A stretch of DNA of 38,278 nt from Poseidonia sp. (GTDB lineage Archaea > Thermoplasmatota > Poseidoniia > Poseidoniales > Poseidoniaceae). The stretch spans positions 8,561 through 46,838 of the forward strand of contig JAYQAK010000002.1 of the NCBI GenBank assembly GCA_038136695.1, written 5' to 3'. The translations under genes were made by a program, and so were the position numbers. How positions within the stretch are numbered: position 1 is the stretch's first letter; each line of letters opens with the position of its first letter. This document shows positions 1 through 38,278 of this stretch, in pieces. The notes under the pieces were generated by a model that was given only the letters and a program-made list of their open reading frames with translations, did not search any database and was not told the origin of the DNA.

Positions 1-1074
1 GTTGAGGAACTGATCGATGTACAGGGCTGGGACCGAGACATGAGCGTCACCACCCACAACGGGGAGCGAACCCTCTATGAAGCCCTCAAGAAGGATTTTG
101 AAGTCCACATGGCGAACAAAAAATTCGTTCATTCCCTGGCTGAAAAGGTGGTTTCCAGCGGGATGAAGATCTCGATGAACATGGTCTCCAGAACCCGCAA
201 CACGTCGACTTGGAACGCTACTGATGACGAATCGACGCCCTCCTCCTTGCGACCTTCACTCCCATCCGACGACCCGGCCTCCAAAGTGGAAGCCATCAAC
301 GCCGACGCCGACACCATCGCCGACTATCTCTGGACCAGAGACTACATTGACATCATGCGTGAATTTGATGTCAAGTACGCCCCTGAAGAATTCTTGGAAC
401 TCGCTGACAAACTGAAACCTCGGCTGTATTCCATTGCGTCGTCCCATGACGCTCACCCCGGCTTCGTTGAATTGACCGTGGGTATCGTTCGCTTCGAATA
501 CAACGGTCGAGCCCGTGGTGGCCTTTGCACCCAATTCATGGCCGATGAAATTGACACGTCCGGTGCACCCATTGGCGTCTTCATGTCGCCCACCAAGTCG
601 TTCATCCTCCCTGAAGACAAAGAAACCGACATCATCATGGTCGGACCCGGTACAGGCATCGCACCGTTCCGTGCCTTCATGGAACAGCGTGTGCACGACG
701 GCGGTTCCGGCAAAAACTGGTTGTTCTTTGGCGACCAATCCGCGAAGACCGAGTTCTATTACAAGGACGAAATCGAAGGATGGTTGGATGAGGGGCATCT
801 CTACCGCTTCACCACGGCATGGTCCCGCGACCAAGAAGAGAAGATTTACGTTCAACATCGTCTCAAGGAACACGGCGCTGAAATTTGGGAGTGGTTCGAG
901 CGAGGCGCTTACTTCTACATCTGTGGCGACAAGCAGTACATGGCCAAGGACGTTCACCGAGCCTTGATCCAAATCGCCATCGACCACGGCGGTATGTCCG
1001 AAGACGACGCCACGCACTTCATCGAGAAGACCATGATGAAGGAGCAAAAGCGCTACCTGCGTGACGTGTATTGA
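1..1074 (+). CDS. CysJ-like (sulfite reductase NADPH flavoprotein / CPR family) FAD- and NADPH-binding oxidoreductase, 5'-truncated by the window edge
   Basis: The frame is open from nt 1 (VEELIDVQGWDRD precedes the listed ATG at 40). Motifs: RLYSIASS (FAD), GGLCTQFM, IIMVGPGTGIAPFRAFMEQR (NADPH), NWLFFGDQ, YVQHRL, FYICGD..MAKDV and C-terminal RYLRDVY. These are colinear with the C-terminal half of CysJ. Confidence 0.85.
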   Translation, partial: VEELIDVQGWDRDMSVTTHNGERTLYEALKKDFEVHMANKKFVHSLAEKVVSSGMKISMNMVSRTRNTSTWNATDDESTPSSLRPSLPSDDPASKVEAINADADTIADYLWTRDYIDIMREFDVKYAPEEFLELADKLKPRLYSIASSHDAHPGFVELTVGIVRFEYNGRARGGLCTQFMADEIDTSGAPIGVFMSPTKSFILPEDKETDIIMVGPGTGIAPFRAFMEQRVHDGGSGKNWLFFGDQSAKTEFYYKDEIEGWLDEGHLYRFTTAWSRDQEEKIYVQHRLKEHGAEIWEWFERGAYFYICGDKQYMAKDVHRALIQIAIDHGGMSEDDATHFIEKTMMKEQKRYLRDVY

Positions 1075-1539
1075 TCAATCCATCGGCAGCGGTATGCTCA
1101 CCACCGGGAGACCGGCCTTCTGTGCGGTTTCTTCCATCCGCTTGGTCCATTTTGATTTCGGACCGGGAAACGCCAACATGTGCGTGGCATACTTGACCAT
1201 TCGGTCGGCGAGGTCCGCTACCGCTTCAGGCCGCCCCGTGTCTTCGGCCCTGTTTGGGCGAGGGCTCGTCCATGCTTCTTGAAAAACAACCAGTGGGATG
1301 TTGTTGTTGTCTGCCCAACGTTCAGCCAAATAATCAACACCACTGGCGCCTCCTAAAATCACCACATCCGGATATCCGTTGTACTTGACCCACAACTCAA
1401 GTTCTTGCTCGATAAAGCTGTAGTCATAGTAGCGTGAATTGCCACAAATGATGAGGTTGATCACAACACCATCGTTGTTGAGGTCCTTCCCTGCAAGTTT
1501 TGCAAGTGCGCCCTCTCCTGAATTACCGTTTCCGCCCAT
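1075..1539 (-). CDS. DUF2493 / SLOG-family (YspA-like) nucleotide-binding-fold protein
   Basis: ATG at 1539. The core VINLIICGNSRYYDY...PDVVILGGASGVDYLAERWA...IPLVVF...MLAFPG...AGLPVVSI matches the DUF2493 pattern (Rossmann-like, GGAxGxD...WA). The N-terminus is Gly/Asn-rich. Its stop codon abuts the CysJ-like stop (TGATCA at 1072-1077). Confidence 0.65.
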   Translation of the reverse strand: MGGNGNSGEGALAKLAGKDLNNDGVVINLIICGNSRYYDYSFIEQELELWVKYNGYPDVVILGGASGVDYLAERWADNNNIPLVVFQEAWTSPRPNRAEDTGRPEAVADLADRMVKYATHMLAFPGPKSKWTKRMEETAQKAGLPVVSIPLPMD

Positions 1540-1812
1540 GTGTGGCTATAGGTGTGTGTGCATATCAATCTTGGGCCCGAAATCCATAAAAATCCCCGAA
1601 AAACTGAAATTAAAACCCGCATCTTGTCTTTTTCTAGCCTTCTTCCCATCGCAACCTGCTTGGGAACTCCCAAGATTGGTTGGTAAGAAGATGACAGAAA
1701 GAAACATGCTTGAAACCTCGTCATTGTGTCCGCCTGTGGCCTGTAGCGAGAACACAAACAAGCGGAAGAACCGACCGCTTTGCTCATAGATTGACTCGGC
1801 TGACATTGTTGC
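1540..1812. promoter_or_regulatory. Divergent intergenic region between the SLOG gene and biotin carboxylase; AT-rich, TATA-like tracts and a 7+7 palindrome
   Basis: At 273 nt this is the largest non-coding gap in the window. ATAAAAAT at about 1585-1592 reads TTTTTAT on the minus strand, about 46-54 nt upstream of the SLOG ATG. The perfect inverted repeat CTTGGGA-ac-TCCCAAG lies at 1659-1674. Confidence 0.35.
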
Positions 1813-3153
1813 ATGGGCTTCAAGCGGGTGCTGATTGCCAACAGAGGAGAAATCGCGCTTCGGATTTTGAGAACGCTCCGTGACATGGGCATTGAAGCGG
1901 CCATCATTCATGGCCGAGAAGACCGCTTGTCGCTTCCGGTCCAAATGGCCGACATCGCCTACCCCAACTACCGAACCAATCCGTTGGATTCCTATCTTGA
2001 CATCGAAGCCGTTGTCCAAGCGGCGAAAGAACTCGAGTGTGACGCCGTCCATCCCGGCTACGGTTTTTTGGCCGAGAACGCCGCTTTCGTCGCTCGCCTT
2101 GAGGAAGAGGGCATCACTTTCATTGGGCCAGCCTCAGGTGTTATCACGCTGCTTGGTGACAAGATCGAGGCACGAGCGGCCATGGAAGCGGCCGGTCTTC
2201 CCACAGCCAAGGGCTCCTCTGAACCGATTGCCAGTGCAGATGTCGCCAGTGCTCTAGCGGATGAGATTGGCTATCCTGTCATCATCAAAGCAGCTGCTGG
2301 CGGCGGTGGCATCGGCATGCAAATCGTTGAGCAAGCCGACCAGTTTGAAAGTGCCCTCAAACTCTGCCAGTCTCGTGCGAAGTCAGCCTTCGGCGACGAG
2401 CGCGTCTTCGTTGAGAAGTACATTCAGGGCGCGCAGCACGTTGAATTCCAGGTGCTGGCTGACGGGAAAAACGCCATCCATTTCGGCGAGCGCTTCTGCT
2501 CCATCCAGCGCCGTCACCAGAAACTCGTCGAAGAAGGCCCGTGGCTCACGGACGAAAAGCGAGCCGAAATTGGAGCATTGGTGTGCAAGGGAGCAGAATC
2601 CGTTGGCTACAAGGGGTTGGCGACCTTTGAGTTCCTTCGGGATGCCAACGGCGACTTTTACTTCCTCGAGGTGAACCCCCGTGTTCAGGTTGAACACACC
2701 GTAACGGAGCTCATCACCGGACACAACCTCGTCGAACTTGGCATTCGTGTCGCCCAAGGTGAAGCCCTCCCCCTCAAGCAAGAGGACATCACGTGGCGGG
2801 GCCATGCCATCCAGTGTCGTCTCAATGCGGAGGACCCGAGGGAGTTTGTCCCAAGTCCCGGCCGATTGTGGGAATGTCATTTCCCCAGCGGCTTCGGTAT
2901 CCGTTGCGACACCCACGCTCACGCTGGTTACGAAATGCCGGGCTGTTTCGATTCCCTTCTCGCCAAATTGCTGGTATGGGGCAGGGACCGCGAGGACGCC
3001 GTTCGTCGAATGAAGACGGCCCTGGACGAAACGATGATCACGGGTGTGGAACACCTCATTCCACTGCATCGCCGCATCATGGACGAGAACGATTTCAACA
3101 ACGGCGATATCACGATTCAGTACATCGAGATGCATCAGGAACTGCTCGGTTGA
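1813..3153 (+). CDS. accC: Biotin carboxylase (biotin-dependent acetyl-CoA or pyruvate carboxylase, subunit A)
   Basis: ATG at 1813, 446 aa. The N-terminus reads KRVLIANRGEIALRILRTLRDMGI. ATP-grasp motifs: GYPVIIKAAAGGGGIGM, HVEFQVLADG, CSIQRRHQKLVEE, FLEVNPRVQVEHTVTE. The length and motif order are typical of AccC/PycA. No BCCP or carboxyltransferase gene is adjacent, so the partner enzyme is unresolved. Confidence 0.9.
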   Translation: MGFKRVLIANRGEIALRILRTLRDMGIEAAIIHGREDRLSLPVQMADIAYPNYRTNPLDSYLDIEAVVQAAKELECDAVHPGYGFLAENAAFVARLEEEGITFIGPASGVITLLGDKIEARAAMEAAGLPTAKGSSEPIASADVASALADEIGYPVIIKAAAGGGGIGMQIVEQADQFESALKLCQSRAKSAFGDERVFVEKYIQGAQHVEFQVLADGKNAIHFGERFCSIQRRHQKLVEEGPWLTDEKRAEIGALVCKGAESVGYKGLATFEFLRDANGDFYFLEVNPRVQVEHTVTELITGHNLVELGIRVAQGEALPLKQEDITWRGHAIQCRLNAEDPREFVPSPGRLWECHFPSGFGIRCDTHAHAGYEMPGCFDSLLAKLLVWGRDREDAVRRMKTALDETMITGVEHLIPLHRRIMDENDFNNGDITIQYIEMHQELLG

Positions 3154-3171
3154 CATTGAGAGGTGGTTGTC

Positions 3172-4095
3172 ATGAGCGTTCTCATCGTTGGAAGTCTTGC
3201 GTACGATTCTGTTTCCTCGCCGGCAGGACAGGTGGTGGATGCACTTGGGGGCTCGGCCACTTACGGCGGACTTTCATGCCAGTTTCATCTCCAACGTCTC
3301 AACCTTGCAGGTGCAGGTTTGGTTGGTGTGGTCGGTTCGGACTTTGCAGAAAAAGACCGCACTGTCCTGGAAGATGCTGGATTGGACCTTTCAGGTTTGG
3401 TCGTTGCCGAGGGCGAGACCTTCCGATGGGAAGGCGCCTACACAGGGGCCATGGCGGAGGCCGAAACCCTGGCCACCTATCTGAACGTCTTCGAGCACTT
3501 CCAACCCGAGGTTCCCGAGCACCTCAACACCCCAGTGGTTCTTTTTTGTGCAAACCTTCACCCTGCGATTCAACAAAGCGTGATCGAACAAACCACGCCT
3601 CGGCGGCTCACCATGCTCGATTCAATGAACCTCTGGATTTCAATCGCCAGGGATGCCCTGCTTGAAACCATGCGCATGGTGGATTTGGTCATCATCAACG
3701 ATGGTGAGGTTCGAATGTTGATGGATGATGCCAACATCGTCCGGGCGATGCAAGGGTTGGCGGAGATGACCGGTACGAACACCCTCGTGGTGAAACGAGG
3801 TGAGCACGGCGTTTTGGCGCTTCACGACGGCTCCTTCATCGCCTTGCCGGCCTACCCAACCCCAGATGTCGTTGACCCGACCGGTTGCGGCGATACGTTT
3901 GCCGGTGCGCTGGCTGCCCATCTCTCGCAACGTACTTCCGCCCTGACAAGGGGAGAACTTCACGAAGGCCTGATGGTGGCTACCGTATCGGCCAGTTTTA
4001 CGCTCGAGGCGTTTGGCACCCAAGCTCTTCGTGCCCTTGACGGTGCGGCTTTTGCCGAGCGGTTCGCCTCCTATGTGACCATGTTGCAGGGATGA
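3172..4095 (+). CDS. PfkB/ribokinase-family carbohydrate or nucleoside kinase
   Basis: The listed ORF start at 3163 is GTG. The ATG at 3172 sits 5-6 nt after GAGAGGTGG (SD-like), which gives MSVLIVGSLAYD. The C-terminal signature DPTGCGDTFAGALAAHL is the PfkB anion-hole/catalytic motif. It lies 18 nt downstream of accC, so the two are probably co-transcribed. Confidence 0.8.
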   Translation: MSVLIVGSLAYDSVSSPAGQVVDALGGSATYGGLSCQFHLQRLNLAGAGLVGVVGSDFAEKDRTVLEDAGLDLSGLVVAEGETFRWEGAYTGAMAEAETLATYLNVFEHFQPEVPEHLNTPVVLFCANLHPAIQQSVIEQTTPRRLTMLDSMNLWISIARDALLETMRMVDLVIINDGEVRMLMDDANIVRAMQGLAEMTGTNTLVVKRGEHGVLALHDGSFIALPAYPTPDVVDPTGCGDTFAGALAAHLSQRTSALTRGELHEGLMVATVSASFTLEAFGTQALRALDGAAFAERFASYVTMLQG

Positions 4096-4096
4096 A

Positions 4097-5554
4097 TCAG
4101 TCTTCATCAAGGCGAGGTACATTGACCGTTTCTTCCTCGCCTCGACTGGGTTGTAAATCGCTGAACGAGAGGGTGTCCAAATCGGGTTCTCGTTCGCTTT
4201 GGATGGTGTTGGCTGCAGCAAGAATTTCTTCGGTCCTTGCTTTCAAGCGTGCGGTTTCTTCGGCATCCAACACACCTCCGTTTGCCTCCGAGAGGTTGGC
4301 CATGACGGCGCTCGGTTCGGGACGACTCGCTTCGGCTTGCTCTCGCAGCGCTCCGGAGGTTTCCGTTGTCGCAAAGGGTCGAGGCCGTTGAGCGGGTCGA
4401 AGTCGATTGATGATTCCCTCCGAACGGGAGCGCAAGGTGTTGGCCCATGCTTCTCTGCGTGAGGCGTTTGGTCGTAGTGAACGTGCCCGACGTGGCTCAA
4501 ACATGGTGTCCTCGATGGTACGCTGTGGCCGCGGAGCCAAGAGGGATTCTCGCTGAACTTCGGGGTGGGTGGGTTCAACGGGGGAATCAAGCATTTCGGC
4601 ATCGAGCACCTGTAGCTCGTCCAGAAGGGGTACGTCAGGCGAGTCTTCTACCGATGCGGGCATGAGGCCGCGACCATGGGCTTGATCTCGGTTCAAGAAC
4701 GAAGGGAAGAACACCTGTGCGCTATGGTCGGAAGGCTCTCCTTGGTGCATCGGTGGTGTGGAAAAGGGAACAAGCACGGGTCGGTTGACGGGTGTTGGGC
4801 TGTGATCGTCGGGATAGGTGTTGGCCGTCATGGTTGTTTGGGTGGCAATATAGCCTGGAATAAGATGAGGCATCATGCTGCTGATCACCGGTTCGGGTTC
4901 TTGAGTTGGCGTCCATTCTGGAACGATGTCGTCCAGGTCCCATTCGGTGGGTTCGGTATCTTCGTCGTTGGAGGCGAGGAACATGTCCACCGGTTTGGGC
5001 GTGTGAATGGCGACCGGAAGTTCCGGAGCCGGTAGGACATGGGCCGCTGACCAATCGGAGGTGCTTTCGGTTTCAATGGCTGCCAACATCCGCCTGACTT
5101 CCGACAAGGATTTCCCGTTGGCTAGATGGTGGAACATGAAACTGAGCCGATTGAGGATGCGCTCGTTCCCGTGCACCACGAAGTTGTCACCTGAGGTGGT
5201 TTGCATGGCCAAGGTCGGCTGTTTGGTGATGAATCGTGCCAAAACCATGGCACTTCCAGCGCCCATGAACGCCAATCGGTAGAGCGGAGGGACCATCAGC
5301 CTGTAGCCGATCCATAGCATGGCGAAACCAAGAATGAGCATCCATGCTGGTGCGAGGTTGGTCGAGTAATGCTTCATGGTGTGAATGGCGTTGATTCGAA
5401 CCTCAAAGGTGGCTTGCCGTTTGCCTTGGATGCTGAGCATCCGCTCATCAAGCGTGATCTTCACCCGTTCTGCTGGTTCGGCCAACCGCAGTGAGGTGAA
5501 CGTTTCAACGTCCGAGTCACCGGTTGGAACAGAACCCTGTCCAATCTCGTGCAT
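4097..5554 (-). CDS. Hypothetical membrane protein with a Pro/Glu-rich, probably disordered C-terminal half
   Basis: The listed start at 5587 is TTG; the first ATG is at 5554 (MHEIGQG). Two hydrophobic helices are present (APAWMLILGFAMLWIGY and LAFMGAGSAMVLARFI), flanked by short beta-rich segments reminiscent of a bacterial PH-like (YdbT-type) arrangement. About 300 aa of low-complexity P/E/S/T-rich sequence follows. I do not recognise a family. Confidence 0.5.
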   Translation of the reverse strand: MHEIGQGSVPTGDSDVETFTSLRLAEPAERVKITLDERMLSIQGKRQATFEVRINAIHTMKHYSTNLAPAWMLILGFAMLWIGYRLMVPPLYRLAFMGAGSAMVLARFITKQPTLAMQTTSGDNFVVHGNERILNRLSFMFHHLANGKSLSEVRRMLAAIETESTSDWSAAHVLPAPELPVAIHTPKPVDMFLASNDEDTEPTEWDLDDIVPEWTPTQEPEPVISSMMPHLIPGYIATQTTMTANTYPDDHSPTPVNRPVLVPFSTPPMHQGEPSDHSAQVFFPSFLNRDQAHGRGLMPASVEDSPDVPLLDELQVLDAEMLDSPVEPTHPEVQRESLLAPRPQRTIEDTMFEPRRARSLRPNASRREAWANTLRSRSEGIINRLRPAQRPRPFATTETSGALREQAEASRPEPSAVMANLSEANGGVLDAEETARLKARTEEILAAANTIQSEREPDLDTLSFSDLQPSRGEEETVNVPRLDED

Positions 5555-5646
5555 CCCGCTGCGCGTGCAGCCCTGCGAGGTTATCAAACCACCGCAGATT
5601 GAGTGGAATCTCGGTTGGAAAAACCGGGGTCAATCGAAACGCCGAA

Positions 5647-6672
5647 TCACGCATCGTGCTTGGTGGCCACGGCCGATCCCATGATGCGTGGCTTTGCGTC
5701 CAATTGGGCGATGAGCAATGGCGGAGGAGCGGTACGACGGATGAACAGCGGATGTTCCCATTCAACGACCATGGTCGTGCCGTTCACCGTTTGGATTCTG
5801 CCCACCACAAACTGGAGGTCGACGCTGGCATGGACAACGTCGCCCACCTCAAGGGCCCGCTTTTGGAACGGGGAGACGGTGAGGTCAATGGATGAGGAGG
5901 TGTGTTGCTCGAGAGCGAGCGGAACGGAGGTGTTGGTGCGTTTGTCCTCAACGGCGGGGTGAACGATGAGGGTGCTGCCGTTGAGGTGATCTTCGTTGGC
6001 GTTTCGAAGCGCCAAACCGACGCGGTCACCTGCTGAAGCCGTGTCCACATCGTCGTCCATGACCTGCAAGGACTTCGCCGTCCCGCCTCCGTTGGCCGGG
6101 AGGAGAACGAGTTCATCGTGCACCTTGACCTGACCTGCTTGGACGTACCCGATGGCCACCAAGCCGATGCCCTTCACGTTGAAATGTTGGTCCACGGGCA
6201 GCACCAACGGAGCAGCGGCGTTGGCCGCCAACACGCTATCGATGTCATCCATCAAGGCGTACATGCGTTGCCGAAGATGGATGCCGTCGTTGGCCTCAAA
6301 GGTCCATGCCGACAAGCCGGCTTGATTGAACAGCATTTTCACTTGGTCTTCATCCACCCACGACCCTTGGGGCGGGTTGATGACAGCGAGACCCCGCTTG
6401 ATGCCAGCGCTGGCAAAAGCGACCAACGCTTCGCCCAGCGTGGCATCAACGGCCGTCACTTCGATGATGCCGGCTTGGGCGGTTGACAAGGCGTTGAGAA
6501 ACGGACGCAAACGTTCGGGATATTTTGCTGGGCGAATCAACGAGATGATTCGGGCGCCATCCGGCCCGTTTTCCTTGTGCACATAGGTGTGGACGTCACG
6601 TTGGTCAGCCGCTTTCGCGATGCTTTTGGCCAATTCATCCGAGGCGATCACGGCGACGTTGAGGACGACCAT
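5647..6672 (-). CDS. EF-Tu/SelB-like protein with a degenerate G domain (EF-Tu domain-2 beta-barrel retained)
   Basis: ATG at 6672. Domain-2-like segment: LVLPVDQHFNVKGIGLVAIGYVQAGQVKVHDELVLLPANG..AKSLQVMDDDVDTASAGDRVGLALRN. At the N-terminus, NVAVIASDELAKSIAK replaces the GxxxxGK(S/T) P-loop. Confidence 0.6.
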   Translation of the reverse strand: MVVLNVAVIASDELAKSIAKAADQRDVHTYVHKENGPDGARIISLIRPAKYPERLRPFLNALSTAQAGIIEVTAVDATLGEALVAFASAGIKRGLAVINPPQGSWVDEDQVKMLFNQAGLSAWTFEANDGIHLRQRMYALMDDIDSVLAANAAAPLVLPVDQHFNVKGIGLVAIGYVQAGQVKVHDELVLLPANGGGTAKSLQVMDDDVDTASAGDRVGLALRNANEDHLNGSTLIVHPAVEDKRTNTSVPLALEQHTSSSIDLTVSPFQKRALEVGDVVHASVDLQFVVGRIQTVNGTTMVVEWEHPLFIRRTAPPPLLIAQLDAKPRIMGSAVATKHDA

Positions 6673-6712
6673 GTTCCAACGACCTGCCTTTGCTTGATGA
6701 ATCCATAGGTGG

Positions 6713-7216
6713 TCATTCTTTGCGCTTGGCCTTTTGGGCCAGCATGTTGTCTCGAATGGCTTTGGCCTTGTTCCAGTCCTCGGTTTGCTCCTCTGAAGAA
6801 GGTGTGAATTGAGGCACAGGGATGGGGCGCATCATGGAGTCAATGGCGACGAAAAAGAAGTACCCCTCACAAATGATGCTCTTTTCCCAGGTGGCCTTGC
6901 TCATGGTGTACGCCGTGACTTTTGTGCAAGCCGTGTGGCTGCTGGTGAAGACCACACGCCCGGTCACTTCCAACAGGTCGCCCTGGCGGGCAGGAGCGAT
7001 GAAGGTGAGTGTGTCGATGGAAATCGTAACAAATTCTCGGTGGGCAAATTTGGCACAAGCGATGCCACCTGCTTTGTCCATCAGCGAGAGCAATCGCCCA
7101 CCAAACAAGGTGTCGTAGGCGTTGGTGTCTTGTGGAAACACCTCTTCAATCAAGGTCACCGGTTCGGTGGAATAAGGCTCCATGAACCTGCCAACCTGTT
7201 CTCCCTCATAACTCAT
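6713..7216 (-). CDS. Acyl-CoA thioesterase, hotdog fold (YciA/BFIT-type)
   Basis: Core: VFPQDTNAYDTLFGGRLLSLMDKAGGIACAKFAH..FVTISIDTLTFIAPARQGDLLEVTGRVVFTSSHTA. The listed ORF runs to 7540 but would overlap the 7317 gene. The internal ATG at 7216 (MSYEGEQ...) gives a typical 167-aa thioesterase and leaves a 100-nt divergent promoter gap. An ATG at 7183 (MEPY...) is an alternative. Confidence 0.8.
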   Translation of the reverse strand: MSYEGEQVGRFMEPYSTEPVTLIEEVFPQDTNAYDTLFGGRLLSLMDKAGGIACAKFAHREFVTISIDTLTFIAPARQGDLLEVTGRVVFTSSHTACTKVTAYTMSKATWEKSIICEGYFFFVAIDSMMRPIPVPQFTPSSEEQTEDWNKAKAIRDNMLAQKAKRKE

Positions 7217-7316
7217 CTTCAATTCAGCCAGCCAAAGGCCGTCAAATCGGTATGCAGAGTCGGCAGAGCGACGAGATTTTAGGTGGTCAAGGCCTCCGGG
7301 TAGCGTAGGTGACACC
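7217..7316. promoter_or_regulatory. Divergent promoter region between the thioesterase gene and the giant surface-protein operon
   Basis: This is a 100-nt gap between divergent starts. A weak TATA-like GATTTTAGG lies at about 7275-7283, 34-42 nt upstream of the ATG at 7317. The assignment is by position only. Confidence 0.25.
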
Positions 7317-10300
7317 ATGCCAACCGAATCGCCCCGCAAAACAACGCCGATTTTTCTGATGCTTTTGATGCTGCTCGCACCCTTTGCGTCTGCCAACGTG
7401 ACCACGTTTTCGAACGGAGATGCGTCCGTTGACGTCGAAATTCGCGATGGAAACGATCTCGCCAATCTCGTTGATGGAAGCATTGACCTCCCGGACGGTG
7501 AAACCGTCACCAGTGCCTCGATGAAGGTCTCAACCACCATGGTGAATCACGGTGCGCATGTTCGCATTGATACGGACACCATGCCTCGTGTGTGGAACCC
7601 GGACTACAACAACCAACTTACGGAGTTCTCCGATGAGGCGTTGTTCACCTTCGAGGACGGCAGCGATGCCACGCCGGTTTCGCTGGCCGCCGAAGGGTTC
7701 CTGACCGATTTCGAAGGTACAGATGGCGGTTTTGCGGACGCCACCGACCCCAACACCATGCCCTCAAGCGGTGTTGCTTGGCAACACGGTGCGCTGACCA
7801 GCGCCGACACCCCTTCCAGTTGCGCCTCGGGTGCAGATTGCTGGGGGACGAACCTCGCTGACAGCAACTACACCGACGACCACGACACCGACAACAACGG
7901 CATCGGCGAGGCCTTCCAAGTGGCCATGTACAGCGCAGAGTTGTTTGTTGACCCGCTGCTCAAGGACAAAACCGCTTACTTTGATTCGTGGCACAACCTT
8001 GAGACTCGCGCCGGTTCACAAGCCAACTCCAAGCGGTTTTCAGACTGTGCTTACCTTGAAATCCGCGAATCCCCCAACCCCGGCTTCCCGCCCGGTTACA
8101 ACCCAACGGATTTCTCCTACCTCCCCATTGACCAAACCTCCAACGGCTTGACGTTTGGTACGAACTTTGCACAAGGCGGTGGCGGTTTTTCCGGCACCAA
8201 CGGGCGCATCGACTCCGCTTGCAGCGGTTTGCTCAACGGTAGCAATCCACACTATGGCTTGGCGGGCACGTCCACCACCCCACAGAACCCCTCCGGTTGG
8301 ATCACGCTTGAGGTCGACCTCACGGATTTCATTGACAAGTACGTCCAAATTCGCTTCGTGATGCACCACACGGCCCACCCCGGCATGAACCTTGACGACA
8401 ACATGTCCGGCTGGTACGTCGACAACTTCCGCCTGGGTGACCTACTCCCTCAGAGTGCCAGCATGACCGTTCGGGGCATGACGCCATCGGTGTTGGGAGG
8501 CGATAATCATCCAAACGGCTACGGCATCCTCACGCTCGAAGCCGAAACCACGACCTCCGCAACCCTCTCGGTGGACGTTCTTGACACCAACGGGAACCTC
8601 ATCTACGGGAAAGACGGAAGTGCCATGGCAGGTCTTCGCGGCGATATCATCGAATTGTGGAACATCGACACGCGCCAATACCGAGCGGTCAATCTGAAAT
8701 TCAACTTTGATTCTGGACCGGACCGTCTCTCGACGCCGGTTCTTCACGGATTCAGCATCGGTTCCCGGGTCGGGACCGGATTCAATTACTCCTCCTTTGG
8801 GCCTTCCTCCGTCGATAACGGCGTTTGGTCGACCATGGGCGGTGGGTTCCCGATGATCTACACGCCCGACCTCCGGCTAACCTCCTTCTCGCCACCGGTT
8901 GAACGGAGCAAGTTCAGTTACCCCATCACCTCGATCACACCCTACATTCAGGACGATTGTTCCGAGTCGCCAAGCATCGAGATCACACCGGTCGGCTCCA
9001 CCACGCCCGTGAACGTTACCGATGGGGCCAAGAGCGTCTTTGATGCGCCCATGTTCGGATTTACTTCGGTCACGGCCTACCAGGGCCCTTGTGACGTTGG
9101 TGGCATTTGGTTTGACCTTGAGTTTGGTCATCACGCAGAACACATGCGCATCGACGTCGCTGACGACGGAGATGTCGACTACGGCTACCTTGAGCCGGCC
9201 TTTGACATGTTTGGGCGCCAAACCACCTTCGTCTCCAGCACCGTCAATCAGGTGAACTACGCTGCCGATTCCGCCACGCTCACCCTTGATTTGAACGGTG
9301 AGGCCAGCGGCGGGGTGTTCATGCTTCCCGAAGGCGCCGAAGTGTCTGCTGCCGACATTTCCTTTGACCAAGTGAGCATTCGTTCAAACTCCGACCCGCA
9401 AGAGGGCTTCAAGCTCTCCTTGATGGCCGGTTCGCAATCCGTTGAGTTGGGCGACATGCCCAACGCCAGCGTGTTGTTCCCCGAATCCCTGACGCCTCCA
9501 ATGGACTTCAAAGGCGCCTTGAATTCCTTGCTGAGCAACCCCTCCGTGGCTGGAACGCACGAGGATGCCTTCGGTCGATACTGGGTGAAGTTCAGGTTCA
9601 TGGTGGACTCTCCCAACGCTTCTTCGGGTACGACGGCCAAGTTGGTCAACTTGGACGTGGTCTACAACTACTCGACCACGTTGGGCTCCAGCGATGGCTT
9701 GGACATTGAATTGAACCAAGGTGTTGCCCTGTGGACCGGTGGCGCCACCGCCACCGTCCCCGTAGCCGTCTACACCGACACCGGTGGAGGCGTGCTGCTC
9801 AGTGACCTGAGCGTGTCGTCTTCAACAGGATACGCCAACACCATTTCGTTCACTGACAACCCGGTGGGTCTGTATCCAAACGGTGAGATTTACGAAGTCG
9901 TGACCACGCACACGGTCGACCCGCTGACCGGAACCTCGCTCTCCGAAGCGTGGTTGACGTTCGAGTCGCCTGGCGGCTTCATCAAGTTCTCATGGAGCGA
10001 TTTCATGTCGTTTGCCGAAGCGAGCGATGAGCACAACCACGTCACGCTGGAGTCCACATCCTCGGCCACGTCGATCACCAACGGATACGAAATCACCTGG
10101 CACTTCCGCGTGAATCCCACCTGGGACGACACCGAAGCCGTCCGCGTCTATGCGGGCCTCACGACCGCCAACAACATCAACGGACTGCCCGACGCCGTGC
10201 TGCTTGACCCTGCGGTTGGCAACGCCGTCGAAAACGACGCAGGCATCACGATGTTCCAGTTGCAGAACAGCATCGGTGTCGAACAAGCGTTGACCGGTGC

Positions 10301-13202
10301 AGAGTCCGGTCAAGACATCAACCTCATCGGACAAGTGCGCCTTCAGGACTTGAACGAAGCACCCGACCCCAGTTCGTACTACCTCGTTCTCGAACTGAAG
10401 CACGTGAACACGACCGATGGCAACCTGACCATTGAATGGGAAGAGGTGGCGAACCGCTCCGGTGTCATTGGAGGCGACTTCAACTGGAACATCGACCTTG
10501 GCAACGCTGCAGGAAGCGAGACCTACCGGTTCGCTGTCCGAGGCTATGAGGGCGGTGACCTGTTGTGTCCACCGTCGGAATACAACCCTGACGAGACCTG
10601 TGCGATTCCGTTCGACATCACCATCGATACCTACGAGCCCAACCTCCTCGAAATCCAAGTCTTGAGTCCGGGCACCGATGCGAGCGTCGATTCCAACTGG
10701 CGAACACTGCTCGACGACACGTGGGTTGTTCCACAGCAAGCCCAGAAGATTCGTATGTCAAGCCAAGACTTGCCCAACCCACCTGCAACGCTCGACCTTC
10801 ACCTCTGGGTGGAGCACGACCACGACGCCAACAACGACGGCGCACCCGATGCAGACGAATACATCACCGTGACCATGACCGGTGACGGTGAAGCACCCAC
10901 CGCCAACTACACTGGCGAATACAACGACTACGCCAACCAAGGGCTGGAAGGCAAGGTGTCGCTCTGGATTGAAGGCTACGATTTGGCCGGCAACCCCATC
11001 GACGGTGGTGCACCAGGATTTGACAACGACCGTGTTACCTACGTATCGATGACCTCCAAGTCTCCGGTGATTCGCAACTTCTTCATCGAGGATTCCAAGG
11101 GCAACGGCTTCCTCAACTCCAACGAGTTGCAGTGGGACGGCACGTGGAACCAAACCATGTACGCTGGAAACACCTACCACCTCATCCTCGAGGCAAGCGA
11201 CGACAATGGATGGCGTGACGTTGACTTCTTCAAGATCAACCTCGACCGAACCACGGACGCTGAAGGCAAGGTGCAAGACCTGAACGTGTGGTACTTCCCG
11301 CGCAACGAAACTGCTTGGTCCGACAGCCCTCACATCGATATCGTCGACGACGGCAACGTGGCGCCCACCATGCTCACGATGGACAACACCGCCCTCATCG
11401 ACCCGTTCGAAGCCGATTTCATCTTGAACATCCCCATTCGTATCGACTGGGGGGTCGTTGGCCTTGACGGTAAGGACATCGAGCCAAAGTTGCAGATGCA
11501 AGACCTCGACAATCCACTGTACACCATGCTCTCAGGTGTCCCCGGCCGCTACATCCAGATTTGGCGATACAGCGACGGCATGCAGTTGGATTTCCGCACC
11601 GATGAAGCGAACAACCTCATGATAACGCCGTACTTTGAAGACCTCAGCGAACCCTACACCAGCGACGTCCGTGCTGGCTTTGTCTACGCAGGGGACACCG
11701 TCCGCTTTGCCGGCCAGTTCGCTTTCCGTGAGGGTATCTACGACAGCGTCTACATCAACCCTGAAGTTGAATTGACCATGGAAATTGTGCGCCAGAGCGC
11801 CGCAGAAGATTTCGGTAAGGGTTACATCGCCACCCCCGGCGAAACCGTGTTGCACAATTTCACGGGCGGTGTCTTCGACATCAACATCACCGCACCCGTG
11901 TTTACCAACGAGTACACCTACACCTTCCGATTGATCAACCTGCCAACCGGCGCTGAAGACTTCACTTCGGCGTTGTGTGCCACGTCCACTTCCTATGGTT
12001 GTGGCACCTTCGAACTCAAGGTAGACCGTACACCTCCAGAAGTGGTGGCGAACACGTGGCTCGCCGAGCGCGGTGCGCTTCCGGCCACGGACGAGAACCG
12101 CCCCATCGCCAACGTCTTGTCGACGGCTACCTACCACTGCGTGGACATTCAGGTCCAAATCAAGGAACAAGAAGCCATGTTCCCCGGTGACTTGCAGGTC
12201 AATTGGATGTTCTACAGCAACGACATCAACTACTTCCCCTGGCCCGAATTCAACCAGATTTCGGACGGCGTACCGATGACGGAAACGCTCAGCCTCACCA
12301 CCATCGCAGGTGGCTACTTGGCAACGGCGACATGCGTTGATTTGTGGCCTGTGGGCGAGGGGGTGTTCGATGCCAATCCCACCACCACCAAGGAACAAGA
12401 ACCGCTGTTGGTGTTCTGGGTTTCCGGTGTTGACTCCGCAGGTTCCACCGTTCGGTTGGGCGGCGGGCCACAAGAAGACGGCACTGTTCTGCCCATCTTC
12501 TCCAGCGAAGCGAAGTACAAGTCGCAATACACCTTCATCCACGAAGAAGCCACGTTCGAAGTTCGAGACGTGCTCCTCGACGATGACCCACGGGTTGGCG
12601 ATTCAATGAAGTTGCAAATCAAGATCAAGAACACGGGTACCATGGCCGGCGTGGCTGAATTGGTCATCAAGTCGGTGACCGACAGCGGTACGCCAGTGGT
12701 TGAGAAGATCGTCACCAGTGAAGAACTCGGCATCGCTGAGGAGAGCGATTGGATCATTGTTCAGCTTGAACCCTTTGCCGAGCAAACCACGGGCATGTAC
12801 TACACCATCAGCCTCAATGGCTCGAGCGACACCATCTACGACGGTTCAACCAGAGCCGATGTGTTCAACGTGAAGGTGGCCGAGGAAGAGGATTCCTCCT
12901 CCTTGTTGCTCATCGTGGTGCTTCTGGTCGTGGTGATTGGCGTGCTTGGCACGCTGGTCTTCGTGATGGCTCGACGAGGCGGTGGCGGCGGCTCCATGCT
13001 CGATGACGAGTACGAAGACGAAGACGATGAAGAGGCCTACAGCGAGAGCGGTAAGGTGTTGGCTGAAATTCCAGCCGATGTCGACCCGGAAATGGCTCGT
13101 GCTATGCAGACCTTCCCGCAGTGGACACAGGCCGAAATCCAAGGCTACTTCGACCAAGGATGGACCGTGGAGTCGCTTCAAGACTGGGTCAACAACCAGT
13201 GA
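7317..13202 (+). CDS. Giant (1,961 aa) secreted surface protein with a C-terminal membrane anchor; adhesin or S-layer-like
   Basis: N-terminal signal peptide (PIFLMLLMLLAPFASANV). C-terminal TM (LLLIVVLLVVVIGVLGTLVFVMA) followed by RRGGGGG and an acidic tail (DDEYEDEDDEE). Many N-x-S/T sequons. An N-terminal jelly-roll-like module ends GWITLEVDLTDF..YVQIRFVMHH...GWYVDNFRLGD. A CARDB-like module (VGDSMKLQIKIKNTGTMAG) sits just before the TM. No enzymatic motif recognised. Confidence 0.75.
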   Translation: MPTESPRKTTPIFLMLLMLLAPFASANVTTFSNGDASVDVEIRDGNDLANLVDGSIDLPDGETVTSASMKVSTTMVNHGAHVRIDTDTMPRVWNPDYNNQLTEFSDEALFTFEDGSDATPVSLAAEGFLTDFEGTDGGFADATDPNTMPSSGVAWQHGALTSADTPSSCASGADCWGTNLADSNYTDDHDTDNNGIGEAFQVAMYSAELFVDPLLKDKTAYFDSWHNLETRAGSQANSKRFSDCAYLEIRESPNPGFPPGYNPTDFSYLPIDQTSNGLTFGTNFAQGGGGFSGTNGRIDSACSGLLNGSNPHYGLAGTSTTPQNPSGWITLEVDLTDFIDKYVQIRFVMHHTAHPGMNLDDNMSGWYVDNFRLGDLLPQSASMTVRGMTPSVLGGDNHPNGYGILTLEAETTTSATLSVDVLDTNGNLIYGKDGSAMAGLRGDIIELWNIDTRQYRAVNLKFNFDSGPDRLSTPVLHGFSIGSRVGTGFNYSSFGPSSVDNGVWSTMGGGFPMIYTPDLRLTSFSPPVERSKFSYPITSITPYIQDDCSESPSIEITPVGSTTPVNVTDGAKSVFDAPMFGFTSVTAYQGPCDVGGIWFDLEFGHHAEHMRIDVADDGDVDYGYLEPAFDMFGRQTTFVSSTVNQVNYAADSATLTLDLNGEASGGVFMLPEGAEVSAADISFDQVSIRSNSDPQEGFKLSLMAGSQSVELGDMPNASVLFPESLTPPMDFKGALNSLLSNPSVAGTHEDAFGRYWVKFRFMVDSPNASSGTTAKLVNLDVVYNYSTTLGSSDGLDIELNQGVALWTGGATATVPVAVYTDTGGGVLLSDLSVSSSTGYANTISFTDNPVGLYPNGEIYEVVTTHTVDPLTGTSLSEAWLTFESPGGFIKFSWSDFMSFAEASDEHNHVTLESTSSATSITNGYEITWHFRVNPTWDDTEAVRVYAGLTTANNINGLPDAVLLDPAVGNAVENDAGITMFQLQNSIGVEQALTGAESGQDINLIGQVRLQDLNEAPDPSSYYLVLELKHVNTTDGNLTIEWEEVANRSGVIGGDFNWNIDLGNAAGSETYRFAVRGYEGGDLLCPPSEYNPDETCAIPFDITIDTYEPNLLEIQVLSPGTDASVDSNWRTLLDDTWVVPQQAQKIRMSSQDLPNPPATLDLHLWVEHDHDANNDGAPDADEYITVTMTGDGEAPTANYTGEYNDYANQGLEGKVSLWIEGYDLAGNPIDGGAPGFDNDRVTYVSMTSKSPVIRNFFIEDSKGNGFLNSNELQWDGTWNQTMYAGNTYHLILEASDDNGWRDVDFFKINLDRTTDAEGKVQDLNVWYFPRNETAWSDSPHIDIVDDGNVAPTMLTMDNTALIDPFEADFILNIPIRIDWGVVGLDGKDIEPKLQMQDLDNPLYTMLSGVPGRYIQIWRYSDGMQLDFRTDEANNLMITPYFEDLSEPYTSDVRAGFVYAGDTVRFAGQFAFREGIYDSVYINPEVELTMEIVRQSAAEDFGKGYIATPGETVLHNFTGGVFDINITAPVFTNEYTYTFRLINLPTGAEDFTSALCATSTSYGCGTFELKVDRTPPEVVANTWLAERGALPATDENRPIANVLSTATYHCVDIQVQIKEQEAMFPGDLQVNWMFYSNDINYFPWPEFNQISDGVPMTETLSLTTIAGGYLATATCVDLWPVGEGVFDANPTTTKEQEPLLVFWVSGVDSAGSTVRLGGGPQEDGTVLPIFSSEAKYKSQYTFIHEEATFEVRDVLLDDDPRVGDSMKLQIKIKNTGTMAGVAELVIKSVTDSGTPVVEKIVTSEELGIAEESDWIIVQLEPFAEQTTGMYYTISLNGSSDTIYDGSTRADVFNVKVAEEEDSSSLLLIVVLLVVVIGVLGTLVFVMARRGGGGGSMLDDEYEDEDDEEAYSESGKVLAEIPADVDPEMARAMQTFPQWTQAEIQGYFDQGWTVESLQDWVNNQ

Positions 13203-13211
13203 GGCACCCCG

Positions 13212-14018
13212 ATGACCTCTTCGCAGGACTGGGCCGATGTGGCCTGGACCGACCCGGACGGTGGAACCGTGATTCTCCACGGGACCTTGCCCACGGTGGT
13301 CTATCCCAACGTCATGCGGCCTCGTCAACCATGGCACGGCCTTGCGTTGCTCGAATCACCCGATGTCGTCGATTTGTGGGTCCAAGAGGAACTTGATGAG
13401 GCGGAATCGCCCGGCGTCAATCTGACCCACTCGATGCTTTCGGGTGGCGCCTTTGGAAAATACGCCGAGGGGATTTCGGTGCTCGACGAACTCCAGGGCG
13501 GGCGCTTTCCCGACCCTGAACCTCGACGACTTCAAAGAAACGCCATGCGACACGGTCGCCCCGTGTTCTTCATTCAACCGACCGCAGATGATTCGGATTG
13601 GGAAGACTACATGACACTGGAGGCAAAAGCCGTTTCGCACTGGCGGTCGTTGCTCAGCATGGTTTGGGTCGGCAAGCGGTGGAAAAAAAGCGTCAAACGT
13701 CACCTGTTCGAAGCCCGACCTCCACCCAAGGGCCAATCGGTTGACTTCGCTTCGGCCAGTGTGATGGCAGCGGTGTGGTGGGAGTTGACAGAGAGCCTGA
13801 GCACACCTGCTCTCATCAAACGCCGAGACACCCGATTTGCTGCTCGTATCCGTGGTGCACTGGCCACCTTGCGTGGCGAACACGGCGACGACGCAACGCT
13901 GTTGGTTGCCTTGCACCAACCGCACCGTTCATCGATGCTCAAGGCGCTGCAGCTAGGGCCGTCTCCTGAGGAGATTTCATCAACAGCGACCGACAGCGCC
14001 ATCACGGAGGAGGAGTGA
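13212..14018 (+). CDS. Hypothetical protein with a weak TraB/PrgY (COG1916)-like resemblance
   Basis: The ATG at 13212 lies 9 nt after the giant gene's stop. VILHGTLPT sits where TraB proteins have GTxH, and the His is absent. C-terminal RRDTRFAARIRGAL...LLVALHQPHRSSMLKAL resembles the ERD..M...vGagH..g tail of the TraB family. The family call is low confidence; that it is coding is more certain. Confidence 0.4.
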   Translation: MTSSQDWADVAWTDPDGGTVILHGTLPTVVYPNVMRPRQPWHGLALLESPDVVDLWVQEELDEAESPGVNLTHSMLSGGAFGKYAEGISVLDELQGGRFPDPEPRRLQRNAMRHGRPVFFIQPTADDSDWEDYMTLEAKAVSHWRSLLSMVWVGKRWKKSVKRHLFEARPPPKGQSVDFASASVMAAVWWELTESLSTPALIKRRDTRFAARIRGALATLRGEHGDDATLLVALHQPHRSSMLKALQLGPSPEEISSTATDSAITEEE

Positions 14019-14019
14019 A

Positions 14020-14562
14020 ATGGCAGGCGGTTCCATCGACGTTCGTGTTGAGAATCAACTCGTGCGGTTCGTCTGTCCAACCCCCGTCAACCACGATGCG
14101 GTGGTCAATGAAGTGGGCGGACAGCGCAACAGCGGCGTGGTCATCAAAGCCTTGGATCGTCCTCGAGCAACCTTGGTCATCGACGAGCAAGGGCGCATCG
14201 TCGTCCACGGTACGCATCGGGTCGAAGCCGCTCGAGCAGCGGCCAAGGAATTGTTGCTCCGTCTAGGCATGGACGACAGCGGTCTGGTCGCCGAAATGGG
14301 GCCGGTGGTCGCTTCCTTCCAATTTGAACAGGCCATCAACCTGCAAGCCATTCCTGCGTCGCTGCCATCCGGCACGGCCGAATTCGACGAGCGTCTTGGA
14401 TGCACCACGCTCTCGGATCAGCGACACAACCTCACGGTTCAAATTTGGCCCAACGGGAAATGCGTTGTGGCCGACGCTCGGCACGCCAACATGGTGGCAA
14501 TGGCTGCCGTGTATTGGAGCACCGTGTTCACCGAGCGTGGCTTTTTCGTTGAGCGCATTTGA
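14020..14562 (+). CDS. Divergent TATA-box-binding-protein (TBP)-fold protein with two internal repeats
   Basis: 180 aa, the length of a TBP. Two roughly 85-aa halves each read like a TBP repeat: VRVENQLVRF...ATLVIDEQGRIVVHGTHRVEAARAAAKELLLRL and PVVASFQFEQAINLQAI...LTVQIWPNGKCVVADARHANMVAMAAVYW. Compare canonical IENIVAS...LLIFSSGKIVxTGAKS...A. The ATG at 14020 lies 1 nt after the previous stop and is preceded by GGAGGAGG. Confidence 0.45.
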   Translation: MAGGSIDVRVENQLVRFVCPTPVNHDAVVNEVGGQRNSGVVIKALDRPRATLVIDEQGRIVVHGTHRVEAARAAAKELLLRLGMDDSGLVAEMGPVVASFQFEQAINLQAIPASLPSGTAEFDERLGCTTLSDQRHNLTVQIWPNGKCVVADARHANMVAMAAVYWSTVFTERGFFVERI

Positions 14563-14571
14563 GGGCTGTTC

Positions 14572-15447
14572 ATGGTCTACGATGGCCCCATCCTCGACAA
14601 CCACTTCCACCTCAATCGTCGTGGACTGTTCCTCGACGCCGCTCGGGATTTTCAGCGAGCCGGTGGAACGGATCTTGTGTTGGTCCATTGCCCCGATTTC
14701 GCTGCACCTCCCGAAACCTTGGAGGGTCACAAAACCACCTATGCTGACACCCTCAAGATGGCGGAAGAGGTACGCGAGGAGGTTGGTTTGGGCGTGCGAG
14801 TGGTGCTGGGTCCACATCCTGCTGCTTTTGCTCACCAATTCGAGCGATGGGTGGCTGAGGACGGTGAGGTTGGAAAGGAGCGAGCGATTGAAAATTACCG
14901 GCATTCCATCGATGCTGCCCTCCACTTCGTTCACGAAGGTCTCGCCCACGCCATCGGTGAGGTTGGACGGCCTCACTGGGAGGTGTCAAAGGACATTTGG
15001 GACCTTTCCAACATGCTCTTGGAAGAAACCATGCACCTCGCTGCTCAAGAAAACATTCCTTTGCAATTGCACGTTGAGGGGGAGAGCGATGCAACCTACC
15101 CGGATTTGGCACAACGAGCCGTTCGTCAGGGCATGGATTTGAAGAAACTGATTCGTCATTACTCGCCGCCCGATGTTCGCATCGAACACACCCACGGATT
15201 AACACCCAGCGTACTCTGTGGAAAAGGGGCTCTTGAACGGCTGATGGAAACGCATGCTTCGGCAAGCCACGGCTTCTTCATGGAAACGGATTACATGGAC
15301 GATCCTCGACGTCCCGGCGCCGTTTTGGGGCCGAAGACGGTGCCGAAGCGAACCCGTCAACTGCTTGACGCCGGTATGGACGAGGAGGTGATGTGGCACA
15401 CCCACCACACCCTTCCCGCTGAAGTTTACGGTTCAAACGAGGCATGA
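14572..15447 (+). CDS. TatD-family metal-dependent hydrolase (archaeal COG1099-like TIM barrel)
   Basis: Motif order: ILDNHFHL (HxH), AIGEVGRPHW, LQLHVEG, LIRHYSP, FMETDYMDD. These are the metal-ligand positions typical of TatD-related hydrolases. It starts 9 nt after the upstream stop. Confidence 0.65.
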   Translation: MVYDGPILDNHFHLNRRGLFLDAARDFQRAGGTDLVLVHCPDFAAPPETLEGHKTTYADTLKMAEEVREEVGLGVRVVLGPHPAAFAHQFERWVAEDGEVGKERAIENYRHSIDAALHFVHEGLAHAIGEVGRPHWEVSKDIWDLSNMLLEETMHLAAQENIPLQLHVEGESDATYPDLAQRAVRQGMDLKKLIRHYSPPDVRIEHTHGLTPSVLCGKGALERLMETHASASHGFFMETDYMDDPRRPGAVLGPKTVPKRTRQLLDAGMDEEVMWHTHHTLPAEVYGSNEA

Positions 15448-15522
15448 GCAATTCTTGCTTCGTCCGCCTTGGCTGCCCAGCACATTGATGAAAGAGGATG
15501 AACAGGCGAAGGTGGGAGCGCC

Positions 15523-16608
15523 ATGTTGTCATCTCGCCGTTGGTCCGTTTTGGTGCTGATGTTGATGGTTCTCTCCTTCGCTCCGCCGGTCGGCGCTCAA
15601 GTGCCCACGGCACCGGGTGTGGAAATCGATTGCGACAACAAGCAACCTGAACTTGACGTCCACCCTTTGAACTCGCCCGTGGTTGAAATCACCTGCACGG
15701 TCAAGAACCCCTCCTCCTTCCAGGAATCGATCAACGTTGAGAAAGAATGGGATGGCATTGAAGTCGACATGATGCTTGAGGAGGACACCTTTGACCTTGG
15801 GCCTGACGAAGAGGAAGATTTCCTCGTCACCTTTACGGGGCAAACCCGCCTCTCCTCTTCGCTGTCCTACGACTTCACCCTCGTTGCAACCGTGACCAAC
15901 GTCGGCATGCTGGACTGGCCCGAGGGCTTGTCCTCCAACGCAACCGTGAGCGGTGATTTGAACATCGCCACCTTTGGCATGGTGGACCTCGACATCTCCG
16001 ACAAGAGCACACGGACCATGCAGAAGAGCGATGAGGTCAAAATTTCCTTCCAGTTCCAAAACAACGGCAACGACGACGACAACATCAGGGTCTCCATCAC
16101 GAACGCTGGCGTCCTCGAGGAAGCAGGCTTCACCTTCCCTGGCGGCACCTTTGTGTCGGAAAACGTTGCAGAGGATAGCATTTCCACCGTCCGTGAACTG
16201 ACGGTGCGTGCACCTTCCGATGTGGCGCAGGACGAACGTTTCCAACTGATCTTCCAAGCCGAGAGCCAAAACGATGAGGAAGCCCCCGTCAGTGAACTGA
16301 GCATTTCTGTTCAACTCGAGGCCGGCAACACGGCAGGTGGCCTGGGCGGCGGGCTTGAAGAAGTCGACAAAGACACCGTCGTGCTCTACGGCAGCATCGG
16401 TGCAGCCGTCCTGTTCGGCCTGATTTTTGTCCTTGCTTTGGCGAAGGCGCTCCGTCGAAAAGCCAACGCACAGCCGATGTATGTCCCACCCGTTGACGTT
16501 GAGGATGAGCCGGAAGAGGAAGAATTTGATTTCTCGGAACTTGATGATTTGTTCACCGAGGACGAGGGCGGCGAAGATGACTTCGATGCGGTCTTTGCAG
16601 ACCTGTGA
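15523..16608 (+). CDS. Secreted, C-terminally anchored surface protein with CARDB-like beta-sandwich modules
   Basis: Signal peptide WSVLVLMLMVLSFAPPVGAQV. C-terminal TM VVLYGSIGAAVLFGLIFVLALA followed by KALRRK and an acidic tail (EDEPEEEEFDFSELDDLFTEDEGGEDDFD). This is the same topology as the 1,961-aa protein. Confidence 0.7.
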   Translation: MLSSRRWSVLVLMLMVLSFAPPVGAQVPTAPGVEIDCDNKQPELDVHPLNSPVVEITCTVKNPSSFQESINVEKEWDGIEVDMMLEEDTFDLGPDEEEDFLVTFTGQTRLSSSLSYDFTLVATVTNVGMLDWPEGLSSNATVSGDLNIATFGMVDLDISDKSTRTMQKSDEVKISFQFQNNGNDDDNIRVSITNAGVLEEAGFTFPGGTFVSENVAEDSISTVRELTVRAPSDVAQDERFQLIFQAESQNDEEAPVSELSISVQLEAGNTAGGLGGGLEEVDKDTVVLYGSIGAAVLFGLIFVLALAKALRRKANAQPMYVPPVDVEDEPEEEEFDFSELDDLFTEDEGGEDDFDAVFADL

Positions 16609-16689
16609 TGGACGGATTGCTCCGTTGTTGTGATTTGCTTCGTAACTCGGCCGATGTGTCCCGTTTTCATGGGCAACAGTCAAAGGCTT

Positions 16690-16707
16690 GGTGTAGCGCA
16701 CTACACC
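16690..16707 (+). promoter_or_regulatory. 7-bp perfect stem / 4-nt loop hairpin in the gap upstream of the fabI-like gene, followed by a T5 run
   Basis: GGTGTAG-cgca-CTACACC at 16690-16707. TTTTT at 16724-16728 lies directly before the ATG at 16730. It could be a leaky terminator for the upstream surface-protein gene or a 5'-leader structure of the synthase operon. Confidence 0.3.
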
Positions 16708-16729
16708 TGTTCCCCACGGAGTGTTTTTC

Positions 16730-17521
16730 ATGTTGGGTCTTGAAGGAAAAACAGCCTTTGTCTTCGGGGTGGCCAGTGAAGACTCCATTGCATGGGCGAT
16801 TTGTCAGCAGTTGGCAGCCGCTGGAGTTACCCTCTATCTGGGGTATCAGAAGCGATTCATGAGCCGTGTGTTCCAGCTGAAAGACCAACTGCCTGCAATT
16901 GGAGGGTTCTATCCTTTGGACGTTGCCTCCGACGCTACCACCGCGGAATTCTTCACCGCTTTTGCAGCCGAGCATCCGGGCAAAAAGGCCGATATCCTGA
17001 TTCACGCCATCGGCTTTGCCCCCCGCTCCTGCTTTGACCGACCGATTCTGTTCGTTGAGGACGACGACATCAACACGGCGATGACCATCTCGGCCAATTC
17101 ACTTCAGCGTTGCCTCAAACATGCCCTCCCCTACCTCAACCCGGGCTCGTCCACGGTGACCTTGACGTACGCTGCCTCCACGCGATTTGTGCCAAGTTAC
17201 GGTATCATGTCGATGGCAAAAGCCGCCCTGGAATGCTGGACACGGGAATTGGCTTGCCATCTCGGCCCGGAAGGTCATCGCATCAACGCCATTTCATCAG
17301 GCCCCATCCGCACCATCGCCGCCAGTGGAATTCCAGGATTTGATCGCATTTTGGACCACGTTGAGGCCAACGCCCCGCTTCGTCGAAACGTCAACCAGGA
17401 CGACGTCGCCGGTGCAACCTTGTGGCTTTCAAGCCCGCTGGCATCGGGCGTCACCGGCCAGTGCATCTACGTGGATGCTGGATATTCCATCACGATGGTT
17501 CCCGAGAGCATCATGAATTGA
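16730..17521 (+). CDS. fabI: Enoyl-[acyl-carrier-protein] reductase, FabI type (SDR)
   Basis: The listed start at 16721 is GTG; the ATG at 16730 gives MLGLEGKTAFVFGVASEDSIAWAI, matching the FabI N-terminal GxxxxxSIA motif. The catalytic Y-x6-K is YGIMSMAK. INAISSGPIRTIAASGI and VYVDAGYSI are near-identical in pattern to E. coli FabI (VNAISAGPIRTLAASGI ... HVDGGFSI). Confidence 0.9.
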   Translation: MLGLEGKTAFVFGVASEDSIAWAICQQLAAAGVTLYLGYQKRFMSRVFQLKDQLPAIGGFYPLDVASDATTAEFFTAFAAEHPGKKADILIHAIGFAPRSCFDRPILFVEDDDINTAMTISANSLQRCLKHALPYLNPGSSTVTLTYAASTRFVPSYGIMSMAKAALECWTRELACHLGPEGHRINAISSGPIRTIAASGIPGFDRILDHVEANAPLRRNVNQDDVAGATLWLSSPLASGVTGQCIYVDAGYSITMVPESIMN

Positions 17522-17530
17522 GGTGACGAC

Positions 17531-20500
17531 ATGACGCTGACGACCGAAGACGGCAAAGCCTGCGAGGGCATCGAACAGGGACCGTTCGAACCCATCGCCG
17601 TCATCGGTGTAGGGGCGTTGATGCCCGACGCTCACGAGATTGACGCCTTTTGGCAAAACCTGCTCGACGCCAAAGTCAGCATCAAACCCTTGCCAGAAGG
17701 TCGCTGGCCCGGTCCTGTTGACCATTTTTGGAAGGAAGGTGGCCCTGGTGCCCACACAGAGGGGTTCACCTACGCCAAAATCGGAGCGTTGGTCACCGAT
17801 GCCGAATTCGATTGGCGCCGTTGGCGACAACCTCCCGGAACCCTTCCACAAATCGACCCCTGCCAGCAGTGGGCCGTCACGGTCTCGGCCGATGCCATCG
17901 AGCACGCCGGCTACGATGGAGACTCCAAGGACCTTGATCGCTCCCGAACCGGGGTGGTGTTCGCCAATGCCCTCGGAGGTGAAAACCGAAACATGTCCAA
18001 CATTCGCGTGTGGTCCAACCACACCACCGAACTGGCAAAGCAACACGGTCTGCCGGCCGACCAAGCCGAGGCCTTCACGACCGCTGTTCTCGAAGGTACG
18101 CCGCGGGTTGACGAAGACACCATGCCGGGTGAATTGGCCAACGTGGTGTCCGGGCGCGTGGCCAACCTCCTCGATTTGCAAGGGCCGAACCATGCCATGG
18201 ATGCGGCGTGTGCGTCGTCCATGGCTGCGGTGCTCGATGCTTGCCGATTGCTGCAGACGCGGCAAGTGGACGTCATGCTGGCGGGCGCTTCGGACCGAAC
18301 CATGGACCCTGCTACGTTTGCGAAATTCTCCGCCATCGGCGCCCTTTCACCAAGCCACTCCTCTCCGTTTGATGCTCGAGCGAACGGGTTCGTCATGGGC
18401 GAAGGAGCCGGCGTGTTGGTCCTGAAGCGATTGAGCGATGCCATTCGAGACGACGATGCCATCTTCAGCGTCATTCGAGGCGTGGGGGGCTCTTCCGACG
18501 GCCGAGGAAAAGGCATCACGGCGCCGAGCCAACGCGGTCAAATCCAAGCGATCGCACGGGCGTATGCTCAAGCGGGATACCCCGCATCAAGCGTTGAACT
18601 CGTCGAAGCCCACGGCACTTCCACCAAAGTGGGGGATGCAACGGAACTTTCCACCCTGTCTCGTCTCTGGACCGGCGTCGAGGGAACGGGCAAGGTGGCG
18701 GTGGGTTCCATCAAGTCACAAATCGGCCATCTCAAGGCGGCCGCTGGCATTGCTGGTATCATGAAGGCCGTCATGGCCCTGCACCACCGCACCATACCTC
18801 CCAGTGCCAATTTCGAAACTCCCAATCCAACCGTGGATTGGAACAACATTCCGTTCTTCGTCCCAACACAACCGCTCGAGTGGCCTCGGCCAAGCGACCA
18901 CCCAAGGCGTGCAGGTGTCTCAGCGTTCGGTTTCGGTGGAACCAATTTCCACTTGGCTCTCGAAGGTTACGAGCCCGACTACCACGCCCCGTTGGCCTCC
19001 CAATGGGACGCCCGATGGCAAGCCTACAGCGGCCAATCCAGCGCGGCTGCACCGTCCATTTTCGATGGTGCGGTTGAGGCAACGATGACGCACGAGGCGC
19101 TCAAGGCCATCGAGGGTGGCGTTCTGCTACTCTCGGGGGATTCCTTGGAAGAGGTGGCGGCACAACTCGGTGCCATGTCGTTCAGCGGCCCGTTGTTTGA
19201 CGACGACCCGCAGGGGCGACGCCTCTCCGAAGCCTTGCAAACCGCCAGCGGAGCGTTCGAGGCGACCGCCCCCGTTCGGTTGGCCGTGGTGGCCACATCG
19301 TGGGCCGAATTTTCCAAGCGTCAAACGCTGGCCGCCCAAGCCCTGGCTGACAAAGACAAATGGGGGTTCCTGCAGGCTCAAGGGGTGCTGGTTACCGACC
19401 AGCCGGCCCTGCCAAGTGAAGCAAAAGCCGTTCACATGTACCCCGGTCAAGGCAGTCAATACGTGGGCATGACCGCCGATTTGGTTCAGCGCTTCACGGC
19501 CCCAGCAGAGGTTTGGGCGCAAGCCGACGAGACCATGATCGACGTTCTCGACGGCGAAACGCTCTCCAGTTTCGTGCTTCGTTCCTCGCTGACCGCTGAG
19601 GAATTGAAAGAGGCCGAGCACAAACTCAAGCAAACCGAATACACCCAGCCGGCCATGCTCACGGCCGATTTGGCCATTGAACGAACGCTGCAAAGTTTCG
19701 GCCATCAACCCGACATGGTGGCTGGGCATTCCTTGGGCGAGTACGCTGCCCTGATGTCGTCGGGTATCCTCGATATGGACGGTGCCTTGCGAGCAGCTGC
19801 CGCCCGTGGCACGGAAATGGGTGCCGTGGAAATTGACGACAAAGGCCTCATGGCCAGCGTGACGGCTCCGTACGAAGAGGTGGAGGCCATTCTCGACGCC
19901 ACCGATGGCTATGTCATCGCCGCCAACAAAAACTCACCCAAAATGACGGTCATCGCCGGCGAGACAGCGCCCGTGCGGGCAGCGATGGCGGCGTTTGAGG
20001 AGAAGGGTTTCAACTGCGTGGAGTTGGCTACCTCGCATGCCTTCCACTCGCGTATCGTGGCGCCAGCCAATGAACCGCTGCGCCGTTTCCTGGAAGGCCT
20101 CGAGATTCGATGGCCCTCCGTCCCCATCACGGCCAACGTTGACGGTATGTTCTATCCGATGAAGGGCGAGGACTCCAAGACCGATATCCTGGTCAAATTG
20201 GCGCCACAAATGGCGTCATCCGTCGAGTGGACCAAACAGATTGAGACCATGTACGAGGCTGGAGGGCGTCTCTTTGTCGAAGTTGGTCCGAAGCGAGCCC
20301 TCACGATGTTTGCCATGCAGATTCTCGAAGGCCGCCCGCACGTGCCGGTGATGACGAACCACCCCAAGCAAGGCGGTGTTGCCAGCCTGTTCACCGCCAT
20401 CGGTGCGATGGCCATCGCCGGTCGTCCGCCCGCTTGGCCTGCGTTGGATTCGCCTGCACTTCAGGACGGGTTCAAAGCCGGTCCCATCGAGGCTCGCATG

Positions 20501-23500
20501 GCTTCATCCCTCAGTGCTTCTTCCACCAGCGCTGAATTGGAGGCTTTGCGTGTCCGTGCTCGCCCTCTGCCCGGAAGCGGCGCCAGTGGTCCTTCGGTTC
20601 CACCGACCTCCATGGTTCATGTTGCGAACATGGACGACGAGTACGCACGGGAACGTTCCATTCGGGCGTACGTTGGCGACCGTGTGGCCAAGTTCAGCGG
20701 CTATCCTGCCTCCTTCTGTCACGGGAACGTGGCTTTGGTCGAGGGCTTGGGCTTGACGCCTGCTCAGGTGCAACAGGTGGTGGCGACCATCGCCTCGGAA
20801 TCGACCACCGACCCGGAATTCGACGGAGCGTCGGCCGTGACGGCTGGCGATCTCACTCGCTGGGTGCGTGAGCCACCAGCGACCTGGAGGCCGATGGCCA
20901 CGGTCACCGCTCCTCCCTCGCTCAAAGCGGTTGCCGTGCAGACCGTCTCTGCGCTCCAGCCCACCTCAACGCGCGATGTTGACCCGTACGTGGTCACGGG
21001 TATTTCCTTGGGTTTGCCGGGCATGGAACGGGTGTTCTCGGAGGACGCCTTTGAGAAGTTGGTGCGTGGAGAAACGTGCATCAGCGAGGTCTCGGATGAA
21101 TACAAGCAACGTTTGCTGGACAAGAACATCGTGCGCCTCATCAAAGGCCGTGACGGTTCGGTGAACATGGACCAAGCCACGGTGTTCGGTGACATTCCAC
21201 AACTGGCTGGCCTCAAGGGCGCCTTTGACTTGGCAGAGGAATTCGGCATCGATCCAAAAGCCATCGTGGCATGGGACATCAGCACGCAGTTGGCGGTTGC
21301 TGCCGGCTTGCTGGCGTTGCGCGACGCCGGCATCCCCCTCACACCCGTTGAGCAGGTGGGCAAGGGCGGTCTGCGCCTGATTCGAAACTGGCAGGTGCCG
21401 CAGATACAACGCGAGCGCACCGGTATCGTGTTTTCCTCTTGTTTCCCCGGCTTGCAAATGGCGTCCAAGCACGCCAAGAACAACGGCGACGACGGCGAGG
21501 GACGGTTTGACCGTCGCTACCTGTTCCAAACCCTCAACATGGGCCACTCTCAATTTGCCCAATACACCGGTATTCGGGGACCAAACACCACCATCAACCT
21601 CGCCTGCGCCTCGGCCACGGCAGCGTTTGGCGTTGCCGAGGATTGGTTGGACGCCGGCCGAGTTGACCGTGTGGTCATCATCAGCGGTGACGACGTGACC
21701 GGCGATGACCTCTGGGAATGGATTGCCGGCGGCTTTGCAGCCTCGGGTGCAGCCGCTACCAACAACATCGTCGAGGAAACGGCGTTGCCCTTTGACCGCC
21801 GTCGTAACGGTCTCATTTTGGGCATGGGTGCAGCGGCCTTTGTCGTCGAGCGCCACTCCGAGGCAGAACAGCGAGGTGTGCAACCAATCGCCGAATTCTT
21901 GGGTTCAACCACCGCCAACTCAGCCTACCACGGTACGCGGCTTGACGTGGAGCATGTGGGTTCCGTGGTCAACGGGTTCATCACCGACATGGAACAACGA
22001 TGGGGCCTCAACCGTCACGAAATGGCCTCCGACACCGTCTTTTTCTCCCACGAGACCTACACGCCAGCCCGTGGAGGCTCCGCACAGTCTGAAGTGAGGG
22101 CGTTGCGCGAGACCTTTGGGGAATCCACCAACAAGCTGGTCATCGCCAACACGAAAGGCTTCACCGGCCATCCAATGGCGGTGGGTATCGAAGACGCCAG
22201 CATGTTCTACGGCTTGCTCACGGGTCGTATTCCCCCGATTGCCAACCACAAAGAGAAGGACCCAGAGCTCGGCGATCTCAACCTCTCGACGGGAGGAGAT
22301 TACCCTGAACTCAAGTACGGTCTGCGCTTTGCGGCAGGTTTTGGCTCGCAAATTGCGCTCTCGCTCATGAAGAAATGGCCGGTTGAGGGCGACCGTATCA
22401 ACGGGGCAAAACTCCTCGCTTGGGCACGCACGCTGGCAGGTACAGACGACGTGGTGATGCGAATTCTCCAAAACAAACTCGTTGCATATGTCAACGGGGA
22501 CGACAACCTCCACGGCGGGGTCCAAGGCGATGCCTGGCCACCAACTCAAGATTGGGAAGGCCAACCCTCCGTGGTTGAACAGCCCGCCGCTCAGGTGATT
22601 GAGCCGGCTGCACAAACCGCTCCCGCTGAACCGAAACCGGCACCAACGTCTGCACCAGCAGCGGCCCCAGCCGTCGAAGCAAGTGGGGATATGGTGGCAA
22701 CGGTGATCGAGGTTGTGGTTCATCACACGGGCTATCCTGCCGACTTCGTTGAGTTGGACCAAGACCTGGAAGGCGAGTTGGGCATTGACACCGTCAAGCA
22801 AGCAGAAATCATGGCCGACATCCGAGAACGCTTCGGCTTGCCGGTGGACGAAGACTTCGTCCTTGCTGACTATCCCACCTTGAATCACATGATCGGTTAC
22901 ATTCAGCGCATGACCGGAGGCGCTCCAGCCGCCTCCGCACCCGACCCGGCTTCTGCGCCAACCCAGCCCGCCCACGTTGCACCCTCCACACCCGAACCGG
23001 TCGTAGCGCCACCTGCGGCTGCGCCTGCCGTTGTCGATGATGCTGCCATGACCGAAACGGTGGTTGCGGTGGTCGTCCAGCACACCGGATACCCTGCCGA
23101 TTTCATTGAACTCGACCAGGATTTGGAAGGTGAATTGGGCATTGACACCGTCAAGCAAGCCGAGATCATGGCCGACATCAGAGACCGATTTTCTCTTCCC
23201 GTTGACGAAGACTTTGTTCTCGCAGATCACCCCACGCTGAACCACATGATCGGCTACATTCAGCGTATGCAGGGAGGTGGAACAGCGACGCCAGCAGCGG
23301 CACCTGCGCCCACGCCCCAGGCCGCCACGCCTTCCTCGCCACCGGCAACCGCATCGCCCGCTCCCTCTGCACCAGCACAAACCGGGCCCAGGCCCGACAT
23401 TGAGTCGGTGCTGGTCGAGGTGGTCGTCAGCCACACAGGCTACCCTCCAGATTTCATCGAGATGGACCAAGATTTGGAAGGTGAATTGGGCATTGACACC

Positions 23501-26344
23501 GTGAAACAAGCTGAGATCATGGCAGAAATTCGAGACCGCTTCGCTCTGCCTGTGGACGAGGACTTCGTTCTCGCCGACCATCCCACCCTGAACCACTTCA
23601 CAGCCTACATCGTCAAGATGACCGGGGATTCGCCCCCGCCAGCCGAGGCATCGTCATCGGTGGGCAAAGCGACGGTCGCTTCGGTTGCTTCGGATTTGGC
23701 CCCCTCCTCGATTCAAGCCGGTACGCGCCGGTGGCAAGTTGAGATTGAGGCATGTCCTGGCGTACCCGCTCCCCTTGAGGTCAAGGGCACCGTCGTGGTG
23801 TCCGATGACGGTTGGGGCATCGCTGAAGCCTTCTGTCAACGCATGGAAGCACGCGGCTTGAAGGCGGTTCGAATCGGCTTTGAAACCCGAATTCGGGACG
23901 CCTCATCCATGGACGAAAACGGTCGAACCGTCTACCGGGCCGACCCTGAACAACCCGAGCATCTTCAGTGGATTGCTCAACAACTCGGTTCCTCAACCAT
24001 CGCTGGCCTGGTTCACATGGCACCGATGAAACTTGCCTCAGAGCAATGGGAAGAAGACACCCATCCTTCTTCGCAAATCGCCCTTGCAGCCCACGGCTGG
24101 TTCGGTCTGCTCAAGGAGTTGAGCCCGTTGATGTCCGCCGAGGCTCCTGGATTCATCGCTTCCGTGACCGCTCTGGACGGTCGTCACGGCAACATCGGTG
24201 ACCGTTTCAACGCCGTGCAGTGCGCCGCCAGCGGCGTGACCAAATCCTTCGCCTTTGAACGAACAGACCTTCGCTGTCGGGCCCTGGATCTGCATCCAGA
24301 GCACGTGTTTGACGAGGCCTCTGCGGCCGCCATGGTCGAAGAGGATGTCTTTGGCTTGGGCGGCGAAGTCGAAATCGGACTTGACCGAGACGGACGACGA
24401 TGGGCCCTGGTCGCTTTTGCCGAGGATGTGGTCGACGAGGTCCAGCCGTTGACGGCGGAGGACACGTGGCTGGTCTCCGGCGGTGGCTCAGGCGTGACCG
24501 CTGCCTCCGTCATTGGCGTGGCCAAGGCTTCGCCAAAGGCAGGCGCTCACTTTGTCTTGCTTGGGCGCTCTACGCTCATCGAGTCAACCTCTGCGTGGAT
24601 TGATTGGGATGAGGCTCAACTTGAGCAAGAAAAGAACGAACTCCGCCAGCGGCTCGTCGATGCGAGCGAGCGTGGAAAAGTCACCATGGTGGAGTGGAAC
24701 AACGCCTGGCAGCGATTCACGCGAAGCAGGGACGTGTACCTCACCCTCAGCGCCATTGAAGCCACCGGCAACCACGCCTCCTACCATTCGGTTGATGTCA
24801 TGGACCACGAGGGTTTGTCGGCGTTGGGAGCGTCCCTCGGACGACCGATCACGGGCATCGTCCATGGAGCGGGCCTGGAGGATTCCAAACTGGTGGGCGA
24901 CAAAGGCTACGACGTGTTCGACCGTGTCGTCCGTGTCAAGGTCGATGGCTGGCGAGCCTTGCTGGGAGCCGTTCGAGCGTCAGGAAGAGAGAACCCAACC
25001 TTTGCTTGCTGTTTCACCAGCGTTGCGGGTCGCTTTGGGAACGGTGGACAAACCGACTACGCTGCGGCCAACTCCGTGCTGGATGCCGAAATGGCTCGGA
25101 TCACCGCCACCGCAGAAGGACGGGGTGTTGCCATCGGTTGGACGGGCTGGCGCGACGTCGGCATGGCCACTCGCGGCTCCATTGAAGCGGTGTTCGCTGC
25201 GGCCGGCATCGAAACCCTCGCCGTTGAAGACGGTGTGGCCATTTTCGTCGCTGAAGCGCTTCAGGGAGGCAAGCGACGGGTGCTGGGGTGCGGGTCTCTT
25301 GGACTGATGGACCGTTTCTCCTCGTTCCGTGAGGCGCCACTGAAACTTCCAGCAGAGATGTCGGCCATGATGGCTGACCCTGCACGGTTCCCTTTCATGG
25401 ACAAGGTGGTGTCACTGGAGGAGAGGCGTCACATGGTTTCGCAAAGCACGCTGTCAACCGAAGACCATCCGTTCCTGGTTGACCATGCCATCGAGGGCGT
25501 GCCCTATCATCCCGGTGTGATGGCGCTCGAGATGTTTGCACAAAACGCCTTGTTGCTTCGACCCTCAACTTGCCTGGCAGGTTTCGAAGAAGTCACCTTT
25601 GGGTTACCCGTGAAGCTCATGAAGGGGCCGATGACGGTTCGGGTTGACGCTCAAGTTGAGCGGTCCGAGGGCGACATGACGTGGGTTCGATGCCGCTTGG
25701 TATCGGACCTTACCAATTCGAAAGGGGAGGTCTTTGGGGAACGTGACCACCACACGGCGTTGGTTCGATTGGTCGAGAAATGCGACGACATGTGCCCGTT
25801 CTTGCAACGCGAGGTAGATGAATTGCCGGCGATTGGAACCCCGCCATCCGGTGCCTTGTTGCACCCAGCATCGTTCATTTACGACCGGTATTTCCACGGT
25901 CCTCGTTTCCAATCCCACGGTGGTGTCCTGAGGGGTGTAGGCGAAGGGGATGTCATGGGCATTGACGGGGTTGCCTTGATGCGACACCAACTCCCCGAAA
26001 CCGACCAATTTGCCGTGGAGCGGGAGGGGGAACAGGTGCTCCTTGAAGCCCTCCCGATGCTCATTGAGGCGGGCTTCCAAAACGCTGGTCTGGTGGCGAT
26101 GGAAACCTTGGGCTTGAGCAGCCTGCCCGTCGGAATCACCTGGTCGACCATGCTGCGTGTCCCCGAAGCCAACGAAGCCCTTCGATTGCGCAGCGTCCAA
26201 ACCGGACAGCATGACGACGGCGTTACCGTTCACGATGTGCTTGTGGTTGGTGAGGACGATGCCCCGGTGATGGCGTTGAAAGGTCTGCAGTTGAAGGCCA
26301 TGGCAACGGTTGAAGACGGTCAGCGGTTCTCGCTGGACCGATGA
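17531..26344 (+). CDS. Type I multidomain fatty-acid/polyketide synthase (PfaA-like 'secondary lipid' synthase); domain order KS-AT-(degenerate carrier-like)-KS-ACP-ACP-ACP-KR-DH
   Basis: A single 2,937-aa ORF. The ATG at 17531 lies 9 nt after the fabI stop, with GAGGTGA 7 nt upstream. Its stop overlaps the next gene's start (ATGA at 26341-26344). See the per-domain entries for motifs. No ER, TE, CLF or FabA-type DH domain recognised. Confidence 0.92.
   Translation: [2937 protein letters not shown]
17585..18966 (+). other. KS1: ketosynthase domain with an intact Cys-His-His triad
   Basis: DAACASS (Cys227, nt 18209-18211), [11 protein letters not shown] (His361), [12 protein letters not shown] (His400), C-terminal [12 protein letters not shown]. 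It also has the PUFA/HglE-style insert ending [14 protein letters not shown]. Confidence 0.9.
19426..20330 (+). other. AT: acyltransferase domain, predicted malonyl-specific
   Basis: [21 protein letters not shown] (Ser734, nt 19730-19732) and the HAFH motif (residues 836-839, nt 20036-20047). HAFH is the signature generally associated with malonyl-CoA rather than methylmalonyl-CoA (YASH) selection. Confidence 0.85.
20630..20866 (+). other. Degenerate carrier-protein-like segment between AT and KS2
   Basis: [33 protein letters not shown] parallels the ACP repeats ([30 protein letters not shown]), but reads LGLTP where LGIDT/LGxDS is expected. It therefore has neither the Asp nor a hydroxyl residue at the attachment position. 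Confidence 0.3.
20981..22375 (+). other. KS2: second ketosynthase domain, also with an intact Cys-His-His triad
   Basis: [13 protein letters not shown] (Cys1359, nt 21605-21607), FFSHETYTP (His1507), [13 protein letters not shown] (His1547). The Cys-to-His-to-His spacing of 148/40 aa compares with 134/39 in KS1. Because the active-site Cys is retained, it is not a CLF-type (Cys to Gln) domain. Confidence 0.8.
22691..23620 (+). repeat. Three tandem carrier-protein (ACP-like) domains separated by Ala/Pro-rich linkers (period 351-357 nt)
   Basis: Repeat unit: HTGYP(A/P)DF(V/I)E(L/M)[20 protein letters not shown](D/E)IR(E/D)RF.[11 protein letters not shown](Y/H)PTLNH. The motif residues are Thr1754 (nt 22790-22792), Thr1873 (23147-23149) and Thr1990 (23498-23500). 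The copies differ at many synonymous sites, for example caa/cag, gac/gat, ctg/ttg, ggc/ggt. Confidence 0.85.
23724..25305 (+). other. KR: ketoreductase (structural pseudo-Rossmann subdomain plus catalytic subdomain)
   Basis: Catalytic subdomain: [15 protein letters not shown] (NADPH Gly-rich loop, from nt 24464), [27 protein letters not shown] (Tyr2510, nt 25058-25060). It is preceded by [13 protein letters not shown], a pseudo-Rossmann segment. Confidence 0.8.
25381..26341 (+). other. DH: PKS-type (double hotdog) dehydratase
   Basis: The HxxxGxxxxP motif is exact: [10 protein letters not shown] in [16 protein letters not shown] (His2652, nt 25484-25486). The remaining roughly 290 aa run to the C-terminus. 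It is not a FabA-like dehydratase/isomerase. Confidence 0.7.
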
Positions 26345-27120
26345 CCAACGGTGAGAACATGGACGGCATCGTCCAACACACGCCTCCGTTGAAGCACGAC
26401 GGACTGCTGGTTCTGTCGGCGCCCCTGCACCACCACCTGCCCGGTGACGTGCCTCTTGCTGATGCCAACGAGGTGGCGACCTTCGTTACACAGAAGCGCT
26501 TGCATGAACACTTGAGTGGACGCTGGTTGCTGGGTCAAGCCTTGCATCGCTGGGGCATTGACGACCTGTCGTGTCTCGAGGTCCATCGCACCGAGCATCG
26601 AGCACCGTACCTCGACTACATTCAGGGGGTTTGGAAACGAACACCGCTGCCCCATGTCTCGATCGCCCACAGCCACAGCCGCGTGTTCGTGGCGCTTTGC
26701 CCCCCAAGCCACCGCGTGGGCATCGACGCCGAACCGCTGACGCGAACACTCGCATCAAACGCCTACGACATGATGGCCAAAGGGCGGGAACTCGCTGCTT
26801 TGCATGAACACCCGGCATCGGCCATGGTGTCCTGGACGGCCAAGGAAGCGGTGCAAAAATCGCTCGGTCTCGGGATGCACCTCAATCCACGAGAGATTGA
26901 AATTCCAATTGGTTTAGAGGAGTGCGAAATTTCAATTGGAAATTCAAAAATTCAATTGGTATATTGGAGAGAAAATGACTACCATTTATCCCTCGCGATG
27001 ACCCCCGCAACACCGCCGGAAGCGACGCCGGAGGACGACTTGCTCGAGGCCACTCGTCGGGCGATGGCTGCTCAACCGGATTGGGGCGTGGGATGCAAAA
27101 CCCAGCGAAACAACGCCTGA
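26341..27120 (+). CDS. 4'-phosphopantetheinyl transferase, Sfp/PfaE type
   Basis: The ATG overlaps the synthase stop (ATGA). Motifs: VGIDAEPL (Asp129) and WTAKEAVQKSLGLG (Glu169). At 259 aa it has the length of a two-lobe Sfp-type enzyme. It contains an anomalous AT-rich patch at about 26895-26970. Confidence 0.8.
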   Translation: MTNGENMDGIVQHTPPLKHDGLLVLSAPLHHHLPGDVPLADANEVATFVTQKRLHEHLSGRWLLGQALHRWGIDDLSCLEVHRTEHRAPYLDYIQGVWKRTPLPHVSIAHSHSRVFVALCPPSHRVGIDAEPLTRTLASNAYDMMAKGRELAALHEHPASAMVSWTAKEAVQKSLGLGMHLNPREIEIPIGLEECEISIGNSKIQLVYWRENDYHLSLAMTPATPPEATPEDDLLEATRRAMAAQPDWGVGCKTQRNNA

Positions 27121-27588
27121 TCACGTCCACAACCGGCTGCTCTCCCAAGGCAGGTCGAGGGCGATGCCGATTTCGGTGAGGATGACGAAATTGAACACGA
27201 GGTAGGCCAGCGTGGTCAAGGTGAGCACCACGAGCGAGGTGTTGACGATGCGACGCCGATGGCGTTTGGCTTCGTCCAAGGTGCAGATGCCTTGGTTTCT
27301 GAAGTAAAGGACGAGCCCTCCAATCACCATCCCCGCACTCGCTGTCATCAGGGCAGGACGAAACCATCCCATACCGTTGGTCCCCCAATACAAATCGTTG
27401 GACAGCGCAGCAGCGGTGGAGACGCTGGCGAGGCCGAAGAGGACCAACACCACCGAGGGAAAACAGCACATGGATGCGAGGAACGCCGAGCCACCGATGT
27501 ACCTCCACAACGCTTTGACGTCGTGGGAAAGAGTTTCCTCGGCCATGGTCTCCATTGGTTGGTTGAGGTCTTGAAGATGTGTTCTCAT
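27121..27588 (-). CDS. Small polytopic membrane protein with a MerT-like CC(F)P motif in its first helix
   Basis: The preferred ATG at 27588 overlaps the upstream gene's stop (ATGA, 27585-27588), giving 155 aa. The listed 27669 start would overlap the upstream CDS by 85 nt. GGSAFLASMCCFPSVVLVLFGL resembles the CCxxP first helix of MerT-type metal transporters. About 4 TM helices. The family assignment is tentative. Confidence 0.45.
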   Translation of the reverse strand: MRTHLQDLNQPMETMAEETLSHDVKALWRYIGGSAFLASMCCFPSVVLVLFGLASVSTAAALSNDLYWGTNGMGWFRPALMTASAGMVIGGLVLYFRNQGICTLDEAKRHRRRIVNTSLVVLTLTTLAYLVFNFVILTEIGIALDLPWESSRLWT

Positions 27589-29222
27589 TCGCACCCCTTG
27601 AACGAGGGGTTGGTGTTGATGGCATCGTGATGGAGGATCAACGGCAAAACAGGCTCGCCATCCGACCATGTTCCCATGTTGGTGAGCATCGTTTCATCGG
27701 TCAAGTACTGGAACGCCCAATCCGCAGTGAAGGTATCGTTTCTCGCATGAGCGACCAAGTAGTCGGCTTGGGCGTCAATGCGGCGGTAAAAGCCCCAGTC
27801 TGACAGGGTGTCGTGCGCAGGGTCCGTCTGGAGGTAATGGCTTGCAACCAGACGGGGAAAGCCGTATTTGTCCGACTGAACCTCGATCAATTGGTTGCGT
27901 TCAGTGGGCAGCGAGGCGAACAGTTGCTGATGGAAGGCACCCGGACACATACCCACGCTCATGTCGTCTTGGGTGACGCCGATTTGCACCAATATCTCGC
28001 TTGGCAACCCGGTTAAGTTTGGTTGCAGGTCGATTTGCACGGGTCGGCTGGCAGGCGACTCCAACGCCACCACCATCGCGTGCTGCCCCCACCCACGGCG
28101 CAAGGATTCATCCAAAGTGAGGAAGGTGTAGGCAGCACCCAAACTGTGACCGCCCAACCAGAGGGTGCTGGGGTCGACGACGACATCGCCGAGGTGTGCC
28201 TCAACTTCCGAGGCTCGTTGCGTACCGAGCAACATCCCGTCAAGATGCGCCATCCCTGCTCGAAGCGAGAGGTTTCGGTAGGTGTGCTGGAGGAAATTGG
28301 AGGTGCCCTGTTCGTCCCGTTCATCAAGGTCTTCGTGTCCGGGCGGACGGAGGTCCGAGGGGTACTGAATGAAGGCGACCACCATCCCTTTTGCAGCGAG
28401 GTGGGTGGTCCATGCTTGGTAGGCGTTGACGTCTGGATACCCAAAGCCGTGAAGAAGAATCGCCAGTGGAAGATGGGTGACGGGCGAGTCATCAGGAAGC
28501 ACCGGCAGGGTCACGTAGACGCTGAAATCGATGTCGTCCTCAAGCCCTCCTTGCACCGCCATCACGGCCTCCGGTAGGGTGTAGGGGGAACTGAATTGAA
28601 CCGTGTCATAGGGCCCCGGGGTTGAACCGTAGCCGAGGGAAGGTCGGTCGGGTGGTGAGGGTGCAAAGCCAACCACGGCCGGAACGCCAGGCATGACCAG
28701 CCATGCTGCGAAAAACACACCCAAAAGGTGGGCCACACGTGGCCAAGCCACCGCTTCGGTGTCCAGCGTGCGCCAAGTGGGTGCTCCGGCTCTTGCGAGG
28801 AGCAAGCAGGCCAACGTCCATCCAAGCAGCGTTGGCAGGAGCAGGAAGGCGCCTCGAAGATAGAACACGTCCATGATGAAGTGAAGCGCAATCAGCCCCA
28901 GCATGAAACCGATCGCCACGTTCAGAGCGATGTGCACGCGCTGCTCAACGACGGGTCGGTGGTTGGTGGAGGCCCGAATGCCATAGCATGCCGCAGCCAC
29001 CACCAGCATCAGGCTGAGGGGCACCGTCGGGTTGGAGCGAAGCATCATGGTCCATTCGAGCGAGCGGACGGCATGGGGCCAAACGGCATCAACAAGGTCT
29101 TTGCCTGAAAGCAAGAGAACGATGGCCTCGCCGTAGGCCAACAGGAAGCCAACACCGAGGGCAAGAAGACCACCTTTGATGGAGGATGGACGTTCTTCTT
29201 CGAGGGCCTCGTGGTCCTGCAT
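27585..29222 (-). CDS. Membrane-anchored alpha/beta-fold hydrolase (lipase/esterase-like)
   Basis: The listed start at 29231 is GTG; an ATG lies at 29222 (MQDHEAL). The N-terminal roughly 190 aa hold about 5 hydrophobic helices. The C-terminal domain has LAILLHGFGYP (oxyanion-loop region) and the nucleophile elbow LWLGGHSLGAAY (GxSxG). Confidence 0.65.
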   Translation of the reverse strand: MQDHEALEEERPSSIKGGLLALGVGFLLAYGEAIVLLLSGKDLVDAVWPHAVRSLEWTMMLRSNPTVPLSLMLVVAAACYGIRASTNHRPVVEQRVHIALNVAIGFMLGLIALHFIMDVFYLRGAFLLLPTLLGWTLACLLLARAGAPTWRTLDTEAVAWPRVAHLLGVFFAAWLVMPGVPAVVGFAPSPPDRPSLGYGSTPGPYDTVQFSSPYTLPEAVMAVQGGLEDDIDFSVYVTLPVLPDDSPVTHLPLAILLHGFGYPDVNAYQAWTTHLAAKGMVVAFIQYPSDLRPPGHEDLDERDEQGTSNFLQHTYRNLSLRAGMAHLDGMLLGTQRASEVEAHLGDVVVDPSTLWLGGHSLGAAYTFLTLDESLRRGWGQHAMVVALESPASRPVQIDLQPNLTGLPSEILVQIGVTQDDMSVGMCPGAFHQQLFASLPTERNQLIEVQSDKYGFPRLVASHYLQTDPAHDTLSDWGFYRRIDAQADYLVAHARNDTFTADWAFQYLTDETMLTNMGTWSDGEPVLPLILHHDAINTNPSFKGCE

Positions 29223-29275
29223 CACATCCACAACCCGAAGTTGGTCGTTTCATTGATGAAGATTCGTTCCGTCCC

Positions 29276-30691
29276 TCAAGCGTTGACGTTTCGAATCTCG
29301 GGGGTTTGGTCTGCGAAAAAGAATTCGAGCATCGCCGCCCACAACACGAACTGAATGCTGGTTTCCAGGTTTTCTTGCCCACCGACCACGGAGACCATGT
29401 TCTCCAGGGTGTCTTGCGGGGAATGGTAGGCGGAGTAGTCGTCGTCGTATGCGCCGAGGTGGAAGATGGTTTGAGCGCCCAGGTTGCGGAAGGTGACGTG
29501 GTCTGAACGACCAAAGGTGTCCTCATGAACGTCCATCACCAGGTTGCTGTGGTTGTCCCAGTGCTGGTCGCAACCAGCCCCGTAACTGCCATCGATTCGC
29601 AAATCCATCGGGGCTTTCAACACGTTTCGGTGGACGTGGTCAAGGATGCTCGTGATGGCCACGTCTTGCACCTCTGGGTCAACGTCCGGTCCCGACCATG
29701 CGTGGTAGGGAAACGGATCGCCGTTTTCTTTGACCGCTGGCCACGAAATGCCCATCATGTCCATGTTGATGTAAAACCGCAATTCTTTGTCTTGGGGAAG
29801 ACAAGCGTCGCAATCGTTGTTTGCGAACGCGTTGGAACCACGCAGTCCTTCTTCTTCCGAGGACCACAGGGCAAGGAAGGTGTCGCACTCCACCTCCATC
29901 TCGGCGAACACCTGGGCAAACAGCATGATGGCCACCGTACCCGCCGTGTTGTCGTAGGCGCCTTCCCATGTTCCTCCTCCTGGCGGTCCAGCGGGCGGCG
30001 CGATGTCCATGTGAGCGCCCATGCCTTGGACGCAATCGTCGGAGCGGCCTTGTTTCCAAGCGACGACATTGAGGGATTCCGGTTGTGTCGGGTTGAGGGT
30101 GTCGACCACGCGCATCAAGTGGGTGTCGTATCCCAAGCCCTCGAAATGACCCTGGAAGTACGAGGCAGCTCGCTCAAATTGCGGGTTGGGGCTCCCCATC
30201 CATCGGAAGTTGTAGGAGCCGCAATCATCCGAAGGGGTGTCGCATGTGATGTAATCCATCTTTTCGAACCAGGCCTCTCCACTGACGATGGGCGTCCCGT
30301 TCTCGATCGCAGGTGTGTAGGTGGTCTTGGTGCCGTCTTTGGCGTAAATGGTCAATTCGATCGCTTCCGTGTAGGGCGTGGTGAGCATTTGGAGCAGAAT
30401 GCGGTCCCCGTCAACCGGCACCGAACTGTCGATGTCCAGCGAACCGTTCACGAAAAACAGCACGTCGTGGGCGGGGGCGCTGATTCGCAACCCTTCACCG
30501 ATGAGCAGAAGGTCGTGCCACTCACCTGCACGTACCACCACATCACCAGCAGGAGAGCCATCGATGGTGAGCACGTCGTTGAGGTTGATGGACGGTGTTT
30601 CCTCTTCCCCGAAACAACCCGAAAGCGGAGCCATCAGCATCACGAAGACGAGCAACAAGGCTCGGGCGGTGCCTGCAGAGGGACGGGTCAT
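29276..30691 (-). CDS. M28-family zinc aminopeptidase, probable lipoprotein
   Basis: The listed start at 30742 is GTG. The first ATG, at 30691, gives MTRPSAGTARALLLVFVMLMAPLSGC, a lipobox-like L-S-G-C. M28 metal/catalytic motifs appear in order: GAHMDIA (H-x-D), YDNTAGT, SSEEEGLRGS (EE), INMDMMG, AYHSPQD. Confidence 0.8.
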   Translation of the reverse strand: MTRPSAGTARALLLVFVMLMAPLSGCFGEEETPSINLNDVLTIDGSPAGDVVVRAGEWHDLLLIGEGLRISAPAHDVLFFVNGSLDIDSSVPVDGDRILLQMLTTPYTEAIELTIYAKDGTKTTYTPAIENGTPIVSGEAWFEKMDYITCDTPSDDCGSYNFRWMGSPNPQFERAASYFQGHFEGLGYDTHLMRVVDTLNPTQPESLNVVAWKQGRSDDCVQGMGAHMDIAPPAGPPGGGTWEGAYDNTAGTVAIMLFAQVFAEMEVECDTFLALWSSEEEGLRGSNAFANNDCDACLPQDKELRFYINMDMMGISWPAVKENGDPFPYHAWSGPDVDPEVQDVAITSILDHVHRNVLKAPMDLRIDGSYGAGCDQHWDNHSNLVMDVHEDTFGRSDHVTFRNLGAQTIFHLGAYDDDYSAYHSPQDTLENMVSVVGGQENLETSIQFVLWAAMLEFFFADQTPEIRNVNA

Positions 30692-30748
30692 GCTCTGCCG
30701 TTTGAATTGGCCTTCATAGGGCTTGGCCTTCTGCTCAAACACAACGGC

Positions 30749-31426
30749 TCAGTAGGGGACGTCTTTCCAACCGATCTTGTAGCCGATGAGGTTGAAGGAT
30801 CGGTGCAAGATCGGGGTGATGACGATCACCGCCACCATGGGCAGACGAAGTTCTTCGGCCGCAAGGACCGATGGGCCAAGAAAAAGTTGACCGCACAGGA
30901 AGACCATGATGGCAAAGGGCAGGGTGTCCAACAGCGGGGCCTTGGACGAAACATCACCTTCTCGCTTCAGGCCTCGTCGGCGCTTGAAGAACGAGCCCGT
31001 GCTGTCACCGAGCAGGCAGGTGAACCCGAGAAAGGTACCAAGGACGAACGCAGCTCCTGTTTGGCCCCCGATGAAGAACCATGCATCTTCGGCACCGGTC
31101 AGTGGGTGGGCGAACACGGTGGCGCCGTCATCAAACACGGTGTCCATGCTTCCCAAACTCACCAGGCTTGCCAACAGCACGCACAGCAGGCCCGAAGTGA
31201 GCGAACCGCCGATCAAACCGTTCCACGTCTTGCCATCACCGAGGACCCGGTTACCGTCTTTCATGGTGCGGCCTCCGTCGATGGGCCATGGCCCGTACCC
31301 GGTTTTGGGCAACCATTTCCCCCACATCATGGCGAACGTATTGGCCAAAAAACCGGGTAAATACAGCCACAAGGTCAACAAACAAAGAAGCAGGAAATCC
31401 ACGGTCGTCACCGCCCAAACGAGCAT
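30749..31426 (-). CDS. carS: CDP-archaeol synthase (CDP-2,3-bis-O-geranylgeranyl-sn-glycerol synthase; DUF46 family)
   Basis: The ATG at 31426 is preceded by GGTGAGGAG. Polytopic membrane protein with PGFLANTFAMMWG, PIDGGRTMKDGNRVLGDGKTWNGLIGG and LGDSTGSFFKRRRGLKREG....PLLD. This matches the conserved CarS pattern (PID.G...DG.R.LGDGKTWRG ... SF.KRR.G). Confidence 0.8.
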   Translation of the reverse strand: MLVWAVTTVDFLLLCLLTLWLYLPGFLANTFAMMWGKWLPKTGYGPWPIDGGRTMKDGNRVLGDGKTWNGLIGGSLTSGLLCVLLASLVSLGSMDTVFDDGATVFAHPLTGAEDAWFFIGGQTGAAFVLGTFLGFTCLLGDSTGSFFKRRRGLKREGDVSSKAPLLDTLPFAIMVFLCGQLFLGPSVLAAEELRLPMVAVIVITPILHRSFNLIGYKIGWKDVPY

Positions 31427-31504
31427 TGGTTGCTCCTCACCTCAGCCTTTCATGTTTGTTGAGCACAGATGGGAAGGCTGGCGCACTTTGGTGGACCAAG
31501 GAGG

Positions 31505-31576
31505 TGCGGATAGCGGGAGTCGAACCCACGACATAAGGTTGGAAACCTCAGATGATAACCACTTCACCATATCCGC
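31505..31576 (-). tRNA. tRNA-Gly (anticodon UCC)
   Basis: The minus-strand read GCGGATA-TG-GTGA-AGTGGTTA-TCAT-C-TGAGG-TTTCCAA-CCTTA-TGTC-GTGGG-TTCGACT-CCCGC-TATCCGC-A folds as a cloverleaf. It has a 7-bp acceptor stem, 4-bp D stem, 5-bp anticodon stem, the loop TT-TCC-AA, a 5-bp T stem and the TTCGA T-loop. No CCA is encoded (ACCT follows). Confidence 0.85.
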
Positions 31577-31636
31577 AGTGTGGTAAGTCTAGCCACCAAC
31601 TTCCCCTCTTTGAGGCAATCGGTTCTCCGGCTTCGC

Positions 31637-34600
31637 TCACTTTCTACGGAACTCATCGAAGACGGAGCTCGACGGTGGACGAGGCATCGTTTGTGGGCGT
31701 TGAACCATGCCACGTTGCGGCAGTTCTGTGATTCCATGATGCTCCCGTATCTCGGCCAACCTGCGCTCTCGACGGAGGGTTTCCTTGGAGTTCTTGGCCC
31801 GTCCTCGTATCATCAAGGCACCCATGAGAACAAACAACACCAAGCCTGCAAGACCGGCTTGCAACATCACGTTGTCCGTCACCATGGTGAGCAGAGAACC
31901 TTCGGCCTCATCGAGAAGAACCACCGGTGCATTGGAATCTTGTGCTTCGATGGTGACCGTTACGGTATCCATCGGGTAGTTCGCTCCAGGCTCACGAGCG
32001 GACAGCAACAGGTTGTGGGTGCCCATGACCTTCGCCGTTCCCGAAAACGTGACCGTTTGTGTTGTCCCTGTGTTGGACGTGAAGGTCAGGAAATGATTGG
32101 AGGTCTCACCTGCGATGCTGGTGGTCGCTTCCCAGTCCACGTTGGCGGCGAAGGCCGTGCTCATTTGCGTGCTGATGGTGCAGGTGAACGAGAACCATCC
32201 ACTCGCCGCTAAATCCACGGTGATTTTGGTCGGGGCGCAGGTCATCGATGCTTCGGCTGAGTTGCGAGACGCATCGTTGGGCCAGTGGTCCGGCCGATAG
32301 GCGCCAAGGCTGGCGTTGTCGCCAAAGCCATCGCCGTCCGTATCGGTGTGCTGGGTGCGCTGGTCAGGGAAATCGTCCGCGGCATCGGCCCAGCCGTCAC
32401 CGTCTTGATCAAGACAGCCGGTCAGGCCGCCTTGGGTTGAATCGCCAGGTTCCGCAGGACAGTCGTCACCGTCGGTTCCAGCGGCTTCATCGCCGTAGCC
32501 GTCACCATCGCTGTCGAACCATTGCGAGGCGTCACCGGGCCAGAGGTCGTTGATGTCGCTTGCTCCGTCTTCGTCCGTATCGGTGCAGCCAAAGACATCC
32601 AGCGTGGATGTTCCTGCCTCGTTTGGACAGGCATCGGGTTGCGAGCCGTTGGGGTTGTCACCGTAGCCGTCGCTGTCGGCGTCTGACCACTGGGTCGCAT
32701 CGCCGAGGAAGTCGTCGTTTTCGTCGGAGGTCCCATCGCCGTCTTCATCCACGCAGCCAAACCGGTCGACCGTCGAACCACCGGCTTCGGTGGGACATGC
32801 ATCCGGTTGCTGTCCTGTTGCGTTGTCACCAAAACCATCACCGTCTTGGTCGCTGAACTGTGTCGCATCGTCGGGGAAGGCATCGGCTCCGTCACTGGCG
32901 TTCCATCCGCTTTCGTTTCCAACTGGAGGGCTTGGGTTGGAGACGCCATCGCCATCGGAGTCCAAGCAACCAAGGCGGTCTTCGGTGGAGGTTCCGGGCG
33001 TGAACGGGCAAGCGTCTTCCACATCGTCGAACCCGTCTGCGTCGGTGTCGTTCCATCGGGTGGGGTCGCTGGGGAAGGCATCAGAGGCGTTGGAGTAGCC
33101 GTCGCCGTCGTCGTCGACACAACCATAGCGGTCCTCGGTGGACGTTCCCGCTTCACCCGGGCAAGCATCCGGTTGCAAGCCGCTGGCGTTATCGCCGTAG
33201 CCGTCCCCGTCTTGGTCCAACCATTGGGTGTCCAAGTTGGGAAGAGCATCGATGGTGTCGTCCCAACCATCGCCGTCGGCGTCAGGGCAACCGAGGCGAT
33301 TGCCTTGGGTCGAATTGCCCGCATCGTTGAGGCAAGAATCAGGGTTGACACCGCCGGGGTTGTCGCCGTAGCCGTCACCGTCGGTGTCGGCCCACTGCGT
33401 TTGTTCGTCGGGATGGCTGTCCTGGCTGTTGGCCCATCCGTCCTCGTCCGCGTCTGGGCAACCAAACGTCCCGTTTTGCCACGATTCACCGTAGGTGTTC
33501 ACACAGGCATCCGGTAACGAACCGCTTGGGTTGTCGCCGTAGCCGTCGCCGTCGGTATCGTTCCATTGGGTTGAATCGGTCATGAAGGCGTCCGCTCCGT
33601 TGGCCGTGGTCCAGCCGCTGTCAGGGTCGGAATAACCGTCACCGTCTTGGTCGGGGCACCCTTTCCGATCGTGCATCGAGGTACCAAACAGGGTGGGACA
33701 ATCGTCATCCAACCCGTCGTCGTATCCGTCGCCGTCGTTGTCCCCCCATCGATTCGGGTCGTTGGGGTAGGCGTCGGCACCGTCATCCGTGGTCCACAAG
33801 GCGTCCGGGTCGGAATAGCCGTCACCGTCGGTGTCCGGACAACCTCGCCGGTCGTTGGTTGAGTTGCCGTTGACCAGCGGGCAAGCATCGCCGTTGGTTC
33901 CCGTCGGGTTGTCGCCGTAGCCGTCCCCGTCCGAGTCAAGCCATTGGGTGGCGTCGTTGGGAGCCACATCCGCTCCGTTGGCGGTGGTCCAGTTGGCGTC
34001 GCCATCGGAGGAACCGTCGCTGTCGGTGTCGGCGCAACCGAAGCGGTCGCGCGTGGAGGTTCCACTGGTTGAGGGACAGGCATCGCCTTGGTAGCCCGTC
34101 ACTTCATCGCCGTAACCGTCACCGTCGGTGTCGGCCCACTGGGTGCTTTCGCTGGGGAAGGCGTCGTCAACGTCGGCGTATCCGTCACCGTCCGTGTCCG
34201 TGCAGCCCAAGCGTCCGGCCTCGGTCGAGGTTCCAAACTGCGTGGGACAGGCATCCGGATTGTTTCCGCTGGCGTTGTCGCCATAGCCGTCGCTGTCACC
34301 GTCCGACCACTGGGTTGCATCGGACGCAAAGGCATCGGCTCCGTTGGCCGTGGTCCACAACACGTCAGGGTCGGAGTACCCGTCGCCGTCCGTGTCGGCA
34401 CATCCGTAACGGTCCTGTGTTGAGGTGCCGCTGCTGGTTGGACATCCGTCACCGGTGGTGGCAGGAGGAGGGTTGTCACCGTACCCGTCTCCGTCGCTGT
34501 CCACCCACTGCGTGTCATCGGTGGGGAACGCGTCGGCTCCGTTGGCGGTGGTCCATCCGCTGTCTGCGTCGGAATAGCCGTCGCCGTCTTGGTCGGGACA

Positions 34601-37219
34601 CCCGTTGCGGTCTTCATCAGAGGGCCCAGAAACGGACGAACATGCGTCTGCACCGTTGGCGGTGGTCCATCCGCTGTCGGGATTGGAGAACCCGTCACCG
34701 TCACTGTCGGTGCAGCCGTAGCGGTCGCCCGTTGAGTTTCCGGCGAGGCTGATGCATGCATCGGGTTCGGTTCCCGCACTGTTATCGCCGTAGCCGTCGA
34801 AATCGGTATCGGCCCACTGGGTGGGCTCTGAGGGGAAGGCGTCAGCACCGTTGTTCACGGTCCAATTCCCGTCTGGGTTCGAATAGCCGTCGTTGTCGGT
34901 ATCCGGACACCCGGTGCGGTCGATGGTGGATGTGCCGGCCGTTTGATTGCAGTCGTCATCCTCGTCCTCGTAACCGTCGCCGTCGGTGTCTTGTGTGAGG
35001 TTGGTGAGGGCGTAGTCACCGGTCATGGCGAGAGCGAAAAACTGCGGGCCGGTGGGGACATTGGAGCCCAGAACGTGGACTTCCCACGTTCCTTGGGCGG
35101 GTGAGGACAACGTCATGCCGCGAAGGTTGTCGAGGTTGTTGCTCAGGTTCGTCCATGTGCCAGAGGGGTCCTTAACGGCCAAATCCAGGTCGTTGACGAG
35201 GTTCGTGCTCGCTGTTGGGGTTGAGGCGGGGTCCGTCCACGACAACGCGAGATGGATGTCAGCGGCGTTGGCAGGGACGTTGAACGACCAGCCACGCTCA
35301 GCGTTGGTGATGACCGATTCGCCTTGCAACCACGAGGTGTTGATGGCTTGCGTCATGTTGACCAGACCCCATCCTTCGTGGTTGTTGGGCGCTGCTTCAC
35401 CAGCCCCGTTGGTGCTTGAGGAGTATTGCCCTTCCATGTCGTGGGCGCTGGCGATGAAGATGGCCTTGATGAGGGCGGAGGTGGGGGCGGTTTCGCCCTC
35501 GTTGTCCATGAGGTGTTGCAGCAACAAGGCCGTGGCCCCTGCGGTAAGGGGCGTGGCCATACTGGTGCCACCCATGTAAGTGTAACTGGCGTTGTGAGCA
35601 AGCCAACCTACGGCGGTCGTGCTGCGAGACTTGGTGGAGAGAATGTCGGTCCCCGGTGCGCTCACGTCGGGCTTGAGTCGTCCGTCATCGGTCGGGCCAC
35701 GCGATGAAAAGGCGGCCATGCCTTCTGGGTTGTTGGAGCGACGGTCGTTGTTGATAGGGGAACCGTAGCTGGAGCCCCAAATGTAGGAAATGTTGGCCCG
35801 GTCGTTCTCACTCGCTCCCACAGTAAACACATTTTTGGCCGTGGCGGGTGCACCCAAGGAGTCCAGATCGATTTCACCATCACCGTTGGCATCCACGCCT
35901 TCGTTGGCCGCAGCGAACAAAATCACGAGCTCGTCGTGGGTTCGTGCACTGGCGTCGGCTTGAGCAGAGGAGGTGGTGTACTGCCCGGCGACGGGCGCAC
36001 CCCAAGAATTGGTGTGCACGCGACTGCCGTTTTCCCAGGCGAGCGCGAACATGTCGTCGAGGTCATCTGGAATGCCAATGAGCGACTCGGAACCGTCGTT
36101 CATGGTGGTGCCGATGGAATGGAACAGGAGATGGGCTTCGGGTGCAGCGCCGACGATGTCGCCGTTGCTGTGTGTTCCATCGCCCAAGACCGAACCAGCC
36201 ACGTGGGTGCCGTGTCCGTGATGGTCCTCGGCATCGTCACCGCACGGGCTCAAACTGTAGTAGGTGCATTCCGCAGCCGAGGGCGGGAAGGAAAGAATCC
36301 CGGTGATGTGGTCTCGGAAATCGGGGTGCATGTTGGAGTTGTTAACGCCGTTGTCCAAGCCCGTATCGGCCACCGTAACGATGATTCCAGTGCCGTCAAG
36401 TCCCGACCAACCCGAGTTGATGGCGGCCATGTTTGTGCCACTCCACACATCGGTGACGTTCATGACCTGAATGCCCTTGGAATTGAGAATTTCAAAAAAC
36501 GGCTTTGGTTCAATCCACTCGACGCCTTCTTGCCGGGCGAGCCATCCAAGGCTGTTGATGTTCACTTCGAGCGTAGCGAACCGTCCGCTGTGGGAATGGA
36601 CGTCAACATCGTCCCGGTGGTTGATGCCCTCGGGCAACGCGTCCCCAGCCAACATGATGTTGACAAAAGCGAAATTCTCGTTAACGAAGGGGTTGGGTGC
36701 CACCATTTCGAGGCCCATCATGCCACGAACGAGGTCCATTTGCACCTTGTCCACCGCATCCATGCGGGCCATGCCTTGCACGTCGAGGGCAGCCAAGTGA
36801 GCCGGTGTTACGCCAGCAACATCGCAGTGGAAGCCGGTAGGTGGTAGGAACGAGAAACACTCGATGCCAGCCTTTGCCAATCGACCGTGCCAGTCGCTTG
36901 GCACTGGATAGGTGTGGCTCAGGATGTGAAACCCGTCGACCACGTTCTCCCCGGTTCGGTCGACCCAATCGGTCGGCGCCACCAGCGTGACGTCGCGGTA
37001 GATGAGCCGAGACACGTCACTCCCCGAAGCGGCCGGAAGCCATCCGTATTCGGCCGTGGCGGTGGGCGTGATGCCCACTTGGGCCAACGCTTCCAAGTCG
37101 GCGTTTGTTTCCGGTGCAGGGTTCTCTTGTGCTGCCGACGCAAAGGCCAGCGGGGAGAGGACCTGAAGGACCATCAAGGCGCAAAAAAGAACAGAGGCTC
37201 GACGGCGTACGCTCAGCAT
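31637..37219 (-). CDS. Giant (1,860 aa) secreted, membrane-anchored subtilisin-like serine protease (peptidase S8) fused to a long calcium-binding repeat array
   Basis: ATG at 37219. Signal peptide ASVLFCALMVLQVLSPLAFASA. The S8 triad is given in the domain entry. A beta-jelly-roll follows the protease (LALSWTDP...LVNDLDLAV...GTWEVHVLGSNV..PQFFALAMTG). Then comes the repeat array, an Ig-like module, the C-terminal TM AGLAGLVLFVLMGALMI and a basic tail. Confidence 0.9.
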   Translation of the reverse strand: MLSVRRRASVLFCALMVLQVLSPLAFASAAQENPAPETNADLEALAQVGITPTATAEYGWLPAASGSDVSRLIYRDVTLVAPTDWVDRTGENVVDGFHILSHTYPVPSDWHGRLAKAGIECFSFLPPTGFHCDVAGVTPAHLAALDVQGMARMDAVDKVQMDLVRGMMGLEMVAPNPFVNENFAFVNIMLAGDALPEGINHRDDVDVHSHSGRFATLEVNINSLGWLARQEGVEWIEPKPFFEILNSKGIQVMNVTDVWSGTNMAAINSGWSGLDGTGIIVTVADTGLDNGVNNSNMHPDFRDHITGILSFPPSAAECTYYSLSPCGDDAEDHHGHGTHVAGSVLGDGTHSNGDIVGAAPEAHLLFHSIGTTMNDGSESLIGIPDDLDDMFALAWENGSRVHTNSWGAPVAGQYTTSSAQADASARTHDELVILFAAANEGVDANGDGEIDLDSLGAPATAKNVFTVGASENDRANISYIWGSSYGSPINNDRRSNNPEGMAAFSSRGPTDDGRLKPDVSAPGTDILSTKSRSTTAVGWLAHNASYTYMGGTSMATPLTAGATALLLQHLMDNEGETAPTSALIKAIFIASAHDMEGQYSSSTNGAGEAAPNNHEGWGLVNMTQAINTSWLQGESVITNAERGWSFNVPANAADIHLALSWTDPASTPTASTNLVNDLDLAVKDPSGTWTNLSNNLDNLRGMTLSSPAQGTWEVHVLGSNVPTGPQFFALAMTGDYALTNLTQDTDGDGYEDEDDDCNQTAGTSTIDRTGCPDTDNDGYSNPDGNWTVNNGADAFPSEPTQWADTDFDGYGDNSAGTEPDACISLAGNSTGDRYGCTDSDGDGFSNPDSGWTTANGADACSSVSGPSDEDRNGCPDQDGDGYSDADSGWTTANGADAFPTDDTQWVDSDGDGYGDNPPPATTGDGCPTSSGTSTQDRYGCADTDGDGYSDPDVLWTTANGADAFASDATQWSDGDSDGYGDNASGNNPDACPTQFGTSTEAGRLGCTDTDGDGYADVDDAFPSESTQWADTDGDGYGDEVTGYQGDACPSTSGTSTRDRFGCADTDSDGSSDGDANWTTANGADVAPNDATQWLDSDGDGYGDNPTGTNGDACPLVNGNSTNDRRGCPDTDGDGYSDPDALWTTDDGADAYPNDPNRWGDNDGDGYDDGLDDDCPTLFGTSMHDRKGCPDQDGDGYSDPDSGWTTANGADAFMTDSTQWNDTDGDGYGDNPSGSLPDACVNTYGESWQNGTFGCPDADEDGWANSQDSHPDEQTQWADTDGDGYGDNPGGVNPDSCLNDAGNSTQGNRLGCPDADGDGWDDTIDALPNLDTQWLDQDGDGYGDNASGLQPDACPGEAGTSTEDRYGCVDDDGDGYSNASDAFPSDPTRWNDTDADGFDDVEDACPFTPGTSTEDRLGCLDSDGDGVSNPSPPVGNESGWNASDGADAFPDDATQFSDQDGDGFGDNATGQQPDACPTEAGGSTVDRFGCVDEDGDGTSDENDDFLGDATQWSDADSDGYGDNPNGSQPDACPNEAGTSTLDVFGCTDTDEDGASDINDLWPGDASQWFDSDGDGYGDEAAGTDGDDCPAEPGDSTQGGLTGCLDQDGDGWADAADDFPDQRTQHTDTDGDGFGDNASLGAYRPDHWPNDASRNSAEASMTCAPTKITVDLAASGWFSFTCTISTQMSTAFAANVDWEATTSIAGETSNHFLTFTSNTGTTQTVTFSGTAKVMGTHNLLLSAREPGANYPMDTVTVTIEAQDSNAPVVLLDEAEGSLLTMVTDNVMLQAGLAGLVLFVLMGALMIRGRAKNSKETLRRERRLAEIREHHGITELPQRGMVQRPQTMPRPPSSSVFDEFRRK
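32315..34990 (-). repeat. About 15 tandem units (55-62 aa each) of thrombospondin-type-3-like Ca-binding repeats inside the protease gene (residues 744-1635)
   Basis: Recurring unit: GC(P/T/A)D.DGDGYSDPD..WTTANGADAFP.D.TQW.D.DGDGYGDN.....PDACP...GTST.DR. Each unit has two D-x-D-x-D-G-x-x-D loops and conserved Cys pairs. I counted 15 'GCxDxDxDG' anchors by eye. Confidence 0.85.
35392..36457 (-). other. Peptidase S8 catalytic domain (Asp285 / His336 / Ser553)
   Basis: VTVADTGLD (Asp codon, plus-strand nt 36365-36367), HGHGTHVAGSV (His, 36212-36214), GGTSMATPLTAGATALL (Ser, 35561-35563). Confidence 0.9.
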
Positions 37220-37359
37220 ACCTCAAGGGTAGACTGGGACCCTCATGAAAGATTTGGAGGAACCGCTTTGGTATCACCGACATGACCGAGGGTTCAAGAG
37301 TTACAGGCTGAGCGCTATCCATTATGACGAGGGCCCATGCCGCCGGCGGAAAGAAGGAC

Positions 37360-38278
37360 ATGATGGCTCCCGAAGACATCAACGACGGCGCAGAGGTTCT
37401 CGGCAAGCAAATTTGGCGTATCGTCCCTTACGCCAAGAAATATCCAAAGCGGGTTCTCACGGGTATTCTTGCCAACGCCGCTGCACGATTTTTTGACCTC
37501 ATGCCGTTCGTGGCCATCGGTTTGGCCGTGGACTACTTCACCACCGACGTCCTCTCCGGCCCTCAAATCGTGCAAGACATGGTCACCGGGATTCACAGCA
37601 ACCCTGCCTACGGTTATGGGATTTTGATCTTCCTCGGCTTCCTCTGTTTGGCGATTTTCCAAGGCATTTCAGAGTACGCCTGGCAAACGCTGGGGTACAA
37701 CATTCAACACGACCTCAGGATGGACGCGACCCGGTCGCTCATCGCCATGGAAGCGTCCTATTACGACCAGCGTCAAACGGGCCAGATCATGTCCGTTCTG
37801 TCCAGCGACGTCAATCAGCTCGAGGACGTCGTGTCCGACTCGTCCACGTCGATCATCCGAATCGTCATCACGTTTGCAACGGCCTTCATCATCCTCGTGT
37901 TGATGTCGTGGAAATTGGCGGCCGTGCTGTTCGGGCCCATCCTGTTCATCGTGCCCGCCGTTTACTGGTTTTCGACACGTGTGCAACGCAAGTACAGGAA
38001 ACAGCGCGAGTCAACCGGCGACATTCACGCCGTGCTTGAGAACCTCATCTCGGGCATCGCTGTCGTTCAAGCCTACAACGCCGAAGACTGGGAGGCCGAC
38101 CGGGTGGCTGCCGAATCAGGCTCCTACCGCGACCAGGCCATGGGAGCGAGCAAAGACCGCAATCGATTCATCCCCATGATCTACGCCGTCGCTGGTGTGG
38201 CCTTTGGTCTCCTCGTGACCGCCGGTGGCTACCTTGCAAGCACCGGTGAAATCACCACCGGTCAACTGGTGACCTTCC
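37360..38278 (+). CDS. ABC exporter, MsbA/MdlB-like fused permease-ATPase; only the transmembrane domain is in the window (3'-truncated)
   Basis: It is absent from the supplied ORF track because it has no stop in the window. The frame is open from 37312 to 38278. An ATG lies at 37360 (MMAPEDINDG..., preceded by AAGAAGGA), with an alternative in-frame ATG at 37324. ABC_membrane hallmarks: LGYNIQHDLRMDATRSLIAMEASYYDQRQTGQIMSVLSSDVNQLEDVV and GEITTGQLVTF. Confidence 0.85.
   Translation, partial: MMAPEDINDGAEVLGKQIWRIVPYAKKYPKRVLTGILANAAARFFDLMPFVAIGLAVDYFTTDVLSGPQIVQDMVTGIHSNPAYGYGILIFLGFLCLAIFQGISEYAWQTLGYNIQHDLRMDATRSLIAMEASYYDQRQTGQIMSVLSSDVNQLEDVVSDSSTSIIRIVITFATAFIILVLMSWKLAAVLFGPILFIVPAVYWFSTRVQRKYRKQRESTGDIHAVLENLISGIAVVQAYNAEDWEADRVAAESGSYRDQAMGASKDRNRFIPMIYAVAGVAFGLLVTAGGYLASTGEITTGQLVTF

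What the first reader, a model, noticed from the sequence alone, without database searches (positions are those of the whole stretch)
16730..27120. Self-contained ACP-dependent megasynthase operon (FabI-type ER, then KS-AT-KS-ACPx3-KR-DH, then Sfp-type PPTase) in an archaeal-looking genome
Seen in sequence:
- Three same-strand genes are packed for coupled expression. The gap from fabI to the synthase is 9 nt and contains GAGGTGA, and the synthase stop and PPTase start overlap as ATGA.
- Together they supply condensation (two KS), loading (an AT with the malonyl-type HAFH motif), three carrier domains, KR and DH in cis, ER in trans, and the enzyme that activates carrier domains.
- The flanking genes read as archaeal: CarS/DUF46, a TBP-fold protein, a COG1099-type TatD and a SelB-like pseudo-GTPase.

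Established knowledge:
- This architecture belongs to the bacterial PfaA/HglE-like 'secondary lipid' type I FAS/PKS families.
- Archaea are generally described as lacking ACP and PPTase-based fatty-acid synthases.

Inference: this encodes an autonomous pathway for a reduced long acyl or polyketide chain in an archaeon. No thioesterase, CLF or FabA-type isomerase is present, so both the product and the release mechanism are unknown. I cannot tell from sequence alone whether this cluster type has already been described in MGII genomes.
Basis: partly seen in the sequence, partly recalled or inferred. Interest (0 to 1): 0.85.

Follow-up and report, generated by a model that had tools for sequence, protein, structure and literature searches.

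The report
Fatty-acid-type megasynthase operon in marine archaea
A three-gene operon for a bacterial-style, carrier-protein-dependent fatty-acid/polyketide megasynthase is real, sits in the same chromosomal place in both families of Marine Group II archaea, and offers a direct experimental handle on what lipids these abundant, uncultured archaea make.

Summary

- **Host:** The contig is archaeal (genus Poseidonia) and not chimeric. The synthase was found in 79 species-level Poseidoniales genomes. fabI lies directly upstream in 61/61 testable loci and the PPTase directly downstream in 72/72.
- **Spread:** A diverged copy (about 50% identity) sits in the same TBP-like/TatD context in a Thalassarchaeaceae-labelled genome. 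The operon therefore probably predates the MGIIa/MGIIb split.
- **Family:** It matches the bacterial "Type R secondary lipid synthase" of Shulse & Allen 2011, whose product is unknown. The archaeal version has FabI where eight bacterial clusters have an acyl-CoA-dehydrogenase-like gene, and it has no carboxylase gene in the operon.
- **Second KS:** It keeps Cys-His-His in 104/104 relatives, so it is not a chain-length factor.
- **Carriers:** Every carrier domain has threonine at the phosphopantetheine-serine position. This is near-universal in the two-KS family and was not found in the literature searched.

Most likely function: iterative synthesis of a reduced long acyl chain. Product, release step and role are unknown. 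I rate it a new variant of a known kind.

The parts
16650..16729 (+). Conserved non-coding leader or promoter region upstream of fabI. It holds an invariant box (GGCAACAGTCAAAGGC, box AACAGTCAAAGG at 16675-16686), a hairpin GGTGTAG-cgca-CTACACC (about 16691-16708) and a GGAG Shine-Dalgarno-like site.
   Evidence: Alignment of 55 non-identical loci. The box occurs once in the window. The hairpin is paired in 79% of cells, against 22-47% when the partner is slid. No Rfam family matches, and RNAalifold gives no consensus structure.
16730..17521 (+). fabI-type enoyl-ACP reductase (263 aa), the inferred trans-acting ER.
   Evidence: PF13561, 1.2e-68. FabI NCBIfam models score 223 bits, below the equivalog cut-off of 391. 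Best PDB match is T. thermophilus FabI 1ulu, 1.3e-56 over the full length. The Tyr-x6-Lys motif (SYGIMSMAK) is read. It is adjacent upstream of the synthase in 61/61 loci.
17519..17530 (+). fabI stop codon followed by a Shine-Dalgarno-like TGAGGTGA junction, 9-nt gap.
   Evidence: The TGAGGTG junction is seen in close relatives; 33/55 loci have an SD-like motif under a rough start-codon pick. It is also present in the MGIIb-type locus L092.
17531..26344 (+). Type I iterative FAS/PKS megasynthase, 2937 aa: KS1-AT-KS2-ACPx3-KR-DH.
   Evidence: All checked catalytic residues are invariant in 55 full-length orthologues. It aligns at 39-45% identity over 1879-2587 residues to eight bacterial loci.
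17588..18817 (+). KS1 (PKS-type ketosynthase; Cys227, His361, His400).
   Evidence: Pfam PF00109/PF02801. Best PDB relatives are modular and iterative PKS KS-AT didomains. Invariant residues.
19430..20329 (+). Acyltransferase, malonyl-type (GHSLGE Ser734, Arg759, SHAFHS).
   Evidence: PF00698, 1.1e-35. FabD TIGR00128, 193 bits. Motifs. Invariant residues.
20990..22390 (+). KS2, a FabF-like second ketosynthase with an intact Cys1359/His1507/His1547 triad (family motifs HETYT and KGFTGH).
   Evidence: Pfam. PDB FabF 2gqd, 9e-25, with active-site residues aligned. Cys/His/His/Lys are invariant in 104/104 family members, 85 of them below 60% identity to the window and taken as bacterial.
22694..23620 (+). 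Three tandem carrier (ACP) domains. The attachment position is Thr1754, Thr1873 and Thr1990 (ACC codons at 22790, 23147 and 23498).
   Evidence: PF00550 with 3 stretches. Thr aligns with the phosphopantetheine Ser of PigH, S. coelicolor ACP and AcpM. Thr is found in all archaeal loci, in 75/75 motifs of relatives and in 101 of the best 150 representatives. Codons.
23723..25165 (+). Ketoreductase: inferred structural subdomain plus catalytic KR (Ser2497, Tyr2510, Asn2514).
   Evidence: PF08659 at aa 2399-2542. YAAAN motif. Invariant residues. The N-terminal boundary of the structural subdomain is inferred from sequence only.
25391..26341 (+). PKS-type double-hotdog dehydratase (His2652 in HxxxGxxxxP; Glu2846/Gln2850).
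   Evidence: PF21089, 1.2e-09 to 1.4e-10, and a weak PF14765 hit. Invariant residues.
26341..27120 (+). Sfp-type 4'-phosphopantetheinyl transferase (259 aa), with its start overlapping the synthase stop (ATGA).
   Evidence: PF01648, 37 bits against a cut-off of 25. Motifs GIDAEP and WTAKEAVQK. Adjacent downstream in 72/72 loci. Only 23-27% identical to the PPTases of bacterial Type R clusters.

Best explanation
**What it is.** The operon is the archaeal form of the bacterial "Type R secondary lipid synthase". It was acquired from bacteria before the two Marine Group II families diverged and has been inherited vertically since, at one chromosomal site.

**How it most likely works**
1. The co-translated Sfp-type PPTase converts the three tandem carrier domains to their holo form. 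The attachment would have to be on threonine.
2. The malonyl-specific AT loads malonyl units from malonyl-CoA onto the carriers.
3. Two catalytically intact ketosynthases carry out repeated decarboxylative condensations. KS1 is PKS-like and KS2 is FabF-like. They probably divide the work by chain length or between priming and extension.
4. KR and DH process each beta-keto group.
5. The separately encoded FabI reduces the enoyl intermediate in trans.

**Product and role.** The product is a long, largely saturated acyl chain bound to the carriers. No release enzyme is encoded in the operon, so the chain must be taken off by an unlinked thioesterase or acyltransferase. Whether it serves as bulk membrane fatty acid or as a specialised lipid is open.

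**Shown versus inferred**
- Shown: gene and domain content, intact active sites, conservation, synteny, family membership and archaeal host.
- Inferred: every enzymatic step, FabI acting as trans-ER, threonine as the attachment site, and the nature of the product.
For: **Domains and conservation**
- All checked catalytic residues are invariant in 55 full-length orthologues, although linker regions fall to about 50-60% mean identity.
- The KS2 triad is invariant in 104/104 relatives.

**Synteny and host**
- fabI is adjacent in 61/61 loci and the PPTase in 72/72, within 79 Poseidoniales species genomes.
- The same order TBP-like/TatD/fabI/synthase/PPTase is seen in L092 and L093. There the synthase is 54%/48% identical and FabI 74% identical to the window.
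- It is also seen in L095 from a Thalassarchaeaceae-labelled assembly.
- Composition is fully host-like.

**Family**
- The architecture matches the published Type R description: KS-MAT-second KS-ACP(3-6)-KR with a downstream PPTase (PMC3098273).
- Hits of about 48% identity with AT-KS2-ACP architecture are named Roseiflexaceae, Acidobacteria and others.
- The window synthase aligns at 39-45% identity along most of its length to eight bacterial loci.

**ER role of FabI**
- In 8/8 bacterial loci the gene directly upstream of the synthase is an ACAD whose best NCBIfam model is acryloyl-CoA reductase. ETF and Fe-S oxidoreductase genes lie nearby in some.
- FabI occupies that same slot in the archaea, which looks like non-orthologous displacement of a reductase.

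**Thr as attachment site**
- Thr aligns with the phosphopantetheine Ser of solved ACPs, and ACP1 contains no serine at all.
- A dedicated PPTase is linked in every bacterial and archaeal cluster examined.
- One two-KS relative (P0364) has Ser at the same position.
Against: - No biochemical or expression data exist for any member of the family. The product is unknown even in bacteria (PMC3098273; no follow-up found).
- No release enzyme is linked. The nearby 4HBT thioesterase and the membrane alpha/beta-hydrolase are candidates by position only, and the hydrolase is absent from the MGIIb-type context.
- Phosphopantetheinylation of threonine is, to my knowledge, unprecedented. No paper was found for six phrasings.
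- FabI scores below every NCBIfam FabI equivalog cut-off (223 against 391 bits). It could serve another substrate.
- The DH has Glu where PKS dehydratases usually have Asp. That comparison rests on my own knowledge of the motif.
- No carboxyltransferase or BCCP gene for malonyl-CoA supply was identified in the window. Only a biotin carboxylase subunit lies 14 kb away.
Confidence: 0.7

Rival explanations
1. Role refinement: the operon is the main fatty-acid synthase of Marine Group II. It would supply acyl chains for glycerol-3-phosphate-based or mixed membrane lipids, not a minor secondary lipid. The enzymology is the same as in the best explanation, so this rival concerns role only.
For: - The operon is conserved in both MGII families at a fixed locus, with strict conservation of active sites.
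- Rinke et al. report that none of 270 MGII MAGs encodes G1P dehydrogenase, while nearly all encode G3P dehydrogenase (PMC6461757).
- Villanueva et al. [quoted passage not shown]
- ACP and its processing machinery are missing in most archaea (PMC3533463), so this may be the only carrier-dependent synthase in the cell.
Against: - In bacteria the family coexists with ordinary fatty-acid synthesis and was therefore classed as secondary (PMC3098273).
- MGII genomes keep a complete archaeal isoprenoid ether-lipid pathway (PMC6461757).
- No acyltransferase (PlsX/Y/C-type) is linked to the operon in any locus examined.
- I could not measure what fraction of all Poseidoniales genomes carry the operon.
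Confidence: 0.3
2. The product is an unsaturated or polyene polyketide rather than a saturated chain. FabI would act in only some cycles or on another substrate, and KS1 and KS2 would run distinct programmes, as in PUFA, enediyne or heterocyst-glycolipid synthases.
For: - The best full-length model hit is PfaA (TIGR02813, 846 bits).
- Two KS domains and tandem carriers recall PUFA synthases.
- antiSMASH-type surveys list HglE-KS and T1PKS clusters in Poseidoniaceae (retracted paper).
Against: - No FabA-type dehydratase/isomerase, PfaB/C/D homologue, thioester reductase, glycosyltransferase or enediyne accessory gene was found in 38 kb.
- The TIGR02813 score is below its cut-off of 1010 and covers mainly KS-AT.
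- A reductase gene is strictly coupled to the synthase both in the archaea (FabI) and in the eight bacterial clusters examined (ACAD).
Confidence: 0.12
3. The carrier domains are not phosphopantetheinylated on threonine. They would be inactive or use another chemistry, and the operon would be a conserved relic or have a non-biosynthetic role.
For: - Only serine is known to me as the phosphopantetheine acceptor, and no paper on threonine was found.
- The PPTase is very divergent: 37 bits to Pfam ACPS, no PDB sequence hit and no NCBIfam hit.
Against: - Thr is nearly invariant at exactly the Ser position across a family that spans archaea and many bacterial phyla.
- All other active sites are under strict conservation.
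- A PPTase gene with intact Mg-binding and KEA motifs is linked in every cluster examined.
- Intact ORFs of more than 2500 aa are present in 54 other loci.
Confidence: 0.1
4. Artefact: a bacterial fragment mis-assembled or mis-binned into archaeal genomes.
For: - The family is otherwise bacterial.
- One locus (L004) is labelled Verrucomicrobiales.
Against: - 79 independent species-level assemblies carry it, on contigs of 150-594 kb. The 90% FabI cluster occurs on a 1.64-Mb contig named Ca. Poseidonia alphae.
- Three genomes have isolate names of single-cell format; that reading of the names is my inference.
- A TBP-fold gene lies on the same contig.
- DNA is collinear across both junctions in 23-26 assemblies.
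- GC3 is host-like.
- L004 has the same archaeal synteny, so it is the mis-binned one.
Confidence: 0.01

Closest known systems
Type R secondary lipid synthase gene cluster (Shulse & Allen 2011, PLoS One 6:e20146; Koribacter, Solibacter, Elusimicrobium, Roseiflexus)
   Same: - One PfaA-like protein with KS-MAT-second KS-like-ACP(3-6)-KR, followed by a PPTase gene.
- Relatives named Roseiflexaceae and Acidobacteria are about 48% identical in the KS2 region.
- Identity is 39-45% along the whole protein.
- The Thr-type carriers and the HETYT motif in KS2 are shared.
- The product is unknown in both.
   Different: - The host is an archaeal order, and no archaea appear in that paper.
- FabI sits where 8/8 bacterial loci examined here have an acryloyl-CoA-reductase-like ACAD.
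- There is no acyl-CoA carboxylase gene in the operon.
- The paper calls the second KS a CLF, yet its Cys-His-His triad is intact throughout the family.
- The PPTase is only 23-27% identical to the bacterial cluster PPTases.
PfaA of the bacterial PUFA synthase PfaABCD/E (TIGR02813)
   Same: - KS-MAT-tandem ACP-KR-DH order.
- A homologous carrier motif (LGIDSIKRVEIL against LGIDTVKQAE).
- A dedicated Sfp-type PPTase.
- An ER supplied in trans.
   Different: - A second, intact KS is inserted between the AT and the carriers.
- The carriers have Thr, not Ser.
- There is no PfaB, no PfaC (KS-CLF-FabA-type DH) and no PfaD. The ER here is an SDR FabI, not the PfaD-type flavoenzyme (the latter from my own knowledge).
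- The model score of 846 is below the cut-off of 1010.
HglE-type heterocyst glycolipid synthases (antiSMASH class hglE-KS)
   Same: A PfaA-like KS-AT-ACP-KR core. It is probably the class under which automated surveys file the MGII cluster.
   Different: No HglC/HglD partners, thioester reductase or glycosyltransferase are present in the window. The host is not a cyanobacterium. A two-KS single polypeptide with DH and a FabI partner is not the Hgl layout (Hgl layout from my own knowledge).
ArsA/ArsD type I fatty-acid synthase of Azotobacter vinelandii (Type P in Shulse & Allen)
   Same: An iterative PfaA-like synthase makes a long saturated acyl chain. From my own knowledge, that chain stays on the carrier and is handed directly to another enzyme. 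This is a precedent for a synthase with no thioesterase.
   Different: The Ars genes flank two type III PKS genes that accept the chain. No type III PKS or other acceptor is linked here.
Bacterial FabI enoyl-ACP reductase of type II fatty-acid synthesis (for example T. thermophilus FabI, PDB 1ulu)
   Same: Full-length alignment at 1.3e-56, with the Tyr/Tyr-x6-Lys catalytic motif.
   Different: It scores below all NCBIfam FabI equivalog cut-offs. It is translationally coupled to a type I megasynthase. The host belongs to a domain in which ACP and its processing machinery are generally absent (PMC3533463).

Membership tests
Type R secondary lipid synthase cluster (Shulse & Allen 2011) | A single PfaA homologue with the order KS-MAT-second KS-like ("CLF")-ACP(3-6)-KR. 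| tested here: met
   Pfam, NCBIfam and motif reading give KS1-AT-KS2-ACPx3-KR-DH. The published definition is in PMC3098273. The second KS is catalytically intact, so it is not a true CLF.
Type R secondary lipid synthase cluster (Shulse & Allen 2011) | A PPTase gene downstream of the synthase. | tested here: met
   The PPTase starts inside the synthase stop codon and is adjacent in 72/72 loci.
Type R secondary lipid synthase cluster (Shulse & Allen 2011) | Sequence relatedness to the bacterial members (Roseiflexus, Acidobacteria and others). | tested here: met
   KS2-region hits of about 48% identity are named Roseiflexaceae, Acidobacteria and Terriglobales, with AT-KS2-ACP architecture. Identity is 39-45% over 1879-2587 residues to eight bacterial loci. 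The type-strain sequences themselves were not compared.
Type R cluster as seen in 8 bacterial loci here | An acyl-CoA-dehydrogenase-like gene directly upstream of the synthase, and an acyl-CoA carboxylase gene in the cluster. | tested here: not met
   The ACAD is directly upstream in 8/8 bacterial loci, and carboxylase genes are present in 7 of 8 (not seen in L082). The archaeal operon has FabI instead and no carboxylase. These features are not part of the published definition.
Pfa PUFA synthase (PfaABCD/E) | PfaA reaches the TIGR02813 cut-off; PfaC with KS-CLF and FabA-type DH domains; PfaB AT; PfaD ER. | tested here: not met
   TIGR02813 scores 846 bits against a cut-off of 1010, with the best stretch covering KS-AT only. 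No FabA-type DH or PfaB/C/D-like gene was found among the main ORFs of the 38-kb window that were scanned.
Heterocyst glycolipid synthase (Hgl) | HglE plus HglC/HglD KS-CLF partners, a thioester reductase and a glycosyltransferase. | tested here: not met
   No such genes are in the window or in the conserved flanks of 79 loci. The list of Hgl components comes from my own knowledge.
Enediyne PKSE | KS-AT-ACP-KR-DH with a fused C-terminal PPTase domain and a hot-dog thioesterase partner. | tested here: not met
   The PPTase is a separate ORF. There are two KS and three carriers, and no adjacent thioesterase. The PKSE layout comes from my own knowledge.
FabI enoyl-ACP reductase | SDR fold of the adh_short_C2 type with the Tyr-x6-Lys catalytic motif, and a score at the curated equivalog cut-off. 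| tested here: inconclusive
   Fold and motif are met (PF13561 1.2e-68; SYGIMSMAK; 1ulu 1.3e-56). The best NCBIfam FabI model gives 223 bits against a cut-off of 391. It is therefore a divergent FabI-family protein whose substrate is untested.
Sfp-type 4'-phosphopantetheinyl transferase | ACPS domain above the Pfam cut-off, a size of about 230-260 aa suggesting two lobes, and the (V/I)G(I/V)D and WxxKEAxxK motifs. | tested here: met
   PF01648 scores 37 bits against 25, with weak N-lobe hits. GIDAEP and WTAKEAVQK are read. The fold could not be checked because the single-sequence AlphaFold model had pLDDT 32.
Canonical acyl carrier domain (PF00550) | A conserved Ser in the D-S-(L/I/V) motif as the phosphopantetheine attachment site. 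| tested here: not met
   The motif is D-T-V in all three domains. Thr aligns with the Ser of PigH, S. coelicolor ACP and AcpM. ACP1 has no Ser at all. The fold-level Pfam match is met (93 bits).
Order Poseidoniales (Marine Group II) chromosome | The locus lies in MGII genomes with conserved archaeal neighbours. | tested here: met
   79 loci are nearly all titled Poseidonia, Poseidoniaceae or Poseidoniales. Conserved synteny with a TBP-fold gene is shown. A Thalassarchaeaceae-labelled copy is shown.

The most novel reading that the evidence does not exclude
The carrier domains of this synthase family, in Marine Group II archaea and in the many bacteria with the two-KS architecture, carry their 4'-phosphopantetheine arm on threonine rather than serine. 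The arm would be installed by the family's own co-inherited PPTase. That would be a new post-translational linkage. It would also define a carrier/PPTase pair that is orthogonal to housekeeping systems, which could explain why the PPTase always travels with the synthase.
Probability: 0.5. Interest if true: 0.8.

Novelty: new variant of a known kind. Interest (0 to 1): 0.72.

Why it matters
**For archaeal lipid biology.** Marine Group II archaea are among the most abundant archaea in the surface ocean. They are uncultured, and their membrane lipids are unresolved. Their genomes lack G1P dehydrogenase but keep the archaeal ether-lipid genes (PMC6461757). ACP and its processing machinery are reported missing in most archaea (PMC3533463). 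A carrier-dependent, malonyl-fed megasynthase found in both MGII families, with its own reductase and PPTase, runs against that picture. It turns the "mixed membrane" hypothesis into a three-gene expression experiment.

**For PKS/FAS enzymology.** Two points are of independent interest and can be tested with the same constructs:
- The carrier attachment position is threonine in nearly all members of the two-KS family.
- The second ketosynthase has been labelled a CLF, yet it has an intact active site.

Tried and rejected
- **Full-length homologue search.** It failed internally but counted against the cap. I used the 700-aa KS2 region instead.
- **CarS/DUF46 next to the operon.** Rejected: no Pfam, NCBIfam or PDB support for the 182-aa ORF or any other ORF tested.
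- **Chimera or mis-binning.** Rejected.
- **PUFA, Hgl and enediyne membership.** Rejected because the partner genes are missing.
- **MGIIb neighbour ACAD as a remnant of the bacterial cluster ACAD.** Rejected: only 31% identity and generic family hits.
- **Alpha/beta-hydrolase (27585-29231, minus strand) as the release enzyme.**
  - It has no PDB or NCBIfam match and only a weak Pfam Lipase_3 hit (E 0.27).
  - It is absent from the MGIIb-type context.
  - It is kept only as a positional candidate.
- **Single-sequence AlphaFold models.** The PPTase and hydrolase-domain models were unusable (pLDDT 32 and 31), so no fold searches were run.
- **fabI leader.** There is no Rfam family and no RNAalifold consensus. 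Only one hand-specified helix has moderate support.
- **Literature, all 10 searches used.**
  - No held MGII genomics paper mentions ACP, ketosynthase, PPTase or polyketide.
  - I found no follow-up on the Type R product, nothing linking long-chain acyl-CoA carboxylase with a PKS cluster, and nothing on threonine phosphopantetheinylation.
  - Villanueva et al. 2017 and Dibrova et al. 2014 are not held, so I could not check how far they describe these genes.


Full report
**Observation**

The window has three tightly packed plus-strand ORFs at the stated coordinates.

- fabI runs from 16730 to 17521. Its TGA stop (17519-17521) overlaps GAGGTGA (17520-26), and the synthase ATG follows at 17531 after a 9-nt gap.
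- The synthase stop and the PPTase start overlap as ATGA at 26341-26344.
- Pfam assigns FabI to adh_short_C2 (1.2e-68). In the 2937-aa protein it finds KS (aa 20-429), AT (634-933), a second KS (about 1154-1620), three PP-binding domains, KR (2399-2542) and a PKS-type DH (2621-). The 259-aa protein has an ACPS domain of 37 bits against a cut-off of 25.
- The translation shows intact motifs: DAACASS/EAHGTST/SQIGH in KS1, GHSLGE and SHAFHS in the AT, LACASAT/SHETYT/KGFTGH in KS2, YAAAN in the KR and HAIEGVPYHP in the DH.
- KS2 aligns to FabF structures with its Cys and both His in register.
- FabI aligns over its full length to Thermus FabI (1ulu, 1.3e-56) and has the Tyr-x6-Lys motif.
- The PPTase has GIDAEP and WTAKEAVQK.

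CarS/DUF46 is not confirmed.

**Host and integrity of the contig**

- A scan of one genome per GTDB species with the synthase returned 79 loci at 60-96% identity. Nearly all are titled Poseidonia, Poseidoniaceae or Poseidoniales. Contigs reach 594 kb, and three isolate names (AG-461-G23, AG-404-K16, AH-273-F07) have a single-cell-genome format, which is my reading of the names.
- A tblastn of all window ORFs against these loci shows fabI directly upstream in 61/61 testable loci and the PPTase directly downstream in 72/72.
- The wider order is kept in most loci: 1961-aa protein / 268-aa protein / TBP-like / TatD / choice-of-anchor-T protein / operon / small membrane protein / hydrolase / M28 peptidase / S8 subtilase.
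- GC and GC3 of the operon fall within the range of the flanking genes.
- Exact-sequence look-ups show the window comes from a 46.8-kb NCBI record. The 90% FabI cluster has 397 member sequences and occurs on a 1.64-Mb contig named Ca. Poseidonia alphae.
- Public records name the three proteins FabI, [quoted passage not shown] and "4'-phosphopantetheinyl transferase family protein".
- The one locus labelled Verrucomicrobiales (L004) has the same archaeal synteny, so it is the mis-binned one.

**Spread beyond MGIIa**

The species scan used exact peptides from the query and could only find close relatives.

- A FabI search found a second clade at 73-79% identity. It includes proteins named Candidatus Thalassarchaeaceae and MGII MED-G33.
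- Their contexts show the same arrangement.
  - L092 and L093 (110- and 80-kb contigs) read large protein / ACAD / unknown / TBP-like / TatD / FabI / 3008-aa synthase / 207-aa PPTase.
  - L095, from the Thalassarchaeaceae-labelled assembly GCA_034399495.1, reads ACAD / unknown / TBP / TatD / FabI / KS, with the same 9-nt fabI-to-synthase gap.
- In L092 the synthase is 54% (N-terminal 1800 aa) and 48% (C-terminal part) identical to the window. FabI is 74%, the PPTase 40%, and the TBP-like and TatD neighbours 46-47% identical. The TGAGGTGA junction and the LGIDTVKQAE carrier motif are kept.
- Among 50%-identity representatives, the window synthase has one relative at 77% and one at 52%. More than 25 two-KS proteins then follow at about 32-44%.

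I infer a single acquisition before the MGIIa/MGIIb split, followed by vertical inheritance. The MGIIb assignment rests on one NCBI label plus sequence clustering.

**What family it is**

- The KS2 region finds archaeal fragments at 63-93% identity, then a step down to about 48%. Those hits come from many bacterial phyla (Myxococcota, Roseiflexaceae, Acidobacteria, Actinomycetota, Gemmatimonadota and others) and have AT-KS2-ACP architecture.
- Eight bacterial contigs share one layout: a 500-560-aa ACAD directly upstream, then KS-AT-KS2-ACPn-KR-DH, then a PPTase. The synthase is often split by assembly frameshifts.
  - Seven of the eight also carry acyl-CoA carboxylase genes: a single-chain multidomain form in most, and separate subunit genes upstream in L087.
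  - ETF and/or Fe-S oxidoreductase genes lie beside the ACAD in L082 and L087, and an ETF gene lies a few genes further upstream in L080.
- The window synthase aligns to each of them over 1879-2587 of its 2937 residues at 39-45% identity.
- This is the "Type R" cluster of Shulse & Allen (2011). They describe one pfaA homologue, KS-MAT-CLF-ACP(3-6)-KR, with a downstream PPTase, in Koribacter, Solibacter, Elusimicrobium and Roseiflexus. In Koribacter an ACC gene lies between the two. The product is unknown, and the paper does not mention archaea (PMC3098273).
- I found no later work on its product.

**How the archaeal version differs**

- FabI occupies the slot held by the ACAD in all eight bacterial loci. 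The best NCBIfam model for those ACADs is acryloyl-CoA reductase, which is a reductive member of the ACAD family. FabI has no counterpart in the bacterial loci. I read this as non-orthologous displacement of a trans-acting enoyl reductase. It is also the main argument that FabI works with the synthase.
- No carboxylase gene is in the operon. An AccC-like biotin carboxylase lies 14 kb upstream.
- The PPTase is only 23-27% identical to the bacterial cluster PPTases.
- The ACAD near the MGIIb copy is generic, at 31% identity to the bacterial cluster ACAD.

**Two family-wide features not previously noted**

- *The second KS is not a chain-length factor.* Its Cys, both His and the Lys are invariant in 104/104 relatives. 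Of these, 85 are below 60% identity to the window and were taken as bacterial. It is also the most conserved domain among the archaeal orthologues, at 86% mean identity.
- *Every carrier domain has Thr at the phosphopantetheine position.*
  - In the window these are Thr1754, Thr1873 and Thr1990 (ACC codons).
  - Thr is present in all archaeal loci, in 75 of 75 motifs in the relatives, and in the two bacterial loci checked, L080 and L081.
  - Alignment with solved carrier proteins places this Thr on the modified Ser, and ACP1 has no serine at all.
  - A phmmer search of 1.84 billion representatives gave 2760 hits at E<=1e-10. Of the best 150, 101 have only Thr-type motifs and 45 only Ser-type.
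  - Among near-full-length proteins, Thr goes with the two-KS architecture (27-28 of 32) and Ser with single-KS PfaA-like proteins (17 of 20).
  - One two-KS protein (P0364) has LGIDSVKVAE, so Ser and Thr do interchange at this position.
  - Six phrasings for threonine phosphopantetheinylation found no paper. To my knowledge only the serine linkage is catalogued.

**Mechanism**

What is shown: all domains needed for a full reducing cycle are present, and every checked catalytic residue is invariant in 55 orthologues although linkers have diverged.

What I infer:

1. The PPTase makes the holo-carriers.
2. The AT loads malonyl units.
3. KS1 and KS2 extend the chain, possibly dividing the work by chain length as the two KS of PUFA synthases do. 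That analogy is my own knowledge.
4. KR and DH process the beta-carbon, and FabI reduces the enoyl intermediate, giving a largely saturated long acyl chain.

Release is not encoded in the operon. There are two positional candidates:

- A hot-dog 4HBT thioesterase at about 6713-7216(-). It is conserved beside the large protein in close relatives.
- A membrane-anchored alpha/beta-hydrolase at 27585-29231(-) with HG and GHSLG motifs. It has no database relatives and is missing from the MGIIb-type context.

Direct transfer from the carrier to an acceptor is equally possible. My own-knowledge precedents are the Azotobacter Ars system and the acyltransferase domain of myxobacterial Pfa3.

**Prior knowledge and novelty**

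- Lombard et al. state that only a few unrelated archaea have ACP and its processing machinery, acquired by transfer from bacteria (PMC3533463).
- Rinke et al., Tully et al. and Damashek et al. discuss MGII fatty-acid degradation and mixed-membrane potential. They do not mention polyketide, acyl carrier protein, enoyl or malonyl terms.
- PMC7852524 cites Villanueva et al. [quoted passage not shown] That paper is not held.
- A retracted survey lists T1PKS and HglE-KS clusters in Poseidoniaceae without analysing them.

So the genes are annotated and have been flagged by automated tools, and the architecture is catalogued in bacteria. I found no description of the following points:

- the operon's distribution across both MGII families;
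- the FabI-for-ACAD swap;
- the intact second KS;
- the Thr-type carriers.

I rate it a new variant of a known kind, with interest 0.72.

**Side observation: the region upstream of fabI**

- The roughly 60 nt upstream of fabI are conserved far beyond the neighbouring coding DNA. An invariant box (AACAGTCAAAGG, 16675-16686) occurs only once in the window.
- The box is followed by clade-specific hairpins. In one clade the hairpin buries the Shine-Dalgarno-like AGGTG.
- One helix is paired in 79% of cells, against 22-47% for slid controls.
- RNAalifold finds no common structure, and Rfam has no match.
- The region may be an operator plus a translational control hairpin. This is unresolved.

**Limits**

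- I could not identify the bacterial donor. All bacterial relatives are about equally distant, at 38-50% identity.
- I could not model the PPTase or the hydrolase; single-sequence AlphaFold gave pLDDT of about 31-32.
- I could not test expression or any chemistry.

Noticed in passing
window 22790-22792, 23147-23149, 23498-23500 (Thr1754/1873/1990 of the synthase); also L001-L079, L080, L081, L092: All carrier domains read LG(I/V)DTVKQAE, with Thr at the position of the phosphopantetheine Ser. ACP1 has no Ser at all. The Thr type goes with the two-KS architecture, and Ser-type relatives are PfaA-like. One two-KS protein (P0364) has Ser.
   Followed up: yes
window 16650-16729: The non-coding stretch upstream of fabI is conserved in 55 loci. 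It has an invariant box AACAGTCAAAGG (16675-16686), then clade-specific hairpins (window: GGTGTAG-cgca-CTACACC) and an anti-SD-like ACACCT. There is no Rfam match and no RNAalifold consensus. It may be an operator plus an SD-sequestering leader.
   Followed up: partly
window 20750-20990 (synthase aa about 1075-1150): Between the AT and KS2 lies a segment that looks like a degenerate carrier or docking domain (..VEGLGLTPAQVQQV..) without Ser. It is poorly conserved (linker mean identity 51%) and has no Pfam hit.
   Followed up: no
window 27585-29231 (-): A 548-aa protein with an N-terminal multi-pass membrane region and a C-terminal alpha/beta-hydrolase-like domain (LLHGFG oxyanion motif, GGHSLG nucleophile elbow). 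It has no NCBIfam or PDB relatives and only a weak Pfam Lipase_3 hit (E 0.27). It is convergent with the operon in MGIIa but absent from the MGIIb-type locus.
   Followed up: partly
window 6713-7216 (-) (ORF listed as 6713-7540): A 4HBT hot-dog thioesterase (PF03061, YciA-like). Public gene calls give 156-170 aa. It is conserved beside the 1961-aa protein in close relatives. It is a possible release enzyme by analogy with the 4HBT thioesterases of Pfa systems (my own knowledge).
   Followed up: partly
window 1813-3153 (+): A stand-alone AccC-like biotin carboxylase (557 bits, just under the subfamily cut-off of 597). No carboxyltransferase or BCCP gene was identified in the window, so the malonyl-CoA supply for the synthase is not explained locally.
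   Followed up: no
window 14020-14562 and 14572-15447 (+); L092 8195-9709; L095 1531-3042: A divergent TBP-fold paralogue (far below NCBIfam TBP cut-offs) is always paired with a TatD-family hydrolase just upstream of the operon, in both MGII families.
   Followed up: partly
window 7317-13202 (+) and 15523-16608 (+): A 1961-aa protein has no Pfam domain at all, yet is conserved in MGIIa and MGIIb (36% identity). A secreted, membrane-anchored choice-of-anchor-T protein (NF041740, 118 bits) is present in MGIIa but missing in the MGIIb-type locus.
   Followed up: no
L080-L087 (bacterial loci): Bacterial Type R clusters consistently have an acryloyl-CoA-reductase-like ACAD of 500-560 aa directly upstream of the synthase. 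ETF and/or Fe-S oxidoreductase genes sit beside it in L082 and L087, and an ETF gene lies a few genes further upstream in L080. Most also carry a roughly 1860-aa single-chain BC-BCCP-CT carboxylase. This suggests an electron-transfer-flavoprotein-linked enoyl reduction step.
   Followed up: partly
JGI sample 3300067032, contig of P0274 (no DNA held): The nearest FabI relative outside MGII that I examined (60% identity) sits in a lipid-type cluster that looks bacterial: radical SAM, methyltransferase, fatty-acyl-AMP ligase, ACP, fatty-acid desaturase, DUF1702, alpha/beta-hydrolase and FabI.
   Followed up: no
L004 (NZEQ01000014.1): This contig is deposited as "Verrucomicrobiales bacterium ARS100". 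It carries the MGII operon at 83% identity with MGII synteny, so it is almost certainly mis-binned.
   Followed up: partly
window 31503-31576 (-): tRNA-Gly (TCC), the only Rfam or ARAGORN hit in the window.
   Followed up: yes
window 29276-30742 (-) versus 29525-31360 (+): Two long ORFs overlap on opposite strands. The minus-strand one is an M28 peptidase. The 611-aa plus-strand ORF has no family hit and may be an antisense artefact of high GC, although tblastn finds it in 57 loci.
   Followed up: no
window 37312-38277 (+) and 31637-37219 (-): A partial open frame at the window end looks, by eye, like an ABC-transporter membrane domain; I did not test it with any tool. There is also an 1860-aa S8 subtilase. 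Together with the M28 peptidase, this fits the proteolytic lifestyle described for MGII.
   Followed up: no

What the first reader, a model, noticed from the sequence alone, without database searches (positions are those of the whole stretch)
22691..23620. All three tandem carrier domains read GIDTV: Thr replaces the phosphopantetheine-accepting Ser
Seen in sequence:
- Each of the three ACP-like repeats has LEGELGIDTVKQAEIM. The position that is Ser in the canonical (D/H)S(L/I) motif at the start of helix II is Thr, encoded by ACC at nt 22790-22792, 23147-23149 and 23498-23500.
- No Ser lies anywhere in or next to the motif.
- The three copies differ at many synonymous sites but keep the protein sequence. 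They are therefore old duplicates under purifying selection, and the Thr is conserved rather than a sequencing error.

Established knowledge: carrier proteins of FAS, PKS and NRPS systems are primed on a conserved Ser.

Inference, three possibilities:
- The co-encoded PPTase (26341-27120) may be adapted to phosphopantetheinylate Thr.
- These domains may be primed differently.
- They may act without a prosthetic group.

I have a vague recollection of GIDTVKQAE-like motifs in other large synthases but cannot verify it. This may therefore define a wider unstudied family rather than a one-off.
Basis: partly seen in the sequence, partly recalled or inferred. Interest (0 to 1): 0.75.

Follow-up and report, generated by a model that had tools for sequence, protein, structure and literature searches.

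The report
Threonine-type acyl carrier domains
A giant fatty-acid/polyketide-type synthase of a marine archaeon has threonine in all three carrier domains where carrier proteins normally have the serine that holds the phosphopantetheine arm; the same swap is conserved in hundreds of related synthases in bacteria and archaea, nearly always beside their own priming enzyme, which points to an apparently undescribed threonine-linked form of this cofactor attachment.

Summary
ORF 17531-26344 encodes a 2937-aa PfaA-like synthase: KS-AT-KS-3xACP-KR-DH. Each ACP reads LEGELGIDTVKQAEIM, with ACC (Thr) at 22790, 23147 and 23498. Sequence alignments to solved ACPs place this Thr on the DSL serine. An AlphaFold model (pLDDT 95.6) makes it the first residue of helix II. 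ACP1 contains no serine at all.

This is not a one-off. GxDTVKQAE carrier domains occur in Marine Group II archaea, Myxococcota, Chloroflexota, Actinomycetota, Acidobacteriota, Elusimicrobiota, Spirochaetota and others. The profile column holds Thr in 745 domains and Ser in 183. All four Thr codons are used.

The gene cluster matches the uncharacterised "Type R secondary lipid synthase" of Shulse & Allen (2011). That paper never mentions the Thr.

A Sfp-type PPTase with intact catalytic motifs lies downstream in 59 of 63 loci and is fused to the synthase in others. Two MGII lineages, nested among Thr-type relatives, have reverted to Ser.

Best explanation (inferred, not shown): the Thr hydroxyl is phosphopantetheinylated by the cluster's own PPTase. 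E. coli ACP S36T, by contrast, is the standard non-modifiable mutant.

Verdict: a new variant of a known kind, decidable by one mass-spectrometry experiment.

The parts
16721..17521 (+). FabI-like enoyl reductase (SDR), immediately upstream of the synthase; the presumed trans-acting ER
   Evidence: PF13561 adh_short_C2, E = 1.2e-68. Its stop codon lies 9 nt before the synthase ATG. It holds the same position in 28 MGII loci and 2 Elusimicrobia loci.
17531..26344 (+). 2937-aa PfaA-like iterative type I synthase: KS1-AT-KS2-ACPx3-KR-DH
   Evidence: Pfam hits to KS, KS_C, Acyl_transf_1, PP-binding x3, KR and PKS_DH_N. The best NCBIfam match is TIGR02813 PfaA at 845.9 bits, below the 1010.1 cutoff. 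Catalytic residues are intact.
17588..18817 (+). KS1 domain (aa 20-429), active-site Cys227 in DAACASS
19430..20329 (+). Acyltransferase domain (aa 634-933), GHSLG Ser734 and HAFH (malonyl-type motif)
21605..22171 (+). Core of the second KS-like domain: Cys1359 (NLACASA), His1467, His1547. This is the position called CLF in Type R clusters, but here the catalytic triad is kept.
   Evidence: (second ketoacyl-synt stretch; ACP_syn_III 1355-1391).
22691..22915 (+). ACP1 (aa 1721-1795); Thr1754 codon ACC at 22790-22792; no Ser anywhere in the domain
23048..23272 (+). ACP2 (aa 1840-1914); Thr1873 codon ACC at 23147-23149
23399..23623 (+). ACP3 (aa 1957-2031); Thr1990 codon ACC at 23498-23500
24476..25156 (+). 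Ketoreductase domain (GGGSGVT nucleotide-binding motif from aa 2316; Pfam KR aa 2399-2542)
25391..25663 (+). PKS-type dehydratase, N-terminal part (aa 2621-2711), with HxxxGxxxxP His2652
26341..27120 (+). Sfp-type 4'-phosphopantetheinyl transferase (259 aa). Its ATG overlaps the synthase TGA (ATGA).
   Evidence: PF01648 E = 3.8e-9, with weaker 4PPT_N and AASDHPPT_N hits. Motifs: VSIAHS (P1b'), GIDAE, WTAKEAVQK. A family profile hits Sfp 1qr0 at E = 1e-19. AF2 pLDDT 90.3; the top Foldseek hit is the Sfp-PCP complex 4mrt, E = 8.9e-10. Overlap shown.

Best explanation
The three domains are working acyl carrier domains of an iterative PfaA-like ('Type R') fatty-acyl synthase. The residue that receives the 4'-phosphopantetheine arm is a threonine instead of the usual serine.

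Proposed mechanism:
- The Sfp-type PPTase encoded immediately downstream transfers phosphopantetheine from CoA to the Thr O-gamma at the N-terminus of helix II of each ACP. Its start codon overlaps the synthase stop codon, and in some relatives it is fused to the synthase C-terminus.
- The holo-ACPs then shuttle malonyl and growing acyl chains between AT, the two KS domains, KR, DH and the upstream FabI-like ER.
- The tandem copies raise throughput, as in PUFA synthases.

Shown here: the position of the Thr, its conservation, the linkage to a PPTase, and intact catalytic residues throughout.

Inferred: that the Thr is actually modified, that the neighbouring PPTase does it, and what the product is (probably a saturated or monounsaturated fatty acyl chain).

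Speculative: the Thr may insulate these carriers from housekeeping AcpS-type PPTases or AcpH-type hydrolases.
For: 1. Thr sits on the Ser column and at the start of helix II.
2. No alternative Ser exists. ACP1 has none.
3. Selection acts on the amino acid. Thr occupies the column in 745 domains and uses all four codons. dN/dS between the window's repeats is 0.03-0.15.
4. The only regular alternative at the column is Ser, the other hydroxyl residue.
- Two MGII loci (L029, L036) read GVDSVKQAE. In a KR-DH tree they nest inside an otherwise all-Thr MGII clade with all-Thr bacterial outgroups.
- One protein mixes a Ser-type and Thr-type ACPs in one array (P0038).
- Degenerate ACP-like domains lose the whole motif instead of keeping Thr.
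5. A PPTase is present in 59 of 63 loci that extend at least 5 kb downstream, at a median 2.9 kb from the last ACP. It is fused to the synthase in 6 loci and in 17 of 136 representative proteins.
6. The PPTases keep GxDxE and WxxKE(A/S)xxK invariantly. They match Sfp by profile (E = 1e-19) and by fold.
7. KS1 Cys, KS2 Cys/His/His, AT Ser and DH His are all intact, so the enzyme needs a thiol-bearing carrier.
8. The ER-synthase-PPTase operon and its TBP/TatD neighbours are syntenic across MGII, so this is a vertically kept, functional locus.
Against: - No experiment here or in the searchable literature shows a phosphopantetheinylated Thr.
- E. coli ACP S36T is used as the standard mutant that cannot be modified by 4'-PP (PMC3340395). 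A Thr at this site is therefore not automatically a PPTase substrate.
- I found no residue in the linked PPTases that distinguishes Thr-linked from Ser-linked enzymes, or from Sfp.
- A secondary alcohol is a poorer, more hindered nucleophile (general chemistry).
Confidence: 0.7

Rival explanations
1. The Thr-type domains carry no prosthetic group. They act as structural or docking scaffolds, as the Ppant-less mitochondrial ACP of Plasmodium does, and acyl chains are handled as CoA thioesters or on a carrier encoded elsewhere.
For: - Natural Ppant-less ACPs exist. P. falciparum mACP has Phe in place of the Ser (PMC8547962).
- E. coli ACP S36T is not modified.
- Archaea are generally regarded as lacking ACP-dependent fatty acid synthesis (own knowledge).
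Against: - In the Plasmodium case the substitution is Phe/Cys/Gly, and the PPTase and FAS enzymes were lost together with the Ser.
- Here only Thr or Ser occurs in intact domains.
- A catalytically intact PPTase is linked or fused in almost every locus.
- All thioester-handling active sites are intact.
- Tandem multiplication of a carrier (2-6 copies) is the hallmark of throughput-limited holo-ACPs.
- Truly degenerate ACP-like domains in the same arrays lose the motif.
Confidence: 0.08
2. The domains are primed, but not as proposed. Either another residue takes the arm (for example the invariant Thr of TGYP or of PTL), or a different prosthetic group or donor is attached, as in CitD/MdcC-type carriers with 2'-(5''-phosphoribosyl)-3'-dephospho-CoA.
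For: - Two other Thr residues are invariant in the family alignment: T13 and T63 of the 75-aa core.
- The chemistry at the canonical site is unverified.
Against: - Homology and the AF2 model put Thr34, not T13 or T63, at the helix II N-terminus that PPTases address.
- Ser replaces exactly this Thr in the revertant lineages.
- The linked transferase is a canonical Sfp-type PPTase with the Mg/CoA-binding motifs.
- No CitX/MdcG-type enzyme was seen among the window's ORFs.
Confidence: 0.07
3. The Thr is modified only poorly, or by a promiscuous PPTase encoded elsewhere. The substitution is then a nearly neutral or regulatory down-tuning of priming, not a dedicated Thr-specific system.
For: - No PPTase specificity determinant was found.
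- The same PPTase subfamily sits beside both Ser-type (L029, L036) and Thr-type (L026, L032) MGII synthases.
Against: - Neutral drift would give a Ser/Thr mix, since the two are one nucleotide apart. Instead Thr is fixed in essentially all domains of hundreds of arrays across at least 8 phyla.
- The near-obligate cis-linked or fused PPTase argues for a dedicated partner.
Confidence: 0.1
4. Artefact: a sequencing or assembly error, a misaligned motif, a pseudogene, or a contaminating bacterial contig in an archaeal bin.
For: None found.
Against: - The ORF is an uninterrupted 2937 codons.
- The same three ACC codons are backed by dozens of independent assemblies.
- HMM, pairwise and structural alignments agree.
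- The locus sits between archaeal TBP/TatD genes, in synteny conserved across MGII MAGs.
Confidence: 0.01

Closest known systems
'Type R' secondary lipid synthase gene cluster (Shulse & Allen 2011, PLoS ONE 6:e20146; PMC3098273)
   Same: - One pfaA homolog with KS-MAT-CLF-ACP(3-6)-KR, followed by a PPTase gene.
- An ACC gene lies inside some clusters, as also seen in L001.
- The PPTase carries the P1b' motif hShxH.
- The taxa overlap: Acidobacteria (Solibacter), Elusimicrobia, Chloroflexi (Roseiflexus).
- Homologs named Roseiflexus sp. and Ca. Solibacter sp. carry GVDTVKQAE ACPs.
   Different: - The 2011 paper does not contain the words serine or threonine, lists no archaea, and leaves the product unknown.
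- In the window protein the 'CLF' position keeps a Cys/His/His triad.
- A PKS-type DH and an upstream FabI-like ER are present.
- I did not test whether KS phylogeny places it in Type R.
PfaA of bacterial PUFA synthases (NCBIfam TIGR02813)
   Same: - KS-MAT-tandem ACP-KR-DH order.
- Ala/Pro-rich linkers between the ACPs.
- A G-I-D-x-[IV]-K motif.
- A dedicated Sfp-type PPTase (PfaE).
- It is the best NCBIfam hit.
   Different: - PfaA ACPs read GIDSIKRVE, with Ser.
- The score of 845.9 is below the 1010.1 family cutoff.
- An extra KS is fused in.
- No PfaB, PfaC (FabA-type DH) or PfaD homologs are in the window.
E. coli ACP S36T mutant
   Same: Thr at the phosphopantetheine attachment position of an ACP.
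   Different: It is engineered. It is reported as not modifiable by 4'-PP and non-functional, and is used as an apo control (PMC3340395; PMC13343975). The natural Thr-type ACPs here are under strong purifying selection and have their own Sfp-type, not AcpS-type, PPTase.
Ppant-less mitochondrial ACP of Plasmodium falciparum (Ser to Phe)
   Same: A natural ACP homolog lacking the 'strictly conserved' Ser (PMC8547962).
   Different: There the replacement is non-hydroxyl (Phe; Cys or Gly in Toxoplasma), and the PPTase and FASII were lost. Here the replacement is Thr, and the PPTase and all synthase domains are kept.
Megasynthases with a built-in PPTase domain (fungal FAS alpha subunit; Pseudoalteromonas sp. 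DS-12 pfaC-PPTase)
   Same: Some family members carry the PPTase as a C-terminal domain of the synthase. The profile also hits the PPTase domain of yeast FAS alpha. The DS-12 case is mentioned.
   Different: In the window the PPTase is a separate gene whose start overlaps the synthase stop codon. In those known systems the target residue is Ser.

Membership tests
PP-binding carrier domain (Pfam PF00550) | Significant match to the family HMM | tested here: met
   Three stretches; single domains score 37.8-39.5 bits against a cutoff of 20.8.
PP-binding carrier domain (Pfam PF00550) | ACP-like helical bundle with the attachment site at the N-terminus of helix II | tested here: met
   AF2 pLDDT 95.6. 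Three long helices were called (2-13, 34-48, 64-74), and helix II starts at Thr34. TM is 0.8-0.87 to holo/apo ACPs.
PP-binding carrier domain (Pfam PF00550) | Conserved Ser as the phosphopantetheine acceptor ((D/H)S(L/I); PROSITE PS00012 requires Ser, from my own knowledge) | tested here: not met
   Thr in all three domains. Thr in 745 of 950 related domains.
PP-binding carrier domain (Pfam PF00550) | Actually carries 4'-phosphopantetheine | not testable with these tools
   Needs intact-protein MS or radiolabelled CoA.
Type R secondary lipid synthase (Shulse & Allen 2011) | pfaA homolog with KS-MAT-CLF-ACP(3-6)-KR | tested here: met
   KS-AT-KS-ACPx3-KR(-DH); definition.
Type R secondary lipid synthase (Shulse & Allen 2011) | Downstream PPTase gene with P1a x(G/D)xP and P1b' hShxH motifs | tested here: inconclusive
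   The PPTase lies at 26341-27120 and carries VSIAH, which fits P1b'. At P1a the window and most MGII sequences read HRAP/xRAP, which does not fit x(G/D)xP; the bacterial relatives read DGAP/SGAP, which does.
Type R secondary lipid synthase (Shulse & Allen 2011) | KS domain clusters with the Type R clade in phylogeny | not tested
   Reference Type R sequences (Koribacter, Solibacter usitatus, E. minutum, Roseiflexus castenholzii) could not be fetched. Indirect support: close homologs named Roseiflexus sp. and Ca. Solibacter sp., and loci from Elusimicrobia and Bryobacteraceae.
PfaA, PUFA synthase subunit (TIGR02813) | Score at or above the curated cutoff | tested here: not met
   845.9 bits against a cutoff of 1010.1.
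PfaA, PUFA synthase subunit (TIGR02813) | Partner genes pfaB/pfaC (KS-CLF-FabA-type DH x2)/pfaD in the cluster | tested here: not met
   No such domains among the window's ORFs. The ER is FabI-type.
Sfp-type (group II) PPTase | PF01648 match, plus the Mg/CoA-binding GxDxE and WxxKE(A/S)xxK motifs | tested here: met
   G127, D129, E131, W165, K168, E169 and K173 are invariant across 35 family members.
Sfp-type (group II) PPTase | Two-lobed pseudo-dimeric fold of about 230-260 aa | tested here: met
   AF2 pLDDT 90.3. The top 30 Foldseek hits are all Sfp, AASDHPPT, PptT, PptAb or PcpS (E down to 8.9e-10, TM 0.5-0.6). AcpS trimers match only half of the model.
Sfp-type (group II) PPTase | Transfers Ppant to the carrier's acceptor residue (here Thr) | not testable with these tools
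   Needs an in vitro or co-expression assay.

The most novel reading that the evidence does not exclude
O-phosphopantetheinyl-threonine is a natural, widespread cofactor linkage. On this reading a whole clade of PfaA-like ('Type R') synthases uses Thr-linked carrier domains primed by co-evolved Sfp-type PPTases. The clade includes the synthase that would be the only evident fatty-acid synthase in this conserved locus of Marine Group II archaea, among the most abundant planktonic archaea. The Thr would make these carriers orthogonal to housekeeping AcpS/AcpH enzymes.
Probability: 0.55. Interest if true: 0.85.

Novelty: new variant of a known kind. Interest (0 to 1): 0.72.

Why it matters
- **Challenge to a textbook rule.** The Ser acceptor of carrier proteins is treated as strictly conserved (for example). 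It underlies motif-based annotation such as PROSITE PS00012 and antiSMASH-type 'active ACP' calls, and it justifies S-to-T or S-to-A mutants as apo controls. A large natural family with Thr would show that the PPTase reaction extends to a secondary alcohol.
- **New tools.** It would supply PPTase/carrier pairs that may be orthogonal to Sfp and AcpS, which would be useful for labelling and pathway insulation. It would also flag hundreds of synthases that automated tools may call inactive.
- **Archaeal lipid biology.** It gives Marine Group II archaea a complete, vertically inherited, ACP-dependent type I synthase operon. This bears on the debate about bacterial-type fatty-acyl lipids in these uncultured archaea.

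Tried and rejected
1. **Literature.** None describes a Thr-type carrier or the MGII synthase. The two main MGII comparative-genomics papers discuss only fatty-acid degradation. The Beld et al. 2014 PPTase review was not held.
2. **PPTase specificity determinant.** Motif-by-motif comparison of 35 linked PPTases found nothing that tracks Thr versus Ser.
- The KEA/KES alternation is scattered.
- The two Ser-linked PPTases lack the P1b His (FSISTS), but two Thr-linked actinobacterial ones also lack it.
- The conserved MGII C-terminal tail is absent from some Thr-linked enzymes.
3. **An alternative acceptor Ser.** None exists; ACP1 has no Ser.
4. **Recoding or unusual code.** Rejected. All four ACN codons are used in at least 8 phyla. 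Catalytic residues that are standard Ser or Thr elsewhere in the same ORF (GHSLG, HGTST) read normally.
5. **Failed technical steps.**
- Single-sequence phmmer of the PPTase against PDB found nothing; a profile was needed.
- The RefSeq annotation of the Planobispora contig was not available.
- The first tree script timed out.
6. **Modelling a PPTase-ACP complex.** Not possible with the single-chain predictor.
Full report
**What is at the coordinates**

The finding lies inside a single 8.8-kb ORF, 17531-26344 on the + strand, 2937 aa. Pfam finds these domains in order:
- ketoacyl synthase (aa 20-429)
- acyltransferase (634-933)
- a second ketoacyl-synthase-like region around aa 1355
- three PP-binding domains
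- KR (2399-2542)
- a PKS-type dehydratase (2621-2711)

The best NCBIfam model is PfaA of PUFA synthases, at 845.9 bits, below its 1010.1 cutoff. A FabI-like enoyl reductase sits directly upstream (16721-17521; PF13561, E = 1e-68). Directly downstream is a 259-aa PPTase (26341-27120, PF01648) whose ATG overlaps the synthase stop codon in the sequence ATGA.

The window also encodes a TATA-binding protein. The closest homologs come from Candidatus Poseidoniales, i.e. Marine Group II archaea. The gene order TBP, TatD, an unannotated ORF (15523-16608), ER, synthase, PPTase is conserved across MGII assemblies, so the locus is genuinely archaeal.

**Checking the observation**

- **Codons.** Each lies in LEGELGIDTVKQAEIMA.
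- **Sequence alignment.** phmmer alignments to solved ACPs put the Thr exactly on the acceptor Ser. The matches are GVDSI/GIDSV in PigH and DVDSL/DIDSL in the Streptomyces ACP and AcpM.
- **Structure.** An AlphaFold2 model of ACP1 (pLDDT 95.6) has helices at 2-13, 34-48 and 64-74. Thr34 of the 75-aa core is therefore the first residue of helix II, the canonical attachment position. The model superposes on holo- and apo-ACPs at TM 0.8-0.87.
- **No alternative Ser.** ACP1 has no Ser at all. ACP2 and ACP3 have one and two, none conserved.
- **Age of the repeats.** They are 72-76% identical in DNA, with dN/dS of 0.03-0.15 and saturated dS.

**It is a large family, not a one-off**

- **Protein search.** A search with the ACP region returned 1005 hits. 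The top 120 hold 354 Thr motifs and 6 Ser motifs.
- **Genome scan.** The 79 loci kept come from these groups:
  - MGII archaea (Poseidoniaceae and Thalassarchaeaceae)
  - Myxococcota and Bradymonadia
  - Chloroflexota
  - Actinomycetota, including the cultured Planobispora takensis and an Amycolatopsis strain
  - Elusimicrobiota
  - Spirochaetota
  - Gemmatimonadota
  - Bryobacteraceae
- **Profile search.** Against 1.84 billion representative proteins, a profile gave 3905 hits at E <= 1e-10.
- **The acceptor column.** In 950 carrier domains from 256 retrieved proteins it holds Thr 745 times and Ser 183 times. The profile was built from Thr-type domains, so this ratio is not a prevalence. The Ser cases fall into three groups:
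  - classical PfaA (GIDSIKRVE)
  - a GIDSIKKAQ group
  - a Heimdallarchaeota homolog (GIDSVKVAE)
- **Codon usage.** All four Thr codons are used: ACG 114, ACC 88, ACT 20, ACA 13. Selection is therefore on the amino acid.
- **Split systems.** In bacteria the system is often split into separate genes. The order is acyl-CoA dehydrogenase, KS-AT, KS, a stand-alone tandem-ACP protein, KR-DH, sometimes acetyl-CoA carboxylase, then PPTase.

**Relation to what is known**

The architecture matches the 'Type R' secondary lipid synthase of Shulse & Allen 2011. That type is a pfaA homolog with KS-MAT-CLF-ACP(3-6)-KR followed by a PPTase gene. It was reported in Koribacter, Solibacter, Elusimicrobium and Roseiflexus, with an ACC gene inside the Koribacter cluster and an unknown product.

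- Type R PPTases carry the P1b' motif hShxH. The window PPTase reads VSIAH.
- Homologs named Roseiflexus sp. (P0271) and Ca. Solibacter sp. (P0351) carry GVDTVKQAE ACPs. All 389 motifs in that search were Thr.
- The 2011 paper contains neither 'threonine' nor 'serine', and no archaea.
- Source annotations for family members are generic, such as 'SDR family oxidoreductase', 'phosphopantetheine-binding protein' and 'hypothetical'.
- No NCBIfam model is specific for them.

So the cluster type has been catalogued, but as far as I could find the Thr acceptor has not been described. All ten literature searches were negative.

**How it most likely works**

Several lines point to phosphopantetheinylation of the Thr by the cluster's own PPTase.

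1. **The PPTase is almost always there.** It is present in 59 of 63 loci with at least 5 kb downstream, at a median 2.9 kb from the last ACP. It is fused to the synthase C-terminus in six loci and in 17 of 136 representative proteins.
2. **The PPTases look competent.**
   - GxDxE and WxxKE(A/S)xxK are invariant across 35 diverse members.
   - The family profile hits Sfp at E = 1e-19.
   - The AF2 model of the window enzyme (pLDDT 90.3) matches the Sfp-PCP complex, AASDHPPT, PptT and PptAb.
3. **Only Ser alternates with Thr in intact domains.**
   - Two MGII loci (L029, L036) read GVDSVKQAE with TCN codons, in ACPs about 71-75% identical to the window's.
   - In a KR-DH neighbour-joining tree they form one subclade nested inside an MGII clade of 28 Thr-type sequences, with all-Thr bacterial outgroups. 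Ser there is a reversal.
   - One bacterial protein (P0038) mixes one Ser-type and two Thr-type ACPs.
   - ACP-like domains that are clearly degenerate lose the whole motif.
4. **The synthase needs a thiol carrier.** KS1 Cys227, KS2 Cys1359/His1467/His1547, AT Ser734 and DH His2652 are all intact.

These facts fit a required hydroxyl acceptor. They do not fit a prosthetic-group-free scaffold. In the one well-studied Ppant-less ACP, that of the Plasmodium mitochondrion, the Ser became Phe and the PPTase and FAS enzymes were lost.

**Why a specialist should still be surprised**

E. coli ACP S36T is routinely used as the mutant that 'cannot be post-translationally modified by 4'-PP' and is non-functional (also used). 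A Thr acceptor therefore implies one of two things: these Sfp-type PPTases differ from AcpS in tolerating a beta-branched secondary alcohol, or they have adapted to it.

I could not find the adaptation. No motif residue separates Thr-linked from Ser-linked PPTases. The same MGII PPTase subfamily sits beside both Ser-type (L029, L036) and Thr-type (L026, L032) synthases. That pattern hints at dual Ser/Thr competence rather than strict Thr specificity. Any benefit of Thr, such as resistance to AcpH-type hydrolysis or beta-elimination, or insulation from housekeeping PPTases, is speculation.

**Limits**

- Nothing here demonstrates the modification. Mass spectrometry of a co-expressed ACP/PPTase pair, with T-to-S and T-to-A controls, would settle it.
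- The locus set from the genome scan was partly selected with a pattern containing DTVKQAE, so it is biased toward Thr. The Ser-type MGII loci were caught by the second, unbiased pattern.
- The tree is a quick NJ tree on 707 columns.
- Type R membership rests on architecture, the P1b' PPTase motif and taxa, not on a KS phylogeny with the original sequences. At the P1a motif the window PPTase reads HRAP, which does not fit the x(G/D)xP consensus given for these types.
- The product, and the role of the second KS, are unknown.

**Verdict**

The most likely mechanism is Thr-linked phosphopantetheinylation by the co-encoded Sfp-type PPTase (confidence about 0.7). I rate it a new variant of a known kind: PfaA-like tandem ACPs and Type R clusters with an acceptor residue that, as far as I could find, has not been described. 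Interest is about 0.7.

Noticed in passing
window 27031-27117 (PPTase aa ~231-259): MGII PPTases share a conserved C-terminal tail, TPEDxLLExTRxAM...PDWGVGCKTQR, with invariant W248, G251, C252 and T254. AF2 gives a helix at 230-244 and then a low-confidence tail. The tail is absent from bacterial family members and from MGII loci L026, L032, L029 and L036. Its function is unknown; it may be a docking or regulatory element.
   Followed up: partly
L029:9765-10532 and L036:11224-11964: The PPTases beside the only two Ser-type MGII synthases have Thr in place of the His of the P1b' motif (FSISTS/FSISTT against SIAHS). Two Thr-linked actinobacterial PPTases have Asp there, so this is not a clean Ser/Thr marker.
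   Followed up: partly
window 21605-22171 (aa 1359-1547 of the synthase): The second KS-like domain, labelled CLF in the Type R description, keeps a full Cys/His/His triad. It is therefore probably a second active ketosynthase, not a chain-length factor.
   Followed up: partly
window 7317-13202 (+): A 1961-aa ORF with no Pfam match. Its C-terminal end is conserved upstream of the TBP gene in many MGII loci. Its annotated start overlaps the 4HBT thioesterase ORF on the opposite strand (6713-7540), so one of the two starts is probably wrong.
   Followed up: no
window 31637-37219 (-): A 1860-aa protein with a subtilase (Peptidase_S8) domain at aa 275-617. The rest is unassigned.
   Followed up: no
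window 1813-3153 (+) and 6713-7540 (-): A biotin carboxylase (acetyl-CoA carboxylase-type) and a 4HBT-family thioesterase lie within 10-15 kb of the synthase. They could supply malonyl-CoA and release the product. Bacterial relatives carry ACC genes inside the cluster.
   Followed up: no
P0201 / L083:6001-15705 (Heimdallarchaeota MAG, MCY3414055.1): An Asgard archaeon encodes a 3234-aa homolog with the same KS-AT-KS-ACP-KR-DH order, Ser-type ACPs (GIDSVKVAE) and a fused C-terminal PPTase. An Arf/Ras-family small GTPase gene lies about 3 kb upstream on the opposite strand, with two genes in between.
   Followed up: partly
P0139, P0155, P0186, P0227 (bacterial/metagenomic homologs): Some arrays contain a truncated, degenerate ACP-like domain, usually last in the array but internal in P0155 and P0227. 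It keeps the TGYP helix I but has lost the whole G-x-D-T-V-K-Q motif. It looks like a pseudo-carrier with a structural role.
   Followed up: no
L078 (Methanobacteriota archaeon 0813_bin23): This archaeal-labelled locus carries a 3824-aa synthase with a fused PPTase. In the KR-DH tree it groups with bacterial sequences, not with MGII. It is either a separate transfer into archaea or a mis-binned contig.
   Followed up: no
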